From assembly GCA_051294375.1 (NCBI GenBank), contig JBJCIZ010000744.1:1044262-1108261 (forward strand): DNA of 64,000 nt. Direction: 5' to 3'. Shown piece by piece: positions 1-64,000 of this stretch. The notes below the pieces were generated by a model. That model made no database searches and was not told where the DNA came from. It was given only the letters and a program-made list of their open reading frames with translations. This DNA comes from Paraspadella gotoi. Its lineage: Eukaryota; Animalia; Chaetognatha. The first letter of the stretch is position 1; every line of letters begins with the position of its first letter. A program made the translations under genes and the position numbers.

Positions 1-894
1 TGAATGAATTTATGAATTTAACAAAAAAAATGACTAAACGAGTTGATGAATAGATTCTTCAATGAATGATTGTTTGAAATAATTATTAAATGAATGAGAG
101 AAAGAATGAACGAAGAAATGAATGAGAGAAAGAATGAACGAAGAAATGAATGAGAGAAAGAATTAACGAAGAAATGAATGAGAGAAAGAATGAACGAAGA
201 AATGAAAGAAAGGAAGGAAAGAGAAAGTAAGACTGTTTAAGCGATAAAGCAATTGGATACAAATAAACCAATGCTATCGGATTCTTTTTCTAATATTTTT
301 TTACCAAGGAATTTTTTGCCCTGCAGGCATTCTTCGTTCGTCCCTTTCATTTTTCGAATTCTCAAGAAATTTTTATTGCAGTAAAATGTTTTATCGATGG
401 ATTAAAAAAAAGATGCTCTGTTTTGAGTGATAAATATCATGAAGTAAAGTTTATCTTTAGACAAACGATTTTATTCAAAATGATATTTTAATCATTGTTT
501 CACTCGAAAGATGAATTAGTAACTGACTACGATAAATGATAAGTGATCGTATAAAAACCGATTAAAGTCGCTAGCGAAATGTGTTTAAATTGTTAAAAAT
601 GTTTAAATTTAAAAATAACTTCCTGGTTTTGGAACCAGGCTTAAGGGTTTTCGGACTGAGGAATAAATGATACAAAAAGTGTCTAGCTATAAAAATGTGC
701 CGATCAGTTTGTAATATAAAGTAAAATAACTTTTAGACTTTTAAATTCATTAACTAAAATTATAAAAAGGGAAAAAAAGCGGAAAATTCACTGCTCTGTC
801 TTTGATTTTTTTTGAAAATCAGAAGCCACGAATTTAGAAAAAAAAACATAAGGAGAGAGAAAAAATGGGATCTTGGCTAATGGACTTCCGGAAA

Positions 895-1016
<122 letters not shown>

Positions 1017-1944
1017 CAAGCATCGTCGGTACAATGAAAAGTGGGGGAGAAAAAAAGTAGGGAAAAGTTAATCAACGCCAATCTACGCCAATCGACGTCG
1101 ATTTTTTTGGGGATAAAAACCTTACATTATTTACAACATAAAATTTAAACGACGCGAGAAAAAAGGATAGTTTTTGTTTTTAATAATTCAAATATAATTC
1201 TGTTGTAATGGATATTAACATTTGAGTCATTTTGCTTCGCCACCACAGATATAATATAACTATTATAAATATAATTATAATTTCTTTAATCTGTGAAAAC
1301 CAAAATTAAAAATTCGCCCAAACTACTTCTCACCTCTCTCTCTCTTTTCTCTCTCTCTCTTTTCTCTCTCTCTCTCTCTTTTCTCTCTCTCTCTCTCTAT
1401 CTTTTCCCTCCACAAATTTTGGTCTGATTCTTGTTTATCAACCACATTTTTTTTTCAAAATAAATTTCACACAAGAAGAAATCCTTAACATCTGTATATA
1501 CGTACACCGACTAGAAAAGTCCATGGGAAAAAGTTGAAAAATTCTGTCTGTCTGTCTGTCTGTCGGTCGGTCGGTCGGTCGGTCATGTCGAGGATAGCAA
1601 AATAGCTTACTACACGAATGGATAATTTTTATATTGGTTGTACCAATTTCATATATCCGATTCATTACAAATATTACACAACTACCAAAAACTAATAGAC
1701 AATTCCGTCAGAGTCAGCCTTAGTAGTTAAATTTCTCTCTTAACTATTCCACATACCCAAAACTAAATAAACTTTTCACCCGAAAGAAAAATTATTTTAA
1801 AAATTCTTAAAATCTGTGAAACCTTTTTAAATATAAATCTATAAATCTTTCCAAATCTCTAAATCTATAAATCTGGCGAATTTCCGACTTGGCGATCGAA
1901 AATGTTTGGATCGTAGACTCGCGTCTCGAAGTTCGCCGTCGACT

Positions 1945-4900
1945 ATGTCAGTCTCATCTGAAGGAGGATTCCGAGGAAGACTCAATGCGTTGACGAGCGA
2001 GAATAAGGAAATGCAGAGGATGATTGAACAAGTAAGGGCTAAGGGCTAAGGGCTAAGGGCTGAGGGAATGAGGGGTTTCAAAAGCAGAAGGCTATACTTA
2101 TAACAATTATCGTTTGAAAATTAAGATTAAGATTGAATGGTTGGCCTTATTTTGTCAAAACGCCCTAATTCATTATAAATTCTGAATAAAATTAAGGGAT
2201 TAAGTTAAAGATTAGGATTGGGGTTAGGGAAAAGGGTTTAGGGTTAGGGGTTAAGGTTAGAGAATAGGAATTAAATTTAAGGATTATGAGTTTGGGGATA
2301 GATATGAGTGTTAAAAAACAAGTTCTGGAATTAAGAGGTGGTTTTGAAAAAAAGAGCTAAAATATATCATACATAGTTATATATAATAATATGTCTCCAC
2401 AGTTGACGGCGGAAAATCGTCGTCTTCGTCAATTAGAAATTCGTCAAACGAAAGAAATTCAAAAATTTGAAAAATCAGAATATTCGGTTCCGGGAATTTT
2501 GCATCATCACCACAAACAAGTAGAAGGATTGAAGGAGCAAATCAAAAAGTGAGTTTGGATTGAACTTCAATTTGAAGGAGCAGGTTGAGAAGTGAATTTG
2601 GATTAAAGGAGCGGATTGAAAAATTTGGTATTGAATATAATAATACCCTATAAACCCTATAAGCCTTATAAACTCCATCAACCATATCAAATCCCTTATT
2701 AACTCCTACATCAGCCCCAAAAACTACCCTATCAACCCAATGAACCCCCCCAACTACCCTATTATTATATAAAAAAGAATAACAATATTATTAACCACAC
2801 CATCAGCACTTTTTAACTACCCCATCAAACCCTTTACCACCCCATCATTTTTTTAAACAAAATTATAATTCTATCAAGCACCCCATCAACCCCGTCAGGT
2901 ACCAAACTCAGGCCGAGAGACATGAGAAACGTTCCCGTCAGTTGGAAGAAGATTTGGTGAAGAAAGCGGCTCTCTTTTCTGAGAGTGCCCCATTTCTGTT
3001 TTTGACTCTCTTTTCCGAGTACCTCATTTCTGTTTTTAACTCTTTTTTCCAAGAGTGCCCCATTTCTGTTTTGGCTCTCTTTTCAAAGAGCGCCCCATTT
3101 CTGTTTGTTTATCCTAAATATATTTTAAATTTATAAAAGAATCTTTAACCCTAATTTTTAATTTTAACTTTTAACTTAATCTTTGACTCAAAAAAACTGA
3201 ACCTAATTCTAAATTTAAGATAAAATGGGGCATTCTGGGAAAACAAGGTGAAAAAATGTTCTAACCTAATTATATTTTTAAATTCATAACGAATCTTTAA
3301 CCCGAATTCCTAGCCATAACTTTTGATTAAATCTTTAACTAAAAAAAATCAACCTAATTCCGCATTTAAGATAAAATGAGGCGTTCTGGGAAAACAAGGT
3401 GAAGAAATGTTTTAAATTTATAAACGAATCTTTAACCCTAATTCCCAACCATAACTTTTAACTTAATCTTTAACTAAGAAACAATGAACCTAATTCCGAA
3501 TTTAAGATAAAATGGGGCGTTCTGGGAAAATAAGGTGAAGAAAAGTTCTGAAAACGAATTCCTCAAGAGAGTCGGACAGAAATGCGGATCGACGGCGAAG
3601 GAAGTCGAGGCTTTGAGGAAAAAGGGAGAAGAAGCGAATCTTAAAGCCGAAGAAAACGAGAAGGAAGTTAAAGTCTTGAAGAAACATATTGATAATTTGG
3701 TGAGAGGGTTACTATTTTAGCCTATGAAGAGACAGTAATTATTGATAAGTGTTAATGACAGAACCGTTCAATACAAGCAGTCCCTGAGCTTCGGATCAGG
3801 CTGTAACACCGTGTTACAGGCGGGTTAAGCGCCCCGTCCCTCTTAAGTGCTAGGCGGCCACCGGGCGAGAACCCCGGACCTTTGGGTTGGGAGGCGAATG
3901 ACTTACCTCCGGCACCAATGGCCGCTGATGAACGGTTGGTGGATTTTAGTCCACCATACCTATAACCCAATAAGCATTAGAGTGGAGGCACTGGGGAACA
4001 TAAATTTTATTTGAGTGAACGAACAAGGATATTTAGACGTGAGTGGTCCGGTGGTCAATGCCGAATTATCTTTGCCAAAACCGAGATAAATTCAGAATCA
4101 GGACGAAACGGTCTCTCTCTCTCCCTTTCACATATAAGGAGAAAAATCACAAGAAAGAAATCCTCTCATTACGCAAGAAAGAGAAAGAGTCCCTCGCGAC
4201 TTTGATGAGTCTTCAACAGAAATACAGCGACACCTCGAAATTTCTTGAGTTAAAAGAGAAAGAAATTGAAGCGGCCAACATTTACGCCATTCGCAGGAAT
4301 TGTAAATATATCAAAATTTAATTTGATTCAATTTAAAACGGTTTTTTTTTCAAATTGTGACGGATATATTCATATATATTATGCATATATTCCAAACTTG
4401 TGTTGTTACGCGACAACACAAAACCAGGGTCATGTGATTACAGTTTATCAAGTAAATATTTCGCGCAATATTTGATTTTGATTAAAATTTAACAAAGAAT
4501 TAATAATCCACTATCTAGAAGATTCTTGTGGACGAGTTTCACACGACGAAGGATTTTTATTATGGCAACGGCCGGGTTGCCTGTAATGCCCGTTGGGATG
4601 GGGCATCTCACTGTTGGCTTTGGGGGCTTCCGATCCTCAGTGACGCCTCCAGTCACTGGCGCGGTTACCCTAGGACGGTCTCGCTTTGCCAACGAATAGG
4701 GAAGTCGTTAGGACTGTGGATGGAACACAACGCTTGGGATAGTGTGTTCCCCTTCTGAGCCAATGGGCTTGGCTGAACGATAGCGGATGTGGGTTGGTGT
4801 GAATATACCGCCTCAGGATAATTTTTATATTGGTTGTAACATTTTCATATTAATTTTTAATTTTTATTAGATATTTTTTTTTTATTCCTAACTTGTACTT

Positions 4901-7900
4901 GCTTCATTCATTTCCGCCAAAGGTTCGGGTAAGAAAAGACTATTAATTAAAATAAATAGCAGAATTTTGCTTTTAAAATTGATTTAATTAAATATTTTCG
5001 CAATAATGAATGAGTGATGTGATCGGTTGTAATTCATTTGCTTGACATTTAAACATTATTAATTCTAATACAATTATCCTCCGCTCAGCCAAGACGAAAC
5101 TGTCTAAACCGACAAAACCGACGGATGAAGGAAGTCAAATCGTCGGCTTCGTCTCGAGACGACAACGAAGGAGTCTCGTCGCCGACGGATTGGCCGACGA
5201 AGAAAGACGACAAAGTGGAATCGAGAAACCGACGGGAGGAACCGGAAGATGTCGAGTTGTTTCTGTTGTCGGGTAAAACTGAAAGATATCCGCCCTAGAG
5301 AATAATGACCCGTAGATATTGTGAAGGTGAAGTTCGTCATCAAGTTGAGGCATGTCGCCTGAACGAGTTGTTGTTGCTATTATGTTCGAAAGTCGGCTCA
5401 CCAATGAAGAGAGAGTAATAATTGTTATGAGTTAGTGACAGAACCATGAGTTTCGACAGGCGGTTAAGCGCCCGGTCCCTGTTACCTGCAAGCGACCACC
5501 GGGTAGAACCCCGGACCTTTGGGTTGGAGTCGAATGATCGCCTCCTGCAACCAATGGCGGTAGATGAACGGTGGCTGGATTTTAGTTTTATTAGATATCA
5601 GAAACAATAATGTTGTAAATCTTTAAATGTGAAACTGTTAAAAAATATTTTTTAAAGTTTCGGTTTGTTTTTCGATCGATTCTAATTTACTTTTAAATTA
5701 TCGGTAAAAATTAGCAAGAACAGTTAAATTCAAACAATGATGATTATTTTTGTAGGTTTATTTTGAAGTTTTTGACCAAATTAACATTAAAATAATCAAA
5801 AGTAAGAACATTAACATCTATTTAATTTTATATGTCAGAGACCGTTCTTAAATGATAAAAAAAATTACGATTTATTTTATAGTACTTAAATTATACTTAT
5901 TAATTAAAAATATATTTTCTAAAATACCTCGGTTGAAATAAAATTACTATTTTTAGGACCAATGACTTTATTGTCTGAACATTTTATTTTGTAAAAAAAT
6001 GTCAAATTTTTGGCACGCTTTAGTGCCGACGCAGATTCCGACGCAGGTGCCGGGGCAGGTGCCGACGCAGATGCCGACGCGGTGGCGGGTGCGAAGGCGG
6101 ACGAAGAAAACGAAGCGATGGTCGGTCAGTCAACGTTGAGTCCGATCGTGGAAGGAAAGGAAGACGGTGAATTAAATAGTGTCTCTCTCTCTATCTTTGC
6201 GTCTCTGTCTCTGAGTCATCTCTTCTCTTCCTTTTCCTTTTTCTTTCTATTCTTTATTCTTTTTAATTATTCTTTCTTCTTTCCTCTCTTTCTCTCACTC
6301 TCTTTCTTTCTTTATATTATTCATATTGTTTTATTTTCTTAAATTCTTTCTTTCTATTATTCATATTCTTATGTCTCTATTGTTCTTCCCCTCTTTCTCT
6401 CTCTCTCTCTCTTTCACTCTCTCTCCCTCAACGCCCCCTCCACTCCCACAACACCCAGCCTTCCCCCCCGACGGCACACCGCCCCTTTCCTCCAAGGCCG
6501 ACCCGGATCCGGAGCGACTGCGCGCGATCGGCAACCGACTTCGCAATTACGATTCCCGGATGCAAAAATTGCGCGCGAAAAATCAGGAGAAAATGAGCCA
6601 ATTGAGGAAGAAACTGGACAAGAAATTTGGGCCGATCGGGGAAGACAAGTTCAAAGTCCCGTACAATACGTTGCAGAAGGTTAAAGGGCTTGCTAAAATG
6701 AATTTTAACTTTAAATTAATTTATGCCCGACTACATATACTTTTAAACTAAACCTTTATCCTTAATTTTTAACCTAAACCTCTGACCCTTAACTCTTGTT
6801 CATAACCCAAATCACAAACTCTAAATCAAAAACCAAATCCTTAACTTTAATCATTAACCTAATTTTTAACTAAAAATTTAATCTAATTCAGAATTTAAGA
6901 CAAAACTGGGCGTTCTGGGAAAATAAGGCCAAAGGGTGAATTTCGGGGTGTTTTTTTTTCAATTAGGTACGAGTCATTTAATTATTATTATTATGTTTTT
7001 TTAATTAATTAGAAAAGCGAATCGGAAGAACCGAAACCCAAGGTTGATGCTATGGCGGGTGAGTTCGTACATAGTATAAGCTTAACAAAAATAAAAAGAA
7101 TATGAATAAGGAAGATAGAGATTAAATGTTAATGAATATATTATATAACATTTTATAGAAATAAAAAAGAGCAGTCCATAAACTTCGGATCAGACTGTAG
7201 CACNNNNNNNNNNNNNNNNNNNNNNNNNCAGCACCATACTTTCTGGCTGGTTTATGAGCCTTGTTCTACGTAATTGTTAGACGGACCCATGGACTAGAAA
7301 TCTGAACCTTTTGGTTGGGAGCCACTGGGAGTGATAAAATATACTGTGAGAGAGTCTTGATTTCAAGCTTGCAGCGTCCTGCTATGTTATTAGATTGTAA
7401 GAGTATTGCGCCGCAAGTGACTTTATTTTCACTTATATTTCTCGTGATATGACATGACATGACGTGACATGACATGACGGAACATTACATGACTACAATA
7501 ACTTTCTTAGCCTGTGTATTTATGATACGCACTGCCATCAAAATTTCGTCTTTTATTCTTTATAGTTGCGTTTTTAAGGTAAGTGTTGACAAACCTACGG
7601 ATCGACGGACGGACGGACCGAAAAGTGACTTATAGAGTTGCTCCGCGAGTACTCGCGGCGCAACTAAAAAACAGAAATTGTTTCGTTGGTTGTTGTCTAT
7701 CGAATTTTCTGTTTGTTTTAACAGAAGACGACTTCGATCCAGAAATCGACAAAATCTGCAAAGAGGTAAAAAAAAAAAGAAAATTTACTGTGAATAATGA
7801 TTGCTTGAAGTCATTCGTCATATGCGGGTATGATACATGTATTGGTGATAACATCGTTTTATGAGGAAAACGCATATTATTTTTATATTGAGCAATACTA

Positions 7901-10079
7901 TTTCGGTTACATCGCTTAACCAATAGTTCATTTGCAAGTAAATGCAAGAAAACAGACACAAATAAAGTAAAAAAATATTTTGCGTTTAAAAGAGAGAGAG
8001 AGAATAAGAGTGAAAAGAAATATGAGGTTCAAGTTAAGACAAAAGCTCAAGAGCTCTTGAGGCTTTTGCTCCTTAACTTTGACCTCCATATTTTCTTTTT
8101 CACTCTTATTCTCTCTCTCTCTTTTAACCAAATATTTTTCTTTTTTGTGTCTGTTTTTTCTTGCATTTACTTCGCATCTTCTTCTCTTGTCTTGATTTCA
8201 AGCTTGCAGCGTCCTGCTATGTTATTAGATTGTAAGAGTATTGCGCCGCAGTGACTTTATTTTCACTTATATTTCTCGTGATATGACATGACATGACGTG
8301 ACATGACATGACGGAACATTACATGACTACAATAACTTTCTTAGCCTGTGTATTTATTGATTACGCCACTGCCATTCAAAATTTCGTCTTTTATTCTTTA
8401 TAGTTGCGTTTTTAAGGTAAGTGTTGACAAACCTACGGATCGACGGACGGACGGACCGAAAAGTGACTTATAGAGTTGCTCCGCGAGTACTCGCGGCGCA
8501 ACTAAAAAACAGAAATTGTTTCGTTGGTTGTTGTCTATCGAATTTTCTGTTTTGTTTTAACAGNNNNNNNNNNNNNNNNNNNNNNNNNNNNNNNNNNNNN
8601 NNNNNNNNNNNNNNNNNNNNNNNNNNNNNNNNNNNNNNNNNNNNNNNNNNNNNNNNNNNNNNNNNNNNNNNNNNNNNNNNNNNNNNNNNNNNNNNNNNNN
8701 NNNNNNNNNTCCAGAAATCGACAAAATCTGCAAAGAGGTAAAAAAAAAAAGAAAATTTACTGTGAATAATTAAAAATTTAATAGGTCGAATAAATAGATA
8801 ATTCAGATATTAGTTAAATAGCACAACAAGATTCTTGTCAAGAAAGAGTTTAAAAGTTGAGTTTTCCTTAAAACCAAAAGTAGGATTACAGTTTTTTCAA
8901 AAAATTTATAACAAAAAACTAAAAAAAGAAATTAATTTTCAAATTCCCTGACAACTCCCAAGGAAACGGAGGGCGAAGAAGCCGGAAAAACGGAAGGAGA
9001 AAATAAGAATATGGAAAAAGGGAAAGAAGGAGAGAAAGAAATAAAAGGGAAAGAAGGAGAGAAAGAAATAAAAGGGAAAGAAGGAGAGAGAGAAATAAAA
9101 GGGAAAGAAGAAGAAGATGAAGAAACGGGGAGACGTCAAGTCGTCGATTATTTATTGAGTTTAGATCCGACGCGAGGAATCGTTTCGCCGAACGCGGAGA
9201 TAAACCCGGACGGTTCGTTTGGGAAATTTTTAAAATATTTAATGTATTTATTATAGATATTTATTAACCGTTTAACCGCTAATTGACCCGTAAATTTCGA
9301 TCTTCAAAAAACTTATTAATTTAAAAATAATTTGAGGAAAAATTATTTAACTAATTAATAATTATCCATGAATTAACCCGTTAATTTGAAATTTAAAAAG
9401 AAAAGGATTTTTTTTCCCTTCCAATTTATTTACCAATTAACCATAAATTAACCTATTATTTTTTAATACTTAAAAACCTTTTCAAATCTGTTTTTAATCA
9501 TTTATTAAGCAATTAACCATAATTCAATTTTGATTTGAAAAACTTAAAAACCTTTCAAATCTTGAAAAAAGATTTATTAACTAATTATCCACGAATTAAC
9601 CCGTTAATTCGAAATTTAAACAAAACTTGAATCTTTTTTCTATTAACCGATTAACCCGTCAATTTCTTCAGATCTTTTTCTCCCCCCTGTCAATTTCGGA
9701 GCGAAAAACTAAAATTGAAGCGACGATCATCGAAGAGGAAGATGACGCCGCCGACGAGAGAGCGGCGTTCGTCTCCTCCACGGCGCCGGTTTTGACGCCG
9801 AGACCGCCGAAATCGATCTCGGCGACGCCGGGAGGGATCGAACGGTCGGAAACGAAGACGGCGTCGGGGAATCGACGATCGATTCCGGTTATAAAAGCGT
9901 TCAACGAAATGTCGCCGAATGATAACGAGAAAGAATCGAGGATAATATTTGCGGAGAACGAATGGCCGGAAACGGGAAATCGGCCGCCGATTCCGGTTAG
10001 AGTGAAGCTGCCGGATTCGGCGCCGGGATCTCGTCGGCCTCCGGAATCATTGCGCGGAGTGATTGGGATGAAGAAGTAG
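1945..10079 (+). CDS. Lebercilin (LCA5)-like coiled-coil protein, about 12 exons
   Basis: Phase-consistent GT-AG exons: 1945-2031, 2403-2548, 2899-2956, 3535-3699, 4139-4301, 5089-5272, 6024-6166, 6459-6679, 7013-7058, 7725-7765, 8963-9212, and a last exon from ~9672. Peptides LTAENRRLRQLEIRQTKEIQKFEKSEYSVPGILHHHHKQVEGLKEQIK and LKEKEIEAANIYAIR resemble the lebercilin domain. The true start may lie further upstream. The last exon stops at ~9711 as read, but a coding-like frame runs to 10079 (possible homopolymer error). Confidence 0.72.
3725..3958 (-). mobile_element. Solo LTR, family C, with tRNA-Gly(CCC)-like module
   Basis: CCTA 4-bp TSD (3721-3724 and 3959-3962). The internal 72-nt unit 3925-3854 has a GCGGCCA/TGGCCGC acceptor stem, a CTCCCAA loop and a GGTTC T-loop. 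Confidence 0.8.
4561..4815 (-). mobile_element. LTR related to family B
   Basis: Reverse complement starts TGAGGC, contains CCCATTGGCTCAG, and ends GAGATGCC...GGCATTACAG...CCGTTGCCATA like LTR-B. Confidence 0.55.
5393..5590 (-). mobile_element. Family C 5' LTR followed by PBS
   Basis: The LTR ends ...CTCTTCA at 5405 and is followed after one base by TGGTGAGCCGA (5403-5393). No downstream LTR is visible. Confidence 0.75.
7420..7670 (-). mobile_element. GTCY-microsatellite-bearing repeat (DINE-1/HINE-like); related pieces at ~8260-8510, 30520-30645, 42790-43110
   Basis: Minus-strand end TTTTTAGTTGCG...GCAACTCTATAAGTCACTT followed by (GTCC/GTCG)n, recurring in the window. The Helentron-associated assignment is inferred from structure. 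Confidence 0.55.
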
Positions 10080-11685
10080 AGGGAGGAAGGAGGAGAAAGA
10101 AGAGGAGAGAGGAAGAAAGAGAGGGTCACTCGTTATTTTTTATAGAAAATTTTTACTTTCTTTTTGATTTAATTATTTAGCAGATATTTAGCTTTTTTTT
10201 TCCTCCTCCTTGCCTCTTTTTTTTCCCTAGAACTCCTTGCCTTTAAATTTTTGTGCGTTTTTTTTTCTAGTTTTTTGCCTTTTTTTTCGTAAAAACCCAC
10301 AAAAATGAGGCAGACTAAAAAATGAATATTCATCCCCGTCGTCGTCATCGTCGGCCGGGCCAATTTGAAAAGCGTTGACGTGAAATGGATTGTAACTGAT
10401 CAGTTTGATAAACGTCGACTCGCATGAAGATTTATTTAAAAAAAAAAACAACTTTATGCGAATATTTTTTTTTCTTACAAAAAAATATTTATTTACCACG
10501 TTATATTCAAATATGTTTACTGCACGTAATAAATGGTTTAATCTGTAAAACAGTTGTATTTTTTATTGAAATTCTCAATACCGTTTTAGTTGATTTGCGC
10601 TATTTTTAGATACACTATTTTGTTTTGCGAACCTCAATCGTCCAAAAGAAAAAGACGAGATTTTCTGAAACTTTTTAATATCATTGAAAAACAGTTATTG
10701 AGCAAACAATGTAAATTCAAGCTGCAACAATAGCACCTTTGAAAGCCTTGAACACAAGACGTCGAGACAGTCGGTATATAGAGCAGTCGACAAATGCTTC
10801 TTTTAAGTTAAACTTGAAAAAAGCCGTCTAGTTCTTCCTCTTAACATTATATCTCCATGAACACAATATACTCCGGAAGACGCTTTGCCAGTTTCTGTGA
10901 TTTCATGCCAATGGTCAATCGTTTTTGCCATATAAAGATATATCAAGATATTTTTTCCTCCCCTCGTTCTTATGTGCAAGTCACACGGTTATTTTTTATC
11001 CGCAAAGAACTATTTGTATGTATTCTATTTTGTACTTCTAGACAGAGTTCTCACGATATTACTAGCAAACCTTTCTTAATTTTGTATAGTAACTAATGCC
11101 TAAATTAATCAATTTCTCAACATCCAAAAGAAAAAGACGGCGCCTTTCTGAGTCAACACTTTTTATATATAATTGAATAACAGTTATCATTGCGTCAATG
11201 ATACAACATCGAAGTGCAATGGGTTTTAACTGTAAAAAGGTTTTTCCCCTTTCGAGTTGAAAAATGAGAAAATTAAAAAAAATAATCTTGAGAAGATTAA
11301 AAGGAGGAATTAATAAAAATGAAAAATGAAAATTCATGTGAAAATCTACCGCAACAAGAAAATATGATATCGTGGAGAGAGGATGGGGGAGTAAATTTGA
11401 CAAGCTAACACAAATAATCAATTTGTAAACATTACAATGATTACTCGGTTAGTTTAATTTTTATCAATTTTTAGGTACCGAGCAGTTTTAAATTTTTTTC
11501 AAACTTTTTTTCTAAAATCTGTCACGCTTTTTAACTTTACAAAATTCAAACTTTAACAAATGGGCAACTTTAGAATAATAACTAAACAAAACGAGAGAGA
11601 TAAAGAAAACAAAAACACTCCCGCCCTCCTCCATTAATATTTAATACGAAACAATAAGAAAACGAAAAAAAATAATCTTGTCTTT

Positions 11686-12069
11686 TTCATCCTCTTCTTC
11701 TTCATCTTCCACCTCCTCTTCCTCATCCGCTTCTTCACCTTCCACATCCTCTTCCTCCCCTTTTTAATCTCCCACCTCCTCATCCTCTTCTTCATCTCCA
11801 CCTCCTCTTCCTCATCTCCACCTCCTGTTCTTCATATTCCAGCTCCTAATTCTCTTCCTCCTCTTCCTCATCTCTACTTCCTCTTCCTCTTCATCTTCCA
11901 CATCATCCTCCTCTTCTTCATCTCCACCTCCTCTTCTTCATCTTCCACCTCCTCTTCTTCATCTTCCACCTCCTCTTCTTCATCTTCCAGCTCCTCATCC
12001 TCCTCTTTTTCATCTCTACCTCCTCTTCCTCCTCCTCTTCATCTTCCACATCATCATCCTCTTCCTCCT
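11686..12069 (-). repeat. Degenerate (GAR)n purine tract immediately after the SNRPA stop codon
   Basis: GAG/GAA/GAT-rich on the minus strand; the triplet register shifts several times. Confidence 0.85.
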
Positions 12070-14597
<2,528 letters not shown>

Positions 14598-14892
14598 GGT
14601 CGCAGAATCTTTCGGTTCAGTTTGTTTTTCTGAAAGTTTTTAATTTTTTGTGACGGAAGATTTTATTTGGAAACGAGAATGTCTGGAAAAAAAAAACCGG
14701 CGCGTGTAAATGAGATCAAGGATAGAAAAAGGCAGATTTTAGGACGGATTGCGGTAAGAAAAGACAAAAAGGCACGTTGAGATCGAAAAATTGAAAAAAG
14801 GAAAATATCTTGATTAAAAACGAAATACGACGAATACGAATAATAAATTAAGTCTTTCTAAAACTACACGGAGATATTGCGAAATATAAGTA

Positions 14893-15233
14893 CAGAAGGC
14901 TTTTCTGACCAGACACGGTTCCCATTAAACGGCCCGATTGAATTTTATGAAATTTTACATGTAGAGTCCCAATGACTAAATAAATAAAAGTATCGAGGCA
15001 AGTTTGTTAATCAACCCCCGAGATGAGATACAGGGCACTGGAGCTGTGTGCCCCTATGGATGACCCCCTCAGGAGTCTAATATTGAAATTTTCCTCGATA
15101 GTTCTATTTGTTTCATAGTTCCATAAGAATCGTGCATACCAAATGTCAACAAATTTGGTCGAGTCGTCCAATTCGGAAATACGTCTGGTCAGAAAAAAAA
15201 ATCCGATCTCATTTTTGAATACGGAGCCTTCTG
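14893..15233. mobile_element. MITE with TA TSD
   Basis: TA|CAGAAGGCT...AGCCTTCTG|TA plus inner inverted repeat TTTTCTGACCAGAC/GTCTGGTCAGAAAA. Confidence 0.7.
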
Positions 15234-15285
15234 TATAAGGCAAAAATGATTAGTATATAATATATAATATATACTATATATAAAC

Positions 15286-18200
15286 TCAATTCCAGAAAGT
15301 GGGCAACAAGAGTTTGACGAAATTGTCTTTGGTTTCGCTTCGACTCGATTGTGTCTTCATCGATTCTTTGATGGCGGAAATCGTCGTCGCCGTCGAGAAT
15401 TTCCCGAAGCCTTTGAGGAACATCATGGAGACTTTACCGTCGGGATCGAACCCGGGACTTCCTGATCCGGGGGGGGGAGAGAAAAGGGGAAACGGAACAA
15501 TAAATAATCCCGTTTGAAATATTGACGACACAAAACGAATTGAACTCGAGCTTTAATCATTGTCGATTACACGTATAATCAGACATTCAGTTACAAACAA
15601 TTGCTAATTTAACAATGACAGTTTTGATCAGTTACTTATCAGTCATTATGACTGATAAGTAACTGATCAAAACTGAATCGAAAGATATGAGAACACATTT
15701 AAAATGAACCACAATTTACCCTGCCGCAGATAAGGCGCGGAGCTGTATATGACTATCCGCAACTTCTTAACCCTTTTATCAACCATGGAACGGATCCTGG
15801 AATTTACGGCCGTCCTCACGCTTCCAGCAGGATAGGTATCGGGTTAAAATAGAACCCGGTTAATATTGGTTAAGAGGTGATGGCTCCGGGTATCGACTGA
15901 GGGAGCGATGATTAATTTCGAGAGCCTGGGCGATGCCCGCTACAGATTCGGACGGCCAAGCTAACCGCAAATGCGGAACTGATTCGGTCGCCGGGATTGG
16001 TCCTCATTGCGGTACTGACCGGGTCGACTGAACTGGCCCTGAGTTCGTAGAATTGAGACGACGGGATTTCTGACGAGAGATTTGTCGTCGTTGCTCATCA
16101 CGTGACCTCGAAGTTCGATGACCTTTCGTAGGATTTCCTCGCGTTTACTCTTCTTTAAATTCTGTAGCGATGTAACAATTATTTATTATGAATCAATAAT
16201 TTAACGATAATAACGAATGTGCGCCAGTTTAACGGCGTCTTTGAGATTTTTATTATACTTTCCATAAATCAGTTTTCCTAAACTAAAGCCTGCCAAACGA
16301 TTTTCTACTAACACTTTCCTCATCAATTTGTAGAAGCCCTGTTTATTTTTAATTTAACAACAGACCTATAGAAAAAGCGGTGTCAAAACTAGAAAGCATG
16401 TCGTTCACAGGACCATCGGAAGCATCAAAATCTGCAGAACCAGCCGCATCATCAAAACAGGCAGAACCAGCCGCATCATCACAATCTGCAGCACCAGCAG
16501 CATTATCACCTGCAGAGCAGCCTCTTCGATCTCTCCCTTTCCACCGCCGCTGCCGAAGAAAAAGACTGCGTCCCCTTTGACTGCGCTGGGGTTGAGGTGC
16601 TGCTCCAGCGAAGGAGGGAACCGCTTTTCGGCGCCGTGTAGCTCCAGCACTGTCCATCTGACGGATTAAAAGTAGTTTTGAGGTATAGATTAATATTGTA
16701 TTAATTCAGACTCGAAATCAGCTCGTCCCAATGACTTGGAGATCTAGGTACTTGCTTCACAACCGTGAGTACCGGGTTCGCCCCTAATATATGTGTTTTA
16801 TTCGTTTACAACAATTAGTTGAAACATTACATTCAAAAGGGCATACAGCATTACAGATAAATTGTACAGTTTACAATTCAACAAAATATAAATATTTAAA
16901 TTAACAGAACAGGAAAAAAAAAAGAAAACAATTCAGCAATAAGCTGACAAGATATTTAGAATATTGTTTCTAGAGGAAAAAAGCTTGGATTCAAAGTTTT
17001 TTGATCTACAAGCAAAAATTTTGTAGATATCATTATATCCAAATGAGGACCTTAATGATCGTACACTCGTACTAATGGTCACGATGGTTAAAGTGGTACG
17101 GTACCGGGTGGTCACTGCAGTGAAGGTCCAAAGCCCTGATCCCCATCTATCGGGATATGCTTCAGACTCCGGGCATTACAGACGTTCCCTTATTGCTATA
17201 GTATAGCATTTGTAAGAATTAAGTGCTTGTAAATCATATCAAGCTCCTTACTCAACTAATATTAGCTATATCACACCTGGTTACAATGACAACCTTCTGT
17301 CGCGAAGACGGTTTCGCCACCACGGGGTCAACTCAACTTGGCCACTATGTTCAGTGGTCGCTAGGGAAACCAGCTACTGATCTCTCTCTCTTTTTCTCTC
17401 TTTCTTAGCGGCTGCCGTGCATCTCGTTTTTCACTCTATCATGATCTCTCAACAATTGTAAACTTCTCTTTGTATCGCTTCATTATTTGATAATAAATAT
17501 CTCATTATGTCCGCCGCACTTCCTGCTTTAACTTACTTGAGCGTGAAAGTGAGATCCCACAAGACGAGAGCCGAGACTCTCAACACTTCTTCCCTCTCCT
17601 CCTTTCCTCCCTTTCCTCGTCCAGCTCCCTCGGCGAAGATGACGCGGACGAACTCTTGCAGAGAAGATTGAAGCGTCTCCCAATCGGTGGGGCTTTCCGA
17701 AGGAGAGGCGCCGCCGCCGCCGCCAGTAGAGCGGATGCGGCGGAAAAGCTCTTCGACGATGGACCAGTGAGTAAGAAGGTGACGAGGACCGAGACGAAAG
17801 CCCATCCCCAAAAGGGGCAGGCGCGACGGCCTGGTTTTGGGTTAAGGGACAGAAAGGAATGAGAAGAGACATAATAAATTGTTAGGAGTTAGGGGTAGAA
17901 CCGGATCAGGCTGTTACAGGTTGGTAAAGCGCCCCATCCCTGTTAACCGCGAGGCGGCCACCGGGCAAGAACCCCGGACGGCTAAACTAAACGGTTGGTG
18001 GATTTAAGTCTACCATAATTGGTTTATTAACTACGGCATATCTGAGGCACAAAACTCCGAAATCAAACCAAAGATCAACAAATTTAAAAAAACCTTCTTC
18101 AGTCTTTTCGTTTCAATTCTCATTTCCAGATTATCTGAAAAAAAAAACAAAACACAAAATCAAAGAAAAACTCCAAACGACCAACACTTGACTTTCCAGG

Positions 18201-18723
18201 AAACTAAATAAGTGAGTTTAAGTTCCCAATTAAAATGACCAAACTCACCTGGATCCACCCGCCCCGACGTCCGCCGCCAGATACGCCACGCTCTTCCTCT
18301 TCCCCGCCAGCGTCCTCAAAACGGCGCCGGAAATGGACCGAGGTTTCGACGCCGGTAGATCATGAATCGGCGTCGCGCGAACGGACGGCGCCGTTGATGG
18401 AGTCTGAGGGAAACGGCGGTCGGTCGGAGGATCGAGTCGAAGGGACGAATCGTCGACTTCGAGAAATTCGCAAAGAGGAAGTTGACGTTTGAACGGGAGA
18501 TGGTGGAAGGAAGTGACGCAGAGGACGTCGGAAAAGTGGGCGTGGCCGGTGAGGTGACCCGCGGAGGGTAAGGCACTGGGGGGTGAGGGGATTGGGGGGG
18601 CGTGTTGGGAGAGAGGAAGGGAAGAGGAGGAGAAGATAGAGAAAGAGGAGGGGGGAAGGGAAGAGAGTGGAAAAGAAAAAGAAAAGATAATAAAAAGGAA
18701 AAAGAAAAGGAAAGGAGAGAGAA

Positions 18724-18802
<79 letters not shown>

Positions 18803-19935
18803 GGGAAGAGCGTGGAAAGAAAGGGGAAAAAAAGATGAAGAAAATGAGTGAAGCGAAGTCGAAGATGGCGAAAACTTTAATTTTTAATACTAATATATAA
18901 TATATACTCAGCTCCTTGTATTTTGATGCTGGGCGGAGTACAATATAGTATTCCCCGATTTAATACTTGAGGGATTAGTCTTTTCTTACAATTGAAGCAT
19001 TCTTTGAAATATTATACCATTTCATTGATAGAAAAGCCAGGTATTCTAGGAGTGAAAAAATGAGACTGAGAGAGAGTCTTGATTGAAAGCTTGCAGGGAC
19101 CTGCTTTGTCATTATCTTGAAAGAGTGATGGAGGCCTTAAACCACCAAAGCCTGTCCAAAGTCAGGGGCAAGATAGCTTATTTATTAAATGAATGGATGA
19201 TTCTTATATTGGTGGTATTAATTTAATATTAATTTAAATATTTAATTTTGTTACAGTAATATTTTGCAATTACTGTAATAACCTTTCCACCATGATCGAA
19301 GAAAAAACAATCCCGCGGGACAAGACTTGATCCCTGTCAATCTCGCCCCATCGTGACCACTGACCAGCCCCTCACCTGTCTTTAACGAAAATGCTGCGCT
19401 GCTGCCCCGTCGTCGTCATGCATTTCTCGACGTTGATAGAATCGGCGGCGTCGGCCGCTGCGACGCTGATCTCCCCGACGCCGGCTGCGTCGTTCTCCGC
19501 AGCGGCTGCTGCGGCGTCGGAATTGAGGAGAAAGAATTGGAAAGGGAAACCGTCGCAAAGAGGAAAGAGGGAAGGGACGGGACCGAATACGGCGTGGCTG
19601 AGGAGAAGACGTTGCATAATTAATCAATTAATTAATTAATTAATTAATTAACCAAATTGGTAACAACTACACTGCAATGCTTCGTCATCTCGATCTCGCC
19701 CTTGCACTAACCATTTGACTAACCTTTTGACCCACTCCTTTTAACTTACCTCTGACTGACCCGATATTCGGCCAACTGGACGCATCTCTCAGGATCCGCG
19801 GAGACGACGAGGGTCAACAACGTCCCCTCCTCTTCCTCCTCCTCATCCTTGACGAGGCGACGTTGGACGACGACGCTGAAGTGGACGACGACGACCTGAA
19901 AGATGAAATGGGTGTGTGTGAGAGAGAGAGAAAGG

Positions 19936-19968
<33 letters not shown>

Positions 19969-21422
19969 AGACTGACCTGATTACGGATGTAGTTGAGAAC
20001 GATAGATAAGGGCGTGGAGAAGAGGAAGAGGACAAGGAATTCTCCGAGGATTTTAGTCTCGATCTCCACGGAAGTTTCCTGGCATCGCCAGGTCACGCTG
20101 AGGAGACAGAGAGAGAGCGAGACGGTAAGAGTAAAATAATATGAATATTACAATACTTTACATTAACGAGCTAATATGCTAAATATTTTTATAAAGATAC
20201 CCTTTTAACCAAAATAAGAAAATTTTACCAAATACTGCAATATGCAAATGAGATTAAACGGATATAAAAAAAAAAGAACCTGGTATAAAGCCTGGATTGA
20301 TCGACGTCCTCCCAACCGTCGGTGGCGTTGCGATCGTTGGCGCCGGATTTGTTGAGAAGAAGAACTGGACGAGCGGAGGCGGAGTCCAGAGGATAAGGGG
20401 AGAAGAGATTGCGGAGGCGGAGGCGGACGGGGCGGCGAAGGAAAGTAGAGCCGGGGACGATGGAGACGAGCGGGGATGCGACAAAGTCCACGCCTTCGGT
20501 CAGGCCAGCCTTTATGGTTAATAAAAGATATTATTTTATTATATTGAACCTAGGCAATGCCCGACTACATATTTTATTATTATTATTATTTTATATTTTA
20601 TTATATTATTAATAAAAGATATTATTTTGTATTATTTTCATGTGGATTACTCGTCATCCTTCACGAATCATCAGAAAGCCGACGAATCAGAGACTCCGAG
20701 TCTCTCTGTCGATTATTGGTTGGTCGGTCGGTCGGTCTAAAGGATCGACGAAAATCAAGAAAGAACCTTGTTTCAGATAAGCACATAGTCCATACAATAC
20801 AATACATATCCATCAAATCCATGAAAGCTAAACCTCGACTCCAAAAACGACGAATGGCCGACGTCCTTCTCCTTTAACTTACCCCACCCACCCAATCAAC
20901 CCGTCCCCCTTCTCCATTAACTTACCCCACCCCCGTCCCGCCCTCCCCCCCAAAAAAAACTCACCCCCTCCATCGTCTCACAGCTTCGTTCGCCAATTCG
21001 AAAAGATGAATGAATGTCTCTCTCTCCAAACTTCCCTTGGGAATTCGCAGAGTCGCGTTGGAGGTCTTGAGTTCCAGACCCGAGGAGGAGACCACGCCGG
21101 ACGCGTCGTTGAATGCGGGAGCGGCGCCGGGAAATGCGGAGAGGGACGGCGCGGCGCCGCGGAACGGACGGATTGCGGCGCCGGGCTGGAACGAAGGGAG
21201 AGGCGTGGCGACGCCCGAGGGAGACGACGACGAGGTTCCATCGCCGTTGAAGCCGGAAGATTCCGGCGAAGGTAGAAAGGAAGCGGCGTCGGCGGAACTG
21301 TCGGCGTCCGTTTGTCGTTCGGCGTCGGCTTGTCGGCCGGTTTCGGCGTCGGCTTGTCGGCCGGTTTCGGCGTCGGCTTGTCGGCCGGTTGCGGCGCCGG
21401 GGTTTAATTTCGGTTCGGCCAT
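15286..21422 (-). CDS. ZU5 domain protein with probable UPA-like region and C-terminal death-domain-like region
   Basis: GC-rich exons near 21422-20980, 20510-20290, 20100-19977, 19895-19750, 19610-19377, 18575-18250, ~17820-17537, 16657-16510, 16162-~16020, 15462-15286. SSGLELKTSNATLRIPKGSL and VASPLVSIVPGSTFLRRPVRLRL...WEDV are ZU5-like; ALQNLKKSKREEILRKV resembles the end of a death domain. Several exon boundaries are approximate. Confidence 0.6.
16710..17200 (+). mobile_element. Family B LTR remnant split by a ~270-bp insertion (possible 5'-truncated LINE end, minus strand)
   Basis: 16716-16785 matches the LTR-B 5' half (CAGCTCGTCCCA...CCGTGAGTACCGGGTTC) and 17078-17200 matches the 3' half (GGTCCAAAGCCCTGA). 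The insert has a short ORF end followed by AATAAA on the minus strand. Confidence 0.6.
17211..17536 (+). mobile_element. Possible conventional solo LTR
   Basis: Begins TGTAAG, has AATAAA near the 3' end and ends CTTAC; no TSD found. Confidence 0.35.
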
Positions 21423-21722
21423 TTGCGACGAAGAATCGAGAGATCGAGAAAAGGCATGTCTGGCATGTCTATCATGTTTAACATGAGAAACAGTTTCGTT
21501 ATTAAAATGAGGTACATGTGTAAAAAAAACTGTCGCTGCTTGTAAAACTGTCGCTGCTTGTAAAACTGTCGCTGCTTGTAAAAAAACTTTCGTAACGTAA
21601 AATAAATTCCCGCCAAAATAAGCGTATAAAATACGAAACAAACATATATAATGATAAAGCCCTTTTGTTCAAAACAAGAAAGGAATGTTATATACCGATC
21701 ACAACCTTTGTATTATCTAAGG

Positions 21723-21761
<39 letters not shown>

Positions 21762-21886
21762 CATAGCGAAACCGTTTTGGTCAGCGGAAGACGAGAGAGA
21801 GAGTGAATTGAATTGAAAATATAATTGTGAGCTTTAGGCTCGTTTCACAAACTGCCTTTCTAAGAGAGTTCTCTGTGAGAGAGAGT

Positions 21887-21962
<76 letters not shown>

Positions 21963-22094
21963 GAAACTCTTCGTTTTCGGAAAGAGAAAGTGGGAATGAC
22001 TCGTTTCTCCACTGTTTGGCGCTCGTTTCTCTTGACTTTTTCGGTTTCCCAGTCACCGGAGGGGCAGAGAGAGATGAAGAGAGAGAGAGTTCCA

Positions 22095-25000
22095 TTAAAG
22101 CTGAAACAAGGACTTGAGTTGAGCCAGCGTGTCATCGGGTCCGTTGACCGAGTGTCCCGTGGTGGATTCGTCGGCGAAGATCTCGAAATCGTTTCCCCCA
22201 GGTTCAGTTTTATCTCCGAAGAAATGGATCGTGGAAAAGTCTTTCAGGTAGCGGAGACAGTAGCGCTTGTCCCAACCCTGGGGAGAGAGGCGGGCCCACT
22301 TTGTAAACTATGTTCTNNNNNNNNNNNNNNNNNNNNNNNNNCGTCTATAAATCAATCAAAAGATTCATCCATTAATCCACAATTATTTCATTCATACGCC
22401 AAATAGTCCTCCATTACATCGATTCATTCATTTATGGACCCATTTATGGATTAATTCATTCATTGATCCATCCATCCCTCCCTCAATCCATTGATCCATC
22501 CATCCATCCCTCCCTCAATCCATTGATCCATCCATCCATCCCTCCCTCAATCCATCCATCCATCCATTGATCCATCCATCCCTCCCTCAATCCATTGATC
22601 CATCCATCCCTCCCTCAATCCATTGATCAATCCATCCATCCTTCAATCCATTGATCCATCCATCCATCCCTCAATCCATCCATCCCTCCCTCAATCCATT
22701 GATCCATCCATCCATCACTCCTCAATCCATTGATCCATCCATCCATCCCTCCCTCAATCCATTGATCCATCCATTGATCCATCCATCCTCCCTCAATCCA
22801 TTGATCCATCCATCCATCCCTCCTCAATCCATCCATCCCTCCCTCAATCCATCCATCCATCCATCCTCTCAACCTCAGGAAAGACGTCGATTGAGATTTG
22901 TCCCCGATGGCGAACTTGAGTCCCGCGTCGGGGAATTCCTTGTAGAGGGCGTCGACGAACGATTTGCGGATCCCGTGTTCGGCGTCGAAGGCGGCAAACT
23001 CGTCCCGTTCCGTCTTGGTATGTTGTAAATATGTAAATAATATTAGGTAGAGTTACTAATAATACTAATGATAGGGTATTTCGAAAAGCCCACGCCATGA
23101 CTTGGTTACTATGTTGTGCTGTAAGCACGCACGTACTCTCTGTGTCTCTCTCTCTCTCTCCGCACCGCCCTCGTTTCCTCCACTACATTAAATAAGTCGC
23201 GCTCTTTCTAACATATTTTAAAAATATGTTCAAAACTATTTTATTGACTTAACATTAAAAGACTGACCTGAGTGCAGCTTCTCCGACGGGACAGAGATGA
23301 TGAGCCCCGTCCTAAACTCGATAAAGGTCCCCTTTTGGCGGGAAGACGAAGTCGCGACATGTGCTGCATCGCAAGTTGATCAGCGTTACATTTGTCTTCG
23401 CCCAAATGTTGAGGATGGATTGAGAGGCGAGGAGTTAGACCGTTCTGGGAAAGAGGAGAGAGAGAGAGGGAGTCGATTTCGCATTAATTTCGAAGATAGT
23501 TTAGAAGAGGGAGTCAATTTACTTTAATTCGAAGATAGTTTAGAGAGAGGGGAGTCAATTATACTTTAATTCGAAGATAGGTTTAGTGAGAGGGAGTCAC
23601 TTTACTTTAATTCGAAGATAGTTTTAGTGAGAGGAGTCACTTTACTTTAATATGAACATTGTATACTTAAAAAGCAGGGATATTTTCTGATGCCTGGTTT
23701 AATGTTTTCCGATCGTTAAAGCTTCCGTTGCCCCAGATAAACAACAATTCTTAGTTTTCTTGGACAAGATAACCTTCTCTTTTCATTGACTGACACATTT
23801 CTTTGTGGTTGTTCATCGTCTTTATTGTGGGCATAATCGTCGTCGTTGACTTTCTCGTCTTCTATCCATCCCTCCCTCAATCCATCCATCCATCCATCCT
23901 CTCAACCTCAGGAAAGACGTCGATTGAGATTTGTCCCCCGATGGCGAACTTGAGTCCCGCGTCGGGGAATTCCTTGTAGAGGGCGTCGACGAACGACTTG
24001 CGGATCCCGTGTTCGGCGTCGAAGGCGGCAAACTCGTCCCGTTCCGTCTTGGTATGTTGTAAATATGTAACTAATATTAGGTATAGTACTAATAATACTA
24101 ATGATAGGGTATTTCGAAAAGCCCCACGCATGACTTGGTTACTATGTTGTGCTGTAAGCACGCACGCACTCTCTGTCTCTCTCTCCGTCACAGCCTCGTT
24201 TCCTTCGTTTCACTTTCTCCACTACCATTAAATAAGTCGCTCTTTTCTAACATATTTTAAAATATGTTCAACTATTTTATTGACTTAATATTTAAAAAGA
24301 CTGACCTGAGTGCAGCTTCTCCCGACGGGACAGAGATTGATGAGCCCCGTCCTAAACTCGATAAAGGTCCCCCTTTTGGCGGGAAGACGAAGTCGCGACA
24401 TGTGCTTCATCGCAAAGTTGATCAGCGTTTGACATTTGTCTTCGCCCAAATGTTTGAGGATGGATTGAGAGGCGAGGAGTTGACCGTTCTGGGGAAAGAG
24501 GAGAGAGAGAGGGAGTCGATTCACATTAATTCGAAGATAGTTTTAGTGAGAGGGAGTCAATTTACTTTAATTCGAGATAGTTTGAGAGAGGGAGTCAATT
24601 TACTTTAATTCGAAGATAGTTTAGTGAGAGGGGTCACTTTACTTTAATTCGAAGATAGTTTTAGTGAGAGGGAGTCACTTTACTTTAATATGAACATTGT
24701 ATACTTAAAAAGCAGGATATTTTCTGATGCCTGGTTTAATGTTTTCCGATCGTTAAAGCTTCCGTTGCCCCAGTTAAACAACAATTCTTAGTTTTCTTGG
24801 ACAAGATAACCTTCTCTTTTTCATTGACTGACACATTTCTTTGTGGTTGTCATCGTCTTTATTGTGGGCATAATCGTCGTCGTTGACTTTCTCGTCTTCA
24901 TCGTCGTCTTAAGCACCTCATGAGCGACGAGCCCATTCTCCGTGAAGACGAAGTCGTATTTTTCCAAGAGGTCTTCCCCAAGTTGCTCCTTGATTTTGCA

Positions 25001-25098
25001 GAGATCAGATCCGCTGACGACGCCGACGAAGCATTTCTCGCGGAGTCGGGAGAGGCTGGCCTTTGGGAGGGAGGGGGGGGAAGTTAGTTGTGTCGGTT

Positions 25099-25146
<48 letters not shown>

Positions 25147-25298
25147 GCTCTTCCTTCCCTCCCTCCCAGTCTCGCCTTCATTTCGTCCGTGGCGACTTTG
25201 CGCGACGGAGACAGAGTGCCGTCGACGTCGAAGAGACAGATGGAGTTGGGTCGCGTCTCTGTCTCTCGATTCCCCGAGTTTGACTTTTCATTGTTCAT
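22095..25298 (-). CDS. PMM2: Eukaryotic phosphomannomutase (PMM1/2, Sec53 family, HAD fold), 5 exons
   Basis: Exons 25298-25176, 25060-24917, 24488-24306, 24047-23907, 22277-22095. Motifs [75 protein letters not shown]. Intron 1 is GC-AG. Confidence 0.95.
22455..22866. repeat. (CCAT)n-derived compound repeat
   Basis: Directly visible; starts at a PMM donor site. Confidence 0.95.
22836..23860 (-). other. Tandem ~1 kb duplicate of PMM exons 3-4 with indels
   Basis: Near-identical to ~23862-24900, but with scattered 1-bp indels that break the frame. It lies next to a (CCAT)n tract and an N gap, so it is probably an assembly duplicate. Confidence 0.8.
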
Positions 25299-25640
25299 TT
25301 TTTTTTTGGTTTTTGTTTTTTTTTTCAGAGGGACTAGAGAGGAAGACTCTGTCAAATTCCGACAAATCATAAACAAATCATTAACAAAACAAAAAAATAA
25401 TAACATTGATTTTTCAAAACAAACTTTCCGGAAAACAAAGAAAAAGTTGGATTATTATTTTTTTGTTTTTCTTCCTTTAATTTAGTTTTAACGATGACGA
25501 ATAGATGATCATAAAAAGTTTTGAAAAATATGTGACAGATCTTTGCTTGCGCTTTCGTATTAAGCTTGTTCGAAAGAAGTTAAATTGGTAGGCAAATAAA
25601 AAAAAATGGAGTAAAGAGGAATTATTAAATACTTTTATAT

Positions 25641-26141
25641 TATGAAATTGGCACAACCAATATAAAAATTATCCATTCATTTAATAAATAAGCTATCTTG
25701 CCCCCGACTTTGGACAGGCTTTAGTGGTTTTAAGGCCTCGGTCACTCTTACAAGATAATGACATAGCATGTCCCTGAAAGCTTTCAATCAAGAATCTCAC
25801 AGTCTCGTTTATTCATTCCCAGAATACCTGGCTTCCCTAGAAATGATATCAATGATATCAATTATATATTATATCTAATACTTAAGGGAGTGGTCTTTTC
25901 ATACAATTGAAACATTCTTTGAAATATTTTCCACTTCATTAATAGGGAAGCCAGGTACTCTGGGAGTGAATAAACGGGACTGTGAGAGAGTCTTGTTTGA
26001 AAGCTTGCAGGGACCTGCTATGCCATTATCTTCTAAGAGAGATGGAGGCCTTAAACCACCAAAGCCTGTCCAAAGTCAGGGGCAAGATAGCTTATTTATT
26101 AAATGAATGGATAATTTTTATATTGGTTGTACCAATTTCAT
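25641..26141. mobile_element. Foldback MITE with ~200-bp TIRs; fragments at ~1617, 4817, 7330, 18960-19220, 31735, 33285, 33822
   Basis: TATGAAATTGG.ACAACCAATATAAAAATTATCC...GGCTTCCCT is mirrored by AGGGAAGCC...GGATAATTTTTATATTGGTTGTACCAATTTCATA. Confidence 0.85.
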
Positions 26142-26959
26142 ATCAAGGTGGCGATGATGATGAAGATGATGATACGGATAACTTTGGTGGTAAATCTTTT
26201 GTCCCAAAATCCAAAAAATCCTTTCCAAGATGCGAGGGATGGGAGGGGGATAGAGAAAAAACCTGACTCTGACCTGAAATATTTTTCTTTCTCCTTCTCG
26301 CTGTGACTCGTCTTATGTAATAATATCATCATCGCGACTTAAGTCTTAATCATCGAAGATCGATCCATCCATCCATCCATCCATTTATCGATCGGAAAAG
26401 TCGAAAAAAAAAAACAAAAGGCGAAAATCGCTCGAATTTTAAATTTTGTTTCGGAGGAATTAGGAAATATTTTTGGTTTTCTCTTTAAAACATAAATCTG
26501 CAAAGGAGAAAAAAAAAATTAACATATAAACGAACGACGGGAAAATTTAAACATTTTTTTTTAAATGAAGGACGAGAGAGAAAAGCGTCAACAAAGAATA
26601 AATTTATTTTTTTCATTTAAAAACGAGAAGTGAACAAGTTTTTTTTTTCCGAGTCAAAAAATAATAATTAAAAAAAAAACTGGATATAAATGATGATGCG
26701 AATGACAATCGTCGTGGTCGTCGTCGTGGTCGTCGTGTTCGGCGAAAAAGGATGATGCCGGCGAATGAACGAGTCCGAAGCCGACGAAGCGATCCAAATA
26801 TCTAACGTGAGAATCCGAGGAAAGTACGGCCCAGACGTCGCCGGATCTCTGGTCTATAACGCTGCCCCGACTTGGCCAAATGTCCACTTTGAACGTCGAC
26901 TCGAGAGAGACACAGTTTGTTTCCTCCGAGGTCTTCTTTCCTTTTCCTCTTCCTCCTCC

Positions 26960-29528
26960 TCAGTATTTCTTCCTCCTCAAAATCTCCGGCTTCCACAAAA
27001 CCGGATGCGTCTCTTCCGTCGCAGTTTCGTCTTCTTTGTAAACTTTGATGGTTTTGTCGGCCTCGCAGGTGAGAAGCCGACTGCCCGAATGATCGAAGGT
27101 CATGGCGAAGATGCCAGCCTGGGGGAAATTTAATCGAGGGGAATAGGGGAAAAAAAAAAGTATTTTTCAAAAAACTAATTAATAATAAAATTACTCTTAA
27201 TAAGTTACTAGAAACGGTAGGCGAAAAAGAAGGATTCCGCAAAGAAATATATATTTTTTTTTATTTATTACGTTAACTCAAGATTTAGACGTGATTTGCA
27301 TATTACGGTAATAGAAATATAGTTTATTCACAACGCTATCCGAAGTTAATGTAGATAAGGCGCTAATTGGGATGAAGAGTGATATCCATAACTCCTTTAA
27401 CCCCATCTAGTAGCTATGGAACGGGACCAGGGCTTGGAACCTGGGTTGAAGGATTTACAGGCCACCAAGGCGGTTTACGGCCGTGCTCACTGCTCGCTGC
27501 TCGCTGCTCAGTGAGCACTGTTCAGTGCTCACGCTTTCCACTGAGGAGGAACCATTGGGGATCGATCCCGCTACCTGGTCATGAGCTGATGGTTTTACTC
27601 AATGAGCTACCGAATAACGAATGAAGGACGAATTGGTCATGTTTATAGGCGGGGTTAACTTATGCTAAGCCCGACTACATTCATAACAAAGTCATACATT
27701 CATAACCGAATATAAACATGATTTAAGATTTAAGATGAGTCTTAAGATTTTTCGCCACTGAAGATTCGAAAGATGATGTGACGCTCATATTCCTATAGGA
27801 GTGACCGACCTCGGAATCGATGGAGCCCGGTTGCACGACCGTCTGATGTCGCTGGAAATTGTATCCCGTCCTCCAATCCCAGAAGTTTATCGTTCCGTTG
27901 TCGGCGCCCGAGACGAGGACGCCGTCTGCGTTGACCGCCGTCGTGTTGAGGATGGCGTTGTGGCCTGGATCAAGAGTTAATTGGTTAATTTAATTAAATA
28001 AATTTAATTAATTGATGGTGGCGTTCTGGCCTGGATCAAGAGTTAATTGGTTAATTTAATTAAATAAATTTAATTAATTGATGGTGGCGTTGTGGCCTGG
28101 ATCAAGAGTTAATTGGTTAATTAAAATCCTTTACTACATTTTAATAATTAGAATAGTTGGGAGATCTTTCGGTCGATTTATTTTTTCATGAAACCAAAAG
28201 ACAGATGAAAAACTTATCACCATCAAAATTTAGACAAATATGGGATTTTAAATGACACCAGAATGACAAAAAGCAGAATTAAATTTTGTTTTTTTTATAA
28301 AAATGGACTAAACATTTGGCTCAAGTCTTTCTTTAAGTAACTCAACTTCCGCTTTTTCAAGTCAAAACTTTAAAATTTTTCCGTCAACCCTCTCTCCAAC
28401 CATTTTCCATCAACCCTCTCCAACCATTTTCCATCAACCCTCGCCAACCCTTTTTTCCATTCTCCCCGTTTCCAATGACCATCGACTTTGACCTGTCAAG
28501 TTCTGAACAAAGTTTCCATCCGGGAACCGCCATTGCTTGATGTTGTCGGCCGAAGCCGACGCCATCATGTTGAGCGTCGGGTGAAGGGAAAGAGACCTGA
28601 CCGACTTTTTGTGATTCGTCAGAGAAGAGCGAGTCTTGCCCGCCACGAGGTCCCAGAGACGGATGGTCGAGTCGTGAGATCCTATTGTATACGGAAAATA
28701 ATACGGGTAACCGGATGTAATTTGATTAGAGTAAAAAAAAAAGGAAGGATGGAAAGTCACTGACCGGTGACGACTTGAGGTTCGGACGCCTGACAGACCA
28801 CGCTGGCGATGGTGTTGGTGTGTCCGGAGAGAGCGTGGATTTGGGCCTTTGTGCGCATGTCCCAAACGCGGGCGGCGGAATCTCGGCCTGGCCGAATTGG
28901 TAGGGGGGGTGAGTGGGGGAAAATGAGAATGAGGTAAACTAATAATTAAGAACAATTAGTTAATAATTAAGAATAATTAATAAGAAAAAAGAAAAGAGAA
29001 AATTATCAAGAAAACGAAAGAAGGAAAATGAGGTCGACTAATAATTAAGAATAATTAATTAATTAATTAATAATTAATAATAAAAAAGTGAAGAGGAAAT
29101 TAACAAGAAAGAATAAGGAAAACCAAAGAAGAAAGATTGACGAAATGATTGATAGACTGACCGACAAGACTGACCGACAAACCGGACCGACAAACCGGAC
29201 CTCACACACAAATCGATTCGCTTGGCTAATTCATCGTCGATCTTTCGATTCTCCGTCCATCGAGATTCAAAAAAAAAACAAAAAACAAAAAGAATCGATC
29301 GACCATCATCGTAGGTCCCTTTGGTCTGTCAGTCAGTCTCAATTGGTCTGTCAGTCATTCACGGTTCACATCATCGACCGCATCTACGTGAGGCGCGGTC
29401 TCGGATGAGGTGATTCAATCTGTCTTTCGGACGGTTAAATCAAATCACTTTTAAAAAGATCAAATACTAATCAGTAATCACGGACCCCGTCAGACAAAAT
29501 TTCCCGGATCTAGGATGATCTTTCTCTC

Positions 29529-29568
<40 letters not shown>

Positions 29569-30368
29569 CAATCGCGCGCGATGATGAAAAATCAGGGATC
29601 AAATTTGTTTCTCGCCGCAGAATAATAAAAAAAACCCAAACAATTTCTGGCGGCTCAATCGAGGGGGGGGCTTTCAGGGGGGTGGGGGGCTTTCAGGGGG
29701 GGGGGTGGGGGGGTTGAGGGTTTGGATGTTAGAAATAAAGAACGAGATCGAACCAAGTGACTTAGGACCCAATGAATGAACGAATGAGGAAACGACTGAA
29801 TCCAACGTTTCTTGAGGGCCGAGAAGATGGGCGATTTTTTTTTTGGTACGGGCGAAACGGCAATGAATATCGTCTTTATTACCATTCAAACGAAACTCCT
29901 AACAACTTAAATCAAGAATTCACACTTTGTCGAAATCTTTTCAAGACAACTGAAAATCACAAATTGTGAGAAGATCACTGGCGATCACGTAATTGAACGT
30001 TGTCGACGCAGAGAGAGAGAGAAATAAAGCGATCGGCAATGAAAGAATATAGTCAACAGAAAAATAAAGCGGAGCTGTGACTTTTGGCCTTCGCTGTGGA
30101 TTTAACAATTAACTTTCAACAATGAATCAATCAATGTAAAAACAGCGAAGCTATATAATAAACAATGGAAATATTATGGAAATAATAAACGAGGAAATAA
30201 AGCGAGGTCGGCAGTAATGAAACAATGACCTGTATTCCATATAAAAGAATAATAATATAATAATATATTACATAGAAAAGCCAAAACGATTCCGGGGGCG
30301 AAGAAAAAAGTAGATTGTCGAGCAAAAGTGAAGAAAAAGAAAAAATGTTTGATCATAAATAAGAACTG

Positions 30369-30418
<50 letters not shown>

Positions 30419-33400
30419 AGTACAGCATTGAAATAATTATAATTATATGAGATTTATTTAAAAAATAAGAGGTGGCGACAGAACACGCTCAGATTTGAGG
30501 TTATTTTTCCTGTCATAACAAATGAGCGACCAAGTATGGGGGAATTATAAGCTTTTTCAACGCTTGTGGGACCGACCGACGAACAAATAAACCGACCGAC
30601 AGACCGACCGAAAAGTGACTAATAGAGTTGCCACCAACTAAAAAACAGAGAGTGAAAGAGAGAGCATACATAATTTGATAATTGAAAAAAAAAAAAAAAA
30701 CCGAAATAAAAATCAATATGCAAATGAGATTAAGAGACAGTTTAGCGATTGGTGATGGTCTACCTGCGGTGACGAGGAGGTCGATGGTGGGATGAAGGGC
30801 GAGCGAGTAGACGGCCGAGAGATGACCGTGATAATGGCGGATGACTTTGTTCTGTTCCAAGTCCCAACATTTTACCATCTTGTCTTCGCCCGCGCTAATA
30901 GTGGCAAAGATGGGAACTAAATGTAATTACAACATCAATATTTATAATGTATAGAATCGCAACCTTTTTATTAATGAAATCGATTTTAATATCAATTTTA
31001 AAATCAAGAGGAAAAATAAAAAATTAGTTAATGGGGATATGAAGAGAGTAATTAACAAAAGTTAAATCATTAATATTGTGAAAAAGGCGCCAATTGGGCT
31101 GAAGAAGATTAACGCTTGCTTCATCAATACCCACTAGCAACTAAGGAATATGGGGGTCGCTACAGTAGCCTACTCCTCGAAAGCGGCTTAGGGCTGACCT
31201 CACGCTTTGGGTAAGGGCCGGTACAAGATAAGAATTTAACTCGATACCCAGTCATGAACTGGAGTGAACCTTTATTAATTTATAAATAATAATAAAATCA
31301 TTATAAACCATCAAATAAATGAAAAATTGAGTAACCTAATCTAATCCAACTTACCTGAAGAGGTAAGGGTGTCGGGGTGAGACGGCGAGACCCCTCACCG
31401 TCGACACATGACCCGTGAGTGAAAGCTTGAGTGTTCCAGAGGCCAAATCCCAGATCTTGATGGTTCGATCCGCAGAACCTGGAGATGGGAAGTGAGGAAA
31501 TGGTGAGGAATGAGTAAGACGTGGGGATAAGAGAAGGAATGAGGTTATGAGGATAAACGAGAAAGAAAGAGAAAGAGCGAGAAAGAAAAAGAGCGAGAAA
31601 GAAAAAGAGCGAGAAAGAAAAATAGCGAGAAAGAAAGAGCGAGAAAGAGCGAAAGAGAAAGATTTCGGCAGCTGCAGAACTCGACTCGTTTTTGGAAAAA
31701 GAGAAAGAAAAAAAAAAGGTTTTGTTTATATAAAATCATTTTTATATTTTTATATTGGTTGTACCAATTTCATATAAACAAAGAAGATTTAACATATCAC
31801 CCTCATCAGTTTTCAAGAACCTCGATGATGAGAATATATACGTAAATTTTCAGCTTTATACGAATACCAAACGATATTAGAAAAAGCAATCTATAATTAG
31901 GAACGCCGACGACGCCATTAATCGGGACAATCGAAACAAAATCGTCGCAAGCGAAAGATTGGTTCGATTGACGACGACGAACGAGTTTGACGAAAGCGAG
32001 AATTCTCATTTCAGAAATCGGTTTCGGCACGGCTCTTGGCAAAAAAATATTTTTCGTTCGAGATTATTTTTGACGAGGCGCTCGTTTCGAAAGTCACTTG
32101 GCCAAAAAATAACTAGAAATCCACAAGTCTATAAAACATATTAAGGAGTGAATCGAACAAATTTAGCACCGATTGTCTCAAAAAAGGTAAGGATAAATTT
32201 TATTACAAACAAATTTAAAAAAAACTACTAAAGAAAAAATAGTGGTTGAATAATGAATTACTTCAGATTACCTTTAAATATTTTTGGGTTGCATTGTCGT
32301 AGCAAAATCCTTTTTCAAAACCATTATTTTTCTAGTATTAGTATGAAACCTTACCTTTAACAGCACTAAATATTTTTTTCACAGAAAGGTAAAGAAATTA
32401 TAAGCAGTCTTTTCATACAATTAAAACATTCCTTTAAATATTATACCAAAGTTTGCAGCTATGTTTGGATACCATGACCTATCTACAATTTTTAATAATC
32501 GTAAGTAGGGGTAGCCGCATTCAATGGGGTGAGGCAAAAATTTAGAGTGAGTACATGCTCAAACGAATATTTAGACATTTTTAAGAATACTTTTAATGGA
32601 CAAAAAATTTCAAATATGGCTCTATACCCTAGTAATTAATTTTTTAATAATTATTTATAGATTTTTTAAATATTTTTACATTAAGTGTGTCAAAAATAAG
32701 AAAAACTATAAAAAATCATCATCATCATCATCTTTCGATGATTTTATCATTTTTTTTTATATTTTCACTTAGAAAATGTAAGAATTTTTAAAAGCTGTAA
32801 ATATATTTCTTGTTTAACTTTTTATGCTCTATCAGAATCCATCAAAAAATTTTAAGATTTAAAAAAAAAAAAAATTTTGCTCCATATAGTAATATAATAT
32901 TTTTAATTAAGCAAGTACCCTCAGAAAAAAGCATTTTTGACAAAAAATATTTTAATACCATAATCTATGGTCATGATAGATTATTTTAACGCTGTATACA
33001 TTAGCATTTAAATTTCATCGGCTATGGCTATCGTAAGAAAACATTTATCTCAAAGATATATACCATGAAAAATACTGTTCTTCAGAAACTTGTTCCGTTC
33101 TTTACAACATAAGAACAATTTTTTAATTGTTTAAATTTTAATTAATTAATTTTATTTAATTAACTGTTTTTTCTCTCTATTTTATAATGTTTTTTGTTTG
33201 CTCAGACTTAGTCTATGTTTGTTTGTTTGTTGATGATGATTGTACTGAATCAACCTCGTTGTATTCGAAAAAAATCGCATATATTATCTTGTAAGAGAGA
33301 TGGAGGCCTTAAACCACCAAAGCCTCTCCAAGGTCAGGGGCAGAATAGCTCATTTATTAAATAAGTGGATAATTATTATATTGGTTCATATAATTTATAT

Positions 33401-36400
33401 AATTTTAAATGTTCTATAAGTTTATATTAATTATTAAAAGCGTTTGTCAAAAAAAACCGAATGATTAATGCAAGACCAGTGTCGCTATTTTGTAGTCTGG
33501 CATTGCATAAGTTCACCCCGCCTACAAGCATGACACCTTCAGTCGTTACACGGTGGCTCATTGACTACTAGTTACAGGGTTCAATCCCAACCCGGTACCT
33601 ACCCTGCGGGAAGCGTGAGGACGGCCGTAAACCGCCTTGGGGGCGTGGAAAACCCCCAAGCCTGGTACCAAGCCCAGGATCCGTTCCATACTAGCTGCCC
33701 AGTAAGGCGGGCAAAAATTGAACACTTTTCTTTTTTCCTTCTATTACTAAATCGATTTTCAATGCAACTTTTTGAATTAGTTCATTGGGTTGTTGCACTG
33801 AAGCTTTTGAATATTTATTGATATGAAATTGGTACAACCAATATAAAAATTATTATTATATAACAAATGATAAAATTTTTTTTTTAATTTATTTTTTAAG
33901 AACGGATTCTTATAGAGCTTGAAAAGTTAAATGAAAGTTAATACTACAATTTTTTAAAGTTTTGACAAGAAATTGGTTAAAAACAAAAAAAAGGTTAAAA
34001 AATCATCATCATCATTGGCTGAATTTTATGGTTTTTTAAAATTTTTATCAATAAAACAAAAAAATTTTTAAAAATTGTATTAATAACCTTTATCTAACTT
34101 TTAAAGCTCTATCAGAATCTATCAAAAAAAATTTAAAAATTTAAAAAAAAATTTTTAACTTTATATAGTAATAAAATAATCTTTAAAGGCTTCCGTGCGC
34201 TTATTAATGAAATAATTTTTTAAAATTATTTTTATTTTCATATTCTCTAACAGTCACTTTACCATTATTTATTTGAGAGAACTTCTAGTTTTCAACCTGT
34301 TCCGGCCTACTGCCCAGGGGGCACAGAAGTTACGGATAGTAGCCCACTTAGCGCCTTATCCACATATTTCTCTGCTTTAATTTTTTTACACTAAATAATA
34401 GGCCTGTAAGAAGTACCTTTTCAGCGTTGCTGCATTTATTTTTTATTTATTTTACAGTACAAAATGGAAAAAGAAATTTTAATTCTAATAATCGGATCGG
34501 TACTCAACATAATCGACATATACACAGACATAAAAACAACCTTTGAGTACATGACCTCAGCCTTTTGGATTTTTCAGAGAATTGGTCACATCATCTGTTT
34601 GATACTAATAATTCATTGTGTGGTTTCCGGCACATATGGGTTGTCTATTATATATAAGCAAAAAAAATATTATAGAAGTTTTTATAAAAACTGGTTTACA
34701 ATTTGCACAACTTCTATCTTTTTTGTTTTCGGCTTGGGTTCAATTCCTATTTCAATAGATTTGTATTTGGAAAAAAATACAAACCAAAAAATTAAAAGCT
34801 CCAAAAGTAAACTTGCGCTGTTAATGAATTTATTTCAATGTATACTAGAAAGTTTTCCACAACTTGTAGTTCAAACAGTAGGTTTGATCTTTTCCCTTAC
34901 AAGTGCTACAAATAATAAACATTGCTTTCCAAGTTATCTATCAAGTCCGAATTTTCAGATTAGAAAACCAACATGCTCTGACGATATAGGATCTTATAAA
35001 TACCATACAAGATACTTTGATTCATACAGGCAAAATCTTTCTATAATTTCAAATGATTCAATCACCGAAACAGATGAACCATGTTTTTGCAAAGAGGTGC
35101 GTTCTTATATAGGCCACAGTGAATTTGCTTGTGAGTGGAGCCTCAAAGACCACTATTTTCAATTATTATCAATAACGATGTCTTTGATAGGACTTGCAAA
35201 AGGATCCTCAGCTTTTAAAACATCAGTAGATGAAACAATATCATTAAATAATGTTTTATTAAAATTTTTGGAATTTTTTTGCGTCATACAAGGTTTAATA
35301 GGAATGAGTGTAAGCTTATACATAATTTTCAGTAATAGTATTAAATTTAACATCTGGTTTACTCTTATGGTTCCAATTACAGTTATGCGTATTTTTACTC
35401 AAGAAGAAATATTTCTGCTATTAAAAACCATACATCTCCAAACAAAACAGAGATATACAGATGGCTTTCAAATTACCAAATCAAAGATATCTCAAATTTT
35501 ACTAATACCTCTTTTCAATTTTTTTATTTACTCACTGTTTTATAACATAGAAATGCAAGCGATTACGTCAGAAAGTGTGGAAAGTATAAATGATATATAC
35601 AGCAGTCCTCACACCCCTTATTTTTGGGGATTGGCCAGACTCAAAAATGATAACATGCCACGGCTTTTGTTTTATTATGATATTTGGAAATTTTTTAATA
35701 TGTCATACAATTACCAAGATATTGGATTTATTTATGCAAAATTTTGTCATGATTCATTCGTTGATAGATATCAATCATCACGGTTTTTTTGGAAATGTAG
35801 AAAAACATAAAATTTACAATTTAGAGTATTATGGTAGACTAAAATCTACCGTTTATCAGCGGCCATTGGTGCAGGAGGCAAGTCATTCGCCTCCCAACCC
35901 AAAGGTCCGGGGTTCTAGTCCGGTGGTCACCTAGCAGTTAAGAGGGAAGGGGCGCTTAACCTGCCTGTAACACGGTGTTACAGCCTGATCCGAAGCTAAC
36001 TCATGACAATTATTACTGTCTCTTCACTATAATGTTATTTATAATACAGAACTCTTAATTTTTACCTTGTTCCACCTTTCTGCTTACTAGGGTTAAGTGA
36101 AAGTTTGGAATCAAAATTTAGTAGTTTTATCTTGAAAACTATCATATTAGTGAATACTAATCTGTAGTTATTTTTTTTTTATATATGTAGTCGGGCATTG
36201 CCTAGGTTCACCCCGCCTATAAACATGACACTTTCAGTCCTGACCCGGTGGCTCATTGAGTAAAGCCATCAGTTCATGACCATAGGTACCGGATTCAATC
36301 CCAACCCGTGTACCTACCCTGGGAAGCGTGAGGACGGCTGTAAGCCGCCTTGGGGCGTGGCAACCCCTCAAGCCTGGTTCCAAGCCCAGGACCCGTTCCA

Positions 36401-39400
36401 TGGCTACTAAAGGGGTTATAGAAGTTACGAATAGTCATCTTCAGCCCACTTAGCGCCTTATCCACACTGGTGAGCCCATCCTGTCGAACGTATTCCAACC
36501 TTCTGATTCCAGGCCCATGGACGTGCTGAAGATTGCTCCCCTCCCTCCACTGGAAGCAGTGCAGGGTGGGTTACAATTTGGGGGCATGTAGTCGGGCATT
36601 GCCTAGGTTCACCCCGCCTATAAACATGACAAATTCAATCCTGACCCGGTGGCTCATTGAGTAAAGCCATCAGCTCATGACCACTAGGTACCGGGTTCAA
36701 TCCCAACCCGGTACCTACCCTGTGGGAGCGTGAGGACGGCCGTAAGCCGCCTTGGGGGCGTGGCAACCCCTCAAGCCTGGTTCCAAGCCCAGGACCCGTT
36801 CCATGGCTACTAAAGGGGGTTATAGAAGTTACGGATAGTCATCTTCAGCCCACTTAGCGCATTATCCACATATAGTAGCCCAGTGAGCTTATTTTGTATA
36901 TAGTACTACCCTTATATAATGTCAAAATTTCAAAATAGTTTTTTTTTAATATTCTGATAAAAGATTCAGATTCTTCGTAAAAAGTTGATAAAAAAAATAT
37001 AAACCTTTATCAAAAATTATATCATTTAATAGGGTAAAATTACAAAAAACTATATTTTTAAGCTGGAAATTAAAAATCAGCGTCTTAAATATAGTTTTTT
37101 ACATTTTTGTCCAACTTAATGAAAGAAGTTTTAAAAACAAATTATACTTTCTTATATCAACTTTTTGCAAGGAATCTAAATCCAATCAGAAAATTTAAAA
37201 ATTTGTATTTTGAAATTTTAGCCTATTATATACTTATTACTATATAAAAATATAGCTCACTGGTGCCCACTAATGTATAAAATTAAAAAGTAAATTTACC
37301 AAAGTATTTTTATTGGTGTTTACTTTCATGTTTTATATGCTAAATTTTAATTTTCTAAAATTTTATCATTTTCACATCACTCTACTGCTTACAGTTAAAT
37401 TATCAAAGACAAAAGTTTCACACACGTTTTTCCTACTTTCCAAAGAACTGTACCATATTGGGACGAATCTCATACATTTACAACAAATTGTATTGGATTT
37501 AAAGGCTTTGGTGATGGAAGTCAATGGAAAATTGAAATATTTTTTAAATTCAAAAAACTTAAAAATGATTCCAAAGCTTGTCAAAAACCTTTAAGAAACT
37601 ATGGAGTGGTCAAAAGTAATTATTTGCCTGCTTTTCCAAATTTGGTTTTGAAAATAGGCAACTACAGATTGTTTTCATTGACATACATCAATTTAATGCT
37701 TCTCATATTGCTTGATTTTGTTCTGGGCTTTACATACACATGCGTTTTTTTATTTTCTCAAGGCGTGATTTATCTGTATATAGACAAATTAGTCGCCATT
37801 TTAGCAATGGGGTTTATAATATATTTAAATATCATAATAAGCGTATTAAGATTTAATCTTCGAAATATTCCGACAAAAATGAAGGAAAAAATTTCAATAG
37901 CAAATTCTCAACTTCAAATACTAAAACAATATGAACACACACTATTAAATAATGAATTAGATCCCACTCTTCCTAACATTATAACAAATTCGAAAATTAA
38001 TGAGTCATTGCAACTTATGTTTAAAGAAACAAAAGCATCTTACAATGAATTCCTTAAAAAAAAAACTTTAGAAATGTTTTGGCATGAACAGCAAGAATTT
38101 GTTTTTTCGAAGTTGATACAACAATTTTTACCTGTATCACTAATAGCTTTAACTTTCTTCACTACAAAAAAAAATATCATTGCATTAAACTATCTCTGCC
38201 GAACCATAATTTATGTTGGATTAATCTTAGGAATATTGGCTTGTCAGGTTTTTATATGCTTGTTTAATAAATATTTTTATAAAGACATTCTACAATTAGT
38301 CAATGAAATATGTACTATGGAATTGTATACGGATAATAAAATGAAAATGTATGAATTGAAAATTATAACATGGATATTTTTAAAAGAAAATGAATTTGTT
38401 CTAGAATACTTAATTGCTTCTTCAATGTTCTTTTTTTTTCAACAAATTTTTCTTTCATTTAAAAAAGAATTAGGAAAAAAATGTTGGAAATTACTTCTTT
38501 TAATGGAAGCTTTGGGCATTTATGCTTTAATTACCGTAATACTTTTAAAAAAAAGTTTGATAACAAAAACAGAAAATATATCTTTAATTAATGCTGTAGG
38601 GTACTTATCTTTAGGAATGATGGGATTACAAGAATTAAGATATCAATCGCTACTAACAATAATTTTACAAGAAAATTCAGGTTTTATGTCTGAATGTAAA
38701 TTTGCAGCAACAAATACATATAGAATTTCAAGGATTGAGTACAGACATATATTCAACGAACATTATAATGAAAGTTATTTTATTCAAATGGTATCCAGAA
38801 TAATCTATTGCTCATGGAAAAAGTAATCTTTGAACAAAATTCGGATGGAATTAACTTTTTATCTTGGTACTTGATTATTTTTCCAATAATGATGATAATA
38901 TTCGAATGAAACTTTTACTATTTATTTTACCTNNNNNNNNNNGGAAAAAGTAATCTTTGAACAAAATTCGGATGGAATTCACTTTTTATCTTGGTACTTG
39001 ATTATTTTTCCATTAATGATGATAATATTCGAATGAAACTTTCACTATTTATTTTACCTTGTGTACTGAAGTGGTCTTTACTACTACATTGTGTATTACA
39101 TAACTCTTTAATTATTAATTGCTCTTATTGAATTTGGTAAGCTTTAACCACATGTTCCACTCAATATTTCTAATCATTACGTACAGAAAGGCAGGCCAAA
39201 ATTTATCACTTTATATCATTAGAAGTTTTGTAATACAAAATTATTTTGTCCTGGGATACCAAATCGTCCTGCACTATCACCTTTTTAAATATTGAAGTAT
39301 AGTATAACATTGAAGCATAAAATACAGTCATGTACCAAAAAAAAAAGCTACTGTCTTTCATAAAATTCACCCAGTACACTGTGATTTTTGAAAACAAAAT

Positions 39401-42400
39401 TTAAAAGTTAATTAAAGTTTATTAAAATATGAAAAGTTTGATCAGTAGACTTATAGAATTTTTCATAGTCTGTTTTTTTCGCTAATTCCTAACACAACAA
39501 AAAAGAAAGGATTATTACACACTGTGTAATACTGTGTAATACACAGTGATAAATATTATGTCTCGCCTAAGAATCTGTTTAGACTTTTTCCCTCGCTCTT
39601 TAAATGTCGAATTCTTAGTTATTTTTTGACCATCTTTTTATTTGACCCTACGCGTACAGTCAATATCTTTATGGTCTGTCTGTCTCTCCAAAATTGGGAG
39701 AGACTTCTAAGCAACCTTTAGTTTGTTTTCTTGACTGTCTGTAAATGGTAAGTCCCGTCCTCATTCCTCAACTTGAGTTTTATGTGACAATAAAGTGTTT
39801 GTAAACAATTTCTTCGTTTTCTACCCTCGTCAAACTTGCAAGGGGCGGGCGACGCCTTGTTCGCCAGATTTTGCTAGCGTGAAATCAAAGGAAATTTCAC
39901 ACACGGCGTAATTTAGTAATTTATTAATGATGTTCCGATGATTTAGGAGAAAAAATTAGGAGAATAATAACCTTTAGAAGAAACGAAATTTTCGTGGAAC
40001 AACAAAATAATTTTATTAAACATAAAATTTGACATGTTTCGGCTTTGTTCTTCAAGCCTTCATCAGCATTTGAAAAAAGACACAAAAATTTTTTTACCAA
40101 ACATTAGGTTGGTAGAGAGAGAGAGAGAGGAGAGAAAAAAGAGAGAGAAAGAAAGAAAGAAAGAATAGAGAAGACAAGAAAGAAGAAAGAGAGAAGAAGA
40201 GAGAGAGAGAGAGAGTTTCCAACAAAGAATTTAGGAAGGGATAGTGGTCAGATGTGAGAATAGGTGAAGAACAAAGCCGAAACATGTCCAAATTTTATGT
40301 TAATAAAATTATTTTGTTGTTCCACGAAAATTTCGTATCTTCTAATTTAACAAAACAAGAAAAAAGAAAGGATTAACACAAAGGAGAATAACCGAAAAGA
40401 GTTCGAGGGAGGACCGACGGACCGAGAAAGTGAAAGTCCCGCCGGGAAATGAACTTACCAGTGACGAACCATTCGTTGCCCGGTTCGACGGCGATAGAAC
40501 GGACCCAGCCCAGATGGCCCGAGATGACCCTCATGAGCTTCCAAGGGGCGTGCCATGTCGGCTTCGGTACCAGAGTCGTAGACTTCTTTTGGATGAGAGC
40601 CCGGGTTGCGGATGAAGGATCCGACGGTTTCGTCGAGGCTAAAAAGAAAATATCTTAATATTATCATTACAGTACCGGTCTTGGCTTTCATTCATAAGTC
40701 CAGGGAAGCTATATCATATTTCTATATAATGAAAAGGGAATGACTTGAATGCATGTGTGGATGGAACTCGGTATGGTCTATTCCCATTCTATATTTCAAA
40801 AAAAAATTTTGAAGTTTTGTTTTGACCATCATTTTTTTAAAAAAAATTAATTTGCATACTGTGCTCAAAATACTTGTACGATATAATTTTTTTCTCAAGT
40901 AAAAATTACTCTAACATTACTTGGTCAATGGGAAGTGTAACGCTGAACAAAAAAAATATATTTATTTTTAAATTTATGCATAGTTGCTAATTATAATATT
41001 AGCTTATATTATTTTTTATTATTAGTTTAAATTTTATTATAGAAATTAATAGTTGATTAATAGCAATTTTTATTCCTGTAATCAAATTATAATTTTTTTA
41101 TAATTAACTAAATAGTGATTTTTTAATATATACTACAAAATATGATTTTTGATAATAATATTTTTAAAAAAGTTTATGCCAAACTATTGGGGAAATGTTA
41201 CTGATTACAAATATATAAATTTTTTCAAATTTGGATAACCTTTAACGAAATACAGCCCAAAAAAGCCCTAAAAATGGTTAAAACACCTATTTTTAAAAAC
41301 CTTTCTAAAAACTGCAATAACAGAATTTTCAAACTCAAATTTGTAAGGTATGTTAGAATTGGTAGTATTTTATTGCCTGAAAAAATCAGAGAAAGTATAT
41401 AATTTTTACCTTAATTATACAGATTAATAGGAGACGTCCTAAGAAATTCAGTAATTTAAATTTTGCTGAGGTCGTCTAAGTTTTCTCGTATTTTTTTCTA
41501 ATCTCTTGTTTCTTTCTTCTTTTATTCCTCTCCCTTTTTTACTTCATTCTCTCTTCTCTTTAAAAATGAAGAAAAGTGTGAATTTTATCAAGGATATTGA
41601 TGCGCTTTCAAAAACGGAAGTGGCCGAGGAGGGCGATATAGTAGGATCAGTGATATCACTAATACAGAATATTTCATCTAATGTCGGCTTGTTTCGAAAT
41701 GAAACTTTGCAGAGTAGTGATCAAACAATAAGATTTTGTTAACATAAATATCTTTTATGTTAGTCATGTGATCACAGGGAATATACACGTAAAAAGAAAA
41801 AGTCATTGCAGCGCAACCATTATGTGGATTTAAACCCGAGACAGCTCATCCACAAGTATTTGCTCAGCTAATGTCGCCACTCTATAGAGAATGTTATTTG
41901 TTAGAACCTTTAATAACTTAAACGTTTTACTGTTTTAACTTTTGTTTTATCAAACAAATGATCAACTCTAATCATCAGTAAATAGCTGATTCATAAGTTT
42001 CATCTCCATCTAGCTTAGAATCCGATTTTAAAGATCACAAATAATTAAAAACTGACTTCAAATCTCAGCAGTTATTAATTAATTATTACTCTCCGTTATC
42101 ATCTTATTATTTTACTGAGTCTACTAATTGATTGATTGTTTGTCCACGAGATATTCAGATTTTTTGCTGGCAAAAGTACTATGAATACTATATGCTTTGA
42201 TTATTTTATTAAGGTCACATCTTATACATTAACCAAGCAAGTTGTTACATTGAACTTTACCTCAAAGCTTGATAAACTTTGCCTACGCCACGAGCGTCAA
42301 CGTAGCGCTTCTTCTTTCTTCTTTCTCTTTCTTTTTTCTTTCTATGACTATCGTCACTCTATCAAATTGTACACAATAAAAAAAAGAAATGGAAATGACT

Positions 42401-45400
42401 TTGAATGGAAAAACATAAGTCACATTTAGTTTAATCTTTTTACTAATTTTAACATATAATTACACAAATTAATCATAATTAGATGGATAGATTGAGATAA
42501 AATTTTGTGTTTGGTAGGAAAGTGTGTGATTGTGTTAAATATAAAGTTTCGATGGAATCGTGCAAGTGGAAAAGAGTTTAGTAGAAAAAACAAGTCATAT
42601 TTACCTAAACCTTTTTTAATTATTTATTAATTCAGAATTTCATAGATTAACTGATATAAAATTTTGTGTGTGGGTAAGAAAGTGAGTCATTAAGCTCGCT
42701 ATAAAGTTTTGATGGAATCGTGCAAGTAAAATGAGTTTTAATAGAACAAGAATGGTAATTCAAATGTGTTGTGCCGCAGTATCTGCCTTATCACATATAT
42801 TTTTTCGTGACATGACATGCATGATGTAATATGACATGATCTGATATAACATAACTTCATGAATACAATAACTTTCTTAACCCATATATTTAGGACCTGC
42901 ACTGCATCAAAATTCCATCTTTATTCCTTTTAGTTTTAGGATTTTCTGAAGGCGGCTCTGCAGTCTTTTAGATTTCAGGTTTTTTCTGTCTGAACAAATG
43001 AGCAACCAAGTGGGACAGACTGACAAACAGACATACGACTTACCAACGGACCGACCAACCGACAAGTGTCTTATAGAGCTGCTACTCGAGTACTCAGCGC
43101 AACTAAAAAACAAAAGTCACATTTACTGAATTTTATTAAAGTCTCTCTCTATCTCTCTCTTATTCTCTCTCACAGATAAAATTGAGGCGACTTTACTATC
43201 TAGGAAAAAAGTATATAACATAATTCATTTATTTAATAAAAAGTATACAAAACCTGGGTAAAACATTCTTAATATTTGGTATGCCCTTTCTTGCATCGAG
43301 TACTGCCTGCATTCATCTGGGCATGCTCTCATACAGCAAATTGAGGTATGACAGTGAAACATTTTTTTACTACTTTAACGCAATTATTTTCAGACCCGAT
43401 ATTGATGTGCATATCTTTCCCTATTTTCTAAAAAGTATAATAGCACTTTTTTGAACCAAAAAGAGGTGCAAATAAAATAAAAATAAATAACTAAATACCA
43501 AAAATGGAGGAAACTAAATAAGATTTTTTTTCCCATTTTTTATTTGAAGTAACAATATTATTGGCCTGTAACTTCTAAATGATTTGACCTACAAAAAAAA
43601 TGAAAGGAAGCTACTAAAAAGAAATTCAATGTAGATCCGGAAACATTCTAATTTTTTTAAATCATACAAAATTTAGAATAGTATCCTTTATTAAAAATGT
43701 TATATACTTTTTTCCTAGATAGTACTACCGGTCTCCTCACTAAATCCTCTCTCCTCTTTCTCTGAGCCGGTCAATCCACACGGTCACTTTGCCCTAGCTT
43801 TGCAATTACCTTAGATTGATCGGACAAAGCAATAGGGCCAAGGAGACCATAAGGTAAAGCCAGTGATGATAAAAGTGGATCAGGAGAGAGTTCTCTCACT
43901 CCTTTTAAACTTCTCTTACATCGTCACAATACTTCACCTACAAATATGGCTACTTGTTAAGTTGATCGACTGATTTTTTAATGATTTATTAAAAATATGT
44001 TATGATTTATAAAATAATGGTTAATCATGAAAAAATTATTTTTAAAATATGCAAGTTTCCGAATTAGGCAAGTTGACCAAATTATGACAGTTAACCAAAT
44101 TATGCCAGTTGACCATATTATGCAAATTAACTAAATTATGAATGTTGACCAAATTATGCCAGGTGACCAAATTATGCAAGTGACCAATAATGCAACTAGA
44201 CAAAATTATGCAGTTGCCTAAATAATGCCAGTTAACCAAATTATGCAAGTTGACTAAATTATGCAAATAAACTAAATTATGAAAGTTGACCAAATTTTTC
44301 AAGTAACCAAATTATTCAGTTGACTAAATTATTCTATTTGACCAAATTATGCCAGCCGATAAAAATGTATTCAGTTGACCAAATTATGCCAGTTGACGAG
44401 AGAAAGAGAGAGAAAGAGATGAAGGAAAGAAAGGGAGAGGTAATACAACATCGCAAGAAGAAAGAAACAAAGAGATAAAAAAAAAAACGACCTCAGCAAA
44501 ATTCAAAATTACCTGAATTTCTTAGGACGAATCCCTATTTAATCTGTATAGTTAAGTAAAAATTATTACTACGTCTCTGATTTTTTCAGGCCATAAAATA
44601 CTACCAATTCTAATATACATTACAAAATTTGAGTTGAAAATTCGTGTTATTGCAGTTTTTAGAAAGGTTTAAAAAATAGGTGTTTTTAACCATTTTTAGG
44701 GCTTTTGGGGCTGTATTTCGTTAAAGGGTTATCCAAATTTGAAAAAATTTATATATTTGTAATCAGTAACATTTTACCAATAGTTTGGCATAAACTTTTT
44801 TTAAAAAAAATATTATTTATCAAAAAAAACTATTTTGTAGTAATATATTAAAAATCACTATTTAGTTAATTATAAAAAAAATTATAATTTGATTACAGCA
44901 ATAAAATGCCTATCAATCAACTATTAATTTCTATAATAAAAAAGTTTAACTATAAATAAAAAATAATAATAAGCTAATTATTATAATTAGCAACTATGCA
45001 TAAATTAATAAATAATATTTTTTTTCAGCCTAACACTTTACCATTAGACCAAGTAATGTTAGAGTAATTTTTACTGAGAAAAAAAATTATATCGTTCAAG
45101 TATTTTGAGCACAGTATACAAAATAATTTTTTTAAAAAAATGATGGTCAAAACAAAACTTCAAAATTTTTTTTTGAAATATAGAATGGGGAATAGACCAT
45201 ACCCAGTTCCATCCCACACATGCATATCAAGTCATTCCATTCATTATTATAGAAGATATAGCTTCCCTGGACTTATGAAGGAAAGCCAAGACCGGTACTG
45301 TATGTTGAAACCGTTGTTTTTGTTATTCATAAAAAAGTAGAAAATAAAATTGACAAATAAAAATAACCCGACGGGTTCCAGTTGGCGAACCTAAAATTAT

Positions 45401-47512
45401 GCCCACAATACAAACAAAGAAATCGATTTTATACAAACTAAAAAAATTAATAACAAAGTAATAAAATACAATACAATACAAACAAAACAAGACGAAAACG
45501 AACCAATAACGGCGCCGCTTCCAGCGTCGACCCCCTCGACCTCTCGAGGTCCAGGCGCCGTCTCGTCGCCGTCCCAAGACAGCGCTAAACTTCCGGCGTC
45601 GGCGGCGCCTTTCCCTTCGATCGCCTTGTGCTGCTGCTGGACGCCGAAAGGCGGCGCCGCCGCGTCGCGGAGATTTTGCAGAAAGCTGAAGAAGAGAAAA
45701 GAGGGGAGAGGGTGATGGAGGAACGACATCATTCGGTGATGGAGGAACGAGATCATTCGGTGATGGAGGAACGACATCATTCGGTGATGGAGGAACGACA
45801 TCATTCGGTGATGGAGGAACGACATCATTCGGCGTTCATCACTTTTCTCTGTATTTTCACGTGACATTGAACAAATCTTCTTCACCCACTAAATTAATAA
45901 ATTTATATTCCCAAAAGCATCAGTTTACATTCACCATCGTTCTCTATATATATTTTCACGCGACATTCAGCAAATCTTCACCCCCATTCACTAAAAATCT
46001 TCACTAAAAATATATCAAATTTTTATTCACCAAATCACCTTTTTACATTCAGCATTATTCTCTATATTTGCATGTGACATTAGACAAATGTTCACCCACA
46101 GTCACTAAAATCCTCACTACGAATATATTAAATTTTTATTCCCCAAATCACCATTTTACATTCACTATCATTCCCAATATTTACTCATAACATTCAGCAA
46201 ATCTTCACCAACCTTCACAATAACCAAATCACCATGTAAAATCAATCGCCATCATGCTCCATATTTTAACATGACGTTAAGCAAATCTTCACCCATAGTC
46301 ACCAAAAATCCTCACAACATATACATCAAATTGTTATTCACCAAATCCTCACCCGTATTCGCTGGTGAATTTGCAGGATCTTTTGATTTTCTCGGCTTCT
46401 GCATCGAGCGGCACGGGATTCCCCACGTCTGAAAGAAATAGCACTACTAGTTATTAAAGTTTACAGGGAAGAACAGCTCTATTGGGACTAACTTCCAAGT
46501 GCTTACAGCACAAAAATGGTTTATAATAGGAGAAAAAATGGATTATATTTGGAAACTAATGACTAGAGTTCCCCAGCCTCAAAAAACCCCATACTAAGTT
46601 CCTCACTCGGTCCGGTTTCCCATTATTTCTTATCTTAAATTCATTTTAAAAAGCCTGTTTAAGCAAAAAATGTTGTTGCTAATAAACCCAATCGAGCGTC
46701 AAAGTAAACAAGTATTGATGCAAAAAAATATAGCGCAAAATGATAATAATTTTTAAAGAAAGAGGTTTAATATGCTTAAACATAATGATTTTTTACCAAT
46801 ATTAGTTAAAAAATACCAGTAGCTTCTTCTCCTATTTTTGTTTTATAAATTTAAAAAATATCTTGTTATTATGGGGCGTGGCCTTAACCGGAAGTAAGTT
46901 TTTAGCCTATAAGTGTTTTTATTGTTCCAATTTTAATGAAATTAATTTTAAATGTAACAAAAAGTTAGATTTTTATTATATTTATTATTCTGATAATCTA
47001 ACAAATTATTTTTTATCTTTTGTTTTTCAAGCAATGGGCAATGAGTTTTGGGCAAGCTTAGTCATATCCTCAATCAATTCAAAATTAAAGGTAATATTTT
47101 TTACTCAGGTAAAAAATTACTTTTATAGGCAATTTATGGAAATGCCAACAAAATTTTTTTCCTAACCTTTTTGCTAGATAAAGAGCAAATTGAACTGAAA
47201 TACAATATTAATTCTCAATGATTTTATAAAATTTAGTTTTTTCCTTGATCAAAAGACGAACTTAAATCTCCATCATTCTAATTTTTGTTCTTTAAAAAAT
47301 AAAAATTAAAAAGAATTGAAAATAATAATAATAATATTAATTCTACTAAGGTAATAATAATAATTAAAAAATTGGAAATAATAATTTAGGAGAAAAAACA
47401 ATTTATTTGTTTTTATCAACGAATTGTATTATTGGTAATACATGTTTCGACTCTTGAGTTTTAGAGTTTTCATCAGTTATGACAATCAATATTTTTACTC
47501 TTTAACATTAGT

Positions 47513-47544
<32 letters not shown>

Positions 47545-50185
47545 AGAAAAAGAGGGAGTTTCCAACAAAGAATTGAGCAAAGGACAGTGGTCAGATATGA
47601 GGACAGGTGAAGGTAAGATCAGGGGAAGAAGTTGGGTGAAATTTGAAATAAGGAGAGAGAGAGAGAGAGACAGGGTAAGAGAAAATCTTTACATTTTTTG
47701 TAATGTATAACAGTGATAGAGAAATAAAATAACAAACTTAATAGTTTTTTTCTCCTAAACTTCAAAACGCAACGAAATTGATAGTTTATACACAATGAAT
47801 AATAATTAAAAATAATGGGAATTAAGTTTAAATTGACATATCACTGAAGAAGCTGTCTTTATTAGAGTAGAGCTAGAGAGAGATAAGAGGTTTTTAACAA
47901 AGAACAGAGAATGGAGAGTGGATTGGGGATAAGTAGAGAAGAGACAGAGTTAAGGGAAGCAAAATAAGGTCAACCCTACTGAAGCAACTTAGTTCGTCTC
48001 TCCACGATCCGGGCATCCCTCAAAAAGAATACTTTGGATAGAGGAAGGGGAGTCCGTCACTCCTGTTGCAAAAGAAGCAATAACGGATGACTGCTCACCT
48101 TACTGTCAGGTCTTGACAGGTGCAGGCGGGCTCATGGGACATTTGAGTAGTATTAAGCATTGTCCCCAAAAGATTTATCCTGATCCAAACAGCATCAACT
48201 TGATATCACTGTCCGGCAGTTCAATATTTTTAACCAAAGATTTTGTTTTATTTTCGCTTGTTTACAAACAAATCAAATGCTTTTACTTCCCTGTTGGTCA
48301 TTTTAAACTGTAATAAACATTTTTAAATCCTCCTTTGTCGTCATTTTTAAAATCAATCAGAAAGTGAGGCAACTCAAACTATTCACAATTTGATAATTTC
48401 ATTTTCACCATTTTGGCTTTCAAAACTTTTACTTTATTTTCTTAGTTCTTTGTGACAACCATTATCTCTCTTTCTCTCTCTCTCTCTCTTGCAACCACAG
48501 AGTTGAAACATGTCTATTGAGGATTTTACCATAAAACGCCGTGAACGAGGTAGTATTTTCTGCTTTGCTATTTCTTTATAGAAATTTGAAGAAATATCAA
48601 TTTAGTAATATTTATTGTAGTAGATATAAAACGGGCGTGAGGTGTGAATCATGTAGCAGGTCTATTTCTCAACATAAAAAAGAGAAACTTATTAAAAAAT
48701 AGTCAACTTTAAACTTATATAAAATTTAAAAAATGTTATATAATTTTTATCTAACTGTCATGAATCATTGGTAATTTATCCTCACAGCTTTAGGTAAGTA
48801 CGTCTCTTTTATAACTTTGGGTTAAGAAACAGTGAAAAGGACTGACCAATTCCTAGAATCTACATTTAAAATACTTAATCCAGATACTTCCTAAGCGGAC
48901 AATTTACGAATTTAATAATAAAACAACCAAGAGTCTAATCTCGTAACAAATCAAAATTTAACCATGTTCCGTTTTTTTAAACAAAAAAATTGTTGTTTGT
49001 AAACATAAAAAACTTTGTTTTCTCTTAACTAATTAATTCTTATGTTATATCTTACACTTAATATCTATATATATATTATATATTATATTATATGTATTAT
49101 AATATATATATTATATATATGTATTATATATATTGTATATAATATATACTGTACTGTATCTCCCTACTCTCTGGTATTGTAGGCATAAGCTTTTCAAATG
49201 TTAAGTTTTAGTTTCTTTATTTGCCTTGGTCTAAAATTATACCTTTTTCTAGGAAAGGTTATTTTAATACTACTCCGGTTATTTTTCCTTTACCTCCGGT
49301 TATTTTTTACCTTACTTCGGTTTATACAGATGCCCTGTTTTAAAAATACTACTTTTTTAAAATAATTAAATTTAAGTTTTAAATCATTGGTAGCAAATTA
49401 TTTAATAAAAAATTAACAATAAGGAAAATAATTAGATTTTTTGAGAAAACAAAAAATTTAAACACGAGGATGCGCTAATTGACTTTGACGCTTCATTGGG
49501 TTGATACGCGGTCACATTTTTTTCCAGATTTGAGTTAAAACTTATTTAATATTGTTAAATAACGGGAAACCGAACCGAGTGAGAACTTGGGAGACAATTT
49601 TTTGATACTGGGGAGGTCTACTAATGACTGGAAAATCTTTCGGCAACTTCGGTAACATGTATATTTTTCGCGCCGGTTCTTGACAAAATTTTGCCGAAGT
49701 TTTGACGAAAATGATGGCGACTTCTGACCGCGTAATTTTTTTGACTGAAAATTCCCCCAATTAATGAAAATATAAGAGAGAAACAGGATGTCCCACGCAT
49801 CTCCTCCAGAACTCTCGACTTTCTGCGAGCGGCAAGAATAACAACATTCCCAACGGGCGCGGTCACAAAAGCATATGGTCATGGTTGCCCAAAGTGTATA
49901 TGAAATGTATTATCTTTACAATTCTTTACTAATTTGTGTACTAATTTTCATGCCATAATTTTTTTATTTACCTATTCAAACGAATTTTTTAATTTAGTCT
50001 CAAAAGAGCTGGACCTTCCTTTAATTAAATTATTGCCTATACTTGAGCCTTAACTTTAAGTTTTTACTGAAAATGAGAAATCGTGATCGTGATCGTGACT
50101 TACCCGATATGAACATGTCGTGAGTTCTTTTCAAAGATCGAAAGACGAGAGTGTGAACCGAATGTTTCTGAACTTCCTCCGTCAT
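26960..50185 (-). CDS. PLRG1: Pleiotropic regulator 1 / Prp46 WD40 splicing factor, 10 exons
   Basis: Exons 50185-50104, 46428-46353, 45685-45504, 40638-40459, 31478-31355, 30894-30764, 28887-28765, 28681-28493, 27964-27810, 27118-26960. N-terminus [25 protein letters not shown]; [51 protein letters not shown]; C-terminus [22 protein letters not shown]. Confidence 0.97.
27350..27679 (-). mobile_element. Diverged solo LTR, family A
   Basis: Reverse complement begins TGTAGTCGGG and ends GCGCCTTATCTACA; flanks ttaa/ttca. Confidence 0.75.
31083..31272 (-). mobile_element. Degenerate family A LTR remnant (other remnants ~15725-15850, 20545-20570, 6722-6735)
   Basis: Shares GGCGC.AATTGGGCTGAAG, GCGGCTTA, CCTCACGCTT and GTCATGA blocks with the reverse complement of the family A LTR. 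Confidence 0.6.
32506..33030. mobile_element. Interspersed repeat, second copy at 61692-62303
   Basis: Two highly similar copies from TAGGGGTAGCCGCA to CGGCTATGGCTA with imperfect terminal inversion. Confidence 0.8.
33491..34364 (+). mobile_element. Family A solo LTR interrupted by a hAT-like insertion
   Basis: LTR 5' part 33491-33702 and 3' part 34318-34364 (ends GCGCCTTATCCACA); flanked by TATTT on both sides. Confidence 0.8.
33703..34309. mobile_element. Non-autonomous hAT-like element
   Basis: 8-bp TSD CTGCCCAG at 33695-33702 and 34310-34317; imperfect TIRs TAAGGCGGG...CCGGCCTA. Confidence 0.75.
34464..35810 (+). CDS. XK-related multi-pass membrane protein, intronless CDS nested antisense in PLRG1 intron 4
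   Basis: 448-aa ORF in AT-rich DNA with several hydrophobic segments. [13 protein letters not shown] and [11 protein letters not shown] match XK-family motifs (D..TD...Y; ES.PQL..Q). A splice acceptor ttttacag sits just before the ATG. Confidence 0.7.
   Translation: MEKEILILIIGSVLNIIDIYTDIKTTFEYMTSAFWIFQRIGHIICLILIIHCVVSGTYGLSIIYKQKKYYRSFYKNWFTICTTSIFFVFGLGSIPISIDLYLEKNTNQKIKSSKSKLALLMNLFQCILESFPQLVVQTVGLIFSLTSATNNKHCFPSYLSSPNFQIRKPTCSDDIGSYKYHTRYFDSYRQNLSIISNDSITETDEPCFCKEVRSYIGHSEFACEWSLKDHYFQLLSITMSLIGLAKGSSAFKTSVDETISLNNVLLKFLEFFCVIQGLIGMSVSLYIIFSNSIKFNIWFTLMVPITVMRIFTQEEIFLLLKTIHLQTKQRYTDGFQITKSKISQILLIPLFNFFIYSLFYNIEMQAITSESVESINDIYSSPHTPYFWGLARLKNDNMPRLLFYYDIWKFFNMSYNYQDIGFIYAKFCHDSFVDRYQSSRFFWKCRKT
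35830..36026 (+). mobile_element. Solo LTR, family C (partial copies also at ~17900-18017 and ~7170-7203)
   Basis: TATGG...CTCTTCA, same tRNA-like core; flanks gtat/ctat. Confidence 0.8.
36186..36870 (+). mobile_element. Complete TRIM, family A, with tRNA-like module in each LTR
   Basis: Direct repeats 36186-36466 and 36587-36870 (TGTAG...CCACA). 120-bp non-coding interior with PBS TGGTGAGCCC at 36468 and purine tract GGGGGCA before the 3' LTR. TATA 4-bp TSD. Each LTR has A-box-like TGGCTCATTGAG and B-box GTTCAATCC (GATTCAATCC in the 5' LTR). Confidence 0.9.
37606..38826 (+). CDS. Uncharacterised multi-pass membrane protein, nested in PLRG1 intron 4
   Basis: 406 open codons in very AT-rich DNA, with about 6-7 hydrophobic segments. 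The start is uncertain (first ATG ~37696). There is a weak resemblance to XK motifs (LDFVLGFTY; [12 protein letters not shown]). Confidence 0.55.
   Translation: MVKSNYLPAFPNLVLKIGNYRLFSLTYINLMLLILLDFVLGFTYTCVFLFSQGVIYLYIDKLVAILAMGFIIYLNIIISVLRFNLRNIPTKMKEKISIANSQLQILKQYEHTLLNNELDPTLPNIITNSKINESLQLMFKETKASYNEFLKKKTLEMFWHEQQEFVFSKLIQQFLPVSLIALTFFTTKKNIIALNYLCRTIIYVGLILGILACQVFICLFNKYFYKDILQLVNEICTMELYTDNKMKMYELKIITWIFLKENEFVLEYLIASSMFFFFQQIFLSFKKELGKKCWKLLLLMEALGIYALITVILLKKSLITKTENISLINAVGYLSLGMMGLQELRYQSLLTIILQENSGFMSECKFAATNTYRISRIEYRHIFNEHYNESYFIQMVSRIIYCSWKK
40022..40075 (-). ncRNA. Minimal hammerhead motif, stem I degenerate
   Basis: Minus strand CTGATGA-AGGCTT.GAAGAACA.AAGCC-GAAA-CATG-TC; lies inside an inverted-repeat unit at 39976-40343. 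Confidence 0.6.
43196..43722 (-). mobile_element. Internally deleted Tc1 element nested in the long-TIR element
   Basis: TIRs CTATCTAGGAAAAAAGTATATAACAT with TA TSD. Minus-strand remnant [15 protein letters not shown].../GHTKY* (~43340-43270) is a typical Tc1 transposase C-terminus. Confidence 0.85.
44070..44397. repeat. 18-bp minisatellite (GTTGACCAAATTATGCCA)n
   Basis: Many degenerate tandem units are visible. Confidence 0.9.
47430..47492 (-). ncRNA. Minimal type I hammerhead ribozyme (Penelope-like element associated)
   Basis: Minus strand ATTGTCATAA-CTGATGA-AAACTCT.AAAACTCA.AGAGTC-GAAA-CATG-TA-TTACCAAT: conserved core, stem II ACTCT/AGAGT, palindromic ACATGT stem III, stem I TAA/TTA plus ATTG/CAAT. 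Confidence 0.75.
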
Positions 50186-51952
50186 CTTCTCCCCTTATGT
50201 CAGTCGCGCAGTTGAAAGATTTTTATCACAAGTTTTTTTATTGTTCACGAATTTAAGTTTTGGTTTGATCGATCCGTCGTTATCATATCGATATGAATTT
50301 TTTTGATATCTGATTTAAATTTGTTTTTTTTAAGCTCGAAATTCATGAGTTGAGAGGAGAGAGATCAGAGCACAAATCCTCTCTGTCTCTATCTCGCTCT
50401 CTATTTATTTCAAAATGATGCATACAAAGCGGACGATACAGAGAACCAAAACTCCCAAAACTTGTCATTAAACACTTTTTTTTTCAACAAAATAGAGAAG
50501 AACAATTGAACATTTTAATAATTAATTTAGTTTTAGAAACTTAAAAACTTAAGGACTAAGTACAATTACACAAATGGTCCTTTTTTTGAAAATGATACCC
50601 ACAAGCCAGTGATGATAAATGAAAAGACAAAAAATTGACTTCTTATATTTTTAAAACCAGATTAACTATAACAACCTCACCAAATTTAAAAAAAAAATGA
50701 CGTGTTTGGTACATATTAATAATAAACACCTTAAGATGTTAAAGGTTCTTTATTCAACTGGAAACGAATCGTGAGGGGACTGAGAGGTGGGACATTAATT
50801 TTAAAATGAAACACGAACGAAACTTCAGTTTTCAAAGGGATTCTACATTTTTTTGTTATGCAATTGAATGATACATTCAATGTTATTATATCTTTCTCAC
50901 TATCTATAAAGTTTTCTACGCGATGATTAAAAACTAAGGAAGATTCGTTTCGTTTCCGTAATAATAATTCGTAATTTTTTTTTTGTTCTAAAAAGTGAAT
51001 TTTTGCATGAATTTTTTTTTTTCGATTAATTATTATTTACAAACACAAACATTCGCTGTACAGAAACACGACGAGAGAGAATCGTTTTGGTGGCTGAGGA
51101 AAAAAAATTAACTTGTAACAATTAAAAAAAAAATTATATTTTTTGGTTAACAAATGAACAAATTGTAAAGAATCTCTCTCGTTGAAATCTTCGATGATTA
51201 ACATTCATACGAAATCAGTAAAAAAAAAATGTCTACGAGAAATAAAAGAAGAAACAGAGACTTAATTGTTTTCTTTTTTTATCGCTAAGTTTGGCTAAAA
51301 CAAAACAACAACAACGACAACAGGAAAAACAACTAGAACTCAAAGAGGAGAGAGAGAGAAAAAAAAACAGTACAGCTAAACAGTGAAACAGTGTCTCGTT
51401 TTTAAAAAAAACATATTCCAATGTAACTTAAAAAAAATACTACGACTAAAGAGGAAAAAAAAACACCCGCGTTTCTTAAATTGTTTTTTTTTCGTTTTAA
51501 TTTTTTGTTTTGTTAAGTGTTTTTTTTTTCTTTTCTTTTGTAGGAAAAAAAAGAGAGAAAAGAAAAGAAAGAAAAGAAAGAAAAGAGAAAAAGAGAAAAG
51601 AAAGGAAGGGAGAAATAAAAAGGGCGGAGATGGACGATCGACCAACCTTGGTCTATCGTTCTCTCTCCTCTTCCTTTTCTCTCTCCCTCTTTTTCACACT
51701 CTCTCTCTCTCTCTCTGTCCCTTCCCTTTTCCCGCGAAATCTAATCGTTACACTACAACGGAAAAACGGCTAGAGAGGAAAACCGAGTCTTAATAATAAT
51801 ATAGTAATAATAATAATAAAAGGTAGACTGCGTGAAAAGGATAATGATTATTTCGATGATTTTTTTAAATGTACAGAAGGAGACGAGGGGGGGGGTATTC
51901 GTCTCGGTTTAAAGAGGGGAAAAAGCGGAGCTGACCAACCTTGGTGAACTCC

Positions 51953-52020
<68 letters not shown>

Positions 52021-53745
52021 CCGAAGGAAGAACCAACCTTGGTCACATCCAACCGGTCACGCCTCTTCTCTTCCATAGTCAGTGTCCGTGTCACGGCTGT
52101 CACGCCGGGGAGAGGGGAAACGTGACAAAGCTATGGGAAACGTGACAAAACCACTAACAACTATTTTTGGGGGAGTTCGAGAGGCTGACGAAGAATAACA
52201 TCAACCCACTCGACAACGAATACACTGTATTGAAATACAGGGCGTCTTCGGCCCTGCGTCGTTCGACGGGTAAACAAGAGAGTGGGAGTCACGAACCAAC
52301 CTTGGTCGCGTGACAAAGGAGCGAGATAGAGAGGGAGAGAAAGAGAAAGAATGAGCAAAAAAAAAGAAGAGAGAGAGAAAGACTGCCTCCCCATCAACCA
52401 ACCTTGGTCCGACGGAGGAGAGAAAGGTAAGGGAAGAAAGAAGGTAAGGAAAGAAAGAAAGTAAGGAGCATAGGATATCAATTCAGTTTTTACCGTCGCT
52501 GGCGAGAAAAAGGGGAAAACGAGGACTCGTGCGATTGGAATTTAAAAAAAAAAAATAAAAGGAGATTAAAATGTAAATCACGAGTCGAAAATAAGAAGAA
52601 GGAAAAAAAAAAAAAAAACCGCAGACACGGGCCGGCGGGGAAGGGTGTCCATCCAAAAGGCAGACAAAAATGCCTTTTTTTTTAAAAAATTTCCCCCGGT
52701 CGATAAATTATTAATAATAAAAACCGGGCGAGTGGACCGAAAAATACGTTATTCGTTGACTAATTAGTTTATTAATCGATCGGGGCGACAATGCGGGGGA
52801 GGAAGGGACTTTGTTTATAAGACGCACATAACTCAAAACGAAAATCGCTCAAAATTCGAATTACTTTTTCAAAAAAAAAAAAAAAAAGTCAGAGAGTATG
52901 GAGCATTAATTAATTAACGTGTGATTAATTAATTAATTAACGTTTGATTAATAAATTATTAATCGTTAGTTCCGGGACTCCCGCCAAAAAAAAAAATAAT
53001 AATAATAATCAACAAAAGACCCATGATTTTTTTTTTCTTCCTATATCAAGCTACGAGCTTCGCGGCGCGAATTTCAAAAGACACACACACACACAGACGT
53101 AAAATTAATAATAAAACCAAATTTGATGAGGATGGAAGGAAAGAAAAGGGATCATCATCATCATCGTCATCATCATCGTCATCTTCGTCGTTTTCCAAGA
53201 TCGTATTAAGAAAAAGACTTGGATAAAAATATAAAGCCACCAAAGGAAAAAAAAATAACCACTCACCCGTGCCAAGTCTATTACGGCTTCGCAAGCGCGC
53301 ACAATACTATTTTAAAAAAAAACAACAACAACAAAACACAGAGAAAAAAAAACAAAAAAAAAAAAAAAACAACTCGCTACGTGCGTAAATATATTTTTGT
53401 TTAAACACAAATGTTCAAAAAACAAGGAAAGTTATTATTTTTATTTCGTCGTCTCTCTATCTCAATTCGAGGGCCAAAGATTCGCTTCGAAAGACATCAA
53501 ACTCGTCGAAGTAATTTAGTCATCGTCGTCAAGGATTTAATTACAAAACAATATATATATATATACATATTTAAAGAATAAAAGCAAAACTAACGCTTTT
53601 TTTTTGCTAAACACGCGGGACTATACACAAAAAGAAATAGACCAGTTAGGCCGTGGACGAAAGTGTATACAAGAATCAGCAGTTGAATTCCATTTCAACG
53701 AAAGCCACGCCCACTTTTGAGCAGCAGCCGCTGTCACTGGTACTG

Positions 53746-54244
53746 TCACTGCTGCTGTTGGCGTTCGATCTCGTCGAGGGATAAGATCTTAGAGGCGGCG
53801 GGCATCGGAGGAGCGCCGGAAGCGGCTGGAGCTGGGGCTGGGAGAAAGAGATGAAACGAATCCAAGTGATTAATGCAACATCATTGTTGAAATAAAAGTG
53901 GGGGATACGTCTCGGTTTGAAGGGGGGAATAGCGGAGCGAACCAACAGAGAGAGAGAAAAAGAGAGAGAGAGAAAGAAAGAGAGAGAGAAAGAAAGAAAG
54001 AGAGAAAGAAAGAAAGAGAGAAAGAAAGAAAGAGAGAAAAAAAAGAGAGAGAGAGAGAGAATGAAAGAAAGAAAGAAAGAGAGAGAGAGAAAGAGAGAGA
54101 AAGAAAAAAAGAAAGAGAGAGAGAGAAAGAAAGAAAGAAAGAGAGAGAAAGAGAAAGAAACAAAAGAAAAAGAGAGAGAGAGAAAAAGAGAGAGAGAGAG
54201 AAAGAAAGAGAGAGAGAAAGAAAGAGAGAGAGAAAGAAAGAGAG

Positions 54245-54313
<69 letters not shown>

Positions 54314-54476
54314 AGAGCATTGTTATTCCTCACCCGAACCGCCGAACCACTTGGCCAACCCTTTGTTGTCGTCGTCGTCGTCCTCCTTGGACTTCCCCGT
54401 CAAGGCGGCCGTGAGGACATCGCCGGGCGAAGGGCCCTCTGCGGTGGAGCTCGACGCTGAGGAGGAGGAGGAGGAG

Positions 54477-54508
<32 letters not shown>

Positions 54509-57500
54509 TAAGGGAGTGAAAGTGGAAAAAAGAATATTTATGACAAATTAATACAAATAACACCCACGGATTTAATGATTACATATTACATAGGCTATCC
54601 AGGATAGTATCCAGGATAGTTGTCCAGCCAGCTATGTTAGGGTTAAGGCCTTCATCCCTCCAACTCGCTCAATTCAGTTCATCGTTGTCAACTAGTGTGC
54701 TAATGCTGATGCCCCCAGCTTAACTCAAAGAGCCACTCCGGACAAAGTCGATATTGGGAGAGTGGACGAGCTGGGGGTCGATAATCCCCGCTACGTATCT
54801 CACAATCACTTTAGCCGACTCCGACACCCTCGACCACTCCCCCCCACCCCCTCACCGATCGCCGAAGAGGGCGGCGGCCCCGCGGCGGCGAAAGGAAGGC
54901 GATGAAGATTCGGTTGTGGACCTGAAACGGTGAGTCGCTCTTTATTCTAGTCTATCGTGGGTTTTTCGGTCGGTCGGTCTGTTTGTCAGTCGGTCGGTAT
55001 GTCTTTCCATAGTCTATCCCACTTACGTTAAAAATGATAATAATAATAACAAATAATAACCCATTCCGCCCTCTACCCCCCCAAAGCTTACCCCTAATCG
55101 TGGGCGAGACTGGTCCCGCCCCTATCCCCGCCAAACCGCCGCCGCCGATCGACGGTAGCGGCGGACTTAGCACGTTCTTCGTCATTGACGGCGGCGGCGG
55201 ACCGCTCACGCCGCCCGCTATGCCTCTAGCGGCGGCGGCGGCGGCGACGACGGCCGCCAGGCGGGGATCCATCCCTTGCAGCGGATTGACGGACTTGGCG
55301 CCGGCGGCGGCGACCGCCAGCGGATTCATCAGGCCCGCCATCGAAACGGGCGGCGGCGGCTGCTGCGGCGGAGGCTGCGTGCCGGGACGAGCGGCGCCCG
55401 GAGGCGGAAAGTTGCCGGAAAAAGGAGGCGGTTGGCGGACTTGTTGCTCGCCGACGCCGAGGCTTTGGAGGAGAGACGCCGGAAGGGGATTCGGTTCAGG
55501 CGGACGATGGAGAGGAGCGGACGAAGCGTTGGCGTTGGAGTTTAATTTTAACTAAATGAATAATATTAATAATAATTACTTATTAATATTTATTATGTAT
55601 TTAATTTTACTTATTAATATTTATTTATTATTATGTATTCATTTATTATTATGTATTTATTTATTTATTTATATTTTACAAACGTCAAAAGACCTGCTGA
55701 AGCCTCTGCTGATGAAGGAGCAGCTGCAGCGCAACCGCAGCTGCTTGTTGCTGCTGCGGATTGGTGTTGTTGGCGCGGCCCGACGCCACGGCGGCGAGCT
55801 GCTGCAGGGCAAGGTTAGCGGCAGCCGCCGGCGGCGCCGCGTCTTTGGCTCCGGGGATCGGGAAAGCCGATTGACTCTGAGAAGAAAGAAGAAGAAGATT
55901 TGATATTTAATGTTCAACACAGCTTCTTACTTTAAAAGACAGTAACGGTAACTATAACAGCGTCTAGTTTAATAAATCCAAGGATTCTCTACCATTGGTC
56001 TATTGAGGAGATATAGTAATATTTTCTCATGTGTTTCAATTGTATTAGATTGTTCAAGGAACGGTCATTATAAGTTTGTTACGCCGCACTAGCGTGAGGA
56101 TTAACCTTTCGTTTTCAACACTTGTCAAACCCAATCTAAAAATAACTATTTTTCATTTATTCTCCCCTGTATAACGCTCTCCTGGATAAAATAAAACTTT
56201 TAAGAAAACTGAATCAAAAGATGATAAAAATAATCTTAACAGCTACAATATGTAAATGAGATTGAAAAACTCATATCTCATTAAAATATAAACAAGTAAC
56301 CTGTTTAACGCCGCTCGACCCCGCGTCCTTCATTCCCTTCCCAACAGCGACGCCACCGGACGCCGCTTTTCCTTCTCCGACCCCGGAAATGGGCGTGGCT
56401 CGTCCCGGCGTCGTCTTGGGCGACGCCGCCTCCAAACTTCTCTCCTTCTCGTGCATCTTGCGAATGACGGCCGTCGGCGTGAACGAGACGGAGACGGAAT
56501 TTCCGGCGCCGGATGTCGGCGCCGCTGCGGCGTCGTGAACGTTCGGCGGCGGATGCTGCTGCTGTTGTTGCTGCTGTTGTTGTTGAGGCTGCAGATTTTG
56601 CGGAAAGGTGGCTCGGGCCGGCAAGAAGGGCCCAGCACCGGCGCCACCCGCGCCGCGTCCGTTGATCGGATGAATCGGCGTCGGGTTGTGCAGATGAGCG
56701 CCGCCGGTGATAGGCGGTTGACCCGCGGCGCCAAAGAGGATTGGCGACGGAGCGGCGCCGCCAAGAGATGGCGCCGGCGGAGGATGGTGAAGCATTTGAC
56801 CGTGAGGAGGAGGAGGCGCCATAGGAGGAGGAGCGCCGGGAGGGAAGAGGATCGGGACGGGCGGAGACGGCGCCACCGAGAGGACGTCGGGAGGGCGAAG
56901 AGTCGGACTGGGCGCGCCGGGCGGAGCGCCGGGACCAGGCAAACCCGTGGCGACTCCGAGGCGAGAGTGAGCGCGGGAAGGTACGACTCCGCCGCCGCCG
57001 CCGCCGCCGCCGCCACCGCCGCCGCCGCTCATTAAAGACTGAAGGAAATCGTGTGTAGCCTGTTGGGGAATCATTATTATTATGATTATTTCTTTATTTT
57101 TATTTAATATTTAATTATAAATAATATTTAATTATTACTATTATTTAATTATTAAACATTTGCAAGAGATTGGCTAACGCTTTAACAGATGTTTAAAGAT
57201 TGAGCTTATTAATTTCGTTTACATATAGTAGTAAAATATCCAACGTGTCAGAAACGTGTTCCAGTGGTCCCCCCAATTACCTGTTGATTGTGACTCGTCG
57301 GCGGCGGCGGCCGGAGTGAAGCCAGATGCGAAGGCAAACCGCCTCCGCCGCCCCGCTGTTGCTGCTGCGCTAACAGCAGCCCCGTCAACGCGTCCTGCCG
57401 TGCCTGCTGCTCCACCTTCTGCTGGATTAGAAACTGAGCCAACGCCTGCTGGGGTTCGGACGCCGCGTTCGAAGGCTGCGGCTGTTGTTGTTGTTGTTGC

Positions 57501-60500
57501 CCGGCCGTTTGATGCGGATCTTGTTGATGTTGACGCAAGACCTGATGCTGGTGTTGCATGATTTGCAGTTGTTGTTGTTGGAGTTGCTGCAAAGAAGTCG
57601 GCGGTTGTTGCTGCTTTTGTTTCTGCAGCAACATGGCGAGATTCTCCACGTTGGCGTCAAAATTTTGCTGTTGTTGCTGCTGTGGAGGCGGCGGCTGATT
57701 AGGAGAAAGCTGGGGCTGCTGAAATTTGGCGACGTCTTCGGGTCTTCGCCCGGAGAATCCTCCTCCTCCCTGCAGCGGCTGCTGTTGCGGCGGCGGAGGT
57801 TGGTTGAAGGGCAGCGGCGGCTTGGAGGCCGAAGGGGCCGCGAGACGGGGCTCCGAGGCGGGATTGTTCGCTCGGGGAAGTTGTCCCTGTCCCTGCTGTT
57901 TGGGATGGCGTAGATTAATCTCAAATCCGGGCGAACTCCAAATTCTATAACTTTCTATATAACTTTCGTACATAACTTCTGTATAACTTCCGATATCTTT
58001 AAATAACTGTCTATAATTGTCAATAACATTCTATAACTTTCTATATAAAACCTTCAGTAGTTGCACCGATCCACCGTCTCACCTGCAGCAAACCGAGAAG
58101 CTTGTTAAAGGCGGACATGTCTCCGTCGCCATCCGTCCTGATCGGTGGACGCTGCGGGGGAGGTTGCTGCAGAGTTTGCTGCGGCTGCGGCAGAGGCTTC
58201 TGCGGGCGATTGTGCGGCAGGGGCTGGGATTTCGGTTGTTCCTTGGAGATAGAAATGGATTAATTTTATCAAGTGTCAAAAAAAAAAACGAAATATAATT
58301 GGCGAATGTACGTAATTGTAGATTTACATTTAAATTAATTTCGTTCTCCAAATGATAGCATCATCAAATATCCTTTCCCCTTAAGAGAGAAACTTTGTAT
58401 TCAATTTAAAATAAGATTAATTTGGTCAATCTTATTTGTATATATATATACTATATAGTCGGAATGACGTTGAGTAGAAATAGCAGATGTGTTGTCGGGC
58501 ATTGCATAAGTTCACCCCGCCTATAAGCATGACACCTTCAGTCGTGACCCGGTGGCTCATTGAGTAAAGCCATCAGCTCATGACCACTAGGTACCGGGTT
58601 CAATCCCAACCCGGTACCTACCCTGCGGAAAGCGCGAGGACGGCCGTAAGCCTCCTTGGGGGCGTGGAAAACCCTCAAGCCTGGTTCCAAGCCCAGGACC
58701 TGTTCCATGGCTGCTAGAGAGGGCTAAAGAAGTTGCGGATAGCACCCTTCAGCCCCACTTAGCGCCTTATCCACAGATGCAGCAGCAGATGTATAAGACT
58801 TTTATGGTAATGATAATGATACAGCATCGAATTTACACCCAGGACTAAGGATATGTGGACCCTCTATTACCGTCTCCTGTTAATGACACGTTTAAAACCA
58901 GTACCATCACATTTAAGGCCAGAATCGGGATACTCTTTACTTAGGGATTGAACCCGAAACGCACGATTGACACAAAGTTATTTAGCCCTCTCAGCCTGTC
59001 CCCCCCCCCGACTCCTAATCCAATCCCCTCACCCATCCACCCGACTCCTTAATCCAATCCCTCACCCATCCACCCGCTCCTATCCATCACATCCCCGACT
59101 CCTTAATCCAATCCCTCACCCATCCCCCCGACTCCTCAACCCAATCCCCTCACCCATCCCCCCGACTCCTCAACCCAATCCCCTCACCCGTCCCGACTCC
59201 TTAACCCAATCCCTCACCTGTCCCCCGCGAGTCTCCTTCCTTCTCATCGCCTCCGCGCTCTCCTGTTCCATCGCCAATCCTTTGAGTCCCGCCTCCAACT
59301 CCGCCAGGGAGAAGACCTTCCCGCCCGACGGTAGGGGCAGCTTGCCCAAGTTAAGATTGAGGTCGGCCAGAGAGGCGGGCAGGGAAGAGGGCGGGGGATC
59401 CTGGAGAGAGAGAGAGAAAGAGAATAACGTGACTAATTGTCTGTTAATTGTATATCAGTTGCTATTTACAGTAAATAAATAAGCGATTATTTATTAGTTT
59501 ATTATTTAAATATTAATATTAAATATTTATTTATTTTTTTATGAGTTAAAGCAGGTTAACGCTTCAACTAATAAATAATAATAAATAATAAATAATACTT
59601 CTTTAAACATTAATTGTGGAGCATTAAATACGAAATTTTAATGAAATAATTAAAAAAATTATTTAATTTATTATAAAGTATATACAATTATACATACCTT
59701 CGACTGTTGCTGAATTCGCTGTTGCTGCTGTTTCTGTTGTTGTTGTTGTTGTCTGAGCAGCGAATTGAAGATCTTATCGTTGGCATTGTTATTGGCCGAT
59801 GAAACTCGCTGCTGCTGCATATGCTGTTGCATGGGGAACATCTGTTGTTGTTGATGCTGCTGCGCCTGCGGTTGTCCCTGCGGCGAGAATCGTCCGTCGA
59901 TTCCTTCGGATCGAAGAATCGAATTCGACGCAGAATCGAAAACGTCGACTGAAGAAGGTTTCGTCTGAAGGAGGAGTCGAGGGGGGGGGGAAGGAGAGTG
60001 TTGGATAGAGCGCATTCGCGTAACAATTTACGCTATGAGTTCGGTCGTTACAAAAAAATTAGAGGTTGAGATTGAAAAGGTTGCCATGGAAACTCGAAAA
60101 CTCGAAAGAGACCAAAGTGGGTGTTAAAGTCTTTTTCTTTGTTTGCCCCCCTCCTCCTCCTCCTCCTCCTCCTCCCGGGTCGGAGATTTGGTCACGTTTT
60201 CCGTTTACGACTGACCGACCATCGCCGTAAATTTCGGACTTTGTACTTGGGTTACTCGGTTAAACATTACAAGTTTCAAGTTAAAATTAAGATCTTTCCA
60301 AACCTGCTGCTGCTGCTGGTGATGTTGTCTCGGCGTCGCCTGCTGCGGATACGGCGGCGAAGGCTGCTGCTGCTGCCCAGCGGTTGCGGCGTTATCCAGC
60401 GCTGCTCTGCCCGGCGCGGCGTCGTTGAAGAATCCCGTGTCTTCGCCAAAGTTTCTTTGGCGGAAGGCGACGGCGTCCGCGCGGTCCGTACCGAGTTGGT

Positions 60501-60755
60501 CCGGACCGCCGAAGGACGAGTCCGTGCGGACGAAATCCTGGAGAGAGAAAAAGGGGTGCGGTGGGGGGAGTTTGATTGGTGAAGGGGTGGGGGTGTGGGT
60601 GTCAGAAGAAGAGAAGAAAAAAAAAGGGAAACAAAGAGTGATACTGATTACTGACAGAAGAAACAGGAAGAAACAGAAAGAAAGAAACAGAAAAAGAAAA
60701 AGGAAGAGAAAGAAATAAACAAAGAAACAAAAAGAAACAGAAAAAGAAAGAAAAA

Positions 60756-60823
<68 letters not shown>

Positions 60824-63800
60824 GGAAAAAAAAAAAAACCAAAACAATTTTACCATCGATATTGACTGACCGACTTATTTTTGGCGCTCATTTCCGGCGC
60901 CGTGAACCAAGCGGAGAATCGACTCCCGCCCGAAGACGACGCCGGGGCGCCGCCGGCCGAGGCCTTTCTCCCTCCGACATCGAAATGGGTCATGTTGTCG
61001 AAAGGGTCGACTTTGGAGATGCCGGAGTTGCCGACGCCGCCGGATCCGCCGGAGAAATGACGCTCCGAGTCACCGTTGTCGGAGTCGTTGAAAATATCGG
61101 CCAGGCTGAAGAGGAAGGGAGATGAGAAGGATATTAAAATTAAAATTTAAATAACTTTTAAAATAATAAATATGATTCTGTGTATTAAAATATTGTTTAA
61201 TTTAGCCATTTGTTTAAAAATTCTTTGCCGGGAAATTAACTTTGCTTTAAATTGCCCTTAGCTTTTTCAACGTGTTTCTTTTTTTCTCTCTCTCTCTCAC
61301 CCAGGAATCTGATCCATATTGAACAAGGCGTTCATGTCAAAGGAAGCGTCTCCGCCGGACGCGGCTCCGCGACGCGTCGGCGAATCCGGAAACGCGTCGG
61401 CGGACGATGATTTGGGATCGGCGCCGGAAGAAGAAAAGAATCGCGACGACGAAGGTTTGGCCGACGGGTTGTTGTTGTTGTTGTTGTTTGCAACGGGACC
61501 GTTGAAGGCGGAGCTGCTGTTGAAAGCGTTGGCGCTGCTGCTGTTGTTGTTGTTACCACCGCCGCTGCCCCAGCCGTCGTTGACGCCGTAGCCGTAATCG
61601 GCTGATGAAATTAAGATAATGAAAAATTTTACATCAATCTACATTGTTTGAAATAAAAATTTCAAACTCGTTCTAAACATCAATCTAATAATAGGGGTAG
61701 CCGCACTCAATGGGGTGAGTCAAAAATTTAGAGTGAGTACATTCTCAAACGAATATTTAGACATTTTTAAGAATACTTTCAATGGACAAAAAATTTCTAA
61801 TATGGTCTATACCCTAGTAATTAATTTTTTAATATTTATTTATAGATAGGAAAGGCTAAAAAATTTTTTTGGAATTTTTAAATTTTAAGACCAGATTCAG
61901 ATAGCTCATAAAAAGTTGTCTACACAAAGTATGATTCTTTTTTAAATATTTTTACGATAAGTGTGTCAAAAATAAGAAAAACTATAAAAAATCATTATCA
62001 TCATCATCTTTTGATGATTTTATCAGTTTTTTTATATTTTCACTTAGAAAACGTAAGAATTTTTAAAAGCTGTAATTATATTTCTTGTTTAACTTTTTAT
62101 GCTCTATCAGAATCCATCAAAAAATTTTAAGATTTTAAAAAAATATTTTTTGCTCTATATAGTAATATAATATTTTTAATTAGGCGAGTACCCTCAGAAG
62201 AAAGCATTTTTGACAAAAAATATTTTAATACCATAATCTATGGTCATGATAGATTATTTTTACGCTGTATCCATTAGCATTTAAATTTCATCGGCTATGG
62301 CTACTAATAATTTAGCAAAAAATGAAGACGATTTCATGGCGATGAGATGAAAATAGAACAGCGATGAATCAATAGCGACTGTGGGAGATTAAACAAACAA
62401 AAAAAACAACCCAACATCAATAAACCAATTTCAACAACTCGCAACAAAAAATGACAATCGATAACGACTAAAAAGAGAACGACGAAGCAAGAGAGAAAAC
62501 ATACAAAGTACAACTAGATCGAAATATGACACTGTGGCGAATCCTAAATTCGGCCTCCCGTAAAGCTTGGTGAAACTCAGCTCGTCCCATTGGCTTGGAC
62601 AGCTAAGTACTCGTTCACCAACCGTGAGTTCCGGGTTCAATCCCCTCACGCTGGTTAAAGTGTGATGGTGTCGGCATAAAAACGCCAGTGACATGGGGTG
62701 GTCAGTGCAGGTCCAAAGCCCTGAGCACCAGATGTCGAGAGATGCCTCACACCCCAGGCATCGCATGTCCCCCGTTGCCATAAGTGGTGAGCCTTACTAT
62801 CAAACACGCAACCGCTGCGTACCGTCGCTCACGTCGTTGCTTAAGGGTGTGCATCCTACTCCTATGCCCTAATCCTCACTCACTCTCTCACTGTGGCAAT
62901 GAGTCCATCTACTCTCAAGACAGTCACTCTGGGCTTGACCCCAGTGTGCTGTCTTGGGGTGGGCATGTGTGGCAAATCCTAAATTCGCCTCCCGTATAGC
63001 TTGATGAAATTCAGCTCGTCCCATTGGCTTGGACAGCTAAGTACTCATTCACCAACCATGAGTTCCGGGTTCAATCCCCTCACGGTCACGCTGGTTAAAG
63101 TGTGATGGTGTCGGCATAAACACGCCAGTGACATGGGATGGTCCCTGCAGGTCCAAAGCCCTGAGCGCCAGCTGTCGGGAGATGCCTCACACCCCAGGTA
63201 TAACAAATGTCCCCCCTATCAAATAACTCTCTCTCCTTCTAACCTTCCGTCTCCATTCTTTCGGTCCCTCGTCGTTGAAATCCTCTTCCGCCCGAACGAT
63301 CGAAGTTCTGCTCGAGTTTTATCGAGTCGATCACTCGACCGCAGCCGCCGCCGCCGCTGCCGCCGCCGCCGCCGCGGTCGTCGTCGTCCACGTCGCCCGA
63401 GGAGTAGGCGGAACCGCGGAGGCCGCGACGGGCGGCGGCGCTGAGCGGGTTGCGGCCAGATCCCCTGTCGTCGATATCGTTCGGACCGTCGAAGCCTGTG
63501 AGGGGGGGGGGAGGGCAAAATTAATTGATAAGCCTCTTATTTTCTTATTTTATATTACTCACCGTGTAGTTCTATTGTATCGCCGGCGTTGATGGGTCCC
63601 GCGCTAAACCACTCCGGCTCAGTTTCGGAAGGTTTGAACCTGAGAAAAAAGGGGTAAATGAGTATTAATTAACAACATTAAATACCTTCAAAGCAATAGC
63701 ATAACAATTTAATTATACTCATTCGGAATACGGCAATATGAAAATTAGATTTAAGGTAATACCTTCTTCTATCGTGATGTCGTCCTCCGCCGCCTTCATT

Positions 63801-64000
63801 CCGACCTCGACGATGATCGTCCCTCTGATCCCGCATTCCGTCTCTGTCTCGCTCTCTGTCCCGTTCCCTCTCTCTCTCCCTCTCGTCTCTCTCCCTGTTC
63901 GAGAGGCTCCTAGAAAGCGGCGGCGGAGGCGAAGGAGCCTCGCCACGAAACCCGTTGTTACTATGCATATCCCGTCGATCGTCCATCCGCCTTCCTCCGT
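53746..64000 (-). CDS. EIF4ENIF1: eIF4E transporter (4E-T), 5' part outside the window
   Basis: Ordered 4E-T motifs across many Q/P-rich exons: ETEPEWFSAGPINAGDTIELHGFD (~63640-63490), FDMNALFNMDQIP (~61340), SRFSAWF (~60920), KVFSLAELEAGLKGL (~59320), DMSAFNKL (~58120), SFTPTAVIRKMHE (~56480), GLAKWFG (~54360), KILSLDEIERQQQQ* (stop 53746). Confidence 0.92.
58490..58775 (+). mobile_element. Solo LTR, family A
   Basis: Full-length match to the 36587-36870 LTR, flanked by GATG on both sides (4-bp TSD). Confidence 0.9.
62533..63212 (+). mobile_element. TRIM family B (two LTRs plus short interior) in a 4E-T intron
   Basis: Direct repeats 62533-62782 (TGTGGC...GCCATA) and 62968-~63210 (3' end degenerate). 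PBS TGGTGAGCC at 62785 and purine tract GGGGTGGGCA before the second LTR. LTR has A-box-like TGGCTTGGACAG and B-box GGTTCAATCCC. Confidence 0.85.

What the first reader, a model, noticed from the sequence alone, without database searches (positions are those of the whole stretch)
36186..36870. Miniature LTR retrotransposon whose LTRs carry a tRNA-like Pol III module
Seen: two ~280-bp direct repeats with TG...CA ends, a 120-bp non-coding interior with PBS (TGGTGAGCCC) and purine tract, and a TATA TSD. Inside each LTR is a ~72-nt tRNA-like unit (~36643-36714) with A-box, B-box and a CAT anticodon-like loop. A solo copy at 58490-58775 has a clean GATG TSD, so this is not a SINE. Known: plant Cassandra TRIMs carry 5S sequence in their LTRs, and as I recall tRNA-bearing TRIMs with 4-bp TSDs in animals were named Helenus. 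Inference: a Pol III-driven, non-autonomous LTR element, probably an undescribed family in this lineage.
Basis: partly seen in the sequence, partly recalled or inferred. Interest (0 to 1): 0.85.

Follow-up and report, generated by a model that had tools for sequence, protein, structure and literature searches.

The report
tRNA-promoter mini retrotransposon with twister ribozyme
A small gene-less jumping element in an animal genome carries, in each of its two end repeats, a tRNA-like promoter remnant followed by the pairing pattern of a twister self-cutting RNA, and two other families nearby share this layout, so it likely copies itself through a self-cut, possibly circular RNA.

Summary
The element is real: LTRs 36186-36466 and 36587-36870 (95% alike), a 120-bp interior with PBS and short purine tract, a TATA duplication confirmed by an empty-site junction, and a solo LTR with GATG duplication. 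It fits Helenus (Kojima 2024). The tRNA unit is an A/B-box remnant, not a cloverleaf.

Two more tRNA-LTR families in the window, not alignable to it beyond 10-22 nt, share the PBS and the fold, with compensatory pseudoknot pairs. Among 217-2,271 contigs per run, all 6 variable positions lie in a loop or keep a pair. P1 is a self-complementary 6-8-mer in 12 of 12 parsed copies, as in hammerheads that cut as dimers.

Likely cycle (inferred): Pol III transcript, cuts in both LTRs, a 402-nt circle, Gypsy-type integration, i.e. an animal LTR retrozyme with a twister. Cleavage, transcription and circles are untested; Rfam scores are below threshold. I found no such element in seven literature searches.

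The parts
36182..36185 (+). left target-site duplication TATA
   Evidence: empty-site joint skipping 689 bases in 3 of 4 runs
36186..36466 (+). 5' LTR, family 1 (TG...CA); B box and P1 palindrome each carry one mutation
36242..36313 (+). tRNA-derived unit of the 5' LTR (A box intact, B box GATTC)
36326..36390 (+). twister-like core in the 5' LTR (P2 3' strand to P4 3' strand); predicted cut between 36341 and 36342
   Evidence: Rfam Twister-P5 16.6 bits, below cut-off; descriptor hit; all P2, T1, T2, P4 pairs present
36468..36476 (+). primer-binding site TGGTGAGCC, shared by all three LTR families; primer tRNA not identified
   Evidence: 3 of 3 occurrences of TGGTGAGC in the window (both strands) lie 1-2 nt behind an LTR end
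36467..36586 (+). 120-bp non-coding interior
   Evidence: single copy in the window; diverged versions in the runs
36580..36586 (+). short purine tract GGGGGCA before the 3' LTR
   Evidence: family 2 has GGGGTGGGCA at the same place
36587..36870 (+). 3' LTR, family 1 (TG...CA)
36643..36714 (+). tRNA-derived unit: A box 36650-61, CAT loop 36674-80, B box 36694-36704; no cloverleaf
36720..36806 (+). type-P5 twister fold in the 3' LTR: P2 3' 36728-31, catalytic GA 36732-33, T1 36734-36, palindromic P1 36737-42, UAA 36743-45 (predicted cut 36743/36744), P2 5' 36746-48, T2 36749-50, P3 36751-75, P4 36776-79/36790-93, L4 36780-89, P5 closing the ends
   Evidence: variation pattern
36871..36874 (+). 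right target-site duplication TATA
58490..58775 (+). solo LTR of family 1, GATG duplication; T2 pair broken
27350..27679 (-). older solo LTR of family 1 with a 42-nt insertion; P4 carries a two-sided change (U-A to A-U); flanks TGAA/TTAA
33491..34364 (+). family 1 solo LTR split by an inserted AT-rich repeat; TATTT on both sides (5 bp, or 4 bp plus a slipped T)
62533..63215 (+). family 2 two-LTR element: tRNA unit, twister in both LTRs (predicted cuts after 62677 and 63117), PBS 62785-93; 3' end decayed, duplication not recoverable
3725..3958 (-). family 3 solo LTR (TA...CA), TAGG duplication, tRNA-Gly(CCC)-like head, complete twister (predicted cut after 3827)
35830..36026 (+). family 3 LTR copy, twister 3' part deleted
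5395..5590 (-). decayed family 3 LTR followed by the shared PBS; no second LTR seen

Best explanation
This is a Helenus-type miniature LTR retrotransposon whose two LTRs each carry a tRNA-derived promoter remnant followed by a type-P5 twister ribozyme fold, and it likely moves like a plant retrozyme, through an RNA that is predicted to cut itself in both LTRs and would be ligated into a circle. Steps: (1) shown: LTR-PBS-interior-PPT-LTR layout, 4-bp duplication, A/B boxes, twister pairing pattern kept by compensatory changes in three LTR families. (2) inferred: Pol III starts at the tRNA unit of the 5' LTR and reads through the element, which has no TTTT. (3) inferred: the twisters cut at U|AA in both LTRs and release a 402-nt unit that contains PBS, PPT and the promoter of the 3' LTR. 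(4) inferred, about even odds: P1 is too short to be a stable hairpin and is self-complementary, so the two ribozymes of a two-LTR transcript pair through it and cut as a dimer. Solo-LTR transcripts and the finished circle, with one ribozyme each, would then stay uncut. (5) inferred from retrozymes: a host RtcB-type ligase closes the circle, a host tRNA primes at the PBS, reverse transcription around the circle rebuilds both LTRs, and a Gypsy-type integrase inserts the DNA. This particular copy is probably not an active master: its 5' B box and 5' palindrome are mutated and its LTRs differ at 14 places.
For: Rfam scan: Twister-P5 is among the top hits in both LTRs at the same offset. A descriptor of the twister core matched 2 of 60,000 LTR shuffles and 3 places in the window, the third being an unrelated two-LTR element, family 2. 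Family 2 gives twister-P1 E=0.013 and Twister-P5 E=0.2. T1 reads UCC/GGA, CCA/UGG and CCG/CGG in families 1, 2, 3. On 8 aligned copies 94.4% of 71 cells pair, 4 of 9 pairs change on both sides, slid controls pair 11-50%. P2, P3, P4 and P5 also pair with different sequences in each family. A fourth, non-LTR repeat has the same fold with T2 changed on both sides, AC/GU. The families share at most 10-22-nt BLAST matches. In 1,832, 2,271, 1,065 and 217 laid contigs, substitutions at 2% or more occur at 6 positions: 4 in the 9-nt P3 loop (P=0.0013), one G-U to A-U in P2, one G-U to G-C in P3; none in the 36 core positions (P=0.018). The UCC/GGA pseudoknot variant also occurs in an unrelated type-P1 twister (L006/L014, Rfam E 4e-7). 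Assays of natural twisters show that P1 is dispensable and P2 bulges and deletions are tolerated, while catalytic residues and pseudoknots, intact here, are not (PMC11662667 section 32). P1 is fully self-complementary in 12 of 12 parsed copies, in four different sequences; self-duplex -6 to -11 kcal/mol against +3 to +6 for the hairpin. Axolotl hammerheads with one pair and a palindromic tetraloop cut better as dimers and are circularised by RtcB (PMC7229834).
Against: No cleavage, transcript or circle has been observed. All Rfam scores are below the curated cut-offs (16.6-24.1 bits against 37.6 or 67.2), and family 3 gives no twister hit. My descriptor was written after seeing the motif and allows a bulged 3-bp P2, where the Rfam consensus has 4 bp. 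Only 5 of 12 parsed copies keep every P2, T1, T2 and P4 pair, and more decayed or truncated copies were left out of that table; one of them (31 kb) has a broken palindrome. The covariation rests on three or four families, a few events, and the shuffle control ignores relatedness (pairs with two-sided change: 69 of 500 shuffles reach it). One search is weighted by depth, so young high-copy subfamilies dominate. Nested folding gives P3 and P4 (probability 0.5-0.9) but P2, the short P5 register tested and cross-LTR palindrome pairing near 0; it cannot model pseudoknots. The 402-nt unit folds only moderately (z=-1.8, 62% paired), less than the >70% quoted for metazoan retrozyme RNAs. Absence of TTTT is weak evidence in sequences this short. 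The A box lacks the YGG seen in most Helenus, and a TATAAA lies about 20 nt upstream of the tRNA unit.
Confidence: 0.6

Rival explanations
1. The twister is active but serves only to make the 3' end of a linear RNA. Pol III starts at the tRNA unit, the 5' ribozyme stays uncut, the 3' one cuts, and the 100 nt between tRNA start and cut site form the R region for ordinary strand transfer. No circle.
For: The element has neither AATAAA/ATTAAA nor TTTT, so it needs some way to end its RNA. The geometry gives a usable R region. The tRNA unit's 3' hairpin and nearby sequence compete with P2/P5 in nested folding.
Against: Both LTRs are the same sequence at birth, so something must silence only the 5' copy. 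A twister cut leaves a cyclic phosphate (established chemistry). A palindromic P1 fits cutting in pairs better. Plant LTR retrozymes with the same layout cut in both LTRs and circularise (PMC4918200, PMC7761336).
Confidence: 0.2
2. A plain Helenus. The twister is a relic that arrived with a captured SINE or Penelope-like fragment and no longer cuts or matters to the TRIM.
For: A non-LTR repeat in the same window carries the same twister variant and could be a donor. Kojima proposes that Helenus arises by SINE insertion into an LTR. The three heads look like different tRNAs at lowered ARAGORN thresholds, which suggests modular capture. Rfam scores are sub-threshold.
Against: Within family 1, common variants avoid the core and keep pairs, and an older copy has a two-sided change in P4. 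Three LTR families hold an intact fold at the same place behind the B box although the rest of their LTRs cannot be aligned.
Confidence: 0.12
3. The ribozyme cycle is real but transcription is by Pol II from the TATAAA in U3 or by read-through from host transcripts, with the tRNA unit vestigial.
For: TATAAA about 20 nt before the tRNA unit in family 1; imperfect A box; a plant retrozyme LTR has its own promoter activity (PMC9695139); cutting at both LTRs makes the start site irrelevant.
Against: A B-box-like motif is kept in all three families 30-40 nt before the ribozyme; it is the best BLAST match between families 1 and 2 (16 of 17 nt). No TATAAA is seen at that place in families 2 and 3.
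Confidence: 0.06
4. Two tRNA-derived SINE copies that happen to lie 120 bp apart.
For: Most copies in the window are single units with a tRNA-like part.
Against: Fixed TG...CA ends, 4-bp duplications around both the pair and the solo unit, a PBS behind the first unit in three families, an empty site lacking exactly 685+4 bases, and diverged contigs holding the interior.
Confidence: 0.02

Closest known systems
Helenus (TRIMp3), Kojima 2024, PMC10886601 (parts 1-4 of 6 read; supplement searched for 11 motifs)
   Same: Non-coding TRIM within the reported 311-1,263 bp, tRNA-like A/B boxes in the LTR, PBS, PPT, 4-bp duplication as in animals, solo LTRs, non-functional tRNA fold.
   Different: The paper does not mention twister (0 hits). 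Searches of its supplement for twister L4 motifs gave 0 hits for 5 of 8 motifs and one hit each for 3, none of them in a twister context in the passages shown (line breaks and cut cells can hide hits). In the LTRs seen in those passages the tRNA lies near the 3' end; here about 155 nt with the ribozyme follow it.
Plant LTR retrozymes, Cervera et al. 2016, PMC4918200 (passages), review PMC7761336 (passages)
   Same: Non-autonomous LTR element with a self-cleaving ribozyme in each LTR, PBS, PPT, 4-bp duplication, presumed Gypsy helper; the proposed circle cycle is taken from them.
   Different: They carry type III hammerheads, are plant elements, use tRNA-Met, have 600-1,000-nt units, and no tRNA-type promoter is described. 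Animal retrozymes are stated to lack LTRs, PBS and PPT.
Type-P5 twister ribozyme (Rfam RF02684; Roth et al. 2014 recalled, not read; PMC11662667 and PMC5113685 read in part)
   Same: Order and identity of catalytic G and A, UAA, T1, T2, L4, P2-P5.
   Different: P1 is reduced to 1-2 pairs around a palindromic tetraloop, P2 has 3 pairs and a bulge in families 1 and 3, P3 and P5 are both present; scores are below the Rfam cut-off; activity untested.
Twister T-variants of Schistosoma Perere-3 (PMC8501958, parts 1 and 3 of 9 read)
   Same: Twister with weak or absent P1 in a retrotransposon.
   Different: Non-LTR RTE element, P1-type permutation at the 5' end, single ribozyme, no tRNA promoter.
Dimer-acting type I hammerheads of amphibian retrozymes (PMC7229834, passages) and Schistosoma SINE-like repeats with Pol III promoter plus hammerhead (PMC6765202, passages)
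   Same: One-pair stem with palindromic tetraloop that cuts as a dimer; Pol III promoter combined with a ribozyme.
   Different: Hammerhead, not twister; tandem non-LTR repeats without PBS, PPT or integrase-type duplications.

Membership tests
Helenus (TRIMp3) | Short non-coding element with two LTRs | tested here: met
   685 bp, LTRs 95.1% alike; no ORF of 90 codons on the + strand, one stop-to-stop frame of 91 on the - strand
Helenus (TRIMp3) | tRNA-derived A and B boxes in the LTR | tested here: met
   TGGCT and GGTTC present in the 3' and solo LTR, pattern in 60 of 60,000 shuffles; YGG of box A absent; 5' LTR B box mutated
Helenus (TRIMp3) | PBS and PPT in the interior | tested here: met
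   TGGTGAGCC 1 nt behind the LTR, shared by three families; GGGGGCA before the 3' LTR
Helenus (TRIMp3) | PBS matches the 3' end of a host tRNA | not testable with these tools
   no genome held, no tRNA gene in the window
Helenus (TRIMp3) | 4-bp duplication in animals | tested here: met
   family 1: 2 exact, 1 with 3 of 4 matching, 1 ambiguous 4/5 bp, of 4 loci with both ends among 8; family 3: 1 exact, 2 with 3 of 4, of 4 copies; host exon 36 of 40 residues identical to its best PDB match, U1A
Helenus (TRIMp3) | Pol III transcription (expected, not validated even for published Helenus) | not testable with these tools
   needs RNA ends or ChIP
LTR retrozymes | Self-cleaving ribozyme motif in each LTR with PBS, PPT, 4-bp duplication | tested here: met
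   twister fold in both LTRs of families 1 and 2
LTR retrozymes | The ribozyme is a hammerhead | tested here: not met
   Rfam scans of both two-LTR elements list twister, no hammerhead at E<=10; so it may work like a retrozyme but is not one as defined
LTR retrozymes | Circular RNA accumulates | not testable with these tools
   only assembled contigs were available
Twister ribozyme, type P5 | Catalytic G and A, conserved UAA and L4 | tested here: met
   present in both LTRs and in the other families
Twister ribozyme, type P5 | Pseudoknots T1 and T2 with covariation | tested here: met
   three T1 variants, one T2 variant
Twister ribozyme, type P5 | P1 helix and 4-bp P2 | tested here: inconclusive
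   P1 only 1-2 pairs in cis; P2 3 pairs plus bulge in families 1 and 3, 4 pairs in family 2; both kinds of defect are reported as tolerated
Twister ribozyme, type P5 | Rfam gathering score | tested here: not met
   16.6-19.3 bits against 37.6
Twister ribozyme, type P5 | Site-specific self-cleavage | not testable with these tools
   needs an in vitro assay

The most novel reading that the evidence does not exclude
A radiation of animal LTR retroelements that combine their own Pol III promoter with a twister ribozyme that cuts only as a dimer: the two LTR copies pair through a palindromic P1, so only full two-LTR transcripts are cut and closed into a stable circular RNA that a Gypsy-type helper reverse-transcribes. 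This would be an animal LTR retrozyme, a twister in a true LTR, and a naturally dimeric twister, none of which I found in print.
Probability: 0.35. Interest if true: 0.92.

Novelty: new variant of a known kind. Interest (0 to 1): 0.82.

Why it matters
Ribozyme-bearing LTR elements are described from plants with hammerheads, and animal retrozymes are described as lacking LTRs. Twisters have an assigned role only at the 5' end of non-LTR elements. An abundant animal TRIM group with promoter plus twister joins two separately described kinds, Helenus and retrozymes. It offers an answer to how a Pol III-driven LTR element without terminator or poly(A) signal defines its RNA ends. It predicts a 402-nt circular RNA and a dimer-dependent twister, both testable in days, and it shows a twister variant that Rfam thresholds miss, so such elements may be overlooked elsewhere.

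Tried and rejected
No whole genome is held, so genome-wide copy and duplication tables could not be made. A twister pattern with a 6-nt P1 found 0 loci in viral contigs and 21 in metagenome contigs. None of the 21 matches the element by BLAST; 3 of the 20 scanned got a twister hit in Rfam. They serve only as background and for the T1 variant. Sequencing runs: no RNA holder listed; one run is guessed to be RNA and is held as contigs, so it says nothing on expression. Summed contig depth was not used as copy number. A type-P1 reading of family 2 was rejected because its T1 pairs 1 of 3, against 3 of 3 in the P5 reading. Self-priming was rejected: the best internal complement to the PBS has 7 of 9 Watson-Crick pairs and does not lie at the predicted cut. 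A functional tRNA-Met was rejected. ARAGORN calls at lowered thresholds also label the ribozyme as tRNA, so head identities (Trp-like, Gly-like) are weak. Nested folding cannot test the dimer. The two flanking long ORFs have no Pfam hit and the Atlas could not read them. Host lineage below 'animal' was not determined. Lunse et al. 2017 was not held. Repbase and Dfam cannot be searched here, so prior naming of these families is not excluded.


Full report
Observation. The flagged stretch is a complete miniature LTR element. The 5' LTR is 36186-36466, the 3' LTR 36587-36870; both begin TG and end CA and differ by 9 mismatches and 5 one-base gaps. The 120-bp interior starts C-TGGTGAGCCC and ends GGGGGCA. 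TATA flanks both ends. Contigs from 3 of 4 laid runs carry a junction that skips 689 bases, the element plus one TATA; because the flank is itself repeated, this may be a paralogous empty site. Loose ends pile up exactly at 36186 and 36466 with unrelated flanks (42-60 contigs before 36186 in each of three runs; 14-59 behind 36466 in four), and diverged contigs bridge LTR-interior (records 1, 9, 17) and interior-LTR (records 18, 28). The window holds 8 loci of this family. Four have both ends: two exact 4-bp duplications (TATA, GATG), one 3-of-4 match, one ambiguous TATTT. The host is an animal by inference from a U1A/SNF exon with 36 of 40 residues identical to its best PDB match; I did not place it further.

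The tRNA unit. A and B boxes are at 36650-61 and 36694-36704; the pattern occurs in 60 of 60,000 shuffles and only in the 3' LTR and the solo LTR within the window, because the 5' LTR's B box is mutated. The anticodon stem has 2 of 5 pairs, ARAGORN at default finds nothing and Rfam lists no tRNA. It is a promoter remnant, as Kojima describes for Helenus (PMC10886601, parts 1-4 of 6 read).

The ribozyme. The Rfam scan returned weak Twister-P5 matches at the same offset in both LTRs (16.6 and 16.8 bits, cut-off 37.6, E about 1). Read by hand, the 3' LTR has in order: P5 strand, P2 3' strand GCGU, catalytic GA, T1 strand GGA, a 6-nt CGGCCG in place of P1, U|AA, P2 5' strand GCC, T2 GC, an 8-bp P3, P4 CCUG/CAGG around L4 GUUCCAAGCC, and the second P5 strand. 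A descriptor of this core, written after seeing it but covering all three permutations, matched 2 of 60,000 LTR shuffles and three places in the window. Two are the LTRs. The third is a different two-LTR element at 62533-63215 (family 2), with its own tRNA unit, the same PBS and twisters in both LTRs. A third family (TA...CA ends, TAGG duplication at 3725-3958, PBS behind the copy near 5400) has the same layout. All 3 occurrences of TGGTGAGC in the window lie just behind an LTR of one of these families. The families share no BLAST match longer than 22 nt.

Covariation. T1 reads UCC/GGA, CCA/UGG and CCG/CGG in the three families; the L4 closing pair is G-C or A-U; a P4 pair is U-A or A-U. On 8 aligned copies, 67 of 71 cells pair and 4 of 9 pairs change on both sides; slid controls pair 11-50%; 69 of 500 shuffles reach four such pairs, and relatedness is not corrected. 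A model built from these 8 copies found a fourth repeat family without LTR features that has the same fold with T2 changed on both sides. Of 12 copies parsed, 5 keep every P2, T1, T2 and P4 pair, including both LTRs of the flagged element; 12 of 12 have a fully self-complementary P1 segment. Copies too decayed or truncated to parse were left out (family 1 at 0.6, 15, 20 and 31 kb; family 2 at 16.7, 17.1 and 58.9 kb; family 3 at 5.4, 7.2, 17.9 and 35.9 kb); the 31-kb copy has a broken palindrome. P2 is G-N-G-Y against R-C-C with a one-base bulge in families 1, 3 and the fourth, and four pairs in family 2.

Selection within the family. Laying four runs on 36712-36812 (1,832, 2,271, 1,065 and 217 contigs), substitutions at 2% or more occur at 6 positions: four in the 9-nt P3 loop, one G-U to A-U in P2, one G-U to G-C in P3; two insertions fall in linkers. 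Hypergeometric P is 0.0013 for the loop excess and 0.018 for none in 36 core positions, over 36730-36805. The shares are weighted by depth and the stretch ends are poorly seen.

Would it cut? Assays of natural twisters found P1 dispensable and P2 imperfections tolerated, with sensitivity at the catalytic residues, pseudoknots and L4 (PMC11662667, section 32 and part of 36; also PMC5113685 part 1). Those parts are intact. The UCC/GGA variant also occurs in an unrelated type-P1 twister among the 21 metagenome loci. Against: Rfam cut-offs are not reached and family 3 has no Rfam twister hit; nested folding supports only P3 and P4. I put in vitro activity at about 0.8.

Mechanism. The element has no TTTT and no AATAAA/ATTAAA, nor have families 2 and 3. 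Cuts after 36341 and 36743 would release 402 nt holding PBS, PPT and the 3' LTR's promoter. Such a unit has no terminal repeat, so it needs circularisation to rebuild LTRs, the route described for plant LTR retrozymes (PMC4918200, PMC7761336 passages). The P1 segments form duplexes of -6 to -11 kcal/mol with a second copy but unfavourable hairpins. Axolotl hammerheads with one pair and a palindromic tetraloop cut better as dimers and are closed by RtcB (PMC7229834 passages). I infer that the two LTR ribozymes pair and cut together, which would spare solo-LTR transcripts and the finished circle. The folded 402-nt unit is only moderately stable (z=-1.8), and no RNA evidence was available. Rivals are 3'-end formation only (0.2), an inactive relic (0.12), non-Pol III transcription (0.06) and paired SINEs (0.02).

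Comparison and novelty. By structure it is a Helenus. It works, on my reading, like an LTR retrozyme but fails that family's hammerhead criterion. The Helenus paper has no mention of twister, and L4 motif searches of its supplement showed no twister context (I did not read the supplement through). Seven literature searches listed no LTR element with a twister; the library lacks most subscription papers, and Repbase/Dfam were not searchable. Earlier notes of this scan report many Helenus and palindromic-P1 twisters in Naiad pseudo-LTRs, unverified, and none that holds all of twister, TRIM, primer-binding and tRNA. Verdict: real, a new variant joining two known kinds, interest 0.82.

Noticed in passing
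window 18958-19246 (+), 25873-26146 (+), 25624-25849 (-), 33283-33413 (+): A repeat family without tRNA box, PBS or LTR ends that carries the same P5-type twister variant (palindrome AGGCCU, bulged P2, T2 AC/GU, 7-bp P5) before an AT-rich tail; possibly a Penelope-like or SINE tail and a possible donor of the module.
   Followed up: partly
window 34410-35810 and 37399-38826 (+): Two intronless AT-rich frames of 466 and 475 codons with hydrophobic stretches flank the element, in a region where other genes have many introns; no Pfam hit.
   Followed up: partly
window 40668-41561 and 44403-45302: Inverted repeat of about 900 bp (88% alike) with 18-bp tandem subrepeats at 44035-44419; looks like a foldback/DNA transposon.
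   Followed up: no
window 33690-34316: AT-rich repeat inserted into a family 1 LTR; related copies at 32506-33030 and 61692-62303.
   Followed up: no
window 22828-24899 and 7354-8563: Local duplications of about 1,040 bp (94%) and 375 bp (98%) next to N gaps, with many one-base indels; possibly assembly noise, which may also inflate the LTR-LTR divergence.
   Followed up: no
window 20545-20569 (-): Only the first 25 bp of a family 1 LTR, exact, inside a local AT-rich duplication.
   Followed up: no
L001 298-370 (-), L006 800-852, L014 808-860, L021 391-442: Twister-like motifs in metagenome contigs below the Rfam cut-off; L014 has a second L4-like motif at 2-17.
   Followed up: no
window 12606-12740, 28434-31473 and 40373-40654 (-), 22844-25451 (-): Exons of host genes: U1A/SNF and PLRG1; a phosphomannomutase-like piece recognised from recall. 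A family 1 remnant lies in a PLRG1 intron at 31075-31300.
   Followed up: partly
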